Below, in pieces: positions 1 through 64,000 of a stretch of DNA of 64,000 nucleotides. The number at the start of each line of letters is the position of its first letter. Positions within the stretch are counted from its first letter, which is position 1. The position numbers and the translations under genes were made by a program. The notes below the pieces were generated by a model. That model was not told where the DNA came from. It ran no database searches and was given only the letters and a program-made list of their open reading frames with translations. Location: assembly GCA_030539495.1 (NCBI GenBank), contig JAUNRX010000004.1:8746-72745 (forward strand). Direction: 5' to 3'. Origin of the DNA: a bacterium. GTDB taxonomy: Bacteria > Bacillota > Clostridia > Lachnospirales > Lachnospiraceae.

Positions 1-1273
1 CACCACCTGTTGCACCAAAGATGACAGCAGCACCAGAAGACATACCTAATGGGTCATCGAAAGTTTCATCAGGAAGGGATCTAAAGTTAATTCCCTGTTG
101 ATCAATCATTTGTGCAAGTTCTCTTGTAGTAATTGCTATATCGACATCAGGAACACCTGCGGCGTTCTGATTATCTCTACCAATTTCATATTTCTTAGCA
201 GTACAAGGCATGATGCTGACCATTACAATCTTAGCAGGATCAATATTCATTTTCTCAGCATAGTAGGTCTTTGTGATTGCTCCAAACATCTGCTGTGGTG
301 ACTTACAGCTCGAAAGATTTTCTGTCATCTCAGGGAAGTAGTGTTCACAGTAATTAATCCATCCTGGAGAGCAGGAAGTGATAAGTGGAAGCGTTCCATT
401 ATTTTGGATACGATCGATTAACTCATGCGCTTCTTCCATTATTGTCAGATCAGCTGAGAAGTTAGTATCAAATACCTTGTCAAATCCTAGCAGGCGTAGA
501 GCAGCAACCATCTTGCCCTGTACATTTGTTCCAATTGGATAGTCAAAGCATTCTCCAAGTGCAGCACGAACAGCAGGTGCCGTTTGTACAAAAACAATCT
601 TATCAGGATCAGCAATGGCATCAAAGACTTGTTTGGTATAGTTCTTTTCTGCTAATGCACCAGTTGGACAGACAGCAATACATTGCCCACAGGAGACACA
701 GCTTGTTTCGCCTAATCCCATTTCAAAAGCACAGCCAATTTGTGTCTTAAAGCCTCTTTCATTGGCACCAATGACGCCTACGCTTTGTACCTTTTCACAA
801 ACAGCCACACATCTTCTGCATAAGATACACTTGGAATTATCACGATACATATGGGCGGCAGAGTGATCAATTTCAGAATGGATCTGCTCCCCTTTATAAT
901 AGTCTTCATTATCCACTTTTAAATCCTTGCATAGTTTTTGCAGTTCGCAGTCTCTGCTTCGTATACAGGATAGACAGGATTTATTATGATTGGATAATAA
1001 TAATTGCAGCGTTTTCTTTCGGGAGTCTAAGACTTTCTCTGTATTCGTATAGACTTCCATATTTTCAGCGACAGGATAAACACAAGAAGCCACCAGACTT
1101 CTCGCTCCTTTGACTTCTACCACACAAATTCTACAGGCACCAATTTCATTAATGTCCTTAAGATAACAGAGTGTGGGTATATTGATATGGGCCAAATGTG
1201 CTGCTTCTAAAATAGTGGAACCCTTAGGAGCTTCTACGGTCTGCCCATTTATTTTTAAAGTTACAGTCTCCAT
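1..1273 (-). CDS. hydA: [FeFe]-hydrogenase catalytic subunit of an electron-bifurcating (group A3-like) complex; 3' end beyond window start
   Basis: Manual translation from ATG at 1273 (RBS GGAGG): METVTLKINGQTVEAPKGSTILEAA..., [2Fe-2S] and 2x[4Fe-4S] motifs (CILCRRCVAVC, CVSCGQCIAVCP), H-cluster L1 TSCSPGW and L2 MPCTAKKYE; downstream of a NuoF-like gene. Not in the ORF track because it runs off the edge. Confidence 0.95.
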   Translation of the reverse strand, partial: METVTLKINGQTVEAPKGSTILEAAHLAHINIPTLCYLKDINEIGACRICVVEVKGARSLVASCVYPVAENMEVYTNTEKVLDSRKKTLQLLLSNHNKSCLSCIRSRDCELQKLCKDLKVDNEDYYKGEQIHSEIDHSAAHMYRDNSKCILCRRCVAVCEKVQSVGVIGANERGFKTQIGCAFEMGLGETSCVSCGQCIAVCPTGALAEKNYTKQVFDAIADPDKIVFVQTAPAVRAALGECFDYPIGTNVQGKMVAALRLLGFDKVFDTNFSADLTIMEEAHELIDRIQNNGTLPLITSCSPGWINYCEHYFPEMTENLSSCKSPQQMFGAITKTYYAEKMNIDPAKIVMVSIMPCTAKKYEIGRDNQNAAGVPDVDIAITTRELAQMIDQQGINFRSLPDETFDDPLGMSSGAAVIFGATGG

Positions 1274-1283
1274 AATAACCTCC

Positions 1284-3074
1284 TTATTTCTTTATGATGG
1301 CCCCAAATTTACATTTCTCCATACAAGCACCACATTTTAAACATTTCTCAGGATCAATTACATGAGGATGTTTCACTGTGCCGGTAATTGCACCAGCAGG
1401 GCATACCCTAGCGCACATTGTACAGCCTTTACATTTTTCAGGCTGGATTTCATAATGTAGCAATGCCTTGCAGACACCGGCAGGACATTTCTTATCAACC
1501 ACATGTGCAAGATACTCATCTTTGAAATAACGAAGGGTAGATAAAACAGGATTTGGAGCAGTCTGTCCTAATCCACAGAGAGAGTTTTCTTTAATGTAAT
1601 AACAAAGTTCCTCTAACTTATCTAAGTCTTCTAAAGTACCATTTCCTTTTGTGATCTTATCTAGCAGTTCAAGCAGACGTTTGGTTCCGATACGGCAAGG
1701 GGTGCATTTTCCACAAGATTCATCTACAGTAAATTGTAAAAAGAATTTTGCGATATCTACCATGCAGTTATCTTCATCCATTACGATCAGGCCGCCAGAA
1801 CCCATCATGGAGCCAATACTGATCAGATTATCATAGTCAATAGGAATATCAAAATGTTCTGCAGGAATGCATCCACCTGAAGGACCACCGGTCTGTGCTG
1901 CTTTAAATTTCTTACCATGAGGGATGCCGCCACCAATCTCTTCAATGACTTCTCGAAGCGTGGTTCCCATTGGAATTTCTACAAGGCCTGTATTATTAAT
2001 CTTTCCACCAAGAGCAAATACTTTGGTTCCTTTGGATTTTTCGGTTCCCATGGAGGCAAACCATTTTGGGCCATTTAAAATAATTTGAGGAATATTGGCA
2101 TAGGTCTCTACATTATTTAAAATGGTTGGTTCCTTAAATAAGCCTTTTTGTGCTGGAAATGGAGGTCTAGGTCTAGGCTCTCCACGTTTTCCTTCAATGG
2201 AAGTCATAAGAGCAGTCTCTTCTCCACATACAAAAGCACCGGCACCAAGCCGCAGTCCGATATCAAAATCAAAGCCAGAAGAGAAGATATCTTTTCCAAG
2301 TAATCCATATTCTCTTGCCTGATCGATGGCAATCTTAAGTCTCTTTACAGCGATAGGATATTCGGCACGAACATAGATATATCCTTGATTAGCACCGATG
2401 GCATATCCTGCAATGGCCATTGCCTCTAATACAACATGGGGATCACCTTCCAGGACGGAACGATCCATAAATGCTCCGGGATCTCCTTCATCAGCATTAC
2501 AGCAGACATATTTTTGATCGGAATCATTTCCTTTTGCCAATTTCCACTTGATTCCTGTTGGAAATCCACCACCACCACGGCCACGAAGTCCGCTATCAAT
2601 TAGAGTCTGTATTACTTCATCAGGCGTCATGGAAGTAACGACTTTTCCTAAAGCCTCATATCCGCCTGTTCCTATGTATTCTTCTATATTTTCAGGGTTA
2701 ATGACACCACAGTTACGTAGTGCGATACGATGTTGATTTTTGTAGAACTTGGTATCAGATAGAGATTTTACATCCCCACTATCTGTAACCGTTTCGTTAT
2801 ATAAAAGACGTTTTACGACACGGCCTTTTAATAAATGCTCTTCCACGATTTCAGGAATATCCTCTACTTTGACCATGGAGTAAAAAGACGCTTCCGGATA
2901 AACAATCATAATAGGACCTAATGCACATAATCCATGACATCCAGTCTGAACGACGCATATCTCTTTGCTTAGTCCCTGTTTTTCAATCTCTGCTTGTAAT
3001 GCTTTTATGATTTCACCGCTTCCAGAGGAAGTGCATCCGGTTCCACCACAAACTAAGACATGTGAACGATACAT
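1284..3074 (-). CDS. hydB: NuoF-like NADH/FMN-binding subunit of bifurcating hydrogenase
   Basis: GLRGRGGGGFP, CNADEGDPGAFMDR, GAGAFVCGEETAL, ESCGKCTPCRIG motifs, N-terminal thioredoxin-like [2Fe-2S] domain, C-terminal 2x[4Fe-4S]. Confidence 0.95.
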   Translation of the reverse strand: MYRSHVLVCGGTGCTSSGSGEIIKALQAEIEKQGLSKEICVVQTGCHGLCALGPIMIVYPEASFYSMVKVEDIPEIVEEHLLKGRVVKRLLYNETVTDSGDVKSLSDTKFYKNQHRIALRNCGVINPENIEEYIGTGGYEALGKVVTSMTPDEVIQTLIDSGLRGRGGGGFPTGIKWKLAKGNDSDQKYVCCNADEGDPGAFMDRSVLEGDPHVVLEAMAIAGYAIGANQGYIYVRAEYPIAVKRLKIAIDQAREYGLLGKDIFSSGFDFDIGLRLGAGAFVCGEETALMTSIEGKRGEPRPRPPFPAQKGLFKEPTILNNVETYANIPQIILNGPKWFASMGTEKSKGTKVFALGGKINNTGLVEIPMGTTLREVIEEIGGGIPHGKKFKAAQTGGPSGGCIPAEHFDIPIDYDNLISIGSMMGSGGLIVMDEDNCMVDIAKFFLQFTVDESCGKCTPCRIGTKRLLELLDKITKGNGTLEDLDKLEELCYYIKENSLCGLGQTAPNPVLSTLRYFKDEYLAHVVDKKCPAGVCKALLHYEIQPEKCKGCTMCARVCPAGAITGTVKHPHVIDPEKCLKCGACMEKCKFGAIIKK

Positions 3075-3087
3075 GGAAACTCCCCCT

Positions 3088-3462
3088 TTAAGATCCGAGT
3101 ACCTCGGAAATGGTGTATTCTTTTACAATCTGTCCACGAATTAGGTGCTGATCGACTACGACCAGTGCTTTTTCTGGAGTCATCTTTACGTAAGTAACTT
3201 TTTCTTTGCCTGGTTCCATAACTTCGACAATCGGTTCATATTGGCATAGACCAATACATCCAGTCTGTGTCACAGTTACATTATCAAGTCCTTTTTCCAA
3301 AACGGCATCGGAAAGAGTAGTGAGTACAGGCCTAGCGCCGCTCGCAATGCCACAGGTAGCCATACCAACGACAACCCGCGTTCCTGTATCATCTTCTGAT
3401 CTAAGACCAACTTGCCCCTGCATCTTCTCACGAATGGCCCTTAGTTCTTCTAGTGACTTCAT
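3088..3462 (-). CDS. hydD: Thioredoxin-like [2Fe-2S] ferredoxin subunit (HydD/HndB-like)
   Basis: MATCGIASGA and TGCIGLC motifs; position between hydC and hydB. Confidence 0.8.
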   Translation of the reverse strand: MKSLEELRAIREKMQGQVGLRSEDDTGTRVVVGMATCGIASGARPVLTTLSDAVLEKGLDNVTVTQTGCIGLCQYEPIVEVMEPGKEKVTYVKMTPEKALVVVDQHLIRGQIVKEYTISEVLGS

Positions 3463-3487
3463 AGAAAATACCTCCTATAATAATGTG

Positions 3488-4045
3488 TTATAGAATTGCT
3501 CCACCATCTACAGCTATTTTATTTTCAGATAAATATTCTTTAATATATGTAGAAACTTCCTTAGTATTTAATGGGATATCTTTAAGAATTGTTCGAAATG
3601 TCCTTGTATCTAACTCGAAGGAGCGATCATTATAAGTATAGATATAGTCAAAATCAACCGTTAGATTACAAGTAATAAGAGAGTGAATTGTAGAGGTAAT
3701 ATCTCCTAATGGCATTCTATCAATATGTGATAGAACAAAGGAGGCGTCTACTGTAGTCCCTTCCCCTACGGTAGAGCTGATATGAAAAGTTCCCCCAGTC
3801 GACTCGGACTGAAATTTAAAGAAAGGAACACCAAGACCAACTTTTCGTGTGGTTCGAGTTGTAAAGAAAGGATCGACCACAGCTTCTAGTTGTTCATTTG
3901 TCATACCATTACCATTATCTTTGATCTGTATCGTCAATAAATCCATTGGTGTGCTAATTGTTATATGTATTATAACGAGTGATGCACTGGCAGCAATGGA
4001 GTTGTTTGTTATGTCTAATACATTGAGAGATAACTCTGTCATCAT
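3488..4045 (-). CDS. Stand-alone histidine-kinase-like ATPase (HATPase_c) embedded in hyd operon
   Basis: N-box LDITNNSIAA, G1 DNGNGM, F-box DPFFTT, G2 GLGVPF; no sensor or dimerisation/His domain. Confidence 0.8.
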   Translation of the reverse strand: MMTELSLNVLDITNNSIAASASLVIIHITISTPMDLLTIQIKDNGNGMTNEQLEAVVDPFFTTRTTRKVGLGVPFFKFQSESTGGTFHISSTVGEGTTVDASFVLSHIDRMPLGDITSTIHSLITCNLTVDFDYIYTYNDRSFELDTRTFRTILKDIPLNTKEVSTYIKEYLSENKIAVDGGAIL

Positions 4046-4048
4046 AGC

Positions 4049-4543
4049 TTAAGCGTATTTTGCAAGTATTTCGTCAATGTCGTCTACTGTAAGTCGGCCA
4101 TATACATCGTCATTTACAGTAAGAACAGGTGCGAGACCACAAGCACCAATGCAACGGCATGCATCAAGAGAAAACTTACCATCTGGTGTACATTCTCCAC
4201 CTTGAATGCCAAGCTTTTCAGTGAGTTGATTGTAGATATCACCGGAGCCTTTAACATAACAAGCAGTACCTAAGCACACAGATATCTGATATTTTCCTTT
4301 TGGATTAAGGGAAAATTGAGAATAAAAAGTGACAACGCCATAGATTTTCTCTAATGGAATATCCATTTCATTAGAAATAATGGTTTGTACTTCGATAGGA
4401 AGATATCCGTAGATGTCTTGGGCTTGTTGAAGTACTGGCATAAGTGCACCTTTATCATCTTTATAAGCTTCGATGATCTGCATTAATTCGGCTTCTTGTT
4501 CTTTTGTTCCGTTAAATGGAACCGTGGATGTTTTAGAACCCAT
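4049..4543 (-). CDS. hydC: NuoE-like [2Fe-2S] subunit of bifurcating hydrogenase
   Basis: VCLGTAC...CRCIGACGLAPV motif, YGVVTFYSQF. Confidence 0.93.
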   Translation of the reverse strand: MGSKTSTVPFNGTKEQEAELMQIIEAYKDDKGALMPVLQQAQDIYGYLPIEVQTIISNEMDIPLEKIYGVVTFYSQFSLNPKGKYQISVCLGTACYVKGSGDIYNQLTEKLGIQGGECTPDGKFSLDACRCIGACGLAPVLTVNDDVYGRLTVDDIDEILAKYA

Positions 4544-4734
4544 TCGTTTACCTCCTTGATTTAATAATCTATAAACACATGAAAGAAATTTCCTTCATAG
4601 TATTTCGTGTTTGTCCTTGATTTAACATACAATATTATAGCATAGCACCTTGTAAAAATCCACAAGTATATGCACATTTAACAATAAATGGAAATGGCAA
4701 AATATATAAAATTTTCTGTTATGAGATTGAGAAT

Positions 4735-4752
4735 TTGTTAATTATTTAACTA
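4735..4752. promoter_or_regulatory. Putative Rex (NADH/NAD+ sensor) operator
   Basis: TTGTTAATTATTTAACTA, 1 mismatch to clostridial Rex consensus TTGTTAANNNNTTAACAA, in the divergent gap between the two hydrogenase operons. Confidence 0.65.
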
Positions 4753-4911
4753 GATATTAACAGTAGTTACATTTAATTGGAATGTATTGAAAAAAATAGG
4801 GTGTAATGTTATACTTTTTGCATAATGTAAAGGTTTTACAAATACATATTAATACAATAAAGTGTATAAAAATGCAACCCATTATTTTAGAAAAAATGAG
4901 GAGGAGCTGTA

Positions 4912-5262
4912 GTGACTGTTTATCAAGTATGTAAAGCATTAGATGCGAAAGTTGTCTGTGGTGAAACACGTATGGATAAAGATGTTCACAATGCATGTGG
5001 TTCTGATATGTTGAGTGATGTGCTTGCGTTTGTAAAAGACCAGTCTGTATTGTTAACTGGCCTTTGTAACCCCCAGGTAATCCGTACTGCTGAAATGATG
5101 GACATTATATGTATCGTATTTGTACGTGGAAAAGAACCTGACCATGCAATGGTACAATTAGCAAATACACTTGGGATTACATTGTTAACTACTAGTCATA
5201 GAATGTTCAGCGCATGCGGACTCTTATATGAGAAGGGTCTAAGAGGAGGTGCATCTTATTGA
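4912..5262 (+). CDS. DRTGG-domain protein
   Basis: GSDMLSDVLA / VLLTGL / IVFVRGK pattern; GTG start with GGAGG RBS. Confidence 0.8.
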   Translation: MTVYQVCKALDAKVVCGETRMDKDVHNACGSDMLSDVLAFVKDQSVLLTGLCNPQVIRTAEMMDIICIVFVRGKEPDHAMVQLANTLGITLLTTSHRMFSACGLLYEKGLRGGASY

Positions 5263-5684
5263 GTGCCTCTATGCAGCTACATTATGTAGTTTCTTCTGAG
5301 GACTTTACACGGGCAGGCGAGGCATCCAGTGATGTGAAGAGCAAGCTGAAGAAGCTTGGATTTTCACCGGATGTTGTGCGAAGGGTGGCCATCGTGATGT
5401 ATGAAGGTGAGATCAATATGGTAATTCATGCGAATGGCGGCGAGATAGAGGTTGTAATATCTGAGGAAGAAGTAATTATGAAGTTAGAGGACCACGGTCC
5501 AGGAATCGCAGATGTAGAACAGGCCATGCAAGAAGGATTTTCTACAGCACCTGACAATATACGGACATTAGGATTTGGAGCCGGTATGGGGCTTCCTAAT
5601 ATGAAGAAGTATGCGGACGTTATGGAGATACAGACTAAGATTAATGTGGGAACAACAGTACTTATGAAAGTAGCTGTGAGCTAG
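5259..5684 (+). CDS. Anti-sigma-factor-like Ser/Thr kinase (RsbT/SpoIIAB-type HATPase_c)
   Basis: YEGEINMVIHA, DHGPGI, GFST, GAGMGLPNMKK motifs. Confidence 0.85.
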   Translation: MSASMQLHYVVSSEDFTRAGEASSDVKSKLKKLGFSPDVVRRVAIVMYEGEINMVIHANGGEIEVVISEEEVIMKLEDHGPGIADVEQAMQEGFSTAPDNIRTLGFGAGMGLPNMKKYADVMEIQTKINVGTTVLMKVAVS

Positions 5685-5710
5685 ATTATTTTGGTTTGAA
5701 AGGAGAACAT

Positions 5711-6991
5711 ATGGATAAGTTCTATAATTCAGTTCGCCTAGATGCTGATAAGTGTATGGGATGTATTAACTGTATTAAACGGTGCCCAACACAGGCAATC
5801 CGCGTACGTAATGGGAAGGCGGTAATTACAAGGGAATTCTGTATTGATTGTGGAGAATGCATTCGTATATGTCCGCATCATGCAAAGCTTGCTACTTATG
5901 ATAGTATGGATATTCTGAACAAATACAAGTACACAATTGCATTGCCGGCACCAAGCCTGTATGCACAATTTAATAATTTAGATGATATTAATATTATTCT
6001 TACTGCACTTTTGAAGCTGGGATTTGATGAAGTTTATGAGGTGAGTGGTGCAGCAGAGATTGTATCAGAGCTATCTCGAAAATATGTAGCAGAGCATAAG
6101 GACCTATGGCCAATTATCAGTACAGCATGTCCATCGGTGGTACGTCTGATCAGGGTACGTTTTCCAAACCTGATTGAGCATTTACTTCCAATCAGTGCAC
6201 CAGTGGATCTTGCAGCATCCATTGTAAAGAAGAATGTAATGGAAAAGACGAAGCTGCCTCGAAGTGATATTGGCATTATCTTTATTTCACCATGTCCTGC
6301 AAAAGTGACTGCCAAGTATTCGCCTCTTGGAATTGATAAGAGTGATATTGATGCCGTACTTGCAATTAAAGAGGTATATCCGAAGTTACTTCCTCTTATG
6401 AAAGAGGTAAGAAATGATGTAGAGGAGCTATCAATTGCAGGGAAGATCGGTATCTCCTGGGGAAGTACAGGTGGTGAGGCAGCAGGTCTTTTAACGGATA
6501 ACTATCTTGCAGCGGATGGGATTGAGAATGTAATCCGTGTATTAGAAGATATAGAGGATCAGAAGTTTACCAATTTAGAGTTTATTGAATTGAATGCCTG
6601 TAATGGAGGCTGTGTAGGGGGCGTGCTAACTGTTGAGAATCCATTTGTAGCGAAGGTTAAGCTTAAGAGGTTAAGAAAGTATATGCCAGTTGCATGTGTG
6701 CGACTGAATTCAAGACCTCCGGAAAATGCATATTGGAATACAAGCGTTCAATATGAGCCTGTCTTTAAGTTGGGAGAGAACTTGAAGGAAAGCATTATGT
6801 TGGGAGCAGAAGTGGAAGAAATCTTAAGCAGGCTTCCTGGACTTGATTGTGGGTCTTGTGGGGCACCAACGTGTCGTGCATTAGCAGAAGATGTGGTTCG
6901 GGGTGTAGCCAAGGAAAAGGATTGTATCCATATCTTACGAGAGTATATTCATAAGATATCCAATGAAATAAATAGGCTTGACCAAGAATAG
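5711..6991 (+). CDS. Atypical [FeFe]-hydrogenase-fold protein (2x[4Fe-4S] + H-domain + C-terminal FeS domain), probably regulatory
   Basis: CMGCINCIKRCP and CIDCGECIRICP; variant H-cluster motifs STACP, SPCPAK, ELNACNGGCVGG; C-terminal CGSCGAPTC. ATG at 5711 preferred over TTG 5696 (RBS AGGAG). Confidence 0.8.
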   Translation: MDKFYNSVRLDADKCMGCINCIKRCPTQAIRVRNGKAVITREFCIDCGECIRICPHHAKLATYDSMDILNKYKYTIALPAPSLYAQFNNLDDINIILTALLKLGFDEVYEVSGAAEIVSELSRKYVAEHKDLWPIISTACPSVVRLIRVRFPNLIEHLLPISAPVDLAASIVKKNVMEKTKLPRSDIGIIFISPCPAKVTAKYSPLGIDKSDIDAVLAIKEVYPKLLPLMKEVRNDVEELSIAGKIGISWGSTGGEAAGLLTDNYLAADGIENVIRVLEDIEDQKFTNLEFIELNACNGGCVGGVLTVENPFVAKVKLKRLRKYMPVACVRLNSRPPENAYWNTSVQYEPVFKLGENLKESIMLGAEVEEILSRLPGLDCGSCGAPTCRALAEDVVRGVAKEKDCIHILREYIHKISNEINRLDQE

Positions 6992-7002
6992 GGGGAGATA
7001 GG

Positions 7003-7338
7003 TTGACTGTTAAGGAGTTAATTGAGAGTGGTAAGTTTCATAGTATTAATGAACAAGGCGATTGTACCAAAGAAATTACCGTACCTTTTTGTTGTGATTT
7101 ATTAAGCATCGCTATGAGTAAGGCGCCTGCCGGAGCAGCCTGGGTTACTGTTATGGGAAATGTGAATACGATTGCAGTTGCATCACTTACAGAGGTTTCC
7201 GTATTGATCCTTGCACAAGGGATGAAGTTAGATGAGTTTGCTTTAAAGAAAGCAAGGAGTCAGAATGTGATAGTATTAGCTACGGCTATGCCGATTTTCG
7301 AGACTGCTTACTGGATTTATAATCAAATGCATGAATAG
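7003..7338 (+). CDS. DRTGG-like domain protein
   Basis: CCDLLSIAMSKA...WVTVMGNVNTIAVA pattern typical of hydrogenase-associated DRTGG-like proteins. Confidence 0.65.
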   Translation: MTVKELIESGKFHSINEQGDCTKEITVPFCCDLLSIAMSKAPAGAAWVTVMGNVNTIAVASLTEVSVLILAQGMKLDEFALKKARSQNVIVLATAMPIFETAYWIYNQMHE

Positions 7339-8053
7339 ATTATCATACGACTTACATATCCATTCCTGTTTGTCTCCTTGTGCAGATGAGGATATGACAC
7401 CGGCAAATATAGTAGGAATGGCATCTATTAAGGAATTAGATGTAATTGCAGTGACAGATCATAATAGTTGTAGAAATTGCAGAGCAGTAATCGAGTGGGC
7501 AAAACAGTATGATATTATGGCATTACCTGGAATGGAACTGACGACAGAGGAAGAGGTGCATGTATTGTGTTTATTTGAGACTTTGGAGAGTGCATTGCAG
7601 TTTGACCGGTATGTTTATGAAAGGCTAGGCCATATTAGGAACAGTGCCGTTATCTTTGGAGAACAGTATCTGTATAATGAAAAGGATGAAAGGATTGGAG
7701 AAGAAGAGCGCTTGCTCATTCAGAGTACATCCATCCATTTTGATGAAGTCTATGATCTTATGCGGCAGTTTGACGGAGTAATGGTTCCTGCGCATATTGA
7801 TAAGAGTGCAAATAGCTTATTATATAATCTTGGATTTATTCCAGAGGGAAGTAAGTTTCAGTGTGTGGAAATTGCAAATCTACAGAGAAAAAAACAGTTA
7901 TGTGAAGAACAGGAGTACTTACAGGGGATAAGAGTTATTTCAGACTCAGATGCACATTATCTAACAGATATCAATGAACCGAAGAACTGGATAGAAGTTG
8001 AGAAGCCAACCATTTTATCCGTAATTAACTGGTTAAGAAATACTAGGAATTGA
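7331..8053 (+). CDS. PHP-family metal-dependent phosphoesterase
   Basis: DLHIHS, VTDHN, PAHID, SDSDAH metal-binding motifs. Confidence 0.88.
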   Translation: MNRLSYDLHIHSCLSPCADEDMTPANIVGMASIKELDVIAVTDHNSCRNCRAVIEWAKQYDIMALPGMELTTEEEVHVLCLFETLESALQFDRYVYERLGHIRNSAVIFGEQYLYNEKDERIGEEERLLIQSTSIHFDEVYDLMRQFDGVMVPAHIDKSANSLLYNLGFIPEGSKFQCVEIANLQRKKQLCEEQEYLQGIRVISDSDAHYLTDINEPKNWIEVEKPTILSVINWLRNTRN

Positions 8054-8151
8054 CATTTTATATAAATGCTATCGGTGTTAGAATTATTTTATTTGGATCA
8101 TGAATGTGGCTGGTTAATTTAGCTTAGTCAGTCAAATAGGGGGGGATTAAA

Positions 8152-8397
8152 TTGGATATTACAATATGCATCGGAAGTTCCTGTCATTTAAAAGGTTCAC
8201 GGGAAATTGTCAGTGAGCTGCAACGGCTTTTAAAAGAGCATAATCTTCAGGATCAAGTAGAGCTTAATGGATCCTTTTGCATGGGACAATGTGTAAAAGG
8301 AGTTTGTACAAAGATCGATGGAAAGCTATTTTCTTTATCACCGGAGGACACGCAGACATTCTTCGAGAATGAGGTGCTTAGGAGGCTGAATGGATGA
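8152..8397 (+). CDS. Small thioredoxin-like [2Fe-2S] protein (HfsA-like)
   Basis: ICIGSSCHLKG...FCMGQC motif; first gene of hfs-type operon. Confidence 0.8.
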   Translation: MDITICIGSSCHLKGSREIVSELQRLLKEHNLQDQVELNGSFCMGQCVKGVCTKIDGKLFSLSPEDTQTFFENEVLRRLNG

Positions 8398-10127
8398 ATG
8401 TAATCGGCTTCCGAGAAGCTCGCTGTAAGAATTGCTATAAATGTGTTCGTATTTGTGATGTTAAGGCAATCGTTGTAAAAGATCAGCAGGCACAGATCCG
8501 TGATGATCTTTGTATCTTGTGTGGACATTGTCTGGATGCCTGTCCTCAAAATGCTAAGACATTGATCAGTGACCTTGACCGTGTAAAGGAGTTTATACGA
8601 ACAAAGAAGAGAACTGTTATATCGTTAGCACCTTCCTATCTTGGAATTATGAAGTTTGAAAAGATTGGGCAGGTAGTAACGGCGTTAAAGCAACTTGGAT
8701 TTTCTGAAGTAAGGGAAACCTCGGAAGGTGCCGCTTATGTGACAAGGGAGTATGTCAAGCTCTTAAATGAGGGGAAGATGAGAAATATAATAACGACTTG
8801 CTGTCCAAGTGCCAATGACTTGATTGAGATTTATTATCCAAGCCTGACCAAGGATATGGCACCAGTGGTATCTCCTATGGTTGCACATGGAAGGTTGATT
8901 AAAGAACAGCTAGGAGGAGATGTTAAGGTTGTATTCTTAGGTCCCTGCATTGCTAAGAAACGTGAGGCACTTGGGGACGAACGTACCGTAGGTGCCGTGG
9001 ACGCAGTCATTAACTTTACTGAAGTGGAAGAATGGCTGAAGGAAGAGGGAATTGAGATTCCTTCTTTAGGTGAGACAGAGTTTGATAATAAAAATCCAGA
9101 GGTCAACAGGCTGTATCCAATTACAAGTGGCGTATTGTCCTCTGTTGTTGCCTCTTCTTCTAAAGATCATTATCGTAAGTTTTATGTTCATGGATTAAGA
9201 AATTGTATTGAGCTTCTTAAGAGTATGGAAAAGGGAGAGGTAGAAGACTGTTTTATTGAACTGAATGTATGTAATGGTGGCTGTATTAAAGGTCCGGCAG
9301 TAGATACCTCCTATATTTCCCGATTTAAAGTAAAGCTGGATATGGAAGAAACAATTCCTAAAATCCCTGCGAAGGAGACATTTTTTGATCCTGATACCGG
9401 CATTTCCCTTAAGAAGACATTCTTACCTCGAAAGAGTAAGGATCCTATGCCTACGGATGAACAGATTCGTGCCATTTTAAAGAAGATTGGAAAGAGTGAC
9501 CCAAGCCATGAGCTAAATTGTGGTGCATGTGGATATTCTTCTTGTCGAGAAAAGGCCATTGCAGTATTTCAGGGGAAGGCAGAACTTAGTATGTGTATTC
9601 CTTATATGCATGATAAGGCAAGTTCCATGGCAAATGTGGTTATGGATACAACCCCGAATGTTATTATCATGGTGGATTCTGATATGAAGATCGTGGAATA
9701 CAATGCGGCAGCAGAGCGGTATTTTCATTATTCCAAGGAACAGGCATTATCCATGTACCTTTATGAAATCGTAGACCACAGTGATTTTCAATATGTATTA
9801 GATACTAAGTCGAGTATCTTGGGCAAAAAGGTCACTTATAAAGAGTTTGGAGTAACGACACTGCAAAATATCGTATATGTTCCTGATCAAAACAATGTGC
9901 TTGGAATTATGGTAGATATTACAGCAGAAGAGGAAAAAGAATTAAAGGCATATGAAGTGAAAATGGATACCATCGAAATGGCTCAGAAGGTCATTGATAA
10001 ACAGATGATGGTCGCTCAGGAAATCGCAGGATTATTAGGAGAGACTACGGCGGAAACCAAGGTGACATTAACCAAGCTGCGTGATACCATTTTGTACGAT
10101 GGAGAAGAACAGCACGTAGATAAGTAA
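8394..10127 (+). CDS. Putative sensory [FeFe]-hydrogenase with C-terminal PAS domain (HydS/HfsB-like, group C)
   Basis: 2x[4Fe-4S], TTCCPS, GPCIAKKRE, ELNVCNGGC, FeS domain CGACGYSSC, PAS-like region (IIMVDSDMKIVEYNAAAE) and C-terminal QEIAGLLGETTAETK tail. Confidence 0.85.
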   Translation: MNVIGFREARCKNCYKCVRICDVKAIVVKDQQAQIRDDLCILCGHCLDACPQNAKTLISDLDRVKEFIRTKKRTVISLAPSYLGIMKFEKIGQVVTALKQLGFSEVRETSEGAAYVTREYVKLLNEGKMRNIITTCCPSANDLIEIYYPSLTKDMAPVVSPMVAHGRLIKEQLGGDVKVVFLGPCIAKKREALGDERTVGAVDAVINFTEVEEWLKEEGIEIPSLGETEFDNKNPEVNRLYPITSGVLSSVVASSSKDHYRKFYVHGLRNCIELLKSMEKGEVEDCFIELNVCNGGCIKGPAVDTSYISRFKVKLDMEETIPKIPAKETFFDPDTGISLKKTFLPRKSKDPMPTDEQIRAILKKIGKSDPSHELNCGACGYSSCREKAIAVFQGKAELSMCIPYMHDKASSMANVVMDTTPNVIIMVDSDMKIVEYNAAAERYFHYSKEQALSMYLYEIVDHSDFQYVLDTKSSILGKKVTYKEFGVTTLQNIVYVPDQNNVLGIMVDITAEEEKELKAYEVKMDTIEMAQKVIDKQMMVAQEIAGLLGETTAETKVTLTKLRDTILYDGEEQHVDK

Positions 10128-10155
10128 ATTACAGTTGAGAGAGGAATAAGTCGGA

Positions 10156-11328
10156 ATGAGTGTAAATGTTGATATCTCTTATAAAAGCTTAAATAAGCAT
10201 GAGGAAGAGTTATGTGGTGATAAGGTTGAACTGCTTAAGACAGCAGATTCTGATATTATTATTCTTGCAGACGGCATGGGGAGTGGAGTGAAGGCAAATA
10301 TATTAGCAACCTTGACTTCTAAAATCCTTGGGACTATGCTGATTAATGGGGCATCTTTGGAGGATTGTGTGGAAACAATTATTTTAACGCTTCCAGTTTG
10401 TAAAATACGTCAGGTAGCATATTCTACGTTTAGTATTTTACAGATTTATCATTCAGGAGAGGCCTATCTTGTTGAATTTGATAACCCGGGCTGTATCTTT
10501 ATCAGAGAAGGAAAGCTGATTCAAATACCATTTGAAGAACGAGTGATTCATGATAAGAAGATCAGAGAGTATCGTTGCAATGTAAATATAGGAGACTATT
10601 TTCTATTGATGAGTGACGGAGTAGTACATGCAGGAGTCGGAAAATTATTGAATTTTGGATGGTCCTGGGAGCATGTTGCGGAATATGCAGTAAATGCAAC
10701 CAAGACTTGCACTACAGCGGATCGACTGGTTACAGCACTTTCAGATGCCTGTGACGAGCTTTACATGCAGTCTCCGGGAGACGATGCCACAGTGGCAGTT
10801 GCAAAGGTGACCGTTAAGAAAGTAGTAGCACTGCTTACCGGACCTCCCGTTAATCCTGAGGATGACCAAAGGATGATTGAGGAGTTTATGGAGCAGGAAG
10901 GGAAGAAGGTAGTCTGTGGTGGTACGACTGCAAATATCATCTCAAGAGAATTACAGAGAGGAATTACCACTTCATTGGAGTATTTAGATCCAAATGTTCC
11001 GCCAATTGCTCATATTGCGGGAATTGATCTGGTAACAGAAGGGGTTCTGACGCTTACAAAGACTCTTCACTTATTACAGAAATATGCGAATAATGAAGTA
11101 GATGAAGACTTTTTTATTCAGCTGGATCAAAAAAATGGTGCGGCCATGGTTGCCAAGATTATTATCGAGGAGTGCAGTGATTTATATCTTTATGTTGGAC
11201 GTGCTATTAATGTAGCACATCAAAATCCAGAGCTTCCATTTGACCTAAGCATTCGTATGAATTTAGTGCACCAGATTGAGACGGTAGTAAAAAAAATGGG
11301 AAAACAAATTACAATTAAGTATTACTAA
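10156..11328 (+). CDS. PP2C/SpoIIE-family Ser/Thr phosphatase (HfsC-like)
   Basis: ADGMGSG, MSDGVVHAG, GDDATV motifs; follows the PAS hydrogenase. Confidence 0.88.
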   Translation: MSVNVDISYKSLNKHEEELCGDKVELLKTADSDIIILADGMGSGVKANILATLTSKILGTMLINGASLEDCVETIILTLPVCKIRQVAYSTFSILQIYHSGEAYLVEFDNPGCIFIREGKLIQIPFEERVIHDKKIREYRCNVNIGDYFLLMSDGVVHAGVGKLLNFGWSWEHVAEYAVNATKTCTTADRLVTALSDACDELYMQSPGDDATVAVAKVTVKKVVALLTGPPVNPEDDQRMIEEFMEQEGKKVVCGGTTANIISRELQRGITTSLEYLDPNVPPIAHIAGIDLVTEGVLTLTKTLHLLQKYANNEVDEDFFIQLDQKNGAAMVAKIIIEECSDLYLYVGRAINVAHQNPELPFDLSIRMNLVHQIETVVKKMGKQITIKYY

Positions 11329-11341
11329 TGGAGGAAAAGAC

Positions 11342-12799
11342 ATGTTAGAAGAAAATGCAAAGCTAGGTAATATTAAACATGAGGTACTTTATCAAGTAGC
11401 AAAGGCGGCATTCGCAGAGAAACTTGAGGAAGTAAGGGATCGAATTCCATTTGAAATGATTGAAGGACCTCAAGCAAATTTTAGATGTTGTATTTATAGA
11501 GAAAGAGAGATTATTAGACAGAGAGTTCGATTGGCAGAAGGAAAGCCAACAAATGAGAGCTTGGGTGATGAGAATATCATTCAAGTAATCAACTCTGCCT
11601 GTGAAGGCTGTCCAATCACCAGATTTACTGTAACGGATAACTGCCAGAAATGTATTAGTAAGAAGTGTCAGCAGGCATGCAAGTTTGGAGCCATTTCTAT
11701 GACAAAGGATCGTGCTTATATTGATCCTTCCAAATGTAAAGAGTGTGGAAAGTGTTCGGAAGCCTGTCCTTATAATGCAATTGCAGACTTACAGAGACCA
11801 TGTAAAAAGGCTTGTCCAGTGGATGCGATTTCATGGGATGAATATAAGATTATACATATTGATAAAGAAAAGTGCATAACCTGCGGTAAGTGTATTATCA
11901 GCTGTCCATTTGGTGCCATTGGAGATCGCTCTTTTATTGTGGACGTAATTAATCTGATTAATTCAGGAAGACCAGTGTATGCTTGCGTTGCACCAGCAAT
12001 TGAAGGACAGTTTGGCAAGGACGTAATCATTGGAGTTCTTCATGAAGCAATTATGGCGTTAGGGTTTAAAGATATGTACGAAGTAGCCTTAGGTGCTGAC
12101 TTGGTTGCAGAGTCTGAAGCAAAAGAGTGGATGGAAGCATATGAACAAGGAAAGAAGATGACGACATCGTGTTGTCCAGCATTTGTGAATATGATTAAGA
12201 AACATTATCCACAATTAATAGAGAATGTGTCGACTACAGTTTCCCCAATGGCAGCAACGGCGCGTTATATTAAAAATCTTGACCCAGATGCAGTGGTAGT
12301 ATTTATTGGGCCATGCATTGCTAAGAAGGGTGAAGTATTAGATAGTGTAGCAGATACTACTTCAGATTATGCATTAACATTTGAAGAGCTAAATGCAATG
12401 TTCCGCGCAAAGGAAATCGATTTATCAACCTTTAAGGGCGAGCTACAGCAGGGAAGTATCTACGGCAAACGTTTTTCTCAATCTGGCGGGGTAACGGCGG
12501 CAGTTCTTGAGGCATTAAAGGAATTAAATGAGGATACGGATGTTAAAGTTAAGCAGTGTAATGGTGCAGCAGAATGTAAGAAAGGGCTATTATTAATGAA
12601 GATTGGAAGGCTTCCAGAAGACTTTATCGAAGGCATGGCTTGCGAGGGCGGCTGTATGAAAGGTCCTGGTAACTTATCCTGTGATTTGATGACTGCGAAA
12701 AATAGAGAGACATTGCTTGGTGGAGCAGATTCTCGTAGCATTACAGAAAATATCAAACAGCAGAATGCTCAGTTAGTCGAAATGCATCGACACAAATAG
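11342..12799 (+). CDS. Monomeric [FeFe]-hydrogenase (group B, HfsD-like)
   Basis: Multiple ferredoxin motifs; TSCCPAF, GPCIAKKGE, EGMACEGGC H-cluster motifs. Confidence 0.85.
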   Translation: MLEENAKLGNIKHEVLYQVAKAAFAEKLEEVRDRIPFEMIEGPQANFRCCIYREREIIRQRVRLAEGKPTNESLGDENIIQVINSACEGCPITRFTVTDNCQKCISKKCQQACKFGAISMTKDRAYIDPSKCKECGKCSEACPYNAIADLQRPCKKACPVDAISWDEYKIIHIDKEKCITCGKCIISCPFGAIGDRSFIVDVINLINSGRPVYACVAPAIEGQFGKDVIIGVLHEAIMALGFKDMYEVALGADLVAESEAKEWMEAYEQGKKMTTSCCPAFVNMIKKHYPQLIENVSTTVSPMAATARYIKNLDPDAVVVFIGPCIAKKGEVLDSVADTTSDYALTFEELNAMFRAKEIDLSTFKGELQQGSIYGKRFSQSGGVTAAVLEALKELNEDTDVKVKQCNGAAECKKGLLLMKIGRLPEDFIEGMACEGGCMKGPGNLSCDLMTAKNRETLLGGADSRSITENIKQQNAQLVEMHRHK

Positions 12800-12885
12800 A
12801 GTCATCTGTATTAGCCGTATGTTTTTTTGCTTAATTATGGTACACTAGGGGTAAACTGTATCATTCGGGTAAAGGAGATGTATGA

Positions 12886-14388
<1,503 letters not shown>

Positions 14389-14397
14389 GATATTAAG

Positions 14398-14443
14398 AAG
14401 AACCCTCATGTGTTGCTTTTTTTAGCAATACATGAGGGTTCTT
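14398..14443. terminator. Bidirectional intrinsic terminator between glpK and the convergent gene
   Basis: AAGAACCCTCATGTGTTGCT / AGCAATACATGAGGGTTCTT inverted repeat (one G-T pair). Confidence 0.8.
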
Positions 14444-15412
14444 TTAATCATTAACCTTTGAGACACCCCAGATAATGGTGGAGGAGATACCACAAAGAAT
14501 ACCTGCAACAGCATATATGATGCCGGCACTTTCCCAGTGGTCATAGTAAAAGCCAACAATTAAAAAGATTACTGTGGCAATCATTAAGATTACGCTATTG
14601 ACCATGCCGTAAATCCGTTCCACTCTTCGTTGCTGTCGCGTCTTATTGGCATTCTTAAGTAGTGTTTCATAAGGGGCATTTTGACACCCGGAGAATACAA
14701 ATAAAAAGACAGCAATGCTTATAATGAGTAGAAAAGGTACAACAGGAAGGGAACTATGGTCGGTAAAGATGGGTTCAGTTATAAAGATAGAAATTGGAGA
14801 TAGAATACATAAAACGACACCGATAATAGTCAGTACAGTATGCCGATTTTGATGTTGTTTTTGTTCTGTCATTAAATATTGTTTGGTAGGAGAGTCAAGG
14901 CGAATTCCGTGCTCAATAAATTGGTATTCTTTTGTTAAGGAACCGGAGTAGATAAACAGGGCAACCGCACAGGCAACTAATACAAATAAACTAAGATAGG
15001 AGAGCATGCTGTCTCCATCAGAGTCAGTCAGTACGGTTAACACTTTGTCTTCTGCAAGTCCATTAAATAGGCAGACGAATGTCGCACCTAAAATACATAA
15101 GATAACGCCAATCGAAATTAAAATACTAGTTTTCTTTTTTACGGTTATGTAGGATTTCACCTGTTCAAGACTGATACTAGGTGTGGAGGTTTCTTCAACA
15201 AGAGAGACTCCAAGTTCTTGCAGCTGTTTGTCAATATTACCAAATTCGGCAATCACTTTAGCCACAGCTTCATTCTCGGAGTAGCCTTGATTCTTTAGTT
15301 CTTTATATTTATGCATCATATGTTTTGTAATGTTTTCTTTTGTTTGCAATACGTTCTCTGTCTTTGGAAGGTGATGAAACACACTTTCTACATAGGCTTG
15401 AATCGTTTCCAT
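14444..15412 (-). CDS. Membrane protein with N-terminal 'permease prefix'-type soluble domain
   Basis: METIQAYVESVF...HKYKELKNQGYSENEAVAKVIAEFGNI pattern followed by about 6 hydrophobic segments; start at 15412 or GTG 15424. Confidence 0.7.
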   Translation of the reverse strand: METIQAYVESVFHHLPKTENVLQTKENITKHMMHKYKELKNQGYSENEAVAKVIAEFGNIDKQLQELGVSLVEETSTPSISLEQVKSYITVKKKTSILISIGVILCILGATFVCLFNGLAEDKVLTVLTDSDGDSMLSYLSLFVLVACAVALFIYSGSLTKEYQFIEHGIRLDSPTKQYLMTEQKQHQNRHTVLTIIGVVLCILSPISIFITEPIFTDHSSLPVVPFLLIISIAVFLFVFSGCQNAPYETLLKNANKTRQQRRVERIYGMVNSVILMIATVIFLIVGFYYDHWESAGIIYAVAGILCGISSTIIWGVSKVND

Positions 15413-15740
15413 ACTTATACACACTCCTTAATAAGATGGTTCATAAATTGTTATTGTTCAGTTCTCTAGTTGTATTACAAGTAAAGTATACAACAAAAAC
15501 AAATGGTTGCAAATGTAAATAGCTACGTTCAATAACAGATTTATTAGGATTGGTAAAGTACTAGTTTGTAAAAAAGTGGTTATATTCATAAAAAGGACAG
15601 AGAAATTAATTTCCTTAAGTGAAAAACTGTCATAAGCCTTGTAATAACAGAGTTTTATGGTAAAATGGAAATATTCATTAACAAGTAAAAGATCGAATAT
15701 TCGTGGATTACTTGAATTTAGATAGGTAAGGAGATTTATC

Positions 15741-17135
15741 ATGGAATTAGTAACGATACGCGACCTATATCGTAATAAAGAAACTTATGTTGGAAAGACT
15801 ATCTCCATCGGAGGTTGGGTAAGAAGTAATAGAGATCAAAAAGCATTTGGCTTTATCGTAGTAAACGATGGCAGCTTCTTTGAGACTTTACAAGTAGTTT
15901 ATAGTGCAGATAAACTTGAAAACTTCGCTGAAATTGCAAAATTAAACATTGGATCTGCAGTAGTTGTAAAAGGACAATTAGTTGCAACTCCTAATGCAAA
16001 ACAACCATTTGAAATTCAAGCAGAAGAAGTATTAGTAGAAGGTATGTCTACAAGTGATTACCCACTACAAAAGAAACGTCATACATTAGAATACTTACGT
16101 ACAATCACTCATTTACGTCCTAGAACAAATACGTTCCAAGCAGTATTCAGAGTACGTTCTTTAATCGCTTATGCAATTCATCAATATTTCCAAGAAAGAA
16201 ACTTTGTATATGTTCATACTCCATTAATCACAGGTAGTGACTGTGAAGGTGCTGGTGAAATGTTCAGAGTAACAACTCTTGATCTTAATAATGTACCAAA
16301 AACAGAAGAAGGTGCCGTTGATGTTAAACAAGACTTCTTCGGTAAAGAAACAAACCTTACAGTAAGTGGTCAGTTAAATGGTGAAACATATGCTTGTGCA
16401 TTCCGTAACATCTATACATTCGGACCTACATTTAGAGCAGAAAACTCTAATACAACTCGTCATGCAGCAGAATTCTGGATGATCGAGCCTGAAATCGCAT
16501 TTGCTGATTTACAAGATGACATGATTTTAGCAGAGGGAATGCTTAAATATGTAATTAAGTACGTACTTGAAAATGCTCCTGAAGAAATGAACTTCTTCAA
16601 CCAATTCGTTGACAAAGGATTACTTGAACGTCTTAATAACGTAGCTGCAGCTGATTTCGGACGTGTTACTTACACTGAAGCAATCGAAATCCTTGAAAAA
16701 GTAAACGATCGTTTCGATTACAAAGTAAGCTGGGGATGTGACCTTCAAACAGAACATGAACGTTACTTAACAGAAGAAGTATTCAAGAAACCTGTTTTCG
16801 TAACAGATTACCCTAAAGATATTAAAGCATTCTACATGAAGATGAATGATGATAATAAAACAGTTGCTGCAATGGATTTATTAGTTCCTGGAATTGGTGA
16901 AATCATCGGCGGTAGCCAAAGAGAAGATGATTACGACAAGTTAGTTGCTCGTATGAATGAATTAGGATTAAAAGAAGAAGATTACGATTTCTATCTTGAT
17001 CTTCGTAAATACGGTTCCGTTCGCCATGCTGGTTTCGGTCTTGGTTTCGAACGTTGTGTAATGTACCTTACTGGTATGGGTAACATCAGAGACGTTATTC
17101 CATTCCCTCGTACTGTTAACAACTGCGAACTTTAA
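15741..17135 (+). CDS. asnS: Asparagine--tRNA ligase
   Basis: OB-fold N-terminus, [42 protein letters not shown]; highly expressed codon usage. Confidence 0.97.
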
Positions 17136-17262
17136 TTCGCCGAGGACGGCGAATTTGGATGAAATGGGATTTCATCCAGTGCTGAAGGTAATGAAAGAGG
17201 CAGTGTCACGCTTTGCGTGATACTGCCTCTTTCCCTTTTTCGGGAAGTGAATTCCCGAAAAA
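17136..17262. repeat. Chain of four adjacent hairpins behind the asnS stop
   Basis: TTCGCC-GAGGAC-GGCGAA; TGGATGAAAT-GGG-ATTTCATCCA; GAAAGAGGCAGTGTCACGC-TTT-GCGTGATACTGCCTCTTTC; TTTTTCGGGAA-GTGAA-TTCCCGAAAAA. Confidence 0.8.
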
Positions 17263-17339
17263 GGATTCCAAAGGACACCGATGGTTTCCATACCTTCCCC
17301 CAAGCAGGGCGCTGTCAGTGAGGTAAGCGGACGTTGGAG

Positions 17340-17531
17340 AAAAGAACGGAGCACCTGAAGGTTCTCCGGACCACTCCAAGTTGGCTGACGGAAGGTTATG
17401 AAACGTTATGACAGGCCTAAAGTACGGGCCTTTCATAACGAGCTTTGATGTTTGGAAAAGAACGGAGCACCTAAAAGGTTCTCCGGACCACTCCAAGTTG
17501 AATGACAGTAGGTTGTGAAGCATTATGTACA
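17340..17531. repeat. Two-copy direct repeat (about 75 bp unit, 44-45 bp near-identical core)
   Basis: AAAAGAACGGAGCACCTG-AAGGTTCTCCGGACCACTCCAAGTTG at 17340 and AAAAGAACGGAGCACCTAAAAGGTTCTCCGGACCACTCCAAGTTG at 17456, with similarity continuing about 30 nt further. Confidence 0.9.
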
Positions 17532-17532
17532 T

Positions 17533-17560
17533 AAAAAAGGCTGCCACAGTTGTGACAGCC
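17533..17560 (-). terminator. Intrinsic terminator of queT
   Basis: Minus strand GGCTGTCACA-AC-TGTGGCAGCC followed by TTTTTT. Confidence 0.75.
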
Positions 17561-17573
17561 GAAATAGTTATTA

Positions 17574-18068
17574 TTAATTTGATTTAAAGATGACTTTTTT
17601 GTAAGGTAATAATGCAAGTAATAGCATTGTTCCTAGAATTCCTGCAGAGATTACTTCTCCGGCACCTACTGTTGCCATTAGGTATGGAATTGAATCTTTT
17701 ACATCCACGTATGCTGCTTTTAGTACGAATGGTACGATAATAGTGTTCGCTAAAATTGGTGGTAATACCACTAGATATTTATAGCGACGTAAGTAGTAAC
17801 TTCCTAAGGCTCCAAGTAGGGTTGCTAGTGTTCCGAAGATAATATCTAGGGCAGCACATCCTGTTAAGAAATTGCTTAAGAAGCAGCCAACTGCTAAGCC
17901 TGGGATAGCGGCAGGTGTAAAGAATGGTAAGATTGTTAATGCTTCGGATACTCTTACTTGAATAGCACCATTTGCTAAGCCGAATAAGTTAGAAAGGTGC
18001 GTTAAGATTACGTACAGTGCTGCGATCATGGCAGCTTGTGTTAAGTATAAAACACGTTTGTTTGTCAT
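17574..18068 (-). CDS. queT: QueT-family queuosine precursor transporter (ECF S-component)
   Basis: AAMIAALYVILT, IQVRVSEALTILPFF, GCFLSN motifs; preQ1 riboswitch directly upstream. Confidence 0.88.
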   Translation of the reverse strand: MTNKRVLYLTQAAMIAALYVILTHLSNLFGLANGAIQVRVSEALTILPFFTPAAIPGLAVGCFLSNFLTGCAALDIIFGTLATLLGALGSYYLRRYKYLVVLPPILANTIIVPFVLKAAYVDVKDSIPYLMATVGAGEVISAGILGTMLLLALLPYKKVIFKSN

Positions 18069-18082
18069 ATAAAATTCACTCC

Positions 18083-18124
18083 TATAGTTTTGTTTTACGA
18101 GTGGAAGGTTGCGAACACTCGAAC
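18083..18124 (-). ncRNA. preQ1 class I riboswitch (translational)
   Basis: Minus strand CGAGTG-TTCGCAACCTTC-CACTCG-TAAAACAAAACTA immediately followed by SD TAGGAG; P1 stem, UUCG..ACC loop and A-rich tail match the preQ1-I consensus. Confidence 0.9.
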
Positions 18125-18130
18125 TTAATG

Positions 18131-18158
18131 ATTATATCACAAATACGGAATTTGTAAA
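18131..18158 (-). promoter_or_regulatory. sigma-A promoter for queT
   Basis: TTTACA-N16-TATAAT with extended -10 TG; predicted start falls at the 5' end of the riboswitch. Confidence 0.7.
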
Positions 18159-18480
18159 GAGAGGAATGGAAGGGACAAGGTGTAATAAATCAGTCGGTAT
18201 TCGGAAAAACTACACTTGTATGTAGATTGAGGTTTTTCTAAGAAATAGTATATAATTAAGACAGAACGAAGATGTATTTTTCAAATGAAAAATATGCGAG
18301 TGTCTACAAAACAGCACGGGAAGGAATGTTAACATATCACAAATGCAGCAACCTTCTTAAATCCTTATATTTTATGTATGCTTTGTCAGGAAAGCAGTAC
18401 ATAATACGGTAAAGAAAAAATGACTAGTATGTCAAATTGGTACCTCCAATAAGTATTGTTCCGTTGTCTGTTTTATTAAT

Positions 18481-18506
18481 GATTTTCTGTAAATTGTCAG
18501 AAAATT
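18481..18506. promoter_or_regulatory. Two overlapping CodY-box-like motifs
   Basis: GATTTTCTGTAAATT (18481-18495, 2 mismatches) and AATTGTCAGAAAATT (18492-18506, 1 mismatch) versus AATTTTCWGAAAATT. Confidence 0.5.
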
Positions 18507-18631
18507 TGATAAGAAAAGCTGCCAGACTTATATAAGTTTGACAGCTTTTCTTCCTATTATAATAGGAGCTTATTTTGACGTTTTTTTACGTTATAGGAAA
18601 TTACATCACAATCCACTATAAAGTAAAAAAA

Positions 18632-18705
18632 GCACCTTGAGAAATGGTGCACGATACACATTCAACTGAAAGGAGTATGTCGCTAACGCGATTAGCTTCG
18701 GCGCG
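18632..18705 (+). repeat. Dispersed repeat family 1, copy C
   Basis: GCACC/GGTGC hairpin, core CACATTCAACTGAAAGGA (18657-18674), then GTATGTCGCTAACGCGATTAGCTTCGGCGCG, 25/31 identical to 62627-62657. Confidence 0.8.
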
Positions 18706-18936
18706 GGCAAAGTATCTTCGACCTGAAGGTTTTGTCCCTTCATGAATGTGGGCAGGGAAGTTGAAGTGTCGAAGACACTTTGTTCTAGGATTTCTTCTTA
18801 TGACGTTTTGTGCTTAAAAACGTCATAATTCTGCCTAGTGTTAAGGCCCTCTTTATGATATACTTTTATATAATAATAGCTTGTCAACAGGATGCGATGG
18901 AAATCGGAGATAGAAACGTGTAGGAGGGTACACAGG

Positions 18937-20652
18937 ATGGGAAAGAAACAAAAACAAATGATAGCTTCTATACTTGCTGTTTTGTTAGTTTTGATTATAG
19001 CTGCAATTGCAATTTTTCAAAAGATAACACCAAGTAAGGAGACAAAGGAATTAAGTGATTATTATCAGGTAAAGGATGACGAGATCCTTATATTTATGGA
19101 AAATAGTTTGTATGAAGAAAAAGGGCTTTATATAAATAATAAGATTTATCTTGGATATGATACTGTAATCAATGAAATCAACAAACGTTTCTATTGGGAT
19201 AGTGATGAGAAGATTTTATCTGTGACAACACCAAAGGAAATTATAAAAGTGAATGAGGGTGCAAGCTCCTATTTAGTGAATAAGAGTACTGAGAAGACGG
19301 AGTATCCGATTGTTAAGAGGGTAAATGACCAAGTATATGTTGCACTTGATTTTGTAAAGATCTATTCCAACTTAGAATATGAGACATTCTTAAATCCGAA
19401 TCGTGTAGTCATTAACTGTCATTGGGGTGAGAAGTTCCAATATGCACAGGCAGACAAGGATGTAAGTGTTCGTACGACACCAAATATTAAGAGCCCAATC
19501 TTAGCTGATGTAAAAGCAGGTGGATTATTTATCTATGCAGATACAGAGGGCAAGGAAGCAGGAAATGGATTTGTAAAGGTTATGACAGAAGATGGAATTA
19601 TTGGATATGTAAGAAGCAAGTATCTAATGGATTCTTACTATGTTACACTTGAAAATAACTATAAAGAGCCAGAGTATACAAGCATAACCAAGGATAAGAA
19701 GATTAACATGGTTTGGCACCAGGTATTTAGTAATTCCGGACAGGATAAGCTAGATAGTCTGCTTAGTAAGACAAAAGGCGTGAATGTAATCAGTCCTACT
19801 TGGTTTAACCTTAAGAATAATAATGGTGAGATTACAAGTCTTGCAAGTGAAGCATATATTCAGAAGGCACACAAAAAAGGAATTGAAGTGTGGGCACTGA
19901 TTAATGATATTGATAATAAAGGTGAGATTGACTTAGCTAAATTATTAGGTCGTACTTCAAGCAGGGAGAAACTTAGCAATGAGTTAATTGCAGAAGCAAT
20001 CAGTAAGAACATCGATGGGATTAATTTAGATTTTGAAAAGATCACTGCAGATACAGCAAAGGCATATTTACAATTTGTACGTGAATTATCTGTAAAATGC
20101 CGTAACAATGGAATTGTGTTATCTATTGATAATTACACTCCAGAAGCATATAACACATTTTATGATATTAAAGAACAAGGAATTGTTGCAGATTATGTGG
20201 TAATCATGGCTTATGATGAACATTATGCTGGTTCCGAAGAAAGTGGTTCAGTTTCTTCCGTAGGATTTGTTCAGAATGCATTAACAAATACGGTAGAACA
20301 AGTATCTGCAAATAAGGTAATTATGGCACTTCCATTCTATACAAGACTTTGGAAAGAAGCAAAGAGTGGAGACGGCATTAAGATTAGTTCAGAAGCTTAC
20401 TCTATGGTAAATGCAGCAACACTTATGCAGGATAAAGGCGTGACATTAGAGTGGAATGATGAAGTTGGCCAGTATTATGGCCAGTACAAAGAAGGCAGTG
20501 CTACGTATAAGATGTGGTTAGAAGATGAGAAGTCTTATGAATTGAAATTAAAGACTGCATTTTCTCAAGATATTGCAGGTGTAAGTGCTTGGAAGCTAGG
20601 TCTTGAAAGCAATGATATCTGGAATACAATCAATAATTATGTGAAAAAGTAG
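18937..20652 (+). CDS. GH18-family peptidoglycan hydrolase with SH3b domain and N-terminal membrane anchor (YaaH/SleL-like spore cortex N-acetylglucosaminidase)
   Basis: ISPTWF, DGINLDFE (DxxNxDxE variant), IMAYDEH, LPFYTRLW, AWKLG; SH3b-like VSVRTTPNIKSPILADV; ATG 18937 has RBS GGAGG. Confidence 0.85.
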   Translation: MGKKQKQMIASILAVLLVLIIAAIAIFQKITPSKETKELSDYYQVKDDEILIFMENSLYEEKGLYINNKIYLGYDTVINEINKRFYWDSDEKILSVTTPKEIIKVNEGASSYLVNKSTEKTEYPIVKRVNDQVYVALDFVKIYSNLEYETFLNPNRVVINCHWGEKFQYAQADKDVSVRTTPNIKSPILADVKAGGLFIYADTEGKEAGNGFVKVMTEDGIIGYVRSKYLMDSYYVTLENNYKEPEYTSITKDKKINMVWHQVFSNSGQDKLDSLLSKTKGVNVISPTWFNLKNNNGEITSLASEAYIQKAHKKGIEVWALINDIDNKGEIDLAKLLGRTSSREKLSNELIAEAISKNIDGINLDFEKITADTAKAYLQFVRELSVKCRNNGIVLSIDNYTPEAYNTFYDIKEQGIVADYVVIMAYDEHYAGSEESGSVSSVGFVQNALTNTVEQVSANKVIMALPFYTRLWKEAKSGDGIKISSEAYSMVNAATLMQDKGVTLEWNDEVGQYYGQYKEGSATYKMWLEDEKSYELKLKTAFSQDIAGVSAWKLGLESNDIWNTINNYVKK

Positions 20653-20662
20653 ATAGTAAGCT

Positions 20663-20700
20663 AAAGGGCTGATAGGGAATAAAACCTATCAGCCTTTTTT
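20663..20700 (+). terminator. Intrinsic terminator after GH18 gene
   Basis: AAAGGGCTGATAGG / CCTATCAGCCTTTT plus T-tract. Confidence 0.8.
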
Positions 20701-20701
20701 A

Positions 20702-20760
20702 TTTACGCCAATAACGAGCCAAAGTGATGCTTGCATTACCTTTGCTATTTCGTACGTAAA
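20702..20760. repeat. Dispersed palindromic repeat family 2, copy E1
   Basis: TTTACGCCAATAACGAGCCAAAGTGATGCTTGCATTACCTTTGCTATTTCGTACGTAAA, similar to 33816-33874. Confidence 0.8.
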
Positions 20761-20761
20761 T

Positions 20762-20790
20762 GAATAACTAGATTATAAAAATCATAAAAT
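20762..20790 (+). promoter_or_regulatory. Putative sigma-E promoter of cwlD
   Basis: GAATAAC-N14-CATAAAAT; cwlD is sigma-E/G controlled in Bacillus subtilis. Confidence 0.45.
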
Positions 20791-20817
20791 ATAAAAATAC
20801 TAGGAAGGATTTTATGT

Positions 20818-21516
20818 ATGAAAAGGTATAGTAAGGTGTTTTTTGTTCTGATGGCAGTCATTTGTATGGGACTTATGATTCCGGTGGGATCTAATGTGGT
20901 AACATCAATTGCTACTTCCAGTCAAAAAAATAGTAATTTAATCGTAATTGATCCAGGGCATGGTGGATTTGACCCTGGAAAGGTCGGGGTAAATGATGCA
21001 CTTGAGAAAGATGTGAATTTAAGCATTTCATTCAAGTTGAAGACGGAATTGGAGAAGGCTGGATATCAGGTAGAATTAACAAGGACGACGGATACAGGTT
21101 TATATTCTGCGGCAGATAAAAGCAAGAAGAGTGCGGATATGAGGAATCGAGTTAAGATTATTAATGATGCGGAACCATTTCTAGCAATCAGCATTCATCA
21201 GAACAGCTATCCTTCAGAAGGAGTAAAAGGCGCACAGGTCTTTTATCATAAGTTATCTGAGGATGGAAAGCTGCTTGCAGATATTATGCAGGAACAGTTA
21301 AAGTCGGAATTAAATGACGGTAATAAAAGAGTTGCAAAGGCCAATGATAACTATTATATGCTTAAGAAGTCAGAATGTCCGTTGGTAATCGTAGAATGCG
21401 GCTTTTTATCGAATAATGCAGAAGCAAAATTGTTAGTAGACGAAGCATACCAGCAGAAGCTTGCAGTAGCTATAAAAAATGGTGTGAATGCCTATGCTGA
21501 GAAGAAGAAAGGCTGA
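20818..21516 (+). CDS. cwlD: N-acetylmuramoyl-L-alanine amidase (Amidase_3), germination-specific CwlD-like
   Basis: IVIDPGHGGFDPG, EKDVNL, SIHQNS, VIVECGFLSN; N-terminal membrane anchor. Confidence 0.8.
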   Translation: MKRYSKVFFVLMAVICMGLMIPVGSNVVTSIATSSQKNSNLIVIDPGHGGFDPGKVGVNDALEKDVNLSISFKLKTELEKAGYQVELTRTTDTGLYSAADKSKKSADMRNRVKIINDAEPFLAISIHQNSYPSEGVKGAQVFYHKLSEDGKLLADIMQEQLKSELNDGNKRVAKANDNYYMLKKSECPLVIVECGFLSNNAEAKLLVDEAYQQKLAVAIKNGVNAYAEKKKG

Positions 21517-21527
21517 TAGTCCTTTTC

Positions 21528-21556
21528 TTGCTATTAACTGCTTATAGTGGTATAAT
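21528..21556 (+). promoter_or_regulatory. sigma-A promoter of tsaC-ywlE-rpiB
   Basis: TTGCTA-N17-TATAAT with extended TG. Confidence 0.7.
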
Positions 21557-21586
21557 GCAAACGAATAACGAAAGTAGGGATATGAG

Positions 21587-22645
21587 TTGGTTACAAGACT
21601 ACAATTTATTGATAAAAATCAGTTTGATATAAAGGAACTAAAGGAAGCAGCTGACATTATTAAAGATGGTGGATTAGTTGCATTTCCAACCGAGACAGTA
21701 TATGGGTTAGGCGCAGACGGTCTAAAGGAAGAGGCAGCAAAGAAGATTTATGCAGCTAAAGGCCGTCCAAGCGATAATCCATTAATCTTGCATATTGCAG
21801 ATGTAAGTGCATTAGAAGAATTATCAACTAAGGTACCTAAGAGTGCTTATGACTTGGCAGAGAAGTTCTGGCCAGGTCCATTAACTATGATTCTTAACAA
21901 AAGTGGGAAGGTTCCTTATGGTACGACAGGAGGGCTTGAGACAGTAGCAGTCCGTATGCCCAATGATGAAGTAGCATTAGCGCTAATCAAGATGTCAGGA
22001 GCATATATTGCTGCACCAAGTGCAAATACGTCAGGAAGACCAAGTCCAACAACTGCAAAACATGTTATGGACGATTTATCAGGAAAGATTGATATGGTGT
22101 TAGATGGAGGGCAAGTTGGTATCGGAATCGAGTCAACGATTGTCGATCTGACTGGGGAGTACCCAACCATTTTAAGACCTGGCTATATAACAAAGTCCAT
22201 GTTAGAAGAAGTAGTGGGAGAAGTCCGCTTAGATGCGGCAATTTTAAAAGAAAATAAAGATAAAAACCTGAAACCGAAGGCACCTGGAATGAAGTATAAG
22301 CATTATGCTCCAAAGGGTGATCTTACGATCTTTGAAGGTAATATGGAACATATCATTGCGAAAATTAATGAATTAGCGGCTGAAAATATTGCAAACGGCC
22401 AAAAGGTAGGAATTATCGCAACAACAGAAACAAGTGATCAATATAAACACGGAATTGTAAAGACAGTTGGAACAAGAGCGGATGAGCTTACCGTTGCCCA
22501 TGGTCTTTACGCAGTACTTCGAGAATTCGACGACTTAGGTGTTAACCTTATCTATGCAGAAAGTTTCGAGGAATATGAATTAGGTCAAGCAATTATGAAT
22601 CGACTCTTAAAAGCTGCAGGATATGACGTGGTGCATATTAATTAG
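21587..22645 (+). CDS. tsaC: L-threonylcarbamoyladenylate synthase (Sua5/YwlC)
   Basis: VAFPTETVYGLG, KGRPSDNPLILH, APSANTSGRPSPT, APGMKYKHYAP, C-terminal SUA5 domain; TTG start. Confidence 0.95.
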   Translation: MVTRLQFIDKNQFDIKELKEAADIIKDGGLVAFPTETVYGLGADGLKEEAAKKIYAAKGRPSDNPLILHIADVSALEELSTKVPKSAYDLAEKFWPGPLTMILNKSGKVPYGTTGGLETVAVRMPNDEVALALIKMSGAYIAAPSANTSGRPSPTTAKHVMDDLSGKIDMVLDGGQVGIGIESTIVDLTGEYPTILRPGYITKSMLEEVVGEVRLDAAILKENKDKNLKPKAPGMKYKHYAPKGDLTIFEGNMEHIIAKINELAAENIANGQKVGIIATTETSDQYKHGIVKTVGTRADELTVAHGLYAVLREFDDLGVNLIYAESFEEYELGQAIMNRLLKAAGYDVVHIN

Positions 22646-22703
22646 GGGTAATAGGATAGTTGAGTAATAAGGCTAATGTTTCGTATAGTAAGGAGAATAA
22701 TAT

Positions 22704-23153
22704 ATGAACTATAGTAGACTTATCTTTGTTTGTACGGGAAACACAAGTCGAAGCCCAATGGCAAAAGCAATTTATGAACGGATGGATAAAGAAAATCATA
22801 TTCGAGTTTTTTCTAGAGGACTAGTCGTGCTATTTCCTGAGCCTGCCAATCCTAAGGCATGTGCAGTTTTAAAGAATAATGACCTGGATATTGAGGGTCA
22901 TGTTGCAACAGCGCTTGTAGATACAGACATAACTGAGAATACATTAATATTGACTATGACAGAAAAGCAGAAGCAGACAGTCATAGAAGAGTTTGAGAAT
23001 GCCACAGATGTGTATACGATGAAAGAATTTGTTGGCATGGATGGTGACGTAATGGATCCATATGGCGGGACACTGCTTGAATATGAGGAATGTTTTGCTG
23101 AATTATCAATGCTAGTTAAGAAAACAGTATATAGATTAAACGAGGAGGACTAA
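22704..23153 (+). CDS. ywlE: Low-molecular-weight phosphatase, YwlE-like (protein-arginine phosphatase family)
   Basis: FVCTGNTSRSPMA P-loop, DPYGG; ywlC-ywlE-rpiB synteny as in B. subtilis. Confidence 0.8.
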   Translation: MNYSRLIFVCTGNTSRSPMAKAIYERMDKENHIRVFSRGLVVLFPEPANPKACAVLKNNDLDIEGHVATALVDTDITENTLILTMTEKQKQTVIEEFENATDVYTMKEFVGMDGDVMDPYGGTLLEYEECFAELSMLVKKTVYRLNEED

Positions 23154-23155
23154 CA

Positions 23156-23584
23156 ATGATAGCATTAGGCTGTGATCATGGTGGATACGATTTAAAAGTG
23201 GAGGTAATCAAATATCTAGAGGAGAATAATATTCCATATAAGGATTTTGGATGTGAAGGTCATGAATCCGTAGATTATCCTGAATATGCAAGAAAGGTAG
23301 CCAATGCAATTGTAGAAGGACAATGCGATAAAGGTATCTTAGTTTGTGGAACTGGAATTGGTATTTCAATTGCAGCAAATAAGGTAAAAGGAATTCGTTG
23401 TGCACTTTGCAGTGACTGCTTTAGTGCTCAAGCAACAAGAGAACATAACAATGCAAACATTCTTGCATTAGGTGGACGAGTTGTTGGTCCAGGACTTGCT
23501 ATTAAGATTGTAGATACATTCTTAAATACAGAATTCTCAAATGATGAAAGACATATTCGAAGAATTAATATGATTGAAGAGTAA
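23156..23584 (+). CDS. rpiB: Ribose-5-phosphate isomerase B
   Basis: GCDHGG, DYPEY, CGTGIGISIAANKVKGIRCA, HNNANILALGGR. Confidence 0.95.
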   Translation: MIALGCDHGGYDLKVEVIKYLEENNIPYKDFGCEGHESVDYPEYARKVANAIVEGQCDKGILVCGTGIGISIAANKVKGIRCALCSDCFSAQATREHNNANILALGGRVVGPGLAIKIVDTFLNTEFSNDERHIRRINMIEE

Positions 23585-23593
23585 TTATTAGAT

Positions 23594-23646
23594 AAAAAAT
23601 CCCTGTAGTAGAAAGGTGACTAGACTTTTTACTACAGGGATTTTTT
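23594..23646. terminator. Bidirectional terminator
   Basis: AAAAAATCCCTGTAGTA / TACTACAGGGATTTTTT inverted repeat between convergent genes. Confidence 0.8.
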
Positions 23647-23717
23647 ATTAAGCTAAGAGAGTACTTTTCAGTAGGCTTTCTTTTACTTAATAAATGCCCC
23701 AAAAGAAGGGTACTTTG

Positions 23718-24206
23718 TTATTTCGATTGTTCATAGGAGGAAAGAAAGTTCTGATAATCCTTAAGCTTGCCACTATATACTTCAGAAAGAAGGGCATTAG
23801 CTTGTCGTAGGGCTTTACAGCCAATGGACAATGGAATCAGGCCTTGTTCCAAGCTATCTGCTAATTCATCTAAATCTAATACCTTACTAGAACCATCTTC
23901 ATACACAATGACATCTGCGAGAAGATCAATAACAGTCAGTTCATTGGTTTCCTTTTGGTAGTCATAGGTAACGATATCACAGTACCAGTAGACAAAATCA
24001 TTATTAAAATTAAATACTTTACTTATTTTATAACCTTTTTCAAGACAATACAAAGAGTATCCATATGCTATATCACTACGCGGACGCAAACAGTTCCACT
24101 TAGTTATGATATAAGATTCGTCTGTGTATAAGATAAGATCATCCTTTAAGTAGATGGTCTCATTTGGGATAAAACGTTTTCTGTAGAGCTTAGTATCTAG
24201 ATTCAT
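23718..24206 (-). CDS. DUF402-family protein
   Basis: YWYCDIV...IDLLADVIVYEDG...LDLDEL pattern. Confidence 0.75.
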   Translation of the reverse strand: MNLDTKLYRKRFIPNETIYLKDDLILYTDESYIITKWNCLRPRSDIAYGYSLYCLEKGYKISKVFNFNNDFVYWYCDIVTYDYQKETNELTVIDLLADVIVYEDGSSKVLDLDELADSLEQGLIPLSIGCKALRQANALLSEVYSGKLKDYQNFLSSYEQSK

Positions 24207-24446
24207 AAAAAACCTCCTCAGATGAGACTATTATATATTATGTAATTATATCATTTTATAGATATTTTATATATATAAATTTTGCAAACTGAAAAAAACC
24301 TAAAGTATTCAAATAATTAATCCGATGAAATATATGTTAACTTGACTTAACAAGTTTGTATAATGGGAAACTCGGTGTGGAATGCTAGAAAACATAGGAA
24401 ATCGCAAAAGTCAAAAAATGACAATTTGTACCAATTTTATTTTTAA

Positions 24447-24475
24447 TTGGACAAAAAAATGGAAGGTGCTATAAT
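24447..24475 (+). promoter_or_regulatory. sigma-A promoter of the atp operon
   Basis: TTGGAC-N17-TATAAT with extended -10 TG, 25 nt upstream of the first ORF. Confidence 0.65.
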
Positions 24476-24500
24476 TGAGTATGTATCTAAGAGGTGATTT

Positions 24501-24809
24501 ATGAAAAATAGCAAAGAAATATCAAAAGGAATCGTAATGATATCACAGATTGGTATTACAATGATAACGCCAGTCCTATTGTGTATTTTTATCGGATACC
24601 AATTAGATAAAAAGTTTTCTACAGATTACTGGTTTATTATATTTCTAGTATTAGGTTTTATCACGTCAATTCGTAATGTCTATTTTTTAACAAAGCAGTT
24701 TTATGCGAAAGACAAGGAAAGAGAAGATAAGGAACTAAAGTATATCGAAGACTTAAAACGACAGGGTCGCCTAAAGAAGAAAGAGGACTCTGGAGAAGGT
24801 AATAAATAG
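24501..24809 (+). CDS. AtpZ/AtpQ-like small membrane protein (first gene of atp operon)
   Basis: SQIGITMITPVLLCIFIGYQLDK two-helix pattern; position. Confidence 0.75.
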   Translation: MKNSKEISKGIVMISQIGITMITPVLLCIFIGYQLDKKFSTDYWFIIFLVLGFITSIRNVYFLTKQFYAKDKEREDKELKYIEDLKRQGRLKKKEDSGEGNK

Positions 24810-24890
24810 GACAATTTATTACCGAGTTTGTGTATGTTTCGGTTCATACGACATAATATAAGATATAGTGAAAAAGTGTGAGGTTAGTTT

Positions 24891-25292
24891 ATGAGAGAGG
24901 AAAAACAAACTTTTGTAGAAATGTTAATTGGTATAGTTTTAAGCACCATCGTAATTACGGTGCTGGGAGCATTTTTTGCTTCCAACATACTAAGTTATGT
25001 ATTAGGTACGTTATTAGGCGGTTGTTTTGCAGCGATTGTATTAGTCATGCTCTATCGTTCTATCGAGAAGGCATTGATGCTTGATGAAGAAAATGCATCA
25101 AAACATACGACAAAGACAGCAATCTTCCGTTTGATTATAATGTGTATTGCACTTATGGCAGGTATACTATTCCCTGGCATACTAAATGTAGTAGGCGTGT
25201 TCTTAGGACTTATGTCCCTTAAGTTTTGCGCATATTTACAACCTTCGGTGCATAAGGTATTGGCTTTAAAAAATATAGACAAAGGAAGGTGA
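24891..25292 (+). CDS. atpI: ATP synthase protein I
   Basis: Four hydrophobic helices; position directly before atpB. Confidence 0.75.
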   Translation: MREEKQTFVEMLIGIVLSTIVITVLGAFFASNILSYVLGTLLGGCFAAIVLVMLYRSIEKALMLDEENASKHTTKTAIFRLIIMCIALMAGILFPGILNVVGVFLGLMSLKFCAYLQPSVHKVLALKNIDKGR

Positions 25293-25296
25293 GAAT

Positions 25297-26079
25297 GTGG
25301 GAAATCAGTTAGCCTTGTTATTGACACAAGGTGTAGCTACCGCTACGGACGCCGCTCCAGCACCGGCAGCAGCTTCGGATGGTCTTGATATTGGTATTAA
25401 TGGATACTTCAGCTATTCCTTCTTCGGTCACGAAGTTTGGATTACAAATACGCATATTGCAATCGTATTAGTAATGCTGACTCTTATGATATTTGCAGTT
25501 GTTGCAAATAGAGCCATTAAGAAAGCAGATCCAATGAAAGCGCCGGGCGCATTTTTAAATGTAATCGAGCTTATGGTAGAAAAGATTGACGGATTAGTTA
25601 AGACCAACATGGGTGAAACTCATGGTTTGAAATTTGCAAACTACATTGGTACACTGTTCGCATTCTTAATCTTAGCAAACCTTGCAGGTTTATTAGGATT
25701 ACGTCCGCCAACAGCAGATTATGGTACAACATTAGCGTTAGCGTTAATCACATTTGTCATGATCCACTATAATGGGTTCAAATATCAAAAATTTGGACAT
25801 ATTACTGGATTATTTCAACCAATCCCGCTATTATTCCCAATTAACTTAATTGGTGAAATAGCAACTCCGTTATCATTATCATTACGTTTATTTGGTAACG
25901 TTATGTCTGGTACAGTTATGTTAGGTCTTATCTATGGTTTAGTGCCATGGTTCTTAACATTAGTTTGGCCGGCAGCGCTTCACGGGTACTTTGATATGTT
26001 CTCGGGCGCAATTCAAACTTATGTATTCTGTATGTTAACAATGGTATTTATCTCTCAAACCTTTGAAACAGAAGAATAA
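25297..26079 (+). CDS. atpB: F0 subunit a
   Basis: PPTAD, PLSLSLRLFGN, IQTYVFCMLT; GTG start. Confidence 0.95.
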   Translation: MGNQLALLLTQGVATATDAAPAPAAASDGLDIGINGYFSYSFFGHEVWITNTHIAIVLVMLTLMIFAVVANRAIKKADPMKAPGAFLNVIELMVEKIDGLVKTNMGETHGLKFANYIGTLFAFLILANLAGLLGLRPPTADYGTTLALALITFVMIHYNGFKYQKFGHITGLFQPIPLLFPINLIGEIATPLSLSLRLFGNVMSGTVMLGLIYGLVPWFLTLVWPAALHGYFDMFSGAIQTYVFCMLTMVFISQTFETEE

Positions 26080-26110
26080 AGGTAACTTAGTAGTAAGTTA
26101 CAGATAATAA

Positions 26111-26416
<306 letters not shown>

Positions 26417-26479
26417 TCTGATTAGCTTATAGTAAAAAGCATGTGAGAAACATGTGAAAAAGCGAAAGGAGGCTAGAAA

Positions 26480-27052
26480 GTGAGTAATATTATGATGGGA
26501 CTTAATACTTCTGTATTCTTAGCAGCAGACCCAATGAAAGATAGAATCTTCGGTTTAGACTGGCAGCTGGTTGCGGATATTTGTGTATCTGCAGTAGCGA
26601 TCTTCGTATTATTCGTTTTCTTATCCTACGTGTTATTTAATCCTGCTCGCAACTTGCTAAGAAAGAGACAAGAATTCGTAGCAAACGAGCTTGCACAAGC
26701 AACGAAGGATAAAGAACAAGCGAACGAATACAAAGCAGAATATGATGCTAAGTTAAAAGACGTAAGCAAAGAATCTGAAGCAATCTTAAGTGAAACACGA
26801 AAGAAAGCTTTAAAACGTGAAAACGATATTATTGCAGAAGCAAAAGCAGAAGCACACCGTATTGTGGAACACGCTGGTAGAGAAGCTGAACTCGAAAAGA
26901 GTAAGGTAGTAAATGAAGTGAAACAAGAAATGATCGCTGTAGCATCTGTTATGGCAAGCAAGATTGTTGCTTCTTCATTAGATGACAAAAAACAAAATGA
27001 ATTATTAGATCAAGCTCTTGAAGAAATGGGTGATGATACATGGCAAAATTAG
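26480..27052 (+). CDS. atpF: F0 subunit b
   Basis: N-terminal TM then charged coiled coil; operon order. Confidence 0.92.
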   Translation: MSNIMMGLNTSVFLAADPMKDRIFGLDWQLVADICVSAVAIFVLFVFLSYVLFNPARNLLRKRQEFVANELAQATKDKEQANEYKAEYDAKLKDVSKESEAILSETRKKALKRENDIIAEAKAEAHRIVEHAGREAELEKSKVVNEVKQEMIAVASVMASKIVASSLDDKKQNELLDQALEEMGDDTWQN

Positions 27053-27573
27053 TTTCCAAAACATATGGAGATGCACTATTTGATCTTGCCTTAGAACAAA
27101 ACTCACTTGACGCTGTGACTGATGAAGTAAAAGCGTTAAAAGAAGTGCTTGCTAGTAATGATGAGTTAACAAAATTCATCAATCATCCAAAGGTTTCTAA
27201 GGAAGAAAAAATAGATGTAATTGAAAAGTCCTTTAAAGGCAGTTTTTCAGATACAGTGGTTGGCTTCCTTGTAATCGTATTACAAAAAGGAAGATTCGAC
27301 GAAATCAATGCAATTATTAATCATTTTATGGACCGTTACCTTGAATATAAGAATATCGGCGTTGCTACTGTAACAAGTGCAATTACATTAAATGACGAAC
27401 AAAAAGCAAAGATTGAAAAAAAATTATTAGCCACAACCAAGTATGAAGAATTTCAAATGACTTATACAGTGGATAAATCTCTAATTGGTGGAATTATGAT
27501 CCGAATTGGAGACCGCATTGTGGATAACAGTATAAAAAATCAAATTCGTTCTATGACGAAAGCTTTAGTATAA
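27040..27573 (+). CDS. atpH: F1 subunit delta
   Basis: YGDALFDLA, VDKSLIGGIMIRIGDRIVDNSI. Confidence 0.93.
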   Translation: MAKLVSKTYGDALFDLALEQNSLDAVTDEVKALKEVLASNDELTKFINHPKVSKEEKIDVIEKSFKGSFSDTVVGFLVIVLQKGRFDEINAIINHFMDRYLEYKNIGVATVTSAITLNDEQKAKIEKKLLATTKYEEFQMTYTVDKSLIGGIMIRIGDRIVDNSIKNQIRSMTKALV

Positions 27574-29115
<1,542 letters not shown>

Positions 29116-29129
29116 AGAGGTGACTTAGT

Positions 29130-30011
29130 ATGGCCTCTATGATAGATATTAAGAGAAGAAAAGATTCGATTACCAGCACTAGCCAGATTACAAAAGCGAT
29201 GAAACTTGTTTCTACGGTTAAATTGCAAAAATCTAAGGCAGCTGCTGAAAATTGTAAGCCTTACTTCAATTATATGTATAATACAGTAACTTCAATTCTT
29301 GAAAAAGCAGGCGACATTAATCACCCTTACCTTAAAGGCGGCAAGGAAGGAAAGACAGCGATCATCGTTGTTTCTTCCAACCGTGGCCTTGCAGGCGGCT
29401 ACAATTCCAATGTTGTAAAATTAGTGACAAAGGGAGACTTCAAAAAAGAAGACGTAGTCATTTACTCTGTAGGTAGAAAAGGTCGTGATACACTTGCTAG
29501 AAGTGGTTACGAAATTAAGGCAGATTATTCAGATGTAATGAATCAGCCATTATATAGTGATGCAGCAACGATCGGTAACGATGTATTAGAAGCATTTGAA
29601 AAAGGCGAAATTGGAGAAATCTATTTAGCTTACACTGTATTCAAGAATACAGTAACTCAAATTCCTAAGTTAATTAAACTATTACCAGTAAGCGATGATG
29701 TAAAAGCGGAAACAAAAGAGAAGGAAGAGTCAGAAGATCCAATTGATGCATTAACATTGATGAACTTCGAACCAGAAGCAGAAGAAGCTTTAGACCTTAT
29801 CATTCCAAAATACATTAAGAGCTTATTATACGGTGCATTAATGGAAGGTATGGCCAGTGAAAATGGTGCTCGTATGCAGGCAATGGATTCTGCAACGAAC
29901 AACGCAACTGACTTAATCGACAGCTTATCCTTAAGCTACAACCGTGCTCGTCAAGCAGCAATCACACAAGAGATTACTGAAATCATTGCCGGTGCATCTG
30001 CAATCTCTTAG
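29130..30011 (+). CDS. atpG: F1 subunit gamma
   Basis: ITKAMKLVS, RGLAGGYN, YNRARQAAITQEITEI. Confidence 0.97.
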   Translation: MASMIDIKRRKDSITSTSQITKAMKLVSTVKLQKSKAAAENCKPYFNYMYNTVTSILEKAGDINHPYLKGGKEGKTAIIVVSSNRGLAGGYNSNVVKLVTKGDFKKEDVVIYSVGRKGRDTLARSGYEIKADYSDVMNQPLYSDAATIGNDVLEAFEKGEIGEIYLAYTVFKNTVTQIPKLIKLLPVSDDVKAETKEKEESEDPIDALTLMNFEPEAEEALDLIIPKYIKSLLYGALMEGMASENGARMQAMDSATNNATDLIDSLSLSYNRARQAAITQEITEIIAGASAIS

Positions 30012-30068
30012 ATTGCAGCACCGTAGTGCTTTCTTAAACGATTAAAAAACAAATTCAGATAAAAATAA

Positions 30069-31478
<1,410 letters not shown>

Positions 31479-31495
31479 AGTAAGGGGGAGTCGAT

Positions 31496-31915
31496 ATGGC
31501 AGATACAAGATTGTTTAAATTACAGGTAATATCTCCAGATCGTATTTTCTATGATGGAGAAGTAGATATGGTGGAAGTAAGAACTACAGAAGGAGAAATG
31601 GGTATCTATGAAGATCACATTCCTTTAACTGCAATTCTTGCTCCAGGTATCCTTCGTATTCATGAAAATGGCGAAGTGAAGGAAGCTGCTTTACTTGATG
31701 GATTTATTGAAATCCAAAAGAAAAAGGTAACGATCTTAGCAGAATCTTGCGAATGGCCAGATGAAATTGATGTCAATCGTGCAGAAGAAGCAAAGATTAG
31801 AGCAGAAAGAAGATTAAAAGGTGCTGATGGCGAAATCAATGAGATGAGAGCTGAACTTGCCCTTCGTCGTTCTTTAACGCGTTTATCTTTAGCAGAAAAA
31901 AATCACAAAATGTAA
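31496..31915 (+). CDS. atpC: F1 subunit epsilon
   Basis: GEMGIYEDHIPLTAIL, IDVNRAEEAKIRAE. Confidence 0.95.
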   Translation: MADTRLFKLQVISPDRIFYDGEVDMVEVRTTEGEMGIYEDHIPLTAILAPGILRIHENGEVKEAALLDGFIEIQKKKVTILAESCEWPDEIDVNRAEEAKIRAERRLKGADGEINEMRAELALRRSLTRLSLAEKNHKM

Positions 31916-31918
31916 TAG

Positions 31919-31959
31919 AAAGACTGTTTGTAGCAATATGCTGCAGACGGTCTTTTTTA
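31919..31959 (+). terminator. Intrinsic terminator of the atp operon
   Basis: AAAGACTGTTTGTAGCA / TGCTGCAGACGGTCTTTTTT. Confidence 0.75.
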
Positions 31960-32086
31960 GTACATAGGAAACTTCTCTCGAATACACTTTGTTTTACTAA
32001 AAATCTACTGAGAGTATTTATCTTGTTAAAATGGTATAAATTGGTATAATAGAAACAAAAACAAATAAGCAGTACAGGAGGCATTT

Positions 32087-32875
32087 ATGAAAGAGAAAGT
32101 AATCCGCATCCTAAAAAAAGCAAGCATCCTGTTGGTTTTTTGTATAGGAATTTTTGTGTTGTGGCAGGTGGAAGTACAATATGGAACGAAGAAGGCAGAC
32201 ACAGTGAATGCTTATCCACCAATTATAAGTACACCAAATCAACAAGCAAATACAGAGAAGAAGAACAGTAAAAAGGAAGAGGAACAACAGAGCAGTAAAT
32301 CAGAGCTCCTTCCAGCAATTGAACCATTTGTAAAGACCAATAAAGACGTGATTGGCTACATCTCGATTCCGGATACTAATGTAGATTATCCAATTTTAAT
32401 GGGACAAGATAATGACTACTATCTATATCATGACATAGATGGAAATGAGGACAAGGCAGCCTGTATTATGGCCGATTATAAATATAACGACACCAACATA
32501 AGGGACAAGTTTCAAAGGCATACACTCATCTATGGTCATTATTTATTGAAGAAGACCATGTTTACCAGTGTGGCAAAATATAAGGATCAGAAATTTTTTG
32601 AAAGTCATCCATATATTTATTACAGTAATCTTTATAAGACCGGAAAGTGGAGAGTATTTTCTGTCTACGTGATAAATGCAGATCAGGAGACCATTCCACG
32701 AAAGTTTAAAGAAGATGAAAAGTACATAGCCTATTTAAAGAAGATAAAAGAACGATCCAAATACAAAGTAGATGTATCGTTAGACAAGGATTCCAAGATA
32801 CTGACCCTTTGTACTTGCAGCTACGAGACGAAAAATTCTCGTGCAATTGTACATGCTGTCTTAGTAGATGAATAA
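32087..32875 (+). CDS. srtB: Class B sortase
   Basis: N-terminal TM, DYPILMGQDNDYYL, LIYGH, catalytic TLCTC...R. Confidence 0.85.
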   Translation: MKEKVIRILKKASILLVFCIGIFVLWQVEVQYGTKKADTVNAYPPIISTPNQQANTEKKNSKKEEEQQSSKSELLPAIEPFVKTNKDVIGYISIPDTNVDYPILMGQDNDYYLYHDIDGNEDKAACIMADYKYNDTNIRDKFQRHTLIYGHYLLKKTMFTSVAKYKDQKFFESHPYIYYSNLYKTGKWRVFSVYVINADQETIPRKFKEDEKYIAYLKKIKERSKYKVDVSLDKDSKILTLCTCSYETKNSRAIVHAVLVDE

Positions 32876-32936
32876 AAAGGTAAAATAAGGAAATACTCCA
32901 AATAACAAACTAATCAAGTTGTTTGGAGGGTGTCGA

Positions 32937-33776
32937 ATGAACATAAAAGAAACATTGCACATAGATGTAAAACAAATTAAAAACAGTATCTGCAAGAAGC
33001 AGAGTATCAAGAAGTTGAAAGCAGTACTTTATATTGCCTTGCTGGTATGCGTAGGGGTAGGAGTACAGATGGTTGTAAATTATGCTTACCGAGATGAAGG
33101 AAAGATGATTGATGCATTTGCAGGAACAGATGCCAACGTAGTTCAAAGTAAGCTTACGATTGTTGGTAATTATGGCGAGAAGTATATGACCACGGCAGAT
33201 AAGAAGAATATGATTGATTATATTACCGCTAAGTTAAATATCGAGGAATCACTGGATAAGAAAGAAGTAAATGGAGAGACAACAACAAGTGTTATCGCAC
33301 AGAAGCAGGGAAGAAATGCAAATGCAGAAGTGGAATTAATCAGTATCGACTCCAAGGAAGAAAACAGTGCAAAAAAAACCAATCAATATGTATATGTAAA
33401 CATCGAGCTTTATAATGATATTTCAAAAGCAATCGAGTATAAGAATGCAGTCAATACAGCTTATAAGGAGATGGGTATCTCGGATATGAATGCATCGATT
33501 ACATTACAAGGAACCTACGATAGAAGCATTCCATTAGAAGAGCGTAATCGAATTGCAGATCAGTTACTTGAAAAGCTGCAGGCAAAGACAGTAAAAGAGA
33601 ATCGCACAGACAGAACTAACAGTTCCTATACGATTTATGCCTATACTCCTTTGATTGATGATTATATTACAGTAAACGGCAGTCGAGTAAACTTGAATAT
33701 TGTATACACTTATGATAAGGGAGAGGATATTACGACATTATACGTTGCAACTCCAATTCTGAATACCGATTATTAA
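32937..33776 (+). CDS. ywmB: YwmB-family (TATA-box-binding-like fold) exported protein
   Basis: N-terminal TM, YAYTPLIDDYITVNGSRVNLNI...VATPILNTDY C-terminus; location after atpC as in Bacillus. Confidence 0.7.
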   Translation: MNIKETLHIDVKQIKNSICKKQSIKKLKAVLYIALLVCVGVGVQMVVNYAYRDEGKMIDAFAGTDANVVQSKLTIVGNYGEKYMTTADKKNMIDYITAKLNIEESLDKKEVNGETTTSVIAQKQGRNANAEVELISIDSKEENSAKKTNQYVYVNIELYNDISKAIEYKNAVNTAYKEMGISDMNASITLQGTYDRSIPLEERNRIADQLLEKLQAKTVKENRTDRTNSSYTIYAYTPLIDDYITVNGSRVNLNIVYTYDKGEDITTLYVATPILNTDY

Positions 33777-33780
33777 TATA

Positions 33781-33814
33781 AAAAGGTGCTGCTTTAAGTT
33801 AAGCGGCACCTTTT
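33781..33814 (+). terminator. Intrinsic terminator after ywmB
   Basis: AAAAGGTGCTGCTT / AAGCGGCACCTTTT. Confidence 0.8.
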
Positions 33815-33815
33815 T

Positions 33816-33908
33816 ATTTACGCGAACAAGTCGCCAAAGTGATGCTAGCATCACCTTGGCGATTGTCGCGATAGCGAGAGAAACTCGCAGAGCATGTTTC
33901 TTCTCGTT
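33816..33908. repeat. Dispersed palindromic repeat family 2, copy E2, plus a second hairpin
   Basis: ATTTACGCGAACAAGTCGCCAAAGTGATGCTAGCATCACCTTGGCGATTGTCGCG, then GAGAGAAAC...GTTTCTTCTC. Confidence 0.8.
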
Positions 33909-33929
33909 ACATCTGATAAGCCAAAGTTA

Positions 33930-34508
33930 CTAATAAAATCTTGGATAATTATATCTTCGATTATAGTATCTCATGCGTCGATACAGCATTTCATTATATA
34001 GCATAGCTAAAATCATATTACGATACCAGTTTGGACGTCCAAGAGCGGTATAGTCAGGAATTGGGTTTACGGACAATCCTTCTAGTGCGATTGCTTTACT
34101 TAGTTCTAATGCAGTAAGTGGATTGGCAGCAAGCTCTTCTGTTTGTAGTTCAGGATCATCCTTGTCGAGATATTGCATCTTATCATACACAGCGTCGATT
34201 ATAGCATCGAGCTGGATTTTATCAGGCCATTCATCAAACATTGGGCTGCCAGTATGTTCAAGTTTATCACATTCCTCATCTACGGCTTTTTGCACTTTTC
34301 GAACGAGAGAAGGATAGAGGGATTTCATATATTCATAATTCTTTTCATACATACAATAAAGTTCTTCACAGAGGATTCTTTCATTATCCATATTCTGAGC
34401 TTTGATGGTAACAGGTTCAGGCTCAGAAACTGTATTGTTTACCTGATTTTGATTCATATTATTTGTATAATACCTTTTGGGACAGTTCATTCTTCTATAA
34501 GGTCTCAT
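33930..34508 (-). CDS. Hypothetical Tyr/Arg-rich protein, candidate spore coat protein
   Basis: Good RBS (AAGGAG); EEDRIL/YMKSLYP and SPMFDEWPD-like core; RRMRYYNRRYNYPRFY tail; sigma-K-like promoter upstream. Confidence 0.6.
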   Translation of the reverse strand: MRPYRRMNCPKRYYTNNMNQNQVNNTVSEPEPVTIKAQNMDNERILCEELYCMYEKNYEYMKSLYPSLVRKVQKAVDEECDKLEHTGSPMFDEWPDKIQLDAIIDAVYDKMQYLDKDDPELQTEELAANPLTALELSKAIALEGLSVNPIPDYTALGRPNWYRNMILAMLYNEMLYRRMRYYNRRYNYPRFY

Positions 34509-34537
34509 ACAAGCTCCTTACTAAATAATATCAATAC

Positions 34538-34566
34538 TAATATATGCGAAACTGGGGAGACGGTGA
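34538..34566 (-). promoter_or_regulatory. Putative sigma-K (or sigma-E) promoter
   Basis: Minus strand CACC-N15-CATATATTA. Confidence 0.45.
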
Positions 34567-34646
34567 ATGCCCAGAAATCAAATACTTGAACTTTATTATA
34601 AAAGTCGTTACAATGAAACAAATGGACTGATTAGAATGGAGAAATT

Positions 34647-35852
34647 ATGGATCAGAGAATTATTGACGTTTTTATGCGTATTTTAAATATAGACTTAGTA
34701 CAAATTGTGTATAGCAATTCAAGTGACAAAGAGATTTGTCAGAAAATTAAGGTAAGACCTTTATTAATAAAAGACAACTTAGTATACCAGGCAAGTGAAT
34801 ACCGTGGGACAAAGGTATTCCACCAAAACCTGAATGCAGATACAATTCTTGAGTATTTAACGAAAGACAGTGAAAAGGATGTAACATTTGGACAAATCGT
34901 AGTGGAGACAAAAGCGGAAACCATTACGATTTTAGTAAGTAAAAAAGGAAAAGTAACGATTAAAAGCAAAAAGGTGAATGGACAAGCAAAAAAATCAAAC
35001 CTAGAGCATAATCGTAGCAAACAATATATCTTACCAGAAGGAACTCAAGTTCCATTTTTAGTAGATTTAGGGGTTATGACAAAAGAAGGGAAAATCGTAC
35101 AATCCAAGTATGATAAATACCGTCAGATTAATCGATTTTTAGAGTTTATTGAAGATGTATTACCAAGCTTGCCAAAAGACGAGCCAGTTACCATCTTAGA
35201 CTTCGGATGTGGAAAGTCCTATTTAACATTTGCAATGTATTATTATCTTAAGGTTTTAAAGGGCTATGAGATTAAGATCGTAGGATTAGACTTAAAGAAA
35301 GATGTTATTGAGACGTGCAATAACTTAGCGAAGAAATATGGATATGAAGAGATGCAGTTCTTAGAAGGGGATATCGCCTCCTATTCAGGAGTAGATAAGA
35401 TCGACATGGTAGTTACACTCCATGCCTGTGATACAGCAACAGATTATGCATTATATAAAGCAATCTGCTGGAATGCAAAAGTTATCTTATCCGTACCATG
35501 CTGTCAGCATGAATTAAATAAACAGATGAAGAACACGCCACTTGAACAGTTATTCCAATATGGTCTGATTAAGGAACGTAGCGCTGCATTATTTACAGAT
35601 GCGATACGTGCAAACTTATTAGAGCAATGGGGATATAAGACACAAATCTTAGAGTTTATTGATATGTCTCATACTCCTAAGAATATATTGATTCGTGCCG
35701 TAAAGGATCAGACTAAACCAAAGACACAGCATAAGAAGATAACAAAGAAGGGGCAGAGTGAATTAACTTATAACCAAATACTTGAATACTTTAACATTCA
35801 CCCAACTTTAGATCGATTATTAAAGGAACATGCAGAGACTTTAGAGAAATAA
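34647..35852 (+). CDS. Class I SAM-dependent methyltransferase
   Basis: ILDFGCGKSYLTF, LHACDTATD, VPCCQHE motifs. Confidence 0.88.
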   Translation: MDQRIIDVFMRILNIDLVQIVYSNSSDKEICQKIKVRPLLIKDNLVYQASEYRGTKVFHQNLNADTILEYLTKDSEKDVTFGQIVVETKAETITILVSKKGKVTIKSKKVNGQAKKSNLEHNRSKQYILPEGTQVPFLVDLGVMTKEGKIVQSKYDKYRQINRFLEFIEDVLPSLPKDEPVTILDFGCGKSYLTFAMYYYLKVLKGYEIKIVGLDLKKDVIETCNNLAKKYGYEEMQFLEGDIASYSGVDKIDMVVTLHACDTATDYALYKAICWNAKVILSVPCCQHELNKQMKNTPLEQLFQYGLIKERSAALFTDAIRANLLEQWGYKTQILEFIDMSHTPKNILIRAVKDQTKPKTQHKKITKKGQSELTYNQILEYFNIHPTLDRLLKEHAETLEK

Positions 35853-35876
35853 AGAGAGAAAGGTTTGGTTTAGAGT

Positions 35877-38519
35877 ATGAAGTATTTTACTAAGATACTT
35901 GTATTATTCGCGGTGTTCGTGACTTCCATCTGGTATTTCGGAACCAATATGAGAGTGGAAACGTACTCCGTGCAAAAATCCATTGATATGGGGGACTCCA
36001 CATTTCCAAGTGTGAGTATGTTGACGGATAAAAATGAAGAAATAAATATGTTGTCAGGATATGCAGGAAATGTCGACAGCAATAATTTTAGAGATGCAAT
36101 GATGCCTTTAGATACTTCTAATACCGTAAAGATCTTAATCCGTGAAAATGAAACTACAGTTAAGAAGTTAAACTATGACGTGATTGATATCGGTACAGAT
36201 GAGGTGCTTTTCTCAAATAGTATAAGTGCATTAGATACTGAAAAAGAAGGAAAAGCGGCAAATCTAAAGATTACTGCAGATTTAGAAAGTGGCAAAGAAT
36301 ACTCTCTTAAGATAACATTAATAACAGAAGAATCAAAAAAGATTAGCTATTTCTGTCGTATCAAACCAACAGATACGCCACATATTACAGAAAAGCTAAA
36401 ATTTATCATGGACTTCCACAATGCTACATTTAATGCGGAAGCATTTAATGCATATAAGAGCTATCTTGAGGTAGACTCCAAAAAGGCAGGAAAGTCTCTG
36501 TTAGATGTTAATATCAACTCCAGTGTAGCAGATGTTACTTGGGTTGGAATGAAACCAAAAGTGGTGTCTAGCATTATACCAACGATTAAAGAAATCAATG
36601 CCGATACAATATCCGTACAGCTTAAGTATTTAGTAAAAGGAACAATTAAAAAGACATCATCCGATGGAGAAGAAGTGTTAGAGGATGAAAAACATAGCGA
36701 TGTGTTAGCAGAAGAGGCAGTCTATGTGGTAACAGAGTTTTATCGTATTCGATATACGGCGGACCGTACGTATCTTTTAAAATGGTCTCGTACAATGGAT
36801 GCCAATTATGATTTCACAAAGTTTAATCCAAGCAATGCGATTACTTCAAAATCTAACTTTATCAGCTTAGGGTTAACAGACAGTACCAATACTCAAGTAG
36901 TTTCCACAGATAATAATAAAAAGCTTGCTTTTGTAGATCATGGAACCCTTTGGTATTACGATATTGAGAATAATACGATCATTTCTGTACTGACTTATCA
37001 GGATCAGATCGACAAATATTATTCTTCAGCATATGACAGCTATAATATCAAGGTACTCGACATTAATGAGGCAGGGGACATTAACTTTATTGTATATGGC
37101 TATATAAGTAAAGGGGATTATGAAGGAAGAGTCGGAATGATCCTTTATAAATATATTGCCAGTGAGGAACGTATTGAGGAACAGCTCTATATTCCAATTG
37201 AACGTCCTTATGAAGTCATTGAGAGTGAAATGGATGGGCTTTATTACCTTAGTGATTTAAACGTGTTCTATTTCTCAATCAACAACTCCTTATATTCTTA
37301 TAATATTAATACAAGAAAGTTACAGACCATTTCAGATGATGTAACAAGCAGATCCTTAGTATTATCCACAAGAGGGCAGTTTGTAGCATGGCAGGAATCA
37401 AGCAACATTCGTAAGAATACAAAGCTTAATATTTTAAACCTTGAGACGGAACAGAAGTATGAATTAACATCGAAGGGTAAGGAGAGAATTGCCCTGTTAG
37501 CTATGTCAGATACCTATGTAATCTATGGTTTTGTAAAGGAAGATGATATTGCTACCTTAGCCGATTCGTCTACAGTTTATCCAATGAAAGAAATCAATAT
37601 TGTAGATTCTATGGGCAATATCCTTAAGAAGTATCGACCAAACAAAGGATATATTACAGATGTTAAGGTCTCTGATACGTCAATTGATCTTACATTAATG
37701 AAGAAGTCTTCTTCTGAAGGTTATGTGCCAAATGGCAAGGACTACATTGTAAATAAGATTCCAACGGAGACAAGTTCTATTGCGTTAAGTACGGTAGAGT
37801 TAGCACCAGGATATAAGCAGGTGAGAGTATCGCTTCCAACGAACTTTAAAGATCTGTTGCCAGAGCAGAAAGATCAAAAGAAGCCGGACTATACTCCGTC
37901 AGTTAAGAAAACCAAGAGTACGATGATTAATGAAGATACGACTGTTCAGGTACAAACCGAAGATAGCAATGAAGTGAAGTATTACGCATATGCAAGCGGT
38001 GAACTGCAAAAAGTATATGGCAAGGCTTCTGATGCAATTTTATATGCCGATGAGAATATGGGCGTAGTCGTAGACAGTAATAATCATATTATTTGGGAAC
38101 GTGGAGAGACTGATAGTAGTTCCTCCTTATCAAATATGAGCCAGATTAAGACAGGAAGTGGTGTAGACAGCACAGGTGCTTGTGTTGCTATGCTATTAAA
38201 ATATAATCATATTTCCGTTGATGCAAAAGACGTATCTAAGACAAATAAGTCAATGTACGAGCTAATCAAAGAGAATATGGATCATGCCCCTGTAAACTTA
38301 ACAGGATGTAAGCTTTCCGAAGTATTATATTATGTAAGTCATAAGAAACCTGTGATTGCAATGAGAAATAAATCCGATGCAGTCCTTATTACAGGATATT
38401 CAGAGTCTAGCGTGACATATTATGATCCGAGAGATGGAAAGTCAGTAACAAAAGGACTTACAGAAGTAGAAAAGATGTTTGAAAATGCAGGTAATGTTTT
38501 TATGAGCTATACGAAGTAA
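35877..38519 (+). CDS. Large membrane-anchored extracellular protein with a C-terminal degenerate C39-peptidase-like domain
   Basis: N-terminal TM; repeated beta-strand blades in the middle; C-terminal STGACVAMLLKY...KPVIA...AVLITGY...YYDP. Confidence 0.55.
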   Translation: MKYFTKILVLFAVFVTSIWYFGTNMRVETYSVQKSIDMGDSTFPSVSMLTDKNEEINMLSGYAGNVDSNNFRDAMMPLDTSNTVKILIRENETTVKKLNYDVIDIGTDEVLFSNSISALDTEKEGKAANLKITADLESGKEYSLKITLITEESKKISYFCRIKPTDTPHITEKLKFIMDFHNATFNAEAFNAYKSYLEVDSKKAGKSLLDVNINSSVADVTWVGMKPKVVSSIIPTIKEINADTISVQLKYLVKGTIKKTSSDGEEVLEDEKHSDVLAEEAVYVVTEFYRIRYTADRTYLLKWSRTMDANYDFTKFNPSNAITSKSNFISLGLTDSTNTQVVSTDNNKKLAFVDHGTLWYYDIENNTIISVLTYQDQIDKYYSSAYDSYNIKVLDINEAGDINFIVYGYISKGDYEGRVGMILYKYIASEERIEEQLYIPIERPYEVIESEMDGLYYLSDLNVFYFSINNSLYSYNINTRKLQTISDDVTSRSLVLSTRGQFVAWQESSNIRKNTKLNILNLETEQKYELTSKGKERIALLAMSDTYVIYGFVKEDDIATLADSSTVYPMKEINIVDSMGNILKKYRPNKGYITDVKVSDTSIDLTLMKKSSSEGYVPNGKDYIVNKIPTETSSIALSTVELAPGYKQVRVSLPTNFKDLLPEQKDQKKPDYTPSVKKTKSTMINEDTTVQVQTEDSNEVKYYAYASGELQKVYGKASDAILYADENMGVVVDSNNHIIWERGETDSSSSLSNMSQIKTGSGVDSTGACVAMLLKYNHISVDAKDVSKTNKSMYELIKENMDHAPVNLTGCKLSEVLYYVSHKKPVIAMRNKSDAVLITGYSESSVTYYDPRDGKSVTKGLTEVEKMFENAGNVFMSYTK

Positions 38520-38551
38520 GAAACATGGTGTATTAGGAAAGGAGTAGTTGT

Positions 38552-39667
38552 ATGGACGAGAGAATAAAGAAACTTGCGGCGACCATTGTGAATTATTCCA
38601 TGCAGGTGAAAGCCAATGATAAAGTATATATTGACTATATTGGTGAAAGTACCGAAGGGTTGGCTAGACAGATTATTAAGGAAGTATACAAAGTAGGGGG
38701 AATTCCATTTCCTCACTTTACTTCCCAGAAAGTCTTAAGAGAAGTACTCTTACATTGTACGAAGGAACAGATTCAGCTAATGGGTGAAGTCGCTGCGAAA
38801 GAGATGGAAGCCATGGATTGCTATGTCGGTATACGTGGAAGTGAAAATGCAACAGAACTTTCAGACGTACCAGGCGAAAAAATGAAGCTGTATGATGTTT
38901 ACTATCAGACTCCGGTACACCATGATATTCGTGTAAAAAAATTACGCTGGGTTGTACTAAGATATCCAAACAGTGCAATGGCTCAGCTTGCAGGTACCAG
39001 CTTAGAAGCATTTGAAGATTTCTATTTTGATGTCTGTAACTTAGACTATGCGAAGATGGGAAAGGCAATGGATCATCTGGTAGACTATATGAACCGAACA
39101 GATCGTGTTCGTATTGTAGGACCAGGCACAGACTTATCCTTTTCAATTAAAGATATTAAAGCGATTAAATGTAGCGGCGATATGAATATACCGGACGGAG
39201 AAGTATATACTGCGCCAGTTCGTAACTCAATCAATGGAACATTAACGTATAATACTCCGGCAGTATTTCAGGGGTTCACCTATGAAAACATCTGCTTAGA
39301 ATTTAAAGATGGCAAGATTATAAATGCAACGGCAAATGATACAGAACGTATTAATGAAATCTTTGACCGTGATGAAGGTGCTAGATATATTGGCGAGTTT
39401 GCAATCGGTGTAAACCCTTATATTACAAAGCCGATGAAAGATACTCTATTTGATGAGAAAATCAAAGGAAGCTTTCACTTTACTCCAGGCAACTGTTATG
39501 AAGATGCTTATAATGGAAATAAGAGTTCGATTCACTGGGATCTGGTATGCATTCAGACTCCAGAATACGGTGGCGGAGAGATGTATTTTGATGACGTTCT
39601 TATCCGTAAAGATGGTCGTTTTATCGTAGAAGAGCTAAAAGGATTAAATCCAGAAGAGCTAGTATAA
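38552..39667 (+). CDS. Aminopeptidase, M29 (AmpS/PepS) family
   Basis: NIPDGEVYTAP, GEFAIGVNP, LFDEKIKGSFHFTPG, SSIHWDLV. Confidence 0.92.
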   Translation: MDERIKKLAATIVNYSMQVKANDKVYIDYIGESTEGLARQIIKEVYKVGGIPFPHFTSQKVLREVLLHCTKEQIQLMGEVAAKEMEAMDCYVGIRGSENATELSDVPGEKMKLYDVYYQTPVHHDIRVKKLRWVVLRYPNSAMAQLAGTSLEAFEDFYFDVCNLDYAKMGKAMDHLVDYMNRTDRVRIVGPGTDLSFSIKDIKAIKCSGDMNIPDGEVYTAPVRNSINGTLTYNTPAVFQGFTYENICLEFKDGKIINATANDTERINEIFDRDEGARYIGEFAIGVNPYITKPMKDTLFDEKIKGSFHFTPGNCYEDAYNGNKSSIHWDLVCIQTPEYGGGEMYFDDVLIRKDGRFIVEELKGLNPEELV

Positions 39668-39681
39668 AAAACAGCAGAAAG

Positions 39682-39723
39682 AAGGAAGCATAAGAGAGCA
39701 TAATTGCTTATGCTTCCTTTTTT
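39682..39723 (+). terminator. Intrinsic terminator after aminopeptidase
   Basis: AAGGAAGCATAAG / CTTATGCTTCCTT plus T-tract. Confidence 0.8.
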
Positions 39724-39806
39724 AATTAATAGGGGATTTCGAGAAAAATCCCCTATTAATTAAAAAACGCCCTAAAAGAAGGGCTAGAATACACACTCAG
39801 CTGAAA
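39718..39806 (+). repeat. Dispersed repeat family 1, copy A
   Basis: TAATAGGGGATTT-CGAGAA-AAATCCCCTATTA hairpin, GCCCT/AGGGC hairpin, core CACACTCAGCTGAAA; strongly similar to 60675-60768. Confidence 0.85.
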
Positions 39807-40060
39807 TACTTATTTTTTGATAGAATACATAATTTTTTGAGATAAAGAAAGAGTTCCGAATATTGTAACAAATGGATAAATAAACCATGTTGGTAAACTA
39901 TAGAAGAATGAAACCAATTGTTGTATAATAGATTCTATAAATTGGTTTGTTTTACGTTATGAATAAGTAATTTGATTTTGTCGTATTACTATAACGAGTA
40001 TTCTGACCAGGGGTAGTATTGTACCTGAACTAGAAACTAGAAGATAGGAGGTACACACAC

Positions 40061-41233
40061 ATGAAACGTGTATTTTTGATTGTATTAGATAGTGTTGGTA
40101 TTGGGGAACTTCCTGATGCAGCATTATATCATGATGAAGGAAGTAACACATTACGTGCAGCATCCACAAATGCAAACTTCAGCATGCCAAATATGGAAAA
40201 GTTAGGCCTTTTCAATATTGACGGTGTGGAAGTTATGGATGATAAAAAGCATGGAGTAACACCAACTGGCGTTTATGGCAGAATGAAGGAAGCTTCTAAA
40301 GGAAAAGATACAACAATTGGCCACTGGGAGATCTCTGGAATTATATCAGAAGAACCATTACCAACATTCCCAAATGGTTTCCCAAGAGAATTACTAGATG
40401 AGTTCGAAAAGGAAACAGGCCGTAAGGTAATCTGTAACAAACCATACTCTGGTACAGAAGTAATCAAGGATTACGGAAAAGAGCATGTAGAAACAGGTGC
40501 ACTTATTGTTTATACATCTGCTGACAGCGTATTCCAAATCGCTGCACATGAAAGCGTAGTTCCAATTGAAACATTATATGAGTACTGTGAAATCGCAAGA
40601 AGATTATGTACAGGAAAATATGGCGTTGGTCGTGTAATTGCTCGTCCATTTGAAGGAGAAGAAGGCAATTACCAAAGAACTGCAAGAAGACATGATTATT
40701 CATTACAACCACCACAAAATACAATGCTTGATACGTTGAAACGTGAAGGCTATGATGTAATTGCTGTAGGAAAGATTAGTGATATCTTTGCTGGAAAAGG
40801 AATTACAGAAGCTGTGCGTACCAAAGACAATGCAGAAGGCATCGAAAGAACTATCGAGTACTTAGACAAAGATTTTAACGGATTATGTTTTATTAATTTA
40901 GTTGATTTCGATATGAAATATGGTCATCGTAATGATGTAGAAGGATATGCAAAAGCTCTTACTTATTTTGATAGTAAGCTTCCAGAAATCATGGCAGGGA
41001 TGAAAGAAGACGATATCTTGATGATTACTGCAGATCATGGATGTGATCCAAGTACTCCATCTACTGACCATTCAAGAGAACATACACCTCTTGTTGTATA
41101 CGGAAAGAAATTAAAAGAAAATGTTAACCTTGGAACAAAAGAGACATTTTCTGATATTGGAGCAACAGTTTTAGATTACTTTGGTTTAAATGTAGATACC
41201 AAAGGAACATCTATATTAAAAGAAATGCTATAA
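40061..41233 (+). CDS. deoB: Phosphopentomutase
   Basis: VLDSVGIG, GKDTTIGHWE, NLVDFDMKYGHRND, TADHGCDP, DHSRE. Confidence 0.96.
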   Translation: MKRVFLIVLDSVGIGELPDAALYHDEGSNTLRAASTNANFSMPNMEKLGLFNIDGVEVMDDKKHGVTPTGVYGRMKEASKGKDTTIGHWEISGIISEEPLPTFPNGFPRELLDEFEKETGRKVICNKPYSGTEVIKDYGKEHVETGALIVYTSADSVFQIAAHESVVPIETLYEYCEIARRLCTGKYGVGRVIARPFEGEEGNYQRTARRHDYSLQPPQNTMLDTLKREGYDVIAVGKISDIFAGKGITEAVRTKDNAEGIERTIEYLDKDFNGLCFINLVDFDMKYGHRNDVEGYAKALTYFDSKLPEIMAGMKEDDILMITADHGCDPSTPSTDHSREHTPLVVYGKKLKENVNLGTKETFSDIGATVLDYFGLNVDTKGTSILKEML

Positions 41234-41263
41234 TAGATATTTATTACAAGGAGGACTTATATT

Positions 41264-41965
41264 ATGTCAACACCACATAACGCGGCCGTTGAAGGCCAAA
41301 TTGCAAAGACAGTATTAATGCCAGGAGATCCATTACGTGCGAAGTATATCGCTGAAACTTACCTTGAAAATGTAGAATGTTTCAATACAGTTCGTAATAT
41401 GTTTGGTTACACAGGAACTTACAAAGGCAAACAAATCAGTGTAATGGGCGGCGGAATGGGTATCCCATCAATCGGCATTTACTCTTATGAATTATACAGC
41501 TTCTATGGCGTAGAAAACATTATCCGTATCGGTTCTGCTGGCGGTATTCAAGACGATGTTAAAGTTCGCGATATCGTAATCGGTATGGGCGCTTGTACAG
41601 ACTCTAACTTCGCAAGCCAATATGGCTTACCAGGAACATTTGCTCCAACTGCAAGTTATGAATTACTTGAAAAAGCGACAACAATTGCAAAAGAAAAGAA
41701 CTACAAGACAGTTGTTGGTAACGTATTATCTTCAGATGTATTCTACAATGCAAACAAATCAGCAAATGATCAATGGAAAGAGATGGGCGTTCTTTGCGTA
41801 GAAATGGAAGCAGCAGGTCTTTACATGAACGCAGCTAAATTAGGTAAGAAAGCATTAGCAATCCTTACAATCAGTGATCATTTATATACAGGAGAATCTT
41901 TATCCGCAGAAGACAGACAAAATACTTTTAACGAAATGATGGAAATTGCTTTAGAAATGGCATAA
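41264..41965 (+). CDS. deoD: Purine nucleoside phosphorylase (hexameric DeoD type)
   Basis: MPGDPLRAKYIA, GMGIPSIGIYSYEL, VEMEAAGLY. Confidence 0.96.
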   Translation: MSTPHNAAVEGQIAKTVLMPGDPLRAKYIAETYLENVECFNTVRNMFGYTGTYKGKQISVMGGGMGIPSIGIYSYELYSFYGVENIIRIGSAGGIQDDVKVRDIVIGMGACTDSNFASQYGLPGTFAPTASYELLEKATTIAKEKNYKTVVGNVLSSDVFYNANKSANDQWKEMGVLCVEMEAAGLYMNAAKLGKKALAILTISDHLYTGESLSAEDRQNTFNEMMEIALEMA

Positions 41966-41986
41966 TACCACAGGGGGATAAGAAAG

Positions 41987-42658
41987 ATGATGAAGAACGA
42001 TATTTTAGCAAAGGTTGACCATACATTATTAACTCAAACAGCAACATTTAATGATATTAAGACAATTTGTGACGATGCAATCAAATATAGCTGCGCAAGC
42101 GTATGTATCGCACCAGGATTTATTAAAGAAGCAAAAGATTATGTTAAAGACCAGGTAAAATTATGTACAGTTATCGGATTCCCAAATGGTTATAATACGA
42201 CTGCTGTAAAAGTATTTGAAACAAAAGACGCTATCCAAAATGGTGCGGATGAAATCGATATGGTAATCAATATCGGTGATGTAAAAGCAGGTAACTATGA
42301 TAAAGTGGAAGCAGAAATTCGCACAATCAAAGAAGCATGTGGGGATAAAATCCTTAAGGTAATTATCGAAACTTGCCTTCTTACAGAAGAAGAAAAAATC
42401 AAGATGTGCGAAGTTGTTACAAATGCAAAAGCAGATTATATTAAGACTAGTACAGGATTTTCAACATCAGGCGCTACATTCGCTGACATTGAATTATTCT
42501 CCAAACATATCGGAAGCGATGTTAAGATGAAGGCAGCAGGCGGAATTTCTTCCTTTGATGATGCTGAAAAATTCTGTGAATTAGGCGCATCCCGTCTTGG
42601 AACAAGCAGATTAGTTAAAATTATGAATCAGGAGAATGTTTCTTCCGATACGTATTAA
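41987..42658 (+). CDS. deoC: Deoxyribose-phosphate aldolase
   Basis: [43 protein letters not shown]. Confidence 0.96.
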
Positions 42659-42671
42659 TAGAGGTGATATT

Positions 42672-43082
42672 GTGACAGTGGAACAAGTAATTCAGAAGGC
42701 AATTGATGCATTGGAATACTCTTATGTACCATATTCCAAATTTCATGTGGCAGCAGCATTAGTTGCAAAAAACGGAGATATTTATACCGGAGTTAATGTA
42801 GAAAATGCTGCCTACCCTGCAACAAACTGTGCGGAGAGAACCGCATTCTTTAAGGCAGTGAGTGAAGGCGTAAAAGAATTCGAGTATATCGTAATTGTTG
42901 GTGGAATGAATGGAAAGGTATCTAGTTACTGTTCACCATGCGGAATCTGTAGACAGGTAATGCGCGAATTTTGTGATAAAGAGACATTCCGTGTCATCAT
43001 TGCAAAATCCCCAAGCGATTATAAAGAATTTACACTAGAGGAACTATTACCATTAAGCTTTGGTCCTGAAGATTTGGTATAA
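42672..43082 (+). CDS. cdd: Cytidine deaminase
   Basis: PYSKFHVAAA, NVENAAY, CAERTA, PCGICRQ; GTG 42672 has RBS GAGGTG. Confidence 0.95.
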   Translation: MTVEQVIQKAIDALEYSYVPYSKFHVAAALVAKNGDIYTGVNVENAAYPATNCAERTAFFKAVSEGVKEFEYIVIVGGMNGKVSSYCSPCGICRQVMREFCDKETFRVIIAKSPSDYKEFTLEELLPLSFGPEDLV

Positions 43083-43099
43083 GAAAGTAGGTGGCTTAC

Positions 43100-44422
43100 A
43101 TGCGTATGTATGACCTAATTATGAAAAAACGTAACGGTGGACAGTTAACAAAAGAGGAACTTACCTTTATGGTAGAAGAGTATACTCTTGGTAACATCCC
43201 TGATTACCAGATGTCAGCCATGTTAATGGCAATTTATTTTGAAGGAATGTCAGATGAAGAAACTGCGATCTTAACAGACTGCATGGCGCATTCCGGAGAT
43301 ATGGTTGACTTAAGTGCAATCGAAGGTATTAAGGTAGATAAACATTCTACTGGCGGTGTAGGAGATAAGACAACATTAATTATAACTCCAATTGTTGCGG
43401 CATGTGGCGTAAAAGTAGCTAAAATGTCGGGCCGAGGACTCGGACACACTGGAGGTACAGTTGATAAGTTAGAAAGTATCAAAGGATTTAAGACCTCCAT
43501 TCCAGAAGAAGAGTTCTTCCGTATCGTAAATAAAGTTGGTGTAAGTGTCATTGGTCAAACAGGAAACTTAACACCGGCAGATAAAAAACTGTATGCACTT
43601 CGTGATGTAACAGCGACAGTAGAAAGTATTCCACTGATTGCGGCATCCATCATGAGTAAGAAGTTAGCAGCAGGAAGTGATTGTATCCTACTTGACGTAA
43701 AGACCGGAAGCGGTGCCTTTATGAAGACAGTAGAAGACTCCATTGCATTAGCAAAGAAGATGGTTGCCATCGGAGAACATAACAATCGAAGAACTGTTGC
43801 AATGATTACAGATATGGATAGTCCTCTTGGCAACTATATTGGAAATGCATTAGAAGTTAAGGAAGCGGTCATGACCCTAAGAGGAGAAGGCCCTGCAGAT
43901 TTAACGGAAGTTTGTATCGAACTTGCAGCCAATATGCTATACCTTGCTAAGAATGGCACATTAGAAGAATGTAAACAACAGGCAGAAGAAGCAATTCAAT
44001 CTGGAAAGGCTCTTAATAAGCTGATTGAACTTGTGGAAGCACAAGGTGGAGATATCTCCGTCATTGAAAATCCTGATAACTTCGAACAAGCAACGATTGC
44101 CCATGAAGTCGTAGCAAAAGAAGATGGATTTGTAAACCATATTAATACAGAGCAAGTTGGTATTGCTTCTATGATCCTTGGTGCTGGTCGCGAGACAAAG
44201 GAAAGCATTATTGATTATAGTGCAGGGATCGATATGAAGAAGAAATATGGGGATAAGGTTGTAAAAGGCGATGTATTAGGTATTCTTTATACAAATAAAG
44301 GAGAGTCCGTAAAAAATGCAGAACTTGTATTTGAAAAGGCATATACCATTGCAGAAGAAAAGCCAGAATGTAAACCACATATCTATGCTCGAATCGAACT
44401 TGATAAAATTGAACGATATTAA
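43100..44422 (+). CDS. pdp: Pyrimidine-nucleoside phosphorylase
   Basis: DKHSTGGVGDK, KMSGRGLGHTGGT, SIMSKKLAAG, DVKTGSGAFMK; start at 43100 or GTG 43091. Confidence 0.96.
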   Translation: MRMYDLIMKKRNGGQLTKEELTFMVEEYTLGNIPDYQMSAMLMAIYFEGMSDEETAILTDCMAHSGDMVDLSAIEGIKVDKHSTGGVGDKTTLIITPIVAACGVKVAKMSGRGLGHTGGTVDKLESIKGFKTSIPEEEFFRIVNKVGVSVIGQTGNLTPADKKLYALRDVTATVESIPLIAASIMSKKLAAGSDCILLDVKTGSGAFMKTVEDSIALAKKMVAIGEHNNRRTVAMITDMDSPLGNYIGNALEVKEAVMTLRGEGPADLTEVCIELAANMLYLAKNGTLEECKQQAEEAIQSGKALNKLIELVEAQGGDISVIENPDNFEQATIAHEVVAKEDGFVNHINTEQVGIASMILGAGRETKESIIDYSAGIDMKKKYGDKVVKGDVLGILYTNKGESVKNAELVFEKAYTIAEEKPECKPHIYARIELDKIERY

Positions 44423-44430
44423 ATAAGTAT

Positions 44431-44480
44431 TGTGCTGTAAAGATAATTCTAGTAGTTATCGTTACAGCACATTCTTTTTT
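44431..44480 (+). terminator. Intrinsic terminator of the deo operon
   Basis: GTGCTGTAA-AGATAA / TTATCG-TTACAGCAC followed by TTCTTTTTT. Confidence 0.7.
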
Positions 44481-44632
44481 CTATAGAAAATACACTTGCG
44501 TTCTAAATATGATATGGATACAATGTTGAATAGAGATTACATAATTATGGAATACTTAATATAATTATGAACACTATAATATGCAATAAAAAAGAAAGAA
44601 ATTGATTGAAACAATTAAGATGGTGAAAATAA

Positions 44633-45652
44633 ATGAAATTGTTAACAGTAGCAATTCCTTGTTATAATTCAGAGGCTTATATGTCCCATGCGATTGAGAC
44701 CCTCTTAACGGGTGGTGAAGAAGTTGAGATTATTATTGTAAATGATGGTTCCAAAGATAGAACCAAGGAAATTGCAGATGCTTATGTAGCACAATATCCA
44801 GATCGTATTAAAGCGATACATCAAGAGAATGGTGGTCATGGTGAGGCAGTCAACACAGGACTCCTTCATGCTACGGGTTTATATTATAAAGTCGTGGACA
44901 GTGATGACTGGGTAAATGAAGCAGCTCTTCAGAGAATACTGAAAGTCATTCGTTATTATAAGAAGAAAGATAAGACAGTGGACATGTTCCTAGCAAACTA
45001 CGTGTATGAACGTGTCCATGAAGGAAAGCAGCGCGTAGTGAACTATTCAAAGGCCTTTCCACAGAATAAAATATTTTCATGGGACAGTCTTGGACATTTA
45101 AGACAAGACCAGTTTATCTTGATGCATTCAGTGATTTATCGTACACAATTGTTAAAGGATTGTGGAGTAAAGCTGCCAAAGCATACCTTCTATGTGGATA
45201 ATATCTTTGTATATACCCCTCTTCCATATGTGAAGACGATGGTATATTTAAATGAAGATTTTTACCGTTACTTTATTGGACGTGAAGATCAGTCTGTCAA
45301 TGAGACTGTTATGATGGGACGTATGGACCAACAATTAAGAGTAACCAAACAGATGATTGCACAAACAAAAATCGGTTCCATAACAGATAAAAAATTAAAA
45401 CGTTATATGATTAAGTATATGACGATCATGATGACGATCTGTACTGTGTTCTTATTGAAAAAAGGACAGCCAGAAGATAAAGAACAGTTAGAAGACATCT
45501 GGGATTACATGAAACAAGAAGATATCGAGATGTATCAACTGGTAAGAAAGACGTTACTTGGCCAGGCAATGCGAGCACGCTCTAACAAGCTGGGAAGTAA
45601 GATCATCTTATTAGGATATAAAATTAGCCGAAAAGTAATCGGCTTTAGCTAG
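44633..45652 (+). CDS. Glycosyltransferase family 2
   Basis: VAIPCYNSE, VNDGSKD, ENGGHGEAVNTG, VDSDDW; sigma-A-like TTGCGT-N17-TACAAT at 44496-44524. Confidence 0.92.
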   Translation: MKLLTVAIPCYNSEAYMSHAIETLLTGGEEVEIIIVNDGSKDRTKEIADAYVAQYPDRIKAIHQENGGHGEAVNTGLLHATGLYYKVVDSDDWVNEAALQRILKVIRYYKKKDKTVDMFLANYVYERVHEGKQRVVNYSKAFPQNKIFSWDSLGHLRQDQFILMHSVIYRTQLLKDCGVKLPKHTFYVDNIFVYTPLPYVKTMVYLNEDFYRYFIGREDQSVNETVMMGRMDQQLRVTKQMIAQTKIGSITDKKLKRYMIKYMTIMMTICTVFLLKKGQPEDKEQLEDIWDYMKQEDIEMYQLVRKTLLGQAMRARSNKLGSKIILLGYKISRKVIGFS

Positions 45653-45660
45653 ACGATAGA

Positions 45661-45698
45661 GAAAAGAAGAGCCTACTAAATAGTAGGCTCTTCTTTTC
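45661..45698. terminator. Bidirectional terminator between GT2 and PAP2 genes
   Basis: Perfect 18 bp inverted repeat GAAAAGAAGAGCCTACTA / TAGTAGGCTCTTCTTTTC. Confidence 0.85.
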
Positions 45699-46341
45699 TT
45701 GCTTTTATAGATTGTCTGAGTTTTGCATAATCCACTTTATATACAAGAACGTACATTACAATACTTAAAGCGATGGAGCAAACCACATCGAAGATAGCGT
45801 GTTGCTTTAAGAATACAGTAGATAAGCTGATAAGGATTGTCAGGATTAAGGATGCCATCACAATTCCCTTATGTTTCTTTAAGCGTTCATTTTTACTGAT
45901 AGCAATATGAGCACCAATGGAGTTAAATACATGGATACTAGGACACACGTTTGTGGAAGTATCGGAAGAGTAAATATTTTTCACCATATCAATCATAAAG
46001 TTATCTCTAGTAAACGTAGCCGGTCTTAAGTTTTGACCATTTGGCCAAATGGTGTAAATCGTAAGACAAATTGTCATACCGATAAATAAGAATGCACAGC
46101 ATTTATAATAATCGGATGGAGATGTAAAAAATAAGTATGCAATTGTTATTGCAATGTATGCAAACCATAATAAATACGGAAAGATAAACCATTCACAGAA
46201 AGGAATCATACTATCTAATCCGGTTGCAACATTGGTATAATTGGTTACGATATGTTTCTCTAAGAGTAAAAACCATGGCATGTAAATAAAGAAGTAAAGC
46301 AAGATCCATGCATGTTTATATTTATTTATAAATGTTTTCAT
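45676..46341 (-). CDS. PAP2-superfamily membrane phosphoesterase/phosphotransferase
   Basis: NVCPSIH and KQHAIFD motifs, about 6 TM; likely start MKTFINK at 46341, not 46533. Confidence 0.8.
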   Translation of the reverse strand: MKTFINKYKHAWILLYFFIYMPWFLLLEKHIVTNYTNVATGLDSMIPFCEWFIFPYLLWFAYIAITIAYLFFTSPSDYYKCCAFLFIGMTICLTIYTIWPNGQNLRPATFTRDNFMIDMVKNIYSSDTSTNVCPSIHVFNSIGAHIAISKNERLKKHKGIVMASLILTILISLSTVFLKQHAIFDVVCSIALSIVMYVLVYKVDYAKLRQSIKARKEEPTI

Positions 46342-46600
46342 GTATACCAACCTTTCGTAATCTACGCTTAATATATCATACGGTATAAATCCTTGCAAGA
46401 AATATAAATAAAGTTTAAGAAAGGCTTTAGATTTGTAGGAGGTTTGTAAGAAGTAGCATACCGTAAAGAACTTGAAGTCAGTGAAATATGGAAAGCTTGT
46501 TTTTATTAAGAAAAGATGGCCTACAGTAACCAAATTTGGTTTGAAACATACATAAAATTAGGTTGAGGCGAACCTTATATTAAAAAAATTAAAAAATTAC

Positions 46601-46629
46601 TTGTATATTTAAAACTACATAGTTATAAT
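46601..46629 (+). promoter_or_regulatory. sigma-A promoter upstream of Lrp gene
   Basis: TTGTAT-N17-TATAAT. Confidence 0.65.
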
Positions 46630-46650
46630 ACTGTTATAAAAGAGAAATGC

Positions 46651-46689
46651 GACGGAGCATATGTATAGGCATATGGTCCGTCTTTTTTT
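46651..46689 (+). terminator. Terminator-like hairpin in the Lrp 5' region
   Basis: GACGGA-G-CATATG-TATAGG-CATATG-G-TCCGTC followed by TTTTTTT. Confidence 0.7.
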
Positions 46690-46781
46690 ATATGCAAACC
46701 GGCAAGGATAACCTTTTGTATATAAAAAACACCTTTAGAGTGTATGGAAAATAGAGTGATAGATAAAGGAAGGATGATAAT

Positions 46782-47222
46782 ATGGATAAGATAGATATTA
46801 AATTAATTGGATTGCTACAGGATAATGCGAGATACTCATTGAAACAATTAGCGGAACAGGTATTTTTATCTTCCCCAGCAGTATCCTCAAGAATTGAACG
46901 TTTAGAAAAAGAAGGATATATTACGGGATATCAGGCAGAAGTAGATATGCTGAAGTTAGGATATCATATTACCGCATTTATTAATTTAGAGATGACACCA
47001 AAATTAAAGACAACGTTTTACCCATTTATTGAGTCCTGTCCTAATGTTTTGGAATGTAACTGTGTTACAGGCTCTTATTCTATGCTGATCAAAGTAGCAT
47101 TTCCAAGTACGATGGAATTAGACTCCTTCATTGGACAATTACAGAAGTTCGGTAATACTTCTACTCAGATTGTGTTCTCAACTGCCGTAAAACCAAGAGG
47201 AATTCAGATTAAGGATTTATAA
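46782..47222 (+). CDS. Lrp/AsnC-family transcriptional regulator
   Basis: MDKIDIKLIGLLQDNARYSLKQLAEQVFLSSPAVSSRIERLE HTH; CVTGSYSML. Confidence 0.93.
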   Translation: MDKIDIKLIGLLQDNARYSLKQLAEQVFLSSPAVSSRIERLEKEGYITGYQAEVDMLKLGYHITAFINLEMTPKLKTTFYPFIESCPNVLECNCVTGSYSMLIKVAFPSTMELDSFIGQLQKFGNTSTQIVFSTAVKPRGIQIKDL

Positions 47223-47336
47223 GGTGCTATTTTAATTAGATTTTAATGTAGTAATGTTGACTTCTCTAATTGTAAATTATTATAATTAAGATGATTATAA
47301 ACTCGTAAATAATCACCAGAGAGAGGAGTCAACATC

Positions 47337-48248
47337 ATGCTTTTATCAATTAATAACTTACATAAGAGTTTTGGTGAGACCGAGGTGCTTCATGGAATAT
47401 CCTTTGATGTTCAAAGTGGAAAAGCACTTGGCCTTCTTGGTCGAAATGGCGCTGGTAAGACAACTACGATCCGTATTCTAATGGACGTATTTAAGGCAAA
47501 CAGCGGAACGATCACAATCGATGGGAAACCATTCGAGCCAAAACAGTTTCAAATCGGATATTTACCTGAAGAACGTGGACTATATCCAAAACGTACCGTA
47601 ATGGAGCAGATTATTTATCTTGCTGGATTGCGAGGCGTAGGGAAGAAGCGTGCAAAGGAAAATGCAGAAAAGTACTTAGCAAGATTAGGTGTGGCAGAGT
47701 ATGCTAACAAGAAGTTAGAGACCTTGTCAAAAGGAAATCAACAGAAGATCCAGCTGGCACAGACCATCGTCTGTAATCCGGAAATCATTATTCTAGATGA
47801 GCCGTTTAGTGGACTTGATCCAGTAAACTCGCAAATCTTAAAGGATGTTATTCTAGAATTGATTGCAGCAGGAAGAGTTGTTATCTTTTCTAGTCATCAA
47901 ATGGGGTATGTAGAGGAATTTTGTGATGATATTGTAATTATCAATAAAGGAAATGTTGTTATAAAAGGAAATCTAAAAGAAATCAAACAAGAATTCGGGA
48001 AAAATCAACTTGCCGTAAGTGCGGTGAACTATACTGCAGAGGAACTAGCAAGGAAATGTAGGAATGAGTTTGCAACATTAGTTACCGTAACAGAAGAGAA
48101 GAAAGAATATATCATTATTCGATTACAGGAGCGTGTGACTAAGAAGGATGTATTACAAGCATTTGTATCGAGTGATATTGATATTGCCAGATTTGGTATT
48201 TACGAACCTTCATTAACTGATATCTTTGTTCAAAAGGCAGGTGATTAA
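47337..48248 (+). CDS. ABC-2 exporter ATP-binding subunit (NatA/YhaQ-like)
   Basis: GRNGAGKTT, LSKGNQQK, ILDEPFSGLDP, FSSH. Confidence 0.92.
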   Translation: MLLSINNLHKSFGETEVLHGISFDVQSGKALGLLGRNGAGKTTTIRILMDVFKANSGTITIDGKPFEPKQFQIGYLPEERGLYPKRTVMEQIIYLAGLRGVGKKRAKENAEKYLARLGVAEYANKKLETLSKGNQQKIQLAQTIVCNPEIIILDEPFSGLDPVNSQILKDVILELIAAGRVVIFSSHQMGYVEEFCDDIVIINKGNVVIKGNLKEIKQEFGKNQLAVSAVNYTAEELARKCRNEFATLVTVTEEKKEYIIIRLQERVTKKDVLQAFVSSDIDIARFGIYEPSLTDIFVQKAGD

Positions 48249-48249
48249 C

Positions 48250-49518
48250 ATGACACAGCTAAAGACCGTAATTAAATTTGAGCTAAATTCTTATTTTAAG
48301 AATAAAGGATATATTCTTGCAACTATTATATTCTCATTGATCCTGGGCGTGGGGCTTTGCATTCCTAGATTTTTAGAAATGGGAGGCATCATTGACAACG
48401 ACGATGATAAGAAGACGGAACAGGCAGCTGGAAATCCAGATGCTGATAAAAAGGATGATAAAGAGATTGTATTACTTTATGATACCCAAGGTGTAATTAC
48501 AGATACCGCTTATATGGATAAAAAATATCCAGAGTATGAGTGGAAGAAGATATCTGATCAAAAGGCATTGGAAGACCAGGTAAATGATGAAACAGCAGTA
48601 GCTGGTGCAGTTATTACCGGACCTACCACATTTGATTACGTCGTTAAGAATTCAGCAATGTATGACGATAAAAAGGACATGATTACAGATATCTTATCTT
48701 ATAATTATCGATATAACTACATGGTAGCGAATAAGATCGATCCCGAGAAGATGGAGACAGTCATTGATACTCCGATTGTTTCAAATAATCATATCTTAGG
48801 AAAAGACAGCGTGGGAAGCTTTGGTTATACCTATGTGTTAATATTCGTTATTTACCTAATGATCATTTTGTATGGACAAATGATTGCAACAAGCGTTACA
48901 TCAGAAAAGAGTAATCGTGCCATCGAGGTATTAGTAACCAGCTCAAAACCTGAATACTTAATCTTTGGTAAGGTAATTGCAGGTGCAATTGCAAGTTTTC
49001 TTCAAATTGCAATCGTATTAGGAGTCGGCTTAGTATCTTATAATTATAATGCAAGTGCTTGGAATGGATTATTAGATACTGTATTTGAAATTCCAACGAC
49101 TGTATTAATTGTATTTATCATATTCTTAGTATCAGGTTTCTTCTTCTACAGTTTCCTATATGCGTCTCTTGGAGCATTGGTATCAAAGACAGAGGATATC
49201 AGTAAGTCGGCAGGACCTGTTATGTTTATCTTTGTAATAGGGTTTATGTTAGCTATGTTTGGATTGAATGATCCAGAAGGAATTCTTGTACGTGTTACAT
49301 CCTTTATTCCATTTACTTCTTGCTATATGATGCTGGTTCGTGCAGCAATGGGAACTATTTCAGTAGTGGAGATCATTATTTCGGCAATTATATCAATTGG
49401 CTCTTCCGTCCTAGTAGGCGTTATTGGTGCAAAGATTTACCGTCTGGGAACCCTTCACTATGGAAATCCAATTAAGTTTAGTACAGCACTAAAAAGTGTG
49501 CTTAAAGAAAAGCAATAA
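48250..49518 (+). CDS. ABC-2 exporter permease (NatB/YhaP-like)
   Basis: EKSNRAIEVLVTS, LIFGKVIA; large extracellular loop after first TM. Confidence 0.88.
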   Translation: MTQLKTVIKFELNSYFKNKGYILATIIFSLILGVGLCIPRFLEMGGIIDNDDDKKTEQAAGNPDADKKDDKEIVLLYDTQGVITDTAYMDKKYPEYEWKKISDQKALEDQVNDETAVAGAVITGPTTFDYVVKNSAMYDDKKDMITDILSYNYRYNYMVANKIDPEKMETVIDTPIVSNNHILGKDSVGSFGYTYVLIFVIYLMIILYGQMIATSVTSEKSNRAIEVLVTSSKPEYLIFGKVIAGAIASFLQIAIVLGVGLVSYNYNASAWNGLLDTVFEIPTTVLIVFIIFLVSGFFFYSFLYASLGALVSKTEDISKSAGPVMFIFVIGFMLAMFGLNDPEGILVRVTSFIPFTSCYMMLVRAAMGTISVVEIIISAIISIGSSVLVGVIGAKIYRLGTLHYGNPIKFSTALKSVLKEKQ

Positions 49519-49550
49519 AAAAAGAACTGGCGACTGCCAGTTCTTTTTTT
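49517..49550. terminator. Bidirectional terminator
   Basis: AAAAAAAGAACTGGC-GACT-GCCAGTTCTTTTTTT. Confidence 0.85.
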
Positions 49551-50433
49551 ATGCCTTTTGTTTTTCGTAAATGGATTTTGCGAATTCATAGAAGGCAAGA
49601 TAGTCCTTTAGGAACATATTATTCTTAAGTGTAACAAAATGATAGTCCTGATAGATTGCTTTTTGAAGTGGAATCTCATATAGTTCATTCGCTTCTAATT
49701 CTTTTAGTACTGCATTTTTATAAATAAATGCAATTCCCACACCGGACAATACTAATTTCTTAATTAGCGTAAGATTGTTTGTATACACGACATTACAGAA
49801 ATCATTAATTGTGAGTCCTTCCTTGGAAAGTTCTTGTGTTAGGAGTTTATAGCAGCCAGAGTCTTGATTTGCACAGATCAAGGTCTCATTAAGTATTTCG
49901 TTTAGGGTAGATGCATCTACTGGTTTGGAACTGATGGCGATATATTCTTCTGTGCTAAAGAGACGATATTCCAATTCCTGTTTATCAAATTCACCTTCGA
50001 TTAAGATGCACTCGGTAGCACCTGTCTTCAAGCTCTTTATTAAGTTCATAGAAGAATCTACCTTAAAGTCAATATTTAATTCGGGTGTTAATTTTAAGAG
50101 TTCTGTTAGTACAGGTGGCATCATATATTCACTTACAGAGAGTGAGCCACCTACCTTGAATGCTTTCGTTTTATTCTTGCTTTCTTGAATTAAAAGCTGT
50201 ACTCGTTTGGTACTGGCAGATAATCCAAGTGCCATTCGTTCAAGTATTTTTCCCTGATTTGTTAAATTAAGTTGCTTATTTTCATATTCAAATAACTTGC
50301 AGTTATAGTAACGCTCCAAATATTGAATGTGCTGCGTTACCGCAGGCTGGGTGATGCATAGAATTTGAGCTGTTTTACTGTAATTGCGTTCTTTGCATAG
50401 TGTAATAAACGTTTCGATTCGATAATCTAGCAT
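49549..50433 (-). CDS. LysR-family transcriptional regulator
   Basis: ERNYSKTAQILCITQPAVTQHIQYLE HTH; substrate-binding domain. Confidence 0.92.
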   Translation of the reverse strand: MLDYRIETFITLCKERNYSKTAQILCITQPAVTQHIQYLERYYNCKLFEYENKQLNLTNQGKILERMALGLSASTKRVQLLIQESKNKTKAFKVGGSLSVSEYMMPPVLTELLKLTPELNIDFKVDSSMNLIKSLKTGATECILIEGEFDKQELEYRLFSTEEYIAISSKPVDASTLNEILNETLICANQDSGCYKLLTQELSKEGLTINDFCNVVYTNNLTLIKKLVLSGVGIAFIYKNAVLKELEANELYEIPLQKAIYQDYHFVTLKNNMFLKDYLAFYEFAKSIYEKQKA

Positions 50434-50617
50434 AGGTTCACCTTATTGTCCTTATTAAATAAAAAAATAGTATATAAAGATAATATTATATTATATGTCG
50501 AAATTTAGCAAAATATTTAGCAAAAATATTAAAAAAAATACAATATGTTTTCAATTGAAATGCTTTACTATATGTTGTATAATTTTCCATAATAAAATTA
50601 AGGAATTGAGGCATACG

Positions 50618-51193
50618 ATGAGACTATTAGAAGATAGAATTAGAAAAGATGGCGTTGTAAAAGAAGGAAACGTATTAAAAGTAGATAGTTTTTTAAATCA
50701 TCAGATGGATATTGATTTATTTAATGAAATGGGGAAAGAATTCAAACGCCTATTCAGTGAAAAGAAAATTAATAAGATTTTGACGATAGAAGCATCAGGT
50801 ATCGGTATTGCGTGTATTGTAGCGCAGCACTTTAATGTGCCAGTAGTATTTGCGAAAAAAGCAAAAAGCATTAACCTTGATGGAGAGATGCTAACAACGA
50901 AAATTCAGTCATTTACTCATAATAAGGTATACGACGTAATTGTTTCTAAAAAATTCTTAAGTAGTGATGATCATGTCTTAATTATCGATGATTTCTTAGC
51001 AAATGGATGTGCACTGCTTGGCTTAATCGATTTAGTAGAAAGTGCAGGCGCTACCGTAGAGGGAATTGGTATTGCAATAGAAAAAGGCTTCCAGTCTGGT
51101 GGACAGATGATTCGTGAAAAAGGAATTCAATTAGAATCCTTAGCAATAGTGGAAAGCATGGATGCGAAAACAGGAAGCATAGAATTCAGATAG
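50618..51193 (+). CDS. xpt: Xanthine phosphoribosyltransferase
   Basis: [30 protein letters not shown]; real start MRLLED at 50618. Confidence 0.95.
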
Positions 51194-51270
51194 TCCCTAA
51201 GGGGAAAGTATAAACATGTCGAAAATATAGATACTAGTCTTAGAACTAAACCTATGAGAAGGAGACCACA

Positions 51271-51837
51271 ATGAAAAGACGAGTAACAGCACTACTATTA
51301 GGTAGTATGATGATTTTATTATCGGCATGCGGTAAATCAAACAACAACGACAATGAAAATAATGCAGAGAATGATACTACGGTTAATAATAATGTCGCAG
51401 TAGAGGACATTGTAAAAGATGTAGAGACTGCATATGGTGATGATTTCGTTGCTACCAACGTATTAGACCATCAGACAATTAAGGAACTGATGGGAATTGA
51501 CCCAGATTGGTGTGAGGAGCTTTATGCATCCAACTCTATGATTGGAATGCAAAAGGATACGTTTATTGCAGCAAAAGCAAAGCCAAAAGATCTTGATAAA
51601 GTAAAAAATGCAGTAACGGCTTATCGTGATGCAATGGTTGCAGATACCATGCAATATCCTATGAATATTGAGAAAATCCAGGCATCCAGAGTTGATGTGT
51701 ATGGAAATTATGTATTCTTTACACTACTTGGATTTATTCCATCCGAAGTGGAAGAGCAAGGAGAAGACAAAATTCTTGCAGCATATCAAGAGCAAAATCA
51801 AAAAGCAATCGATGTAATCGAAAGTTATTTTAAATAA
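51271..51837 (+). CDS. Lipoprotein (DUF4358-like)
   Basis: Lipobox LSAC; low-complexity Asn linker; IAAKAKP...QYPMNIEKIQASRV. Confidence 0.65.
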   Translation: MKRRVTALLLGSMMILLSACGKSNNNDNENNAENDTTVNNNVAVEDIVKDVETAYGDDFVATNVLDHQTIKELMGIDPDWCEELYASNSMIGMQKDTFIAAKAKPKDLDKVKNAVTAYRDAMVADTMQYPMNIEKIQASRVDVYGNYVFFTLLGFIPSEVEEQGEDKILAAYQEQNQKAIDVIESYFK

Positions 51838-51886
51838 ATTAGATAAAAAAAATGTAGACGCTTAAATATTGGTACAGGTTTTAAGC

Positions 51887-51915
51887 GTCTATTCTTTTTG
51901 TCCTATGCATACAAT
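51887..51915 (+). promoter_or_regulatory. sigma-E promoter of spoIIID
   Basis: GTCTATT-N14-CATACAAT (consensus -10); overlaps the upstream terminator TAGACGCTTAAA/TTTAAGCGTCTA. Confidence 0.7.
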
Positions 51916-51945
51916 GTAAAAACAAGTATCATAGGGGGATTTCTC

Positions 51946-52212
51946 TTGAAGGGATACATAGAAGAAAGAGCTGTCGACATCGCCAACTACATTATTGAAT
52001 ATAATGCAACGGTAAGACAAACGGCAAAGAAGTTTGGAATCTCCAAATCCACAGTTCATAAAGATGTCACAGAACGTCTGACCCAAATTAACCCCTCTTT
52101 AGCTGATAGGGCTAGAGTTGTATTAGACCTGAATAAATCCGAACGGCATATCCGTGGTGGGTTGGCTACGAAGGAAAAATATCTTCATAAAAACCAATAC
52201 CAGGGATATTAG
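51946..52212 (+). CDS. spoIIID: Stage III sporulation transcriptional regulator D
   Basis: YIEERAVDIANYIIEYNATVRQTAKKFGISKSTVHKDVTERL...KSERHIRGGLATKEKY; TTG start with GGGGG RBS. Confidence 0.96.
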   Translation: MKGYIEERAVDIANYIIEYNATVRQTAKKFGISKSTVHKDVTERLTQINPSLADRARVVLDLNKSERHIRGGLATKEKYLHKNQYQGY

Positions 52213-52390
52213 AACTGGAAAGGCTGGCATCATAAGTGGTGCCAGCCTTTTTAGAATGTAAGGGATACTTTATTTTGGGAAACTAGTAAGTTCATAAAAA
52301 ATCGGGTATAATAGAAAAGACAGTCCAGCGTACAGTTACGGTGGGCAAAATTTGCGTATAACGAATAAAGATCAGTGTAAAGAATAGAGG

Positions 52391-52966
52391 ATGAAAAATA
52401 TGTATATAATAGTAGGTTTAGGTAACCCAACTAGTCAATATGAGGGGACAAGACATAATATCGGATTTGATTGTATTAGTGAAATTTCAAATAAATATAA
52501 TATTCCAATGGATTTTGTGAAACATAAAGCAGTTTGTGGTACAGGCTATATTGAGGGCCAGAAAGTAATAATTGCGAAACCTCAGACATATATGAATTTA
52601 AGTGGAGAGAGTGTTCAGGCACTATTACACTATTATAAAGTTGATCCAGAAGACTTAATTGTGATTTATGATGATATCAGCTTAGACGTAGGACAGCTTC
52701 GAATTCGTAAGAAGGGCAGTGCTGGTGGACATAATGGTATTAAGAGTATCATTCAAATGTTAGGAACAGATGTATTCCCAAGAGTAAAAGTTGGTGTTGG
52801 CAATAAGCCGGCAGGATGGGATCTTGCAGATTATGTATTAGGCAAGTTTTCAAAAGAAGATCAAGAGTTTTTAGTAGAGACGAAAGAAAGAGTTGCAAAA
52901 GCAGTTGAGAAAATCTTAACTGAAGATATTGATGCAGCAATGAATATTTATAATAAGAAGGCATAA
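52391..52966 (+). CDS. pth: Peptidyl-tRNA hydrolase
   Basis: GLGNP, TRHNIGF, KPQTYMNLSG, GSAGGHNG. Confidence 0.97.
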   Translation: MKNMYIIVGLGNPTSQYEGTRHNIGFDCISEISNKYNIPMDFVKHKAVCGTGYIEGQKVIIAKPQTYMNLSGESVQALLHYYKVDPEDLIVIYDDISLDVGQLRIRKKGSAGGHNGIKSIIQMLGTDVFPRVKVGVGNKPAGWDLADYVLGKFSKEDQEFLVETKERVAKAVEKILTEDIDAAMNIYNKKA

Positions 52967-52982
52967 CCGTTTTGGAGGAGCT

Positions 52983-55900
52983 ATGAGAACATTTTTTGAA
53001 CCGCTCAGTAAATTAAATGAATATATAGAAATTCAGAATGATTTAAAAATAGAGCGTGTGCCAGTGCAAGTGACGGGATGTATTGATTCCCAGAAATGTC
53101 ACTTAATCGCTGGGCTTGGGAAAGGATATAGGAATAAGGTCATTGTTACGTATAATGAGCTAAAAGCGAAAGAAATCTATGAGGACATGCTCCTTTATGA
53201 TAAAAACGTATTTTTATACCCGGCCAAGGATATTATTTTTTATAGTGCCGATATTCATGGCCATGCGATTGTAAAGGAACGTCTTCGAATTCTAAAGAGA
53301 TTATTAAATGATGAGCCTACAACGATTGTCATGACTATTGATGGCGGTATGGATCGAATTCTTCCAATTGAATTATTCCGGCCCAAGGTGCTTACCATTA
53401 AGGAAGCAGATGTGATAAATACCAATGACTTAATCAGTGATTTGGTTGAGCTTGGTTATGAAAGAACCGTTCAGGTAGAGGGACCTGGTCAGTTTGCAGT
53501 AAGAGGCGGACTTGTCGATATCTTCCCACTAACAGAAGAGGTACCATATCGTATTGAATTCTGGGATGATGAAGTGGATACCATCCGTTCTTTTGATGTA
53601 GAAAGTCAACGTTCTATTGAAAAGGTACAGGAACTTACCATTTATCCGGCAACAGAATTTATTTTTGGCGAGACTATGCTAGAGATTGGTAAAAAACGTA
53701 TTTCCGATGAGTTCGATGAATACTATAAGAAATTAAAAAAAGAAAAAAAGCTAGATGAAGCAAGACGAATTAAAGAGATTATAGGTGAATTCTTAGAACG
53801 AGTGGGAGAGTATAAGGGATCAGTAGCGATGGACAGCTATGTGTCTTATTTCTTCCATAAAACTGTATCCTTTTTTGACTATTTTTCAAAGGAAGATACG
53901 GTATTTTTCTTAGATGAAGCAAGCAGAATTGATGAAAAGGCAGAAGTCGTTGAGACAGAATTTAGAGAAGGCATGGCAGGACGACTTGAGAATGGATATA
54001 TCTTGCCAACTCAAGCGGATGCTATTTATTCATATAAAGATATATGTCATAAATTAAATACGAAACGCTTAGTACTACTTAGTACGATGGAACACAGAAT
54101 GGCAAACTTCGTGGCAGCTCAGAGTTATGACTTAACGGTAAAGAGTGTGAGTCCTTATAATAAAAACTTTGATGTACTTGTAAAAGACTTGCAGTCATGG
54201 AAGGAAAAGAGATATAAGGTCATCTTGATTTCCAATACAAGAAGCCGTGCAAAACGATTAAGTGAGGATTTACGAGAGTATAATCTAAATGCATTTTATA
54301 GTGAAGACTTTGATCGCCCGGTACAAGCGGGAGAGGTATATGTCAGTTCAGGGCCATTACATCGAGGTTTCGAGTATCCACTGATTAACTTTGTGGTTAT
54401 TTCAGAGACGGATATCTTTGGTGGAAAGAAAAAGAAGAAGCTTAAGAAAAAGTCTTATGAAGGCAGTAAGGTTCATAGTTTTACTGATCTTAATATTGGA
54501 GATTATGTAGTACATGAAAATCATGGACTTGGTATCTACCGAGGAATTGAAAAAATCGAAGTAGATGGCATTACGAAGGATTATCTTAAGATCGAATATG
54601 CAGGAAGCGGCGTACTCTATATTCTTGCAACCGGACTTGAAGTATTGCAAAAATATGCAGGAGCAGATGCAAAAAAACCAAAACTGAATAAGTTGAATTC
54701 CCTTGAATGGAAGAAGACAAAGACAAAAGTAAAGGGTGCAGTACAAGAAGTAGCAAAAGAGCTTGTTCAATTGTATGCAATCCGTCAGCAAAAAGAGGGA
54801 TATCAGTTTACAGAGGATACCGTTTGGCAGCGAGAGTTTGAAGAGCAGTTCCCATATGAAGAGACTTCTGACCAGCTTCGTGCCATTGAAGATACAAAGC
54901 GAGATATGGAAAGTATGAAGATTATGGATCGTCTTGTCTGCGGAGACGTAGGATATGGAAAGACGGAAATTGCGATTCGTGCTGCATTTAAGGCAGTCAT
55001 GGATGGAAAGCAGGTAGTATTCCTAGTACCAACAACGATTCTTGCACAGCAGCATTATAACAATTTTGTACAAAGAATGATGGAATTCCCTGTAACTGTG
55101 GAAATGATGTCTAGATTTAGAACGCCAAAGCAACAGAAACAGACAATTGAACGTCTAAAAGAAGGATCTTTAGATATTGTAATTGGAACACATCGAGTAT
55201 TATCAAAAGATATGGAATTTAAAAACTTAGGATTACTCATTGTCGATGAAGAGCAGAGATTTGGTGTAAAACACAAGGAACAGATTAAGCAGTTAAAAGG
55301 TGACGTGGATGTCTTAACCTTATCAGCAACACCAATTCCAAGAACTCTTCATATGAGTTTAATTGGTATTCGTGATATGAGTGTATTAGAAGAGCCACCA
55401 GTGGACCGTATGCCAATTCAAACCTATGTGTTAGAGCATAATGACGAGATTATTAGAGAAGCAATTAATCGTGAATTGGCTCGAAATGGCCAAGTGTATT
55501 ATGTGTACAATAAGGTTAGCGATATTGACGAAGTGGCAATGCGCATACAAGCAATTGTACCAGAGGCCAATGTAAGCTTTGCCCATGGACAGATGAGCGA
55601 ACGTGAGTTAGAGCAGATTATGTTTGGATTTATTAACGGAGAGATCGATGTCTTAGTATCTACTACGATTATTGAAACAGGCCTTGATATCTCGAATGCC
55701 AATACATTAATTATTGATGATGCCGATCGTCTTGGTTTATCTCAGCTTTATCAGTTAAGAGGTCGTGTAGGTCGAAGCAATCGAACAAGTTTTGCATTCT
55801 TAATGTATCGCAGGGATAAAGTACTTCGAGAAGTGGCAGAAAAGAGACTACAGGCAATTAAAGAATTTACCGAATTAGGATCCGGATTTAAGATTGCCAT

Positions 55901-56534
55901 GCGTGACCTTGAAATCCGCGGTGCCGGAAATCTATTAGGGCAACGTCAGCATGGACATATGGAAGCAGTAGGGTATGATTTGTACTGTAAGATGTTAAAT
56001 GAAGCGGTAAAAGATCTCAAGGGAGAGACTACTGAAGAAGATATGTTTGATACGACCATCGATATGGATCTGGATGCGTATGTTCCAGCAACGTATATTA
56101 AGAGTGAGTTCCAGAAGCTTGATGTATATAAGCGTGTTGCTGAGATTTCCAGTGAAGATGAGTTCCTAGATATGCAGGAAGAATTGTTAGATCGCTTTGG
56201 TGAAATGCCAAGTGCAGTAAATAACTTATTGAATATTGCATATTTAAAATCGGTTGCACATGAAGCCTATGTAACCAAGCTTGATCATAAGGGAAAGAAG
56301 GTCAGAATGACCATGTATGCACAGGCGCCATTGGATGTAACGAAGATCCCAGGCTTATTAGAAAGCTATAAAGGGGCATTGACAATGGAAAAAGGAACAG
56401 TGCCAACCTTTGTTTATCATCTTGATAAACGGGAAAATGCAAAACAGAAATTAGATCCAATTACGTTATTTGAATTGGTGAAACAGGTACTGTTAACAAT
56501 AAAAAGTATGAAGCTTGAACCGTCAGAGAAATAA
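52983..56534 (+). CDS. mfd: Transcription-repair coupling factor
   Basis: UvrB-like N-terminus, CarD-like RID, GDVGYGKT, DEEQRFG, QLRGRVGR, RDLEIRGAG, TRCF C-terminus. Confidence 0.97.
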   Translation: MRTFFEPLSKLNEYIEIQNDLKIERVPVQVTGCIDSQKCHLIAGLGKGYRNKVIVTYNELKAKEIYEDMLLYDKNVFLYPAKDIIFYSADIHGHAIVKERLRILKRLLNDEPTTIVMTIDGGMDRILPIELFRPKVLTIKEADVINTNDLISDLVELGYERTVQVEGPGQFAVRGGLVDIFPLTEEVPYRIEFWDDEVDTIRSFDVESQRSIEKVQELTIYPATEFIFGETMLEIGKKRISDEFDEYYKKLKKEKKLDEARRIKEIIGEFLERVGEYKGSVAMDSYVSYFFHKTVSFFDYFSKEDTVFFLDEASRIDEKAEVVETEFREGMAGRLENGYILPTQADAIYSYKDICHKLNTKRLVLLSTMEHRMANFVAAQSYDLTVKSVSPYNKNFDVLVKDLQSWKEKRYKVILISNTRSRAKRLSEDLREYNLNAFYSEDFDRPVQAGEVYVSSGPLHRGFEYPLINFVVISETDIFGGKKKKKLKKKSYEGSKVHSFTDLNIGDYVVHENHGLGIYRGIEKIEVDGITKDYLKIEYAGSGVLYILATGLEVLQKYAGADAKKPKLNKLNSLEWKKTKTKVKGAVQEVAKELVQLYAIRQQKEGYQFTEDTVWQREFEEQFPYEETSDQLRAIEDTKRDMESMKIMDRLVCGDVGYGKTEIAIRAAFKAVMDGKQVVFLVPTTILAQQHYNNFVQRMMEFPVTVEMMSRFRTPKQQKQTIERLKEGSLDIVIGTHRVLSKDMEFKNLGLLIVDEEQRFGVKHKEQIKQLKGDVDVLTLSATPIPRTLHMSLIGIRDMSVLEEPPVDRMPIQTYVLEHNDEIIREAINRELARNGQVYYVYNKVSDIDEVAMRIQAIVPEANVSFAHGQMSERELEQIMFGFINGEIDVLVSTTIIETGLDISNANTLIIDDADRLGLSQLYQLRGRVGRSNRTSFAFLMYRRDKVLREVAEKRLQAIKEFTELGSGFKIAMRDLEIRGAGNLLGQRQHGHMEAVGYDLYCKMLNEAVKDLKGETTEEDMFDTTIDMDLDAYVPATYIKSEFQKLDVYKRVAEISSEDEFLDMQEELLDRFGEMPSAVNNLLNIAYLKSVAHEAYVTKLDHKGKKVRMTMYAQAPLDVTKIPGLLESYKGALTMEKGTVPTFVYHLDKRENAKQKLDPITLFELVKQVLLTIKSMKLEPSEK

Positions 56535-56603
56535 GCTTGCGTATGTTACAGTTATCTATTATACTCAGAGTTAGAAATGAGAACGAGTATTTATGGAGGA
56601 AAG

Positions 56604-57689
56604 ATGAGACGTTTAAAGAAGAGTTTACGTTATCTTAGCGTAGGGGCTGTCGTGCTTTGTACAACCATAATGATGGCTGGATGCAGCAGTAAAAATAAAG
56701 AGAAAGATTCAGAAACAACCAGTACGCCTGTGGAAACAGGAAGTCCGGATGCAGGTGCATCTTCAGATCCAACGGAGCAGTCAGTAGAGACGGAAGATTT
56801 AAAGTTTGACAGCAGCGTATTACGAGTTGGAAATGAAGATGTTACGTACCGTGAAGCATTAATATATATTTTACAGATTAAGAATAAATATGAACCTAGT
56901 TTAGGAGAAGATATCTGGAGTTATCGCTTATCAGATACAGAGACATTTGCAGATAAGTCAAAACAAGAGATTATCGATCAGATTACAGAAATCAAGGTAA
57001 TTAAGCAGCAGGCAGAAAAGCTTGGCATCAGCCTTGAGTCGGACGAGACTGGCGAAGTAGCAGCCTCTACGACAGATTATTTGTCAAAGATTACAAAAGA
57101 AGATCAAGCACGTTATGGAATTACGGAAGAGATTGTGCAAAAGGTATTAGAAGAAAATTATCTGGCTCAGAAGGTATATAATATTGCTACCAATGAAGTA
57201 GATACCAATATCAGTGATGATGCGGCAAAACAGATCAAAGTTCAGATGATTCAGGTCATGACCGAAGGGGAAGACAAGAATGGTAATACAATCAATATGA
57301 ATGAAAATCAGAAAAAAGATGCAAAAAGCCGTGCAGACAAGCTGAAAAAGCAAGCAGATAAAGAGAAAGACTTCTTAAGCTTTGCAAATTCCAATACAGA
57401 TACAAGTGTTGTAGAGCTTACATTTGGAAAAGGGGATTATAAAGAGTTTGAACAGCAAGCCTTTTCCTTAAAGCAAGGACAGATTAGCAATGTAATTGAA
57501 ACGTCCACAGGTTATGTGATTCTTAAATTAGTAAGTGCATTTGATGAAGATGCAACGAAAGTGAAAAAAGAAGAAATTATCGAAGAAGAACGAGATAAGG
57601 TCTTTAAAGAAAAGTATAAGATTTGGTCTGGTGATTATAAGGCTACTCAAGATACGTCAAAATGGGATGTAATATCCTTTAATATTTAA
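56604..57689 (+). CDS. PrsA/SurA-like peptidyl-prolyl isomerase lipoprotein
   Basis: Lipobox MAGC; parvulin-like AFSLKQGQISNVIETSTGYVILK; position after mfd. Confidence 0.75.
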   Translation: MRRLKKSLRYLSVGAVVLCTTIMMAGCSSKNKEKDSETTSTPVETGSPDAGASSDPTEQSVETEDLKFDSSVLRVGNEDVTYREALIYILQIKNKYEPSLGEDIWSYRLSDTETFADKSKQEIIDQITEIKVIKQQAEKLGISLESDETGEVAASTTDYLSKITKEDQARYGITEEIVQKVLEENYLAQKVYNIATNEVDTNISDDAAKQIKVQMIQVMTEGEDKNGNTINMNENQKKDAKSRADKLKKQADKEKDFLSFANSNTDTSVVELTFGKGDYKEFEQQAFSLKQGQISNVIETSTGYVILKLVSAFDEDATKVKKEEIIEEERDKVFKEKYKIWSGDYKATQDTSKWDVISFNI

Positions 57690-57752
57690 GAAAAAACTCT
57701 CTTAAGTTACACAATGTAGCGGAAGAGAGTTTTTTCAAATCGTGGAGAAAAT

Positions 57753-58526
57753 ATGAAAACAGGAAAAAGTAGAAATAAAACATATAATGTTAAGATGTCT
57801 GTGATGTATGATGGAAGCCGTTTTCAAGGATGGCAGCGTCTTGGAAATGGGAAAGAGAATGAGACGATCCAAGGAATACTAGAGCGATGTATTTCAGATA
57901 TTTTAGAAGAGGAGGTTATGGTGATTGGTTCCGGAAGGACAGATGCAGGAGTGCATGCCTATGGGCAAGTTGCAAACGTTCATATTACAAAGGAATTAGA
58001 CCTAAATGAATTTCAAAATCAGATTAATCAGAGTCTTCCAAAGGAGATTCAGGTATACGGATTAGAATATGTAGCCAACCAATTCCACAGCCGATATGAT
58101 GCAACATCAAAATATTATGAATATCATATTGGAATTGGAGAGGTGGAAAGTCCGTTTTATAGAAAACAAAGACTTTATGTAAGGGAAGAACTGAATCTAG
58201 ACTTAATGAGAAAAGCTGCTGAATATCTTTGCGGAACTCATGATTTTACTGGTTTCTCCTCCACAATGAAGGACGGAAGAAACACAGTTAAGACTATTTA
58301 TGAGATTGAGATTATGAAAGAGAAAGATCAAATTATAATTTCTTATCATGGAGATGGCTTCTTATATAATATGGTTCGAATTCTTACAGGAACTTTATTA
58401 GAAATTGGACAAGGAGACAGAACTCCAGAGAGTATTTTAACTATTTTTGAGAAAGGTGACCGTCAATATGCGGGGAAAACAGTCGAAGGAAAAGGATTAT
58501 TTTTGAAAAAAGTTGTCTATATATAG
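57753..58526 (+). CDS. truA: tRNA pseudouridine(38-40) synthase
   Basis: YDGSRFQGWQ, SGRTDAGVHA, GTHDF, FLYNMVR. Confidence 0.92.
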   Translation: MKTGKSRNKTYNVKMSVMYDGSRFQGWQRLGNGKENETIQGILERCISDILEEEVMVIGSGRTDAGVHAYGQVANVHITKELDLNEFQNQINQSLPKEIQVYGLEYVANQFHSRYDATSKYYEYHIGIGEVESPFYRKQRLYVREELNLDLMRKAAEYLCGTHDFTGFSSTMKDGRNTVKTIYEIEIMKEKDQIIISYHGDGFLYNMVRILTGTLLEIGQGDRTPESILTIFEKGDRQYAGKTVEGKGLFLKKVVYI

Positions 58527-58600
58527 CAAAAAAATTGATTTATTTGCTAAAAATATCAAAATTTAGATTGAAAGTTTATTGGAATATGATATAATTGGTA

Positions 58601-58637
58601 GGTAACTGAGAAAATTATTACTCAGTTGCCTTTTTTT
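58601..58637 (+). terminator. Intrinsic terminator upstream of spoVT
   Basis: GGTAACTGAG / CTCAGTTGCC plus T7. Confidence 0.75.
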
Positions 58638-58824
58638 ACATATTTATTTAATTACCTCCGTGCAAATTTGATTTTTTATAAGCATTTTGCGTGTACATAC
58701 AGCCGTTATTTTATGAGTGGCGATATTATGAAAAACATAATATTAATGTATAAATTTCTCAATTTTACTAACACTATAACTATAACGCACTGTATATTGA
58801 TAAACGTTAAATGGAGGAAACATT

Positions 58825-59370
58825 ATGAAAGCAACTGGTATCGTAAGAAGAATAGATGATTTGGGCCGTGTTGTAATCCCAAAAGAAATTAGAAGAACTT
58901 TAAGAATTCGTGAAGGAGATCCTTTAGAAATCTTTACAGATCGTGAAGGTGAAATCATTCTTAAAAAATATTCTCCAATCGGAGAATTAAGTCAGTTTGC
59001 AAAACAATACGCAGATTCCTTAGCACAAACTACAGGTCATATTGTTTGTATCGCGGATAGAGACACTTTAATTGCAGCAGCTGGTGCTACAAAAAAAGAC
59101 TTAGTTTCTAAATCTATCAGTAAAGAATTAGAAGAAGCAATTAATCAACGTGAAAATATTATGCGTTCTTCTGATGATAAAAACTACAAGAAGATTACGA
59201 ATGAAGAAGAAGAATATAAATTTGAAGTAATTAGCCCAATCATCAGCGAAGGCGATGCAATTGGTGCAGTTATTATCTTAACAAAAGATCCTAAAGTTAA
59301 ATTAGGAGAAGTTGAAGCAAAATTAGCTCATGCAGCAGCTGGTTTCTTAGGACGTCAATTAGAACAATAA
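58825..59370 (+). CDS. spoVT: Stage V sporulation protein T (AbrB-family regulator)
   Basis: MKATGIVRRIDDLGRVVIPKEIRRTLRIREGDPLEIF and GAF-like C-terminus. Confidence 0.97.
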   Translation: MKATGIVRRIDDLGRVVIPKEIRRTLRIREGDPLEIFTDREGEIILKKYSPIGELSQFAKQYADSLAQTTGHIVCIADRDTLIAAAGATKKDLVSKSISKELEEAINQRENIMRSSDDKNYKKITNEEEEYKFEVISPIISEGDAIGAVIILTKDPKVKLGEVEAKLAHAAAGFLGRQLEQ

Positions 59371-59509
59371 TATAAATGAGAAAAACTCCGTAATACAGTG
59401 TATATCGGGGTTTTCTTATTACTATCCATAAAACTTTAGAACTAGAAGGTTGTTCTTACGAAGCTTATACGGGGAGAAAGAGTACATAAAAAAAGAAGGA
59501 GACGAGAGC

Positions 59510-60301
59510 GTGGAAAATGAAAAGCAATATTCTTATGAAGAATTTACGGAGATTATACGCAGGCTACGTGCTAAAGATGGCTGTCCTTGGGATCGGGAGC
59601 AGACCCATTCTTCTCTTAAAAACTGTATGATTGAGGAAGCCTATGAAGTGGTGGAAGGAATTAATGAATATGAGAAGACGAAAGATAGCGAAAATCTTTG
59701 TGAGGAGTTAGGAGATGTACTTCTTCAGGTAGTCATGCATGCGATTATTGCTGAAGAAGAGGGGATTTTCACAATGGAGGACGTAATATCAGGAATCAGT
59801 AAAAAGATGATTCGCAGACATCCTCATGTGTTCGGAACGGAAAAAATCGAAAATACAGAAGACTTACTTCAGAATTGGGAAGACATAAAGAAGCAAGAAA
59901 AACAAGAAGAAACCATTTCAGATGGCATGAAACGTGTCGCTAGAGCTCTTCCTGCAACGATACGAGCAGAAAAAATTCAGAAAAAAGCAGCTCGTGTTGG
60001 ATTAGAGCAACCAACATATGAATTAGCAGAAAAAGAGGTTTTAGACAAGATTAAAGACCTTGAAAAAGCTAGAAAAAACAAGGACTTTACTAGGATTATG
60101 GATGAATATGGAGAATTACTATTTGACGTGGTAAAATTATCAAGGTTTTTACAACTAAATGTGGAAAATTCCTTGACAAATGCTACGGATAAGTTTATAA
60201 ATAGATTTGTAAGTGTTGAGAAACTCGCTATTTTACAAGGAAAGAGGCTCGACGAGATGTCCATAGGAGAGCTCGAAGCTCTATGGGGACGGATAAAGTA
60301 A
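59510..60301 (+). CDS. mazG: MazG nucleoside triphosphate pyrophosphohydrolase
   Basis: GCPWDREQT, EEAYEV, EELGDVLLQV, KMIRRHPHVF; GTG start; lacks the YabN methylase domain. Confidence 0.93.
   Translation: MENEKQYSYEEFTEIIRRLRAKDGCPWDREQTHSSLKNCMIEEAYEVVEGINEYEKTKDSENLCEELGDVLLQVVMHAIIAEEEGIFTMEDVISGISKKMIRRHPHVFGTEKIENTEDLLQNWEDIKKQEKQEETISDGMKRVARALPATIRAEKIQKKAARVGLEQPTYELAEKEVLDKIKDLEKARKNKDFTRIMDEYGELLFDVVKLSRFLQLNVENSLTNATDKFINRFVSVEKLAILQGKRLDEMSIGELEALWGRIK
60173..60201 (+). promoter_or_regulatory. Internal sigma-A promoter in mazG, probably for hup
   Basis: TTGACA-N17-TATAAA. Confidence 0.6.
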
Positions 60302-60352
60302 TCAATAAATAGATTATACTATAATACTATCTTTTAGAGGAGGAGTAATTCC

Positions 60353-60628
60353 ATGAACAAAACTGAGTTAGTTGCTGCAATTGCAGAAAGAACTGAATTA
60401 TCTAAAAAAGATTCCGAAAAAGTATTAAAAGCTTTTGTCGATGTTGTAACTGAAGAGTTAACTAAAGGTGAAAAAATCCAATTAGTTGGTTTCGGTACTT
60501 TCGAAGTATCTGAAAGAGCAGCTAGAGAAGGTAGAAATCCACAAACTGGAAAAACTATGACTATCGCTGCATCTAAAGCTCCTAAGTTCAAAGCTGGTAA
60601 AGCTTTAAAAGATGCTGTTAACGCATAA
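60353..60628 (+). CDS. hup: DNA-binding protein HU
   Basis: [35 protein letters not shown]. Confidence 0.98.
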
Positions 60629-60643
60629 TAATTAGGTGAATTT

Positions 60644-60681
60644 AGAGGATGTCCCCCATAAAGGAGACGTCCTCTTTTTTT
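60644..60681 (+). terminator. Intrinsic terminator after hup
   Basis: AGAGGATGTC / GACGTCCTCT plus T-tract. Confidence 0.75.
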
Positions 60682-60768
60682 TATTAATAGGAAAATTCTC
60701 TCGAAATCCCCTATTAATTAAAAAAGATCTAAAAAGAAGGGTGTAGAATGCACACTCAGCTGAAAGGA
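60675..60768 (+). repeat. Dispersed repeat family 1, copy B
   Basis: TAATAGGAAAATT-CTCTCG-AAATCCCCTATTAATTAAAAAA...AAGGG..TAGAATGCACACTCAGCTGAAAGGA. Confidence 0.85.
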
Positions 60769-60923
60769 AGCTACATACCTGCCGCCTACAGTTTACCTTA
60801 TAACTGCAATTAGAAAGGGCCATACTATTTATGGAGGCAGTAGATCTCAGGGTTTTGTATTGTGGAAAGATATAGTATAATCATTGTATAAATCAGAAGA
60901 ATATATAGAAATGGAGAGTTCGA

Positions 60924-61163
60924 ATGAGATTAGATAAATTCTTAAAGGTTTCACGTTTAATCAAAAGACGTACCGTTGCAAATGAAGCTTGTGATGCAGG
61001 AAGAGTCCTTGTAAATGATAAGGTTGCAAAAGCTTCTGTAAACGTAAAGACAGGCGATATTATCGAAGTACAATTTGGTAATAAGTCAGTTAAAGTCGAA
61101 GTCCTCGATGTTGCAGAAACAGTTCGTAAAGAAGAGGCAAAGGACTTATATAAATACTTATAG
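60924..61163 (+). CDS. yabO: S4-domain RNA-binding protein (YabO/RqcP)
   Basis: MRLDKFLKVSRLIKRRTVANEACDAGRV. Confidence 0.95.
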   Translation: MRLDKFLKVSRLIKRRTVANEACDAGRVLVNDKVAKASVNVKTGDIIEVQFGNKSVKVEVLDVAETVRKEEAKDLYKYL

Positions 61164-61184
61164 TCAATTTGGAATGATTTGAAC

Positions 61185-61231
61185 AGCCTCCTAATATACT
61201 TTACAAATAAAGTAATTAGGAGGCTTTTTTT
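61185..61231 (+). terminator. Terminator hairpin whose 3' arm contains the yabP Shine-Dalgarno sequence
   Basis: AGCCTCCTAAT-A-TACTTTA-CAAA-TAAAGTA-ATTAGGAGGCT-TTTTTT-A-ATG. Confidence 0.75.
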
Positions 61232-61232
61232 A

Positions 61233-61523
61233 ATGGAAGAAAAGCAAGATTTAACGCAAAAGAGCCATAAACTATCTATGAATAACAGGAGAACTGCTCT
61301 CTTAACCGGAATAAATGATGTTCTTTCGTTTGATCCTAATGAAGTTTTGCTTGATACTGTCCAAGGGACGTTAATGATCCGCGGTGAAGATCTTCATGTA
61401 AGCCGACTTTCAATAGAAAAAGGCGAAGTGGACATAGATGGGAAGATTAATAGCTTCTCATATACGGAGAGTAATGGATTTGTAAAGAATGGAGAGACGT
61501 TATTTAGTAGGCTATTTAAATAG
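61233..61523 (+). CDS. yabP: Sporulation protein YabP
   Basis: HKLSMNNRRTALLTGINDVLSFD...GEDLHVSRLSIEKGEVDIDGKI. Confidence 0.93.
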   Translation: MEEKQDLTQKSHKLSMNNRRTALLTGINDVLSFDPNEVLLDTVQGTLMIRGEDLHVSRLSIEKGEVDIDGKINSFSYTESNGFVKNGETLFSRLFK

Positions 61524-61535
61524 ATTAGAGTAAGG

Positions 61536-62048
61536 ATGAGGGTTATGAGTGATGCAATCGGCATGGAAGTCAGATTTTTCTTAGCATCCATCTTATGCGG
61601 TATTATTCTTCTAATCATTTATGATGTGTTAAGGATATTTCGAAGGGTAATAAAGCATCCATGGTTCTTTGTTGCCCTGGAAGATTTAATATTTTGGCTA
61701 TTATCGGGAATTGTTATATTTCGCATGATGTATGAGATGAATAATGGTACAATCCGTGGATTCTCGGTATTAGGAATGTTTTTAGGCATGATTGTATATA
61801 ACAAATCCTTAAGTCCATTTTTCGTAAAAGGTATATCTAGTATGTTTATCTTGATCAATAAGGGAATTTTAAAAGTTATATTCATTCTCTCTAAGCCTTT
61901 GCGAGTAATCAGCCGATATGTTAAGAAGATGTTTGCTTTTTCAGGAAAAGGTATTACAAAAATAGGAAAACTATTGGGACGAATATTGAAAAAGTTTCAT
62001 AAGAAGAGTACAATAGAAAATACTGATAACGAAAATATACAGGAATAG
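61536..62048 (+). CDS. yabQ: Spore cortex biosynthesis protein YabQ
   Basis: IYDVLRIFRR, EDLIFW, NNGTIRGF. Confidence 0.9.
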   Translation: MRVMSDAIGMEVRFFLASILCGIILLIIYDVLRIFRRVIKHPWFFVALEDLIFWLLSGIVIFRMMYEMNNGTIRGFSVLGMFLGMIVYNKSLSPFFVKGISSMFILINKGILKVIFILSKPLRVISRYVKKMFAFSGKGITKIGKLLGRILKKFHKKSTIENTDNENIQE

Positions 62049-62059
62049 AGGTGCTAATT

Positions 62060-62347
62060 ATGAGAAGAATATACATAAAGAGAAATCATCGCGGATTGTT
62101 TGGCGTTGGTATTTTAGTATTTGTGATTTGCAGCGTCTTTTATTATAATACAGAAGTACTAGAAGCTAAGATCCAGAGCAGACAAGAAGATGTGGCCTCT
62201 TTAGAAAGTAATAGGGATAGTTTGCTTGAAAAGCAAGCGAGTTTAAAGGAAGCTTTGACGTTAACAGATGAGGATATTGAGAAAATTGCCCACGAAAAAT
62301 TGAATTTAGTATATCCAGATGAAAAAATTATGAAATCTGATAAATAA
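62060..62347 (+). CDS. divIC: Septum formation initiator (DivIC/FtsB-like)
   Basis: TM then coiled coil, IEKIAHEKLNLVYPDE; position after yabQ. Confidence 0.8.
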   Translation: MRRIYIKRNHRGLFGVGILVFVICSVFYYNTEVLEAKIQSRQEDVASLESNRDSLLEKQASLKEALTLTDEDIEKIAHEKLNLVYPDEKIMKSDK

Positions 62348-62352
62348 AATTG

Positions 62353-62381
62353 TTGACAAGCTGACTTTTGTCGGATATAAT
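62353..62381 (+). promoter_or_regulatory. Consensus sigma-A promoter of tRNA gene
   Basis: TTGACA-N17-TATAAT. Confidence 0.9.
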
Positions 62382-62395
62382 TGATTTTGTTGTCT

Positions 62396-62469
62396 GGCGG
62401 AGTAGCTCAGTTGGCTAGAGCACACGGTTCATACCCGTGGTGTCATGGGTTCAAATCCCTTCTCCGCTA
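62396..62469 (+). tRNA. tRNA-Met (CAT), elongator type; CCA not encoded
   Basis: Cloverleaf: acceptor GGCGGAG/CTCCGCT, D-arm GCTC/GAGC, anticodon stem CACGG/CCGTG with TTCATAC loop, T-loop TTCAAAT; same position before spoIIE as B. subtilis tRNA-Met. Confidence 0.95.
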
Positions 62470-62522
62470 TTTATCATAAAGAAGGTTTTGTGATTAATCT
62501 TATAACCAATAGAAACGTAATC

Positions 62523-62554
62523 AAAAGGCTCGACCGTCGGTCGAGTCTTTTTTT
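62523..62554 (+). terminator. Intrinsic terminator after tRNA
   Basis: AAAAGGCTCGACC / GGTCGAGTCTTTT plus T-tract. Confidence 0.8.
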
Positions 62555-62748
62555 GTTATGTGGATTTGCTTTGCAAATCCACATAACAAAAACGCTCCGC
62601 TAAGGATGCGCACTCACCTGACAGGAAGATGTCGCTGACGCGACCAGGTTCGGCGCGAAAAAAGAGTCTTTGTATCAAAGACTCTTTTTATTATAAAGAT
62701 TTGCTTTGCAATTCCACATAACAAAAATGCTCCGCTAAGGCAGATGTC
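62550..62748 (+). repeat. Dispersed repeat family 1, copy D, with an internally deleted second copy
   Basis: Perfect 20 bp hairpin (TTTTTGTTATGTGGATTTGC-TTT-GCAAATCCACATAACAAAAA), CGCTCCGCTAAGGATGCG, core CGCACTCACCTGACAGGA, ATGTCGCTGACGCGACCAGGTTCGGCGCG, another hairpin, then GATTTGCTTTGCAATTCCACATAACAAAAATGCTCCGCTAAGG again at 62698. Confidence 0.85.
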
Positions 62749-62800
62749 ATAGAATTCTAAACTTAGTTATTAATATCTTAAATGGTGGGAAGTACATTTA

Positions 62801-62897
62801 TTCGTCATAGAAATCGATACTAACAATAAATTGTCGGTCAATTTTATAAAAATAGAACTATTGTTTGACAAAGATTGCATACCATTCCAATTATAAT
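62801..62897 (+). promoter_or_regulatory. Spo0A-dependent sigma-A promoter of spoIIE
   Basis: TTGACA-N21-TATAAT (62865-62897); reverse 0A box TTCGTCA at 62801 and near-match TTTGACA over the -35. Confidence 0.6.
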
Positions 62898-62937
62898 ACG
62901 GGCAAATAGCGAATTTAAAGTGAGGAGCGAAGTTGCT

Positions 62938-64000
62938 ATGAAATCCATAAATAAGAGAGCCATATGTATTGACTTACTTGCAGTAGTTGTTTCAAGAGCG
63001 GTACTTTATTCGATGAATCCAGTAGCTGTTGCATATTTTGCAGCTGCATTTCTTGAAAAAAGCATGAGGTATTTAGTATTGGTAGCTACGTTGGTAGGAA
63101 TGGCTTTATGGATGCCAATAAGAACGGCCATAGTGTACGGATCGATCATACTACTCATTACAGTAGTTACTTTGTGGGTGGAAAAACGTCAGAAGAGGAT
63201 TTCTCCCTATGTGGTCGGGATTATAGCGACGATTATAACGATTGCAGTAAATGCTGCATCCAGTATACAGCTAGGAATTAAACAAAGGGAACTTATTTTA
63301 ATCGGAGTTGAGGGAATCTTGGTGTTTGCCCTCTTCGTTATATTTTTAAAGGCATTTTCGTACTTATTATATTGTCAAAAGGGACAAGTTCCTGGAAATG
63401 AAGAATTAATCAGCCTTGTAGTTATGATTGCAATTTTGGTGTATGCAATGCCTACGATTAAAAATGTTGATTATTCGATAGAAGAAACCGTGGCGTATCT
63501 ATTAATTTTAATCATGGGGTATAAATATGGGGCTGGATCTGGTGCAATCTGTGGTGCAGCCTGTGGAATTGTATTATGTGTTCAAAATGGAGCTGACCAG
63601 ATTGCGACGACCAATACAATTATAGGAATTATGTGTATTCTCGGTATTTGTGCCGGGATATTTCGAAAAGTGGGCCGTATAGGAAGCGGAATTGCTTTTG
63701 TTGTAGCAAATATTGCATTAGGATATTTTTATGAAAAAAATCTAATGGAGGTAGCGGCAGTTCGAGCCTTGGCATCGGCGACGGCTATTTTTCTGCTGAT
63801 GCCAAGGAAAATCATGTACCCTGTGGAGCTTACAAAGATGCCAGAGGAAGAAGATGTAGTGCAGGGGAAGGTGAAAGAAGCTGTCCAATGTAAGCTAAAT
63901 GACTTTGCAGATTCGTTTAAGACGTTATCTAAGACCTTTTATGGAATCTCTGATACAAAAAGCAGCCTTAGTAAAAATGATGTTGATTATATTTTTGATG
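62938..64000 (+). CDS. spoIIE: Stage II sporulation protein E, N-terminal membrane domain (truncated by window end)
   Basis: Manual translation from ATG 62938 (RBS GAGGAG): open to window end, about 10 TM, GNEELISL, GYKYGAGSGAICG, KLNDFADSFKTLSKTF; synteny divIC-tRNA-Met-spoIIE. Confidence 0.9.
   Translation, partial: MKSINKRAICIDLLAVVVSRAVLYSMNPVAVAYFAAAFLEKSMRYLVLVATLVGMALWMPIRTAIVYGSIILLITVVTLWVEKRQKRISPYVVGIIATIITIAVNAASSIQLGIKQRELILIGVEGILVFALFVIFLKAFSYLLYCQKGQVPGNEELISLVVMIAILVYAMPTIKNVDYSIEETVAYLLILIMGYKYGAGSGAICGAACGIVLCVQNGADQIATTNTIIGIMCILGICAGIFRKVGRIGSGIAFVVANIALGYFYEKNLMEVAAVRALASATAIFLLMPRKIMYPVELTKMPEEEDVVQGKVKEAVQCKLNDFADSFKTLSKTFYGISDTKSSLSKNDVDYIFD

Follow-up and report, generated by a model that had tools for sequence, protein, structure and literature searches.

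A 12.8 kb Lachnospiraceae gene cluster joins a bifurcating-type hyd operon, a TamHydS-class cassette and an hfs-type unit

Described systems related to the cluster

TamHydS of Thermoanaerobacter mathranii is described as a putative sensory [FeFe] hydrogenase of group D (M2e) (PMC8163306, PMC13104023), a class marked, in the available text, by the absence of the proton-relay Cys299 and the replacement of Met353 by Ser or Thr (PMC8163306). Its C-terminal cluster is reported not to be reduced by H2, and its partners are still called unknown (PMC13104023). TmHydS carries Ala at the Cys299 position (PMC10055695). The PAS-less sensor class is also found fused to HATPase_C, and it adjoins bifurcating hydrogenases (PMC11406978).

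PAS-type sensors occur in a different setting. When R. albus grows together with an H2 consumer, its HydS/HydA2/adhE cluster is reported to be 111-fold lower (PMC6776011). With hfsB deleted, Thermoanaerobacterium shows higher hydrogenase activity and more adhE transcript (PMC5707799). Ethanol yield changes as well, an effect that requires hfsC and hfsD (PMC5707799, PMC11837493). As these accounts present it, the PAS sensor of R. albus and Thermoanaerobacterium is tied to a ferredoxin-type hydrogenase and adhE, and not to the bifurcating enzyme (PMC6776011, PMC5707799, PMC11837493). Purified bifurcating HydABC(D) is described as consisting of HydA, HydB, HydC and, in A. woodii, HydD only (PMC6288185).

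Gene content and architecture of the island

The window analysed here is a 64,000-nucleotide stretch from the genome of a gut-type Lachnospiraceae bacterium. Its positions 1-12799 hold four [FeFe]-hydrogenase H-domain genes together with two HATPase-only genes, two DRTGG genes, one PHP gene and one PP2C gene. The Pfam Fe_hyd_lg_C scores are 261 bits (2..1273, minus strand), 111 bits (5696/5711..6991, plus strand), 193 bits (8394..10127, plus strand) and 222 bits (11342..12799, plus strand), and the four H-cluster cysteines are intact in all four proteins. Six H-domain loci are present in the 3.96 Mb genome, four of them inside this cluster; by simple arithmetic, so many would fall by chance into a stretch of about 14.5 kb with a probability on the order of 1e-6. 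The earlier note, made from the letters of the window, had placed four hydrogenase-fold genes among kinase-like and phosphatase-like genes here, and each gene that it listed is where the note put it. Its inventory had passed over hydD (3088..3462, minus strand) and an 81-aa [2Fe-2S] gene (8152..8397, plus strand). The four classes that it guessed (a bifurcating type of group A, an atypical or group D type, group C with PAS, and group B) are supported. It had also noted that the window lacks hydEFG: in a profile search of the genome contigs, hydE, hydG and hydF score above the curated cut-offs only on contig C227, and none does so on the window's own contig. The 12.8 kb consist of three already described gene modules in a row, an arrangement of the "hydrogen island" type. 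Each component is of a described kind, which makes the island a tidy but ordinary example. The gene identities and motifs given below, like the conserved gene orders and apparent natural fusions, are shown directly.

Module 1 lies on the minus strand in the order hydC-HK1-hydD-hydB-hydA and encodes a [FeFe] hydrogenase of the bifurcating type (group A3/A6), with a predicted NADH- and ferredoxin-linked activity. The H-cluster subunit gene of this NADH-dependent type, hydA (2..1273, minus strand), is truncated by the window, which contains the N-terminal 424 aa of a 581-aa protein; about 470 bases lie beyond the left edge. The full protein lies well above the cut-off of 765 for NCBIfam NF040763 ("group A6, NADH-dependent"), with 903.7 bits, and matches A. 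woodii HydA1 (PDB 7q4v) across its full length at 1e-212. Its L1-L3 motifs are TSCSPGW, MPCTAKKYE and EIMGCPGGC. The first of these departs from the textbook TSCCP in that Ser stands in for the second Cys, a variant shared with A. woodii HydA1. On this motif, and on the extent of the gene, the "canonical HydA" of the earlier note is corrected. The hydB gene (1284..3074, minus strand) encodes a NuoF-like FMN/NADH subunit with Fe-S domains (Pfam Complex1_51K, 154.9 bits; NADH_4Fe-4S, 122 bits), the orthologues of which in related loci are 69-97% identical. The small thioredoxin-like protein encoded by hydD shows weak 2Fe-2S ferredoxin matches, and of its [2Fe-2S] motif positions just three hold a cysteine; its place between HK1 and hydB is kept across related loci. 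HK1 (3488..4045, minus strand) encodes a 185-aa HATPase_c-only protein (Pfam, 48.6 bits, residues 9-102) and is present in 41 of 48 loci anchored on the group D gene. First in the order is hydC (4049..4543, minus strand), the NuoE-like [2Fe-2S] subunit (Pfam 2Fe-2S_thioredx, 180 bits). The NuoF-like HydB, the NuoE-like HydC and the small HydD are shared with A. woodii HydABCD (7q4v), as are the HydA match and its TSCSPGW motif; the HATPase-only HK1 between hydC and hydD is extra.

Module 2, on the plus strand and divergent from the hyd operon, has the order DRTGG protein, SpoIIAB-like ATPase, group D (M2e) hydrogenase, DRTGG protein, PHP enzyme, and is a cassette of the TamHydS class. It is opened by DRT1 (4912..5262, plus strand; 116 aa; Pfam DRTGG, 31.2 bits), as in the 42 of 48 loci that have the exact order. 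HK2 (5259..5684, plus strand; 141 aa; Pfam HATPase_c_2) is a SpoIIAB-like GHKL ATPase or a protein similar to serine kinases. Among solved structures it comes closest to SpoIIAB, the anti-sigma F factor (6e-9, residues 26-138), its N, G1 and G2 boxes are kept in 67 orthologues, and it scores 58.9 bits on the NCBIfam SpoIIAB profile, under the cut-off of 135. The second DRTGG protein, DRT2 (7003..7338, plus strand; 111 aa), lies under the Pfam cut-off (20.2 against 25.2 bits) and is identified as a DRT1 paralogue by hhalign at 98% probability; in that sense both DRTGG proteins of the earlier note are present. Its residues D32, S35, T49, N53 and N55 are invariant in 57 sequences. The cassette ends with a 240-aa metal-dependent phosphoesterase of the PHP family (7331..8053, plus strand; Pfam PHP, 29.9 bits), in which the HxH, DH and DSDAH motifs are conserved. 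Among solved structures it comes closest to PHP nucleotide phosphoesterases and to an exoribonuclease of the 5'-3' type, weak matches (E 0.02-0.5) that do not favour a role as protein phosphatase.

The group D protein itself (5711..6991, plus strand, with an alternative TTG start at 5696) is a putative sensory hydrogenase of 426 aa. In addition to the H-domain it has two N-terminal [4Fe-4S] motifs and, in a C-terminal FeS domain, the pattern Cx2Cx4Cx16C (CGSCGAPTC-x16-C); the Pfam scan finds no PAS domain in it. Compared by description, TamHydS has the same domains and likewise no PAS (PMC8163306). The motifs read STACP, SPCPAK and ELNACNGGC, with substitutions identical in all 66 orthologues: the proton-relay cysteine and both methionines are replaced throughout. 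As in TamHydS, Cys299 is replaced (by Ala here) and Met353 is replaced by Ser (PMC8163306). These features appear to fit the published description of the class (PMC8163306, PMC10055695). At Met497, a position called poorly conserved, TamHydS has Leu and the protein here Asn (PMC8163306, PMC13104023). A bifurcating group A hydrogenase and a gene for HATPase alone are described as neighbours of the TamHydS gene as well. Its neighbourhood differs in an AraC-type regulator that is missing here, where the cassette diverges from the hyd operon, and the available text on TamHydS makes no mention of the DRTGG and PHP neighbours found in this locus (PMC8163306, PMC13104023). Apparent fusions were seen among 12 long group D relatives that were scanned, with a C-terminal DRTGG domain in five, an N-terminal DRTGG domain in two and an N-terminal HATPase_c_2 domain in one; in one of them, P0137, the DRTGG score is under the Pfam cut-off. 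Such fusions with DRTGG or HATPase_c_2 argue for a physical partnership within module 2.

Module 3 follows on the plus strand after a gap of 98 bases, in which no terminator-like hairpin was found. Its order is [2Fe-2S] protein, group C PAS hydrogenase, PP2C phosphatase, group B hydrogenase. The first gene encodes the 81-aa thioredoxin-like [2Fe-2S] protein (Cx4C...Cx3C; 2Fe-2S_thioredx, 30 bits). The second (8394..10127, plus strand) encodes a putative sensory hydrogenase of 577 aa (group C, M2f, HydS/HfsB-like), with an FeS domain and a C-terminal PAS domain (Pfam, residues 416-468/511). Its motifs are TTCCP, GPCIAKK, ELNVCNGGC and Cx2Cx4Cx16C (CGACGYSSC-x16-C). Met353 is changed to Gly and Met497 to Asn, while Cys299 is kept within TTCCP; the two adjacent first-motif cysteines, and with them the proton-relay Cys, are found in 77 of 87 group C relatives and in R. 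albus HydS. By its domains, its Cx2Cx4Cx16C motif and the adjoining PP2C gene the protein seems to fit the published class (HydDB C3, phosphatase-linked type), and at Cys299 it differs from TmHydS, which has Ala there (PMC10055695). The HfsC-like PP2C phosphatase (10156..11328, plus strand) belongs to the SpoIIE family (Pfam SpoIIE, 49 bits, residues 35-218). Its metal-binding Asp motifs are conserved, as is a C-terminal domain of about 165 aa that falls outside named families and is unrelated to DRTGG (hhalign probability 0.1-0.2%). The last gene (11342..12799, plus strand) encodes a group B (B1, "monomeric") hydrogenase that resembles HfsD and R. albus HydA2 and scores 613.8 bits on NCBIfam TIGR04105 (cut-off 450). 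Its motifs are TSCCPAF, GPCIAKK and EGMACEGGC, and of 67 relatives 66 share TSCCPAF, the other having TSCCPSF. Subgroup B2 is described with the motif TSCCCP, unlike the TSCCP seen here.

The earlier note had called the PAS-fused protein a HydS/HfsB type, and the comparison bears it out. Module 3 is collinear with the unit of R. albus 7 pRUMAL01 (rex-adhE-phosphotransferase-Fd-Fd-HydS-PP2C-HydA2) and likewise has a hydrogenase of about 480 aa in last place. Identities are 40% for the [2Fe-2S] protein (against the ferredoxin gene beside hydS), 39% for the PAS hydrogenase (against HydS, over 98% of its own length), 44% for PP2C and 44% for the group B protein. The two PP2C proteins are alike over their full length, unnamed C-terminal domain included, and both PAS sensors keep the two adjacent cysteines. 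Module 3 differs in lacking rex, adhE and the phosphotransferase gene, and in having one ferredoxin gene instead of two. Matched by description and gene order, it is also of the same type as the Thermoanaerobacterium hfsABCD operon (PMC6776011, PMC5707799, PMC11837493). It is set apart from the R. albus and hfsABCD units by its place directly downstream of a group D cassette.

A further parallel is found in Hydrogenedentota, where group C1/C3 genes lie beside group A3 (BfuABC), so that there too sensor-type genes adjoin bifurcating genes, and where HATPase_C is associated with the PAS-less class, in fused form (PMC11406978). That phylum is a different one, the available text does not mention group B, DRTGG or PHP genes, and the H-cluster motifs, intact here, are described as hardly found in its group C1 (PMC11406978). 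With the Bacillus SpoIIAB/SpoIIAA/SpoIIE system (1til, 1th8, 1l0o) the cluster shares a small SpoIIAB-like GHKL protein and a SpoIIE-family PP2C. By contrast, it has neither a STAS antagonist nor a sigma factor, it has DRTGG and PHP proteins that the Bacillus system lacks, and HK2 stays under the curated SpoIIAB cut-off. A Pfam scan of 18 proteins (1-17135) gave no STAS match at E <= 0.001. HK1 (185 aa) and HK2 (141 aa) contain HATPase only, with no histidine-kinase phosphotransfer domain (HisKA/DHp) found by Pfam, and Pfam found no response regulator, sigma factor or output domain in the cluster. In this the cluster does not correspond to two-component histidine kinase signalling.

Conservation of the modules and their arrangement

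The synteny survey across Lachnospiraceae that the earlier note had proposed was run on 200 genus representatives, one genome per genus; the genomes are kin, and the counts that follow are not independent. A group D orthologue is present in 48 of the 200. The exact five-gene cassette order is kept in 42 of these 48 loci, the bifurcating operon lies within the fetched stretch in 40, and hydC and DRT1 stand back to back in 35. Around the 80 closest group C loci, an upstream [2Fe-2S] gene is found in 79, an adjacent PP2C gene in 77 and a group B gene in 68. The group D cassette thus goes with the bifurcating operon, as the PAS-sensor/PP2C pair does with the group B hydrogenase.

The two sensors occur together in 34 of the 200 genomes, D without C in 14 and C without D in eight. 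Within 10 kb of 34 of the 80 group C loci lie genes of the group D cassette or of the bifurcating operon. The island recurs within this branch of Lachnospiraceae, cultured Anaerocolumna and Lacrimispora included, among others in Anaerocolumna xylanovorans, A. jejuensis, Lacrimispora indolis and Clostridium sp. Marseille-P2415. Gene order is nearly fixed within each module. The modules themselves are joined in three relative orders, of which the window-like one is seen 6 times, the convergent one 13 times and the tail-to-tail one 14 times, and by their coordinates many genomes carry the hfs-type unit 20-440 kb away from the group D/bifurcating locus, or on a different contig.

Possible working of the island

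Functional coupling is argued from these conserved neighbourhoods. The best explanation, and a reasonably probable one, is that the island comprises three modules in which each sensor governs its own catalytic partner. At its H-cluster each slow sensor-type hydrogenase would register the level of H2 or the redox state, and it would control the catalytic enzyme with which it is encoded. The group D protein, the DRTGG proteins and the SpoIIAB-like ATPase may together make up a complex, which the PHP enzyme would reset and which would adjust the bifurcating enzyme or the hyd operon. That the C-terminal cluster of TamHydS is reported as not reduced by H2, and its partners as unknown (PMC13104023), counts against this reading of the group D protein. 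The PAS sensor would steer the PP2C phosphatase, which may determine how much of the group B hydrogenase is made or how active it is; by analogy with R. albus and Thermoanaerobacterium, the two would probably also set alcohol formation.

That TamHydS and TmHydS do turn over H2, if slowly (PMC8163306, PMC10055695), suggests a different role, in which the "sensors" would serve as working subunits or as alternative catalytic modules docked on the NuoEF-like core HydBC or on the group B enzyme, with the ATPase, DRTGG and PHP proteins serving assembly or maturation. The unresponsive C-terminal cluster of TamHydS (PMC13104023) is consistent with such a role, as is the group C3 protein described as the "T subunit" of some BfuABC types (PMC11406978). 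Both sensors here keep the four H-cluster cysteines, and the group C proton-relay Cys persists in most relatives (77 of 87). However, the PAS domain and the adjoining PP2C gene of the group C protein, together with the hfsB deletion data from Thermoanaerobacterium (PMC5707799), point to regulation, the group D relatives have uniformly lost the proton-relay Cys and both Met (all 66), and purified HydABC(D) is described with no further subunit (PMC6288185). Docking subunits are unlikely.

The adjacency of the modules might also be a by-product of rearrangement, each module acting alone or on distant targets. The three orders and orientations among close relatives suit this reading, and so does the frequent separation of the hfs-type unit from the group D/bifurcating locus by 20-440 kb or a contig boundary. 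Proximity in at least three arrangements and in 34 of 80 loci is nevertheless judged to exceed the expectation for neutral shuffling, and the near-fixed order inside each module speaks against the same reading, which we consider quite unlikely.

Partner-switching systems classically set a SpoIIAB-type kinase against a PP2C phosphatase of the SpoIIE/RsbU type. As proteins of both types are encoded here, HK2 and PP2C could share a target, for instance the DRTGG proteins, so that both sensors feed one switch that tunes the bifurcating enzyme. The window and five other loci carry a single co-directional gene string with no terminator-like site between, and the two sensors are more often together (34 genomes) than alone (14 and eight). 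But in those 14 genomes the cassette has no group C/PP2C detected by this query, and the eight show the reverse, so that neither module needs the other; most loci have the modules apart or otherwise oriented; and the cassette has a phosphoesterase of its own. The PP2C C-terminal domain, moreover, is no relative of DRTGG, and the cluster includes neither a STAS antagonist nor a sigma factor. A single phosphorylation circuit is rated as distinctly unlikely. The earlier note had called the cluster a complete H2/redox-sensing phosphorylation circuit; the functional coupling in that proposal is favoured by the conserved neighbourhoods, its unity fails on the separable sensor modules, and of the parts of such a circuit the cluster lacks a STAS partner, a histidine-kinase phosphotransfer domain and any sigma factor, response regulator or output domain. 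Most doubtful, and very improbable when taken as a whole, is a reading in which the window-type arrangement merges the group D cassette and the hfs-type unit into one nine-gene string, placing two differently built H2 sensors over a SpoIIAB-like kinase and a SpoIIE-like PP2C that converge on a DRTGG phospho-switch replacing STAS; if true, this switch would set the electron split between the bifurcating and the ferredoxin-only hydrogenase.

Modules 1 and 2 are separated by an AT-rich divergent promoter region (4544..4911, GC 0.33). The rex gene sits on a different contig from the window, and a Rex-like box is kept in no more than 14 of the 47 intergenic regions orthologous to this one. In the window's region a Rex-box-like palindrome with one mismatch lies at 4735-4752, the sole such match in the 64 kb.

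Gene content and hydrogenase classes

An ORF listing combined with Pfam scans gives fifteen genes across positions 1-12799 and bears out the gene observation of the earlier note, which had described four different [FeFe]-hydrogenase-fold proteins packed with kinases and phosphatases. The cluster is genuine and well beyond what chance would produce. Three described modules lie side by side in it, and juxtapositions of this kind recur in sequenced and cultured relatives; no new kinds of part are present at the locus. The first module, a bifurcating-type hydrogenase operon, occupies the minus strand and contains hydA (2-1273, clipped at the window edge; the whole gene on the contig encodes 581 aa), the NuoF-like hydB (1284-3074), hydD for a small thioredoxin-like protein (3088-3462), HK1 (3488-4045; 185 aa, with HATPase_c as its sole domain) and the NuoE-like hydC (4049-4543). 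Beyond an AT-rich gap of 368 bases (GC 0.33), a run of nine genes follows on the plus strand. It begins with the group D cassette: the DRTGG protein gene DRT1 (4912-5262), HK2 with a HATPase_c_2 domain (5259-5684), the group D H-domain protein with an Fe-S domain at its C-terminus (5711-6991), a second DRTGG protein gene, DRT2 (7003-7338), and a PHP phosphoesterase gene (7331-8053). The hfs-type unit completes the run with a thioredoxin-like [2Fe-2S] protein of 81 aa (8152-8397), the group C H-domain protein with its PAS domain (8394-10127), a SpoIIE-family PP2C phosphatase (10156-11328) and the group B, or fourth, H-domain protein (11342-12799).

The textbook form of the first H-cluster motif is TSCCP, the second cysteine of which is a ligand to the [4Fe-4S] part of the H-cluster; HydA of the window carries serine at that position. 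Its motif, TSCSPGW, is also that of Acetobacterium woodii HydA1 (PDB 7q4v) and of 54 of 67 orthologues. HydA scores 903.7 bits against the NCBIfam model for NADH-dependent group A6 enzymes (cut-off 765) and has a 1e-212 match to A. woodii HydA1, a subunit in the bifurcating complex of known structure. The fourth H-domain protein scores 613.8 bits against the NCBIfam model for monomeric group B1 (cut-off 450), and for the group C and group D proteins NCBIfam has no curated model.

The protein encoded at 5711 has two [4Fe-4S] motifs at its N-terminus, the H-cluster motifs STACP, SPCPAK and ELNACNGGC, and Cx2Cx4Cx16C at its C-terminus, and is devoid of a PAS domain. These features match the definition of group D (M2e), with TamHydS as type enzyme, in PMC8163306, and judged by its motifs the protein is group D by that definition. 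The protein encoded at 8394 carries the same Cx2Cx4Cx16C pattern, followed by PAS, and has GPC in place of MPC; on these sequence features it is group C (M2f). It retains the proton-relay cysteine (TTCCP), whereas TmHydS, according to PMC10055695, lacks it. It also shares two adjacent cysteines with HydS of Ruminococcus albus, a pair that is present in 77 of 87 relatives.

The divergent hydC/DRT1 promoter region contains the one Rex-box-like palindrome of the window, TTGTTAATTATTTAACTA, at 4735-4752, with one mismatch to the Rex-box consensus searched for. A rex gene is located on contig C103. Of 47 orthologous intergenic regions, only 14 contain a similar box, compared with 39 matches in 886 kb of background of unmatched AT content; as a side note, Rex may control this promoter. 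The 98-base gap between the PHP and [2Fe-2S] genes shows neither a terminator-like site nor a stable hairpin (z = +1.1) and includes, at 8076-8084, the sequence TG-n-TAGAAT, which resembles an extended -10 element. Judging from this arrangement, transcription could reach the hfs-type unit by read-through from the group D cassette or start separately; both are possible.

The assembly (3.96 Mb in 257 contigs, 91% complete) holds six H-domain loci, and the remaining two, on other contigs, encode a group A enzyme (465 aa) and a protein resembling group B (449 aa). The maturases, as the earlier note had stated, are absent from the window: hydE, hydG and hydF form one block on contig C227. To the left of the window (C222:5971-8048, on the same contig), two tandem ORFs adjoin the hydA end (6685-7230 and 7503-8048) and encode identical 181-aa products with a rubredoxin-like CxxC...CxxC at the N-terminus, which are putatively rubrerythrin-like; a 134-aa ORF upstream encodes a putative Fur/PerR-like protein. 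At the far end of the cluster, the glycerol kinase gene glpK (12886-14388) lies 3' of the group B hydrogenase gene, as it also does in three loci with the gene order of the window (L093, L094 and L127).

Recurrence of the modules in relatives

A family-wide sample with one genome per genus, 200 besides this one, contains 48 genomes with a group D orthologue (48-78% identity). Up to 20 kb was taken around each of these loci and ORFs were labelled by BLASTP against the window proteins; contig ends clip several stretches, so the counts are lower bounds. The exact order DRT1-HK2-group D-DRT2-PHP is found in 42 of the 48 loci, the bifurcating operon lies inside the fetched stretch in 40, HK1 is found in 41, and 35 share with the window the back-to-back placement of hydC and DRT1. 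A group C gene falls inside the fetched stretch in only eight. One locus, L073 (G156:C10:520149-540148), has a cassette without DRT2 and PHP although its contig extends in both directions, meaning that these two genes are dispensable in at least one genus.

The hfs-type unit was surveyed in the 80 closest group C loci of a species-representative genome collection (58-93% identity, labelled by BLASTP likewise): 79 have the small [2Fe-2S] gene, 77 have PP2C and 68 have the group B gene. Genes of the group D cassette or the bifurcating operon lie within 10 kb in 34 of the 80, in three orders. The order of the window, with PHP followed by the [2Fe-2S] gene, occurs in six, the nearest two being MAGs (93% and 85% identity). 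Thirteen loci have a convergent order, among them those of Anaerocolumna xylanovorans DSM 12503 and A. jejuensis DSM 15929. In another 14, among them those of Lacrimispora indolis and Clostridium sp. Marseille-P2415, the order is tail-to-tail, with the group B gene facing the end of hydA. In eight of the 80, the fetched stretch holds all four H-domain types. Read from coordinates, the family sample contains 34 genomes with both sensor types, 14 with group D alone and eight with group C alone. In the same reading, a group-B-like gene lies directly downstream of about 19 of 44 group-C-like genes, and about a dozen other group-C-like genes of the family sample, with lower identity to that of the window, adjoin hydA without a group B gene.

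In 12 of the 80 closest group C loci, the hfs-type unit adjoins a second, more distant HydC/HydB/HydA-like set, whose HydB is less than 65% identical to that of the window and which has its own small [2Fe-2S] gene in several cases (L098, L108, L112, L117, L124, L134, L135 from Lachnoclostridium phytofermentans, and others). Two of the group C loci, L119 and L167, are labelled as Bacteroides thetaiotaomicron (MAG) and Prevotella sp. and, like the loci from Lachnospiraceae, contain a complete hfs-type unit, 59-60% identical to that of the window; the records were probably misbinned or mislabelled, with gene transfer as the alternative.

Proposed sensor-effector pairs and their neighbours

A plain rule emerges from the survey: the cassette of the sensor that lacks PAS accompanies the bifurcating enzyme, and the PAS-carrying sensor and PP2C accompany the group B enzyme. 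The earlier note had proposed a complete H2/redox-sensing phosphorylation circuit that tunes the bifurcating enzyme; the data favour, over one integrated circuit, two sensor-effector pairs, one formed by the group D and bifurcating hydrogenases and the other by group C with PP2C and the group B hydrogenase.

For the first pair, fusions provide the strongest evidence for a complex of the group D protein with its neighbours. From the best 150 of 7553 relatives in a 50%-identity library, 12 unusually long ones were scanned. Five carry DRTGG behind the group D protein, at the position where group C has PAS, two carry DRTGG in front, one has HATPase_c_2 in front and four have no added domain. These fusions suggest such a complex, with gene-calling artefacts as a possible source. 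An independent report describes HATPase_C fused to the PAS-less class in Hydrogenedentota (PMC11406978). In TamHydS the C-terminal cluster does not undergo reduction by H2, according to a 2026 paper that describes the partners as still to be identified (PMC13104023).

HK2 is a small GHKL protein in which the N, G1 and G2 boxes are conserved; among solved structures it comes closest to SpoIIAB, an anti-sigma F factor and serine kinase (6e-9). HK1 also retains the ATP-binding boxes, and the Pfam scan shows no His phosphotransfer domain in either protein. DRT1 and DRT2 are paralogues that share Asp-x-Leu-Ser and Thr...Asn positions, fully or nearly fully conserved in alignments read by eye. The PHP protein has conserved metal-binding motifs; the solved structures nearest to it are those of nucleotide phosphoesterases and of an exoribonuclease, all with weak E-values.

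For the second pair, a described counterpart lies on plasmid pRUMAL01 of R. albus 7, with the order rex-adhE-phosphotransferase-Fd-Fd-HydS-SpoIIE phosphatase-'4Fe-4S dicluster protein' (HydA2). The four genes of the hfs-type unit are collinear with the last four (40, 39, 44 and 44% identity, in order), and PP2C resembles its R. albus counterpart along its whole length. The R. albus cluster is strongly repressed once a partner takes away H2 (PMC6776011). In Thermoanaerobacterium, deletion of hfsB alters ethanol yield, an effect that requires hfsC and hfsD (PMC5707799, PMC11837493).

The literature covered, with subscription journals mostly outside it, yielded no paper that describes DRTGG proteins together with hydrogenase sensors, and none on a Lachnospiraceae hydrogenase island. 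Parts of the context described here may already appear in PMC11406978 (Figures S4 and S5) and in figures of the HydS papers that show gene context. The locus bears on the question of how gut and rumen fermenters perceive H2 and shift among hydrogen, acetate and ethanol formation, and the 2026 paper on the group D type enzyme still asks for its interaction partners to be identified (PMC13104023). Both sensor types occur here together with all their conserved companions, and do so in cultured relatives too; Anaerocolumna and Lacrimispora are therefore convenient for tracing the proteins that receive the signal.

The C-terminal domain of the PP2C phosphatase

The C-terminal 166 aa of PP2C (10828-11325) form a conserved domain that matches no Pfam family even at E <= 10. 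A DRTGG-like identity was considered and rejected, given this blank Pfam result and an hhalign probability of 0.1-0.2%. The predicted model is confident, with a pLDDT of 88.6 and a pTM of 0.84, and Foldseek returns no match to it at E <= 0.001. In a wide VIA structure search the best match is E. coli NuoG residues 375-532 (Z 9.7, rmsd 3.4, 119 aligned), followed by FhcB (Z 9.1) and the Rossmann-like domains of formate dehydrogenase and nitrate reductase (Z 6-8). These scores lie slightly over the usual background, and a NuoG/FhcB-like Rossmann fold for the modelled domain is a lead and no assignment. Look-alikes of the domain in the Atlas are hypothetical proteins, about 150 aa long, that stand alone and come from several phyla.

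Follow-up and report, generated by a model that had tools for sequence, protein, structure and literature searches.

The window (the whole 64,000-nt stretch of DNA that was analyzed) has a G+C content of 37% and carries six copies or remnants of one short repeat: two complete, two truncated at the 3' end, one variant, and one reduced to its first hairpin. All lie on the + strand, which is the G-rich leading strand. The genes around copies B and D (lettered below) run in the order mfd-spoVT-mazG-hup-S4-yabP-yabQ-divIC-tRNA-spoIIE, a set that identifies the host as a spore-forming member of the Clostridia. The element measures 126 to 200 nt, and its modules follow a fixed order on the + strand: host T-run, H1, A-run, H2, P1-bulge-P2, GGCGCG, H4, and T-run. 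H1 is a long palindrome with the arms YATAGGAAA and TTTCCTATR, followed by an A-run of 4 to 7 nt that pairs with the host T-tract and thereby extends the H1 stem. H2 is a small hairpin, CGCTCC..GGATGCG in most genomes, with GCACC/GGTGC and GCCCT/AGGGC also found in the window. The central domain comprises a short GC helix (P0), the 5' strand of P1, a 10-nt purine bulge (AAAGGAAGAU), the P2 hairpin (GUCGC-URAC-GCGAC), the return strand of P1, and GGCGCG. H4 takes two forms, one short with an AGAAT/ATTCT base and one long and branched; it is terminator-like and is followed by the T-run. The part identical across genera, AGGAAGATGTCGCTGACGCGAC, covers 22 nt around a Shine-Dalgarno-like AAGGA and an AUG. 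The features of the window are the following.

18588-18785, + strand: complete copy with the long, branched H4 ("A type"); covariance-model match at 18652-18710 (54.2 bits) and fold; right end approximate
18581-18631, + strand: in this copy, T-run 18581-18587, degenerate H1 18588-18624, and A-run 18625-18631
18632-18697, + strand: H2 (GCACC/GGTGC) 18632-18650, then P1, bulge, and P2 18664-18697
18700-18785, + strand: GGCGCG 18700-18705 and long H4 18706-18785
31959-32004, + strand: decayed remnant of H1 only, a 77% match to H1 of the 60751 copy, directly 3' of the terminator T-run 31953-31958
39724-39806, + strand: 3'-truncated copy with H1 39724-39761, A-run 39762-39767, and H2 (GCCCT/AGGGC) 39769-39784; the 5' strand of P1 stops at CTGAAA
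60683-60849, + strand: variant or chimeric copy with H1, A-run, degenerate H2, 5' strand of P1, and bulge AAAGGAAG; an unrelated 3' part of about 80 nt replaces P2
62353-62381, + strand: tRNA promoter with the consensus TTGACA-17-TATAAT (promoter scan)
62396-62469, + strand: tRNA gene with the anticodon loop UUCAUAC (CAU), host context of copy D (Rfam RF00005, 63.9 bits)
62523-62554, + strand: intrinsic terminator of the host tRNA gene, with a stem of 13 bp and, at 62548-62554, a run of seven T (terminator scan and fold)
62555-62689, + strand: copy D1, complete, 135 nt (sequence; covariance-model match at 62604-62662, 66.6 bits; 135-nt offset of the flanking repeat)
62555-62610, + strand: in D1, H1 62555-62587, A-run 62588-62592, and H2 62593-62610
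62608-62611, + strand: P0 of D1 (GCGC), paired with 62653-62656
62616-62620, + strand: P1 of D1 (ACCTG), paired with CAGGT at 62645-62649
62621-62644, + strand: purine bulge of D1 (ACAGGAAGAT) 62621-62630 and P2 (GTCGC-TGAC-GCGAC) 62631-62644
62652-62689, + strand: GGCGCG of D1 62652-62657 and H4 with A6 and T5 62658-62689
62690-62740, + strand: copy D2, older and 3'-truncated, with a degenerate H1, A-run, and the 5' half of H2 (87% repeat of 62544-62605)

The first-pass annotation had reported four co-oriented cores, and the core pattern CRCAYTCANCTGAMA indeed matches four times in the window, always on the + strand (18657, 39792, 60751, and 62609), against a chance expectation of 0.24 matches; none of 100 shuffles of the window reached four. 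Its copy letters resolve to A at 39792, B at 60751, C at 18657, and D at 62609, and every detail stated is then consistent. The small 5' hairpin does keep its pairing despite changed sequence in 39792 (GCCCT/AGGGC), 18657 (GCACC/GGTGC), and 62609 (CGCTCC/GGATGCG), and it is degraded in 60751, as described. Copies C and D continue alike, with ATGTCGCTRACGCGA..TTCGGCGCG (66 nt at 76% identity by blastn), and A and B share 93 nt at 81% identity (blastn), including the palindrome AATTAATAGGGGATTT..AAATCCCCTATTAATT, with D using another one, again as read from the letters. The duplicate noticed behind D is real, with 62679-62740 repeating 62544-62605 at 87% identity, but it is a 3'-truncated older copy (H1 and half of H2, with a counterpart in the related organism L038) and not an internally deleted one. 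Two interpretations call for revision. The 18-nt core had been taken as the conserved heart of the family; it is instead the 5' strand of the P0/P1 helices plus the purine bulge, and its CTGAMA part belongs to one side of a helix that varies between genomes. The modules had been called exchangeable, and they look rather to have been lost by deletion.

At least six versions of P1 are found, each with complementary strands (CGCAAATGC/GCATTTGCG, CTGCGGCGG/CCGCCGCAG, GCGCG/CGCGC, GCAGTGG/CCACTGC, GCGCA/TGCGC, and ACCTG/CAGGT), bearing out the proposal that covariation would be found; the P1 covariation score of 0.343, against 0.093 at most with slid partners, was reached by none of 500 shuffles. 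Each of the inner five P1 pairs shows 5 to 11 double changes in a model-guided alignment that is biased toward structure; the slid-partner control and the raw list of P1 versions are independent of that alignment. P2 has changed from GUCGC/GCGAC to GGUUGC/GCAACC (as DNA, GGTTGC/GCAACC) in L104 and L105, compensatory versions of H1 exist inside one genome (CATAGG/CCTATG versus GATAGG/CCTATC in Cuneatibacter), and in H4 of Cuneatibacter three loop bases vary freely but the stem does not. Folded as single-stranded DNA, 62520-62700 reaches -53.7 kcal/mol (z = -10.6). Wobble counts and two-strand energies conflict on which strand folds: one-step departures in P1 and P2 are all G.T on the + strand, most Cuneatibacter H1 stems hold an A.C mismatch on the + strand, and in 20 of 26 copies H2-P1-P2-H4 gives the better fold on the reverse strand. 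A covariance model covering P1-bulge-P2, run on the window with all filters off, finds two copies only (62604-62662 at 66.6 bits and 18652-18710 at 54.2 bits) and gives no match for the 39792 or the 60751 copy; across about 30 family loci fetched from other genomes, it finds one copy per locus at 51 to 77 bits.

The first-pass picture of a dispersed, modular, structure-conserving, non-autonomous repeat with many copies elsewhere is borne out by further copies in metagenomes and genomes. In the X1 metagenome, 49 contigs match 62588-62658 at 80% identity or more, the summed word depth is about 600 over this segment versus 5 to 50 on its flanks, and loose ends of the contigs resemble other window copies. 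Family scans used the conserved middle AGGANNATGTCGCTRACGCGA and returned eight metagenome loci. Among species-representative genomes, Cuneatibacter sp. NSJ-177 holds at least 14 exact core matches, and ten more loci come from eight further assemblies of Lachnospiraceae type, obtained from the gut of humans, rabbits, and roe deer. A further variant sits in two putative "phage" records that are human faecal contigs, one of them carrying bacterial metK. Five other genome matches (three Bradyrhizobium, one Terricaulis, and one Saprospiraceae) were set aside as chance, being GC-rich and free of flanking modules, as was the single pattern match in the viral collection, a GC-rich sequence unlike the element; the plasmid collection gave no match. 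Scanning the species-representative genomes with CTGAMAGGANNATGTCGCTRACGCGA, which includes the first-pass core, yielded no match because CTGAMA is the variable P1 strand, and the 18-nt core alone gave 34 unrelated matches in viral contigs, mostly a stop codon plus a ribosome-binding site. The suspected overlap with motifs already described in Clostridiales did not materialize in Rfam 15, whose scope includes the Clostridiales, Lachnospiraceae, and HEARO motifs, group I and II introns, and riboswitches: at the gathering threshold the window gives a tRNA only and L081, L086, and L076 give nothing, and permissive scans of the window and these three loci return only generic hairpins far below threshold. 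The long-H4 type of the 18657 copy recurs in many X1 contigs and in L102. A literature search retrieved only general REP, MITE, and IS200 papers, and none of the papers searched contains the invariant 17-mer, in DNA or RNA letters and in either orientation. We hold with high confidence that the family is real, structured, mobile, and non-autonomous, and it is apparently a previously undescribed family of Lachnospiraceae-type Clostridia.

The case for precise insertion comes from one nucleotide-exact pair of filled and empty sites. In L095, a copy of 126 nt (961-1086) lies inside an AAA-ATPase/PDDEXK_9 gene, in frame and free of stop codons, so that gene prediction yields one protein of 612 residues (P0001). 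Exactly the 42 residues encoded by the copy are missing from a 93%-identical gene (P0002, L106) and from every homologue at 66 to 70% identity. The filled site in L095 reads ..AACTTTCTT / GTGTCAC...GGATTCTTTTTT / AACAAAAAAG, and in the empty site of L106 ..AATTTTCTT joins GATAAAAAGG directly; in short, ..TTTCTT is followed by 126 nt ending in TTTTTT and then AAC.. in the one, and by GAT.. in the other. There is therefore no target duplication, the left T-tract belongs to the host, and the right T-run is the element's own. The dinucleotide TT stands at both junctions of this copy. The ends carry no terminal inverted repeats when the first 30 nt of the Cuneatibacter consensus are compared with the reverse complement of its last 32 nt, and the best end-to-end match in that consensus, a gapped one of 21 columns, joins hairpin interiors and not termini. 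Hairpins occupy both ends (H1 and H4), their sequences are not clearly alike, and the same is true of H2 and P2.

The targets have a common left side. Nearly all copies have a T-tract to their left, and a GC-rich host terminator hairpin with its T-run abuts H1 in about 20 of 24; in the window, the 39792 copy lies directly 3' of the terminator T-run (39718-39723) of an upstream aminopeptidase-like gene, the 60751 copy directly 3' of the hup terminator T-run (60675-60682), and the T-run at 62548-62554, which pairs with the A-run of the element, is the insertion target of copy D. Upstream, the nearest reading frame runs in the same direction and stops 110 to 190 nt short of P2, and tRNA genes lie upstream of three copies (window D, L069, and L085). 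No sequence is common to the right flanks, and neighboring genes have no theme in common. Positive GC skew on the element's strand, seen at 18 of 23 loci, is no more than the expected gene-strand bias, and copies are oriented with the gene upstream of them, not with replication. In two Cuneatibacter copies (L084 and L097), but not in L095, a C of the host tract stands opposite a G of the A-run; these few C-G pairs are suggestive of target choice by pairing.

Polymorphic sites, which the first-pass annotation had proposed to look for, exist at two places in the window besides the exact pair, with relatives lacking the element or differing there. At the hup site, relatives were fetched through the HU protein, which is identical in them; L035 to L044 (78 to 83% nucleotide identity) have no 60751 copy between hup and the S4 gene, and in a closer X1 relative (about 92% identity), 60682-60849 is replaced by a different stretch of 91 nt. 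At the tRNA site, the same terminator and T-run are present in L038 and L035 but copy D1 is missing, and L038 retains only a remnant homologous to 62690-62740 (aacaaaaaacgctttcctaagaatgcgc). D1 (62555-62689) is therefore the more recent arrival, inserted at that T-run, upstream of the older D2. Tandem arrangements also occur in L102 and L098, and copies are single or tandem, never inverted. Some copies have no 5' modules (L075 and L087), truncations occur at either end, and several internal deletions keep the first 4 to 6 nt (L068 and L091).

The suggestion that the repeat might be an independent structured noncoding RNA gene fared less well. No sigma-70-like promoter was found on the + strand of copy D (62552-62690), and the sole RNA evidence is read-through from an upstream gene: mouse-gut metatranscriptome contigs, which carry no strand information and could reflect DNA carry-over, run on from the upstream coding sequence into an L075-type copy. 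This copy is without H1 and H2, lies directly 3' of the upstream stop codon, and replaces the gene's own terminator. Over the L081 copy there are no RNA contigs though the upstream gene is covered, again by contigs without strand information. A protein-coding mini-gene starting at the bulge AUG was rejected: its products share MSLTR only, which the conserved nucleotides force, and changes follow base pairing and not codons. These products are 18 to 100 residues long where the stop is intergenic, and two read into a host gene. A riboswitch or leader was likewise rejected, with unrelated downstream genes and copies placed behind terminators.

As an explanation of the whole, we lean with modest confidence toward a non-autonomous mobile DNA element of Lachnospiraceae-type Clostridia that is most likely moved as single-stranded DNA by an HUH enzyme and decays by deletion. 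The mobilizing step itself, an HUH mechanism of the IS200/IS605 type, is proposed tentatively and by analogy. One DNA strand would undergo "peel-and-paste" transposition by an IS200/IS605-type HUH (Y1) transposase acting in trans, with both cleavages 3' of a T-tract, the host's on the left and the element's on the right. The target would be recognized through base pairing with the A-run. Insertion itself has a single orientation and falls exactly 3' of a T-rich stretch, most often the U-tract at an intrinsic terminator. The element ends in a T-run of its own, which can be targeted in turn and so gives the tandem copies. Copies later decay through deletion, and some provide the upstream gene with its 3' end or terminator. 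A scan for Y1 and reverse-transcriptase motifs with crude regular expressions found nothing in 283 kb of fetched loci, the window holds no transposase of any kind, in agreement with the first-pass annotation, and no autonomous element with the 21-nt core was seen in the genome, metagenome, and viral collections. The invariant internal, largely unpaired segment is a feature that the HUH model does not require or explain. Also counting against the model are end hairpins that are not clearly alike, an orientation that goes with the upstream gene and not with replication, the conflicting signals on the folded strand, and the availability of just one nucleotide-exact pair of filled and empty sites. 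Less in keeping with known transposases, and in our judgment unlikely, is that nucleic-acid pairing guides the element to the places where transcription units end and that its mover is not a recognizable relative of known cis-encoded transposases. The A-run, and perhaps also the invariant purine bulge, would then read the T-tract, since the bulge could pair with any T/C tract through A-T, G-C, and G.T pairs, and the invariant 22 nt of P2 and bulge would serve as the handle for the mobilizing protein. If true, gut Firmicutes would harbor a non-autonomous element of a new, guide-bearing kind.

Some of the structural evidence could be read as the mark of a host-serving RNA module in 3' untranslated regions (a stabilizer, a terminator, or a protein- or ribosome-binding decoy exposing the AAGGA/AUG bulge), whose mobility would be incidental and whose copies would be selected. 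Every stem covaries, Cuneatibacter variation is concentrated in loops, the 22 nt around AAGGA and AUG are invariant across genera, H4 with its T-run is terminator-like, and the L075-type copy is joined to upstream coding sequence in the mouse-gut contigs. Nevertheless, we regard such a module as improbable, given that copy D has no promoter inside it, the L081 copy has no RNA contigs despite an expressed upstream gene, most copies sit behind a functional host terminator, orthologous sites differ in presence, one copy lies inside a coding gene, neighboring genes have no common theme, and the reverse strand folds at least equally well. Chance likeness among ordinary terminators and AT-rich palindromes, with no family at all, is refuted: every copy does abut a terminator, hairpins are common in intergenic DNA, and the 18-nt core alone also matches unrelated phage sequences, but against this stand the failure of all 100 shuffles to give four cores, alignments of more than 100 nt between copies, covariance scores of 51 to 77 bits in about 30 loci of other genomes, and 22 nt identical across genera.

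Two further explanations accept mobility and differ in the mover. A retro-mobile, SINE-like element would be a U-run-ended RNA copied by a reverse transcriptase (of a group II intron or other), primed at the A-run opposite the genomic T-tract. T-tracts at both junctions, a target that is the end of terminated transcripts, and copies without 5' modules (L075 and L087) would suit it; moreover, the Shine-Dalgarno and AUG bulge, lying beside a hairpin, is reminiscent of DIVa, where group II introns bind their protein, and class C group II introns likewise home behind terminators. We consider it very unlikely all the same, in that the sole exact junction pair shows neither duplicated nor deleted nor untemplated bases, truncations affect both ends and several internal deletions keep the first 4 to 6 nt (L068 and L091), the element has neither a ribozyme domain nor a match to an Rfam intron model, no reverse-transcriptase gene was found in the window or the fetched loci, and no promoter was found in copy D. 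The repeat could also be a passenger of another duplication-free recombinase, whether an IS110-type DEDD enzyme with a bridge-like RNA, an IS607-type serine recombinase, or a tyrosine recombinase acting on folded DNA in the manner of attC. This is quite unlikely as well: the right flanks have no common sequence, so no two-sided target pairing of the IS110 type is seen, the central domain has a one-sided bulge unlike the two two-sided internal loops of bridge RNAs, attC R and L boxes are absent, and no recombinase gene lies nearby (the motifs scanned being Y1 and reverse transcriptase), even though the element has neither duplication nor inverted terminal repeats, several of its stems conserve structure rather than sequence, and TT stands at both junctions. 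Group II intron fragments, bridge RNAs, integron attC sites, and rolling-circle plasmid single-strand origins were considered, with Rfam as the sequence test, and the anatomy fits none of them.

REP, BOX, and Correia repeats are well studied in Proteobacteria and streptococci; to our knowledge, small structured repeats have hardly been charted in the Clostridia that dominate the gut. A model with defined sequence, structure, and exact ends allows annotation of a source of misassembly and false small open reading frames, and it flags "intact" genes that carry 42 extra residues. Natural insertion aimed at terminator T-tracts, with complementarity between element and target, would resemble the engineered targeting of IS608. 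Copies are also natural terminator or 3'-untranslated-region modules whose effect on neighboring genes could be measured. An enzyme recognizing the invariant 22-nt hairpin and bulge would decide between an ordinary IS200/IS605 satellite and something new, and interest would be higher if the partner were not an ordinary TnpA.

Among known systems, the REP/BIME (REPIN) repeats of RAYT enzymes resemble the element in being extragenic, hairpin-forming, multicopy, and often just 3' of genes, with HUH mobilization in trans presumed. The strict REP/BIME likeness suggested at first does not hold: REPs are single palindromes of 20 to 40 nt tagged GTAG/CGTC and typically arranged as inverted pairs, whereas this element has no such tagged palindrome and no inverted pairs and consists of four different hairpins in order over 126 to 200 nt, in a single orientation, in Clostridia. 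It differs from classical DDE-dependent MITEs in having no terminal inverted repeats and no target duplication of fixed length. The pneumococcal BOX (modular, A-B-C), RUP, and SPRITE (terminator-like) repeats are intergenic Firmicutes repeats with stable folds and no encoded protein; BOX and RUP end in inverted repeats, insertion of RUP duplicates TA, and some such repeats are transcribed with their neighbors. The element shares with them modular or terminator-like intergenic folds, no protein, and a mobilization that is unassigned or presumed to act in trans, but no sequence relationship to them was seen, and we know of no BOX, RUP, or SPRITE that precisely abuts terminator T-tracts. Rickettsia palindromic elements, hairpin repeats of about 100 to 150 nt found in frame inside genes, recall the L095 copy, but here there is a single in-gene copy, the rule is placement behind terminators, and neither the taxa nor the sequences are related. 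Class C group II introns target positions directly downstream of an intrinsic terminator hairpin and its T-tract in sense orientation. This target preference is common to both, but the element is ten times smaller, has no ribozyme domains, reverse transcriptase, or GUGYG...AY ends, and is not matched by the Rfam intron models. By their defining features, then, the element is not a REP, a classical MITE, a member of an Rfam family, a coding gene, or an intron.

It works most like the gene-less derivatives of IS200/IS605 (PATEs, palindrome-associated transposable elements), from which it departs in several respects. The window and 283 kb of loci yielded no cognate TnpA, and no autonomous copy turned up there or in the collections scanned with the core; the end hairpins of IS200/IS605 resemble each other, a likeness not clearly seen among H1, H2, P2, and H4; a T-tract of 5 to 8 nt serves as target, not a defined tetra- or pentanucleotide; and an extra invariant internal domain, P1-bulge-P2, is present. 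IS200 has a large hairpin at its very left end, followed by a structured region with a ribosome-binding-site-like sequence and AUG, and the element also has a left-end hairpin followed by a structured part with such a sequence and an AUG. Common to both are the lack of inverted terminal repeats and of target duplication, hairpins at both ends, strand-specific insertion 3' of a short target, which remains part of the left flank, a similar motif at the right end, and a target complementary to the element next to the left hairpin. IS608 inserts 3' of TTAC, which is kept in the left flank, has its own cleavage motif at the right end, and recognizes its target by pairing with element sequence beside the left hairpin; engineered pairing between a 3' extension of the hairpin and the DNA upstream of the target sharpens its specificity (PMC5934647). 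By analogy, the natural pairing of T-tract and A-run across H1 would have the very geometry that was engineered in IS608.

In L095, a locus from another genome, an AAA-ATPase/PDDEXK_9 gene (70-1909, protein P0001) holds a 126-nt element inside its coding sequence. The element is in frame and contains no stop, and the gene is therefore annotated in public gene calls as an "intact" protein of 612 residues, of which 42 (VSQGISSCDTKNAPRDRTAAERKMSLTRPAAGGESCKAGFFF) come from the element. At L093, a locus with a cysE-like gene, another family member was found:

L093 3896-3975: divergent short family member with bulge CAGCAGAAACAU, P2 GUCGC-AA-GCGAC and no 3' T-run

This member is placed between the cysE-like gene and a putative terminator, recognised by eye, of a putative T-box-type leader. 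A copy able to terminate at this position would silence the cysE-like gene.

The tRNA-spoIIE spacer that is occupied by a copy in the window carries a direct repeat of its own in the related organism (locus L038):

L038 6069-6176: 27-nt direct repeat TACGCGAGCAACGAGCCAAAGTCATGC, two copies, around a terminator-like hairpin

By this arrangement, the hotspot seems to have taken up a different small insertion in L038. Two human faecal records that GenBank lists under "Bacteriophage sp." (L104 and L105; MT836815 and MT837746) also contain the hairpin element, a bacterial repeat, and in L105 it adjoins a metK-like gene. Both records may be bacterial DNA instead of phage.

Within the window, GC skew is about 0 across positions 1-8000 and about +0.2 beyond, and genes lie on the minus strand at 1284-4543 and on the plus strand from 5696 on. 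The start of the window is probably near the replication origin. Further features precede the 18657 copy, a complete element:

17339-17527, plus strand: two tandem direct repeats of ~117 nt
17574-18068, minus strand: QueT-like membrane (transporter) gene
18078-18126, minus strand: weak PreQ1 riboswitch match
18511-18552: 42-nt palindrome, AAGAAAAGCTGCCAGACTTAT / ATAAGTTTGACAGCTTTTCTT, 90% complementary

Runs rich in A and T border the palindrome, which resembles a bidirectional terminator and is located upstream of the 18657 copy, in the divergent gap. The units of the tandem repeats are 87% identical over a 53-nt block and 95% identical over a 21-nt one; they sit between the convergent asnS-like (15741-17135) and QueT-like genes and had no Rfam match. 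Immediately upstream of the QueT-like gene, the PreQ1 match reaches 22.4 bits, where the gathering score is 39. Its position is right for a genuine preQ1-I aptamer.
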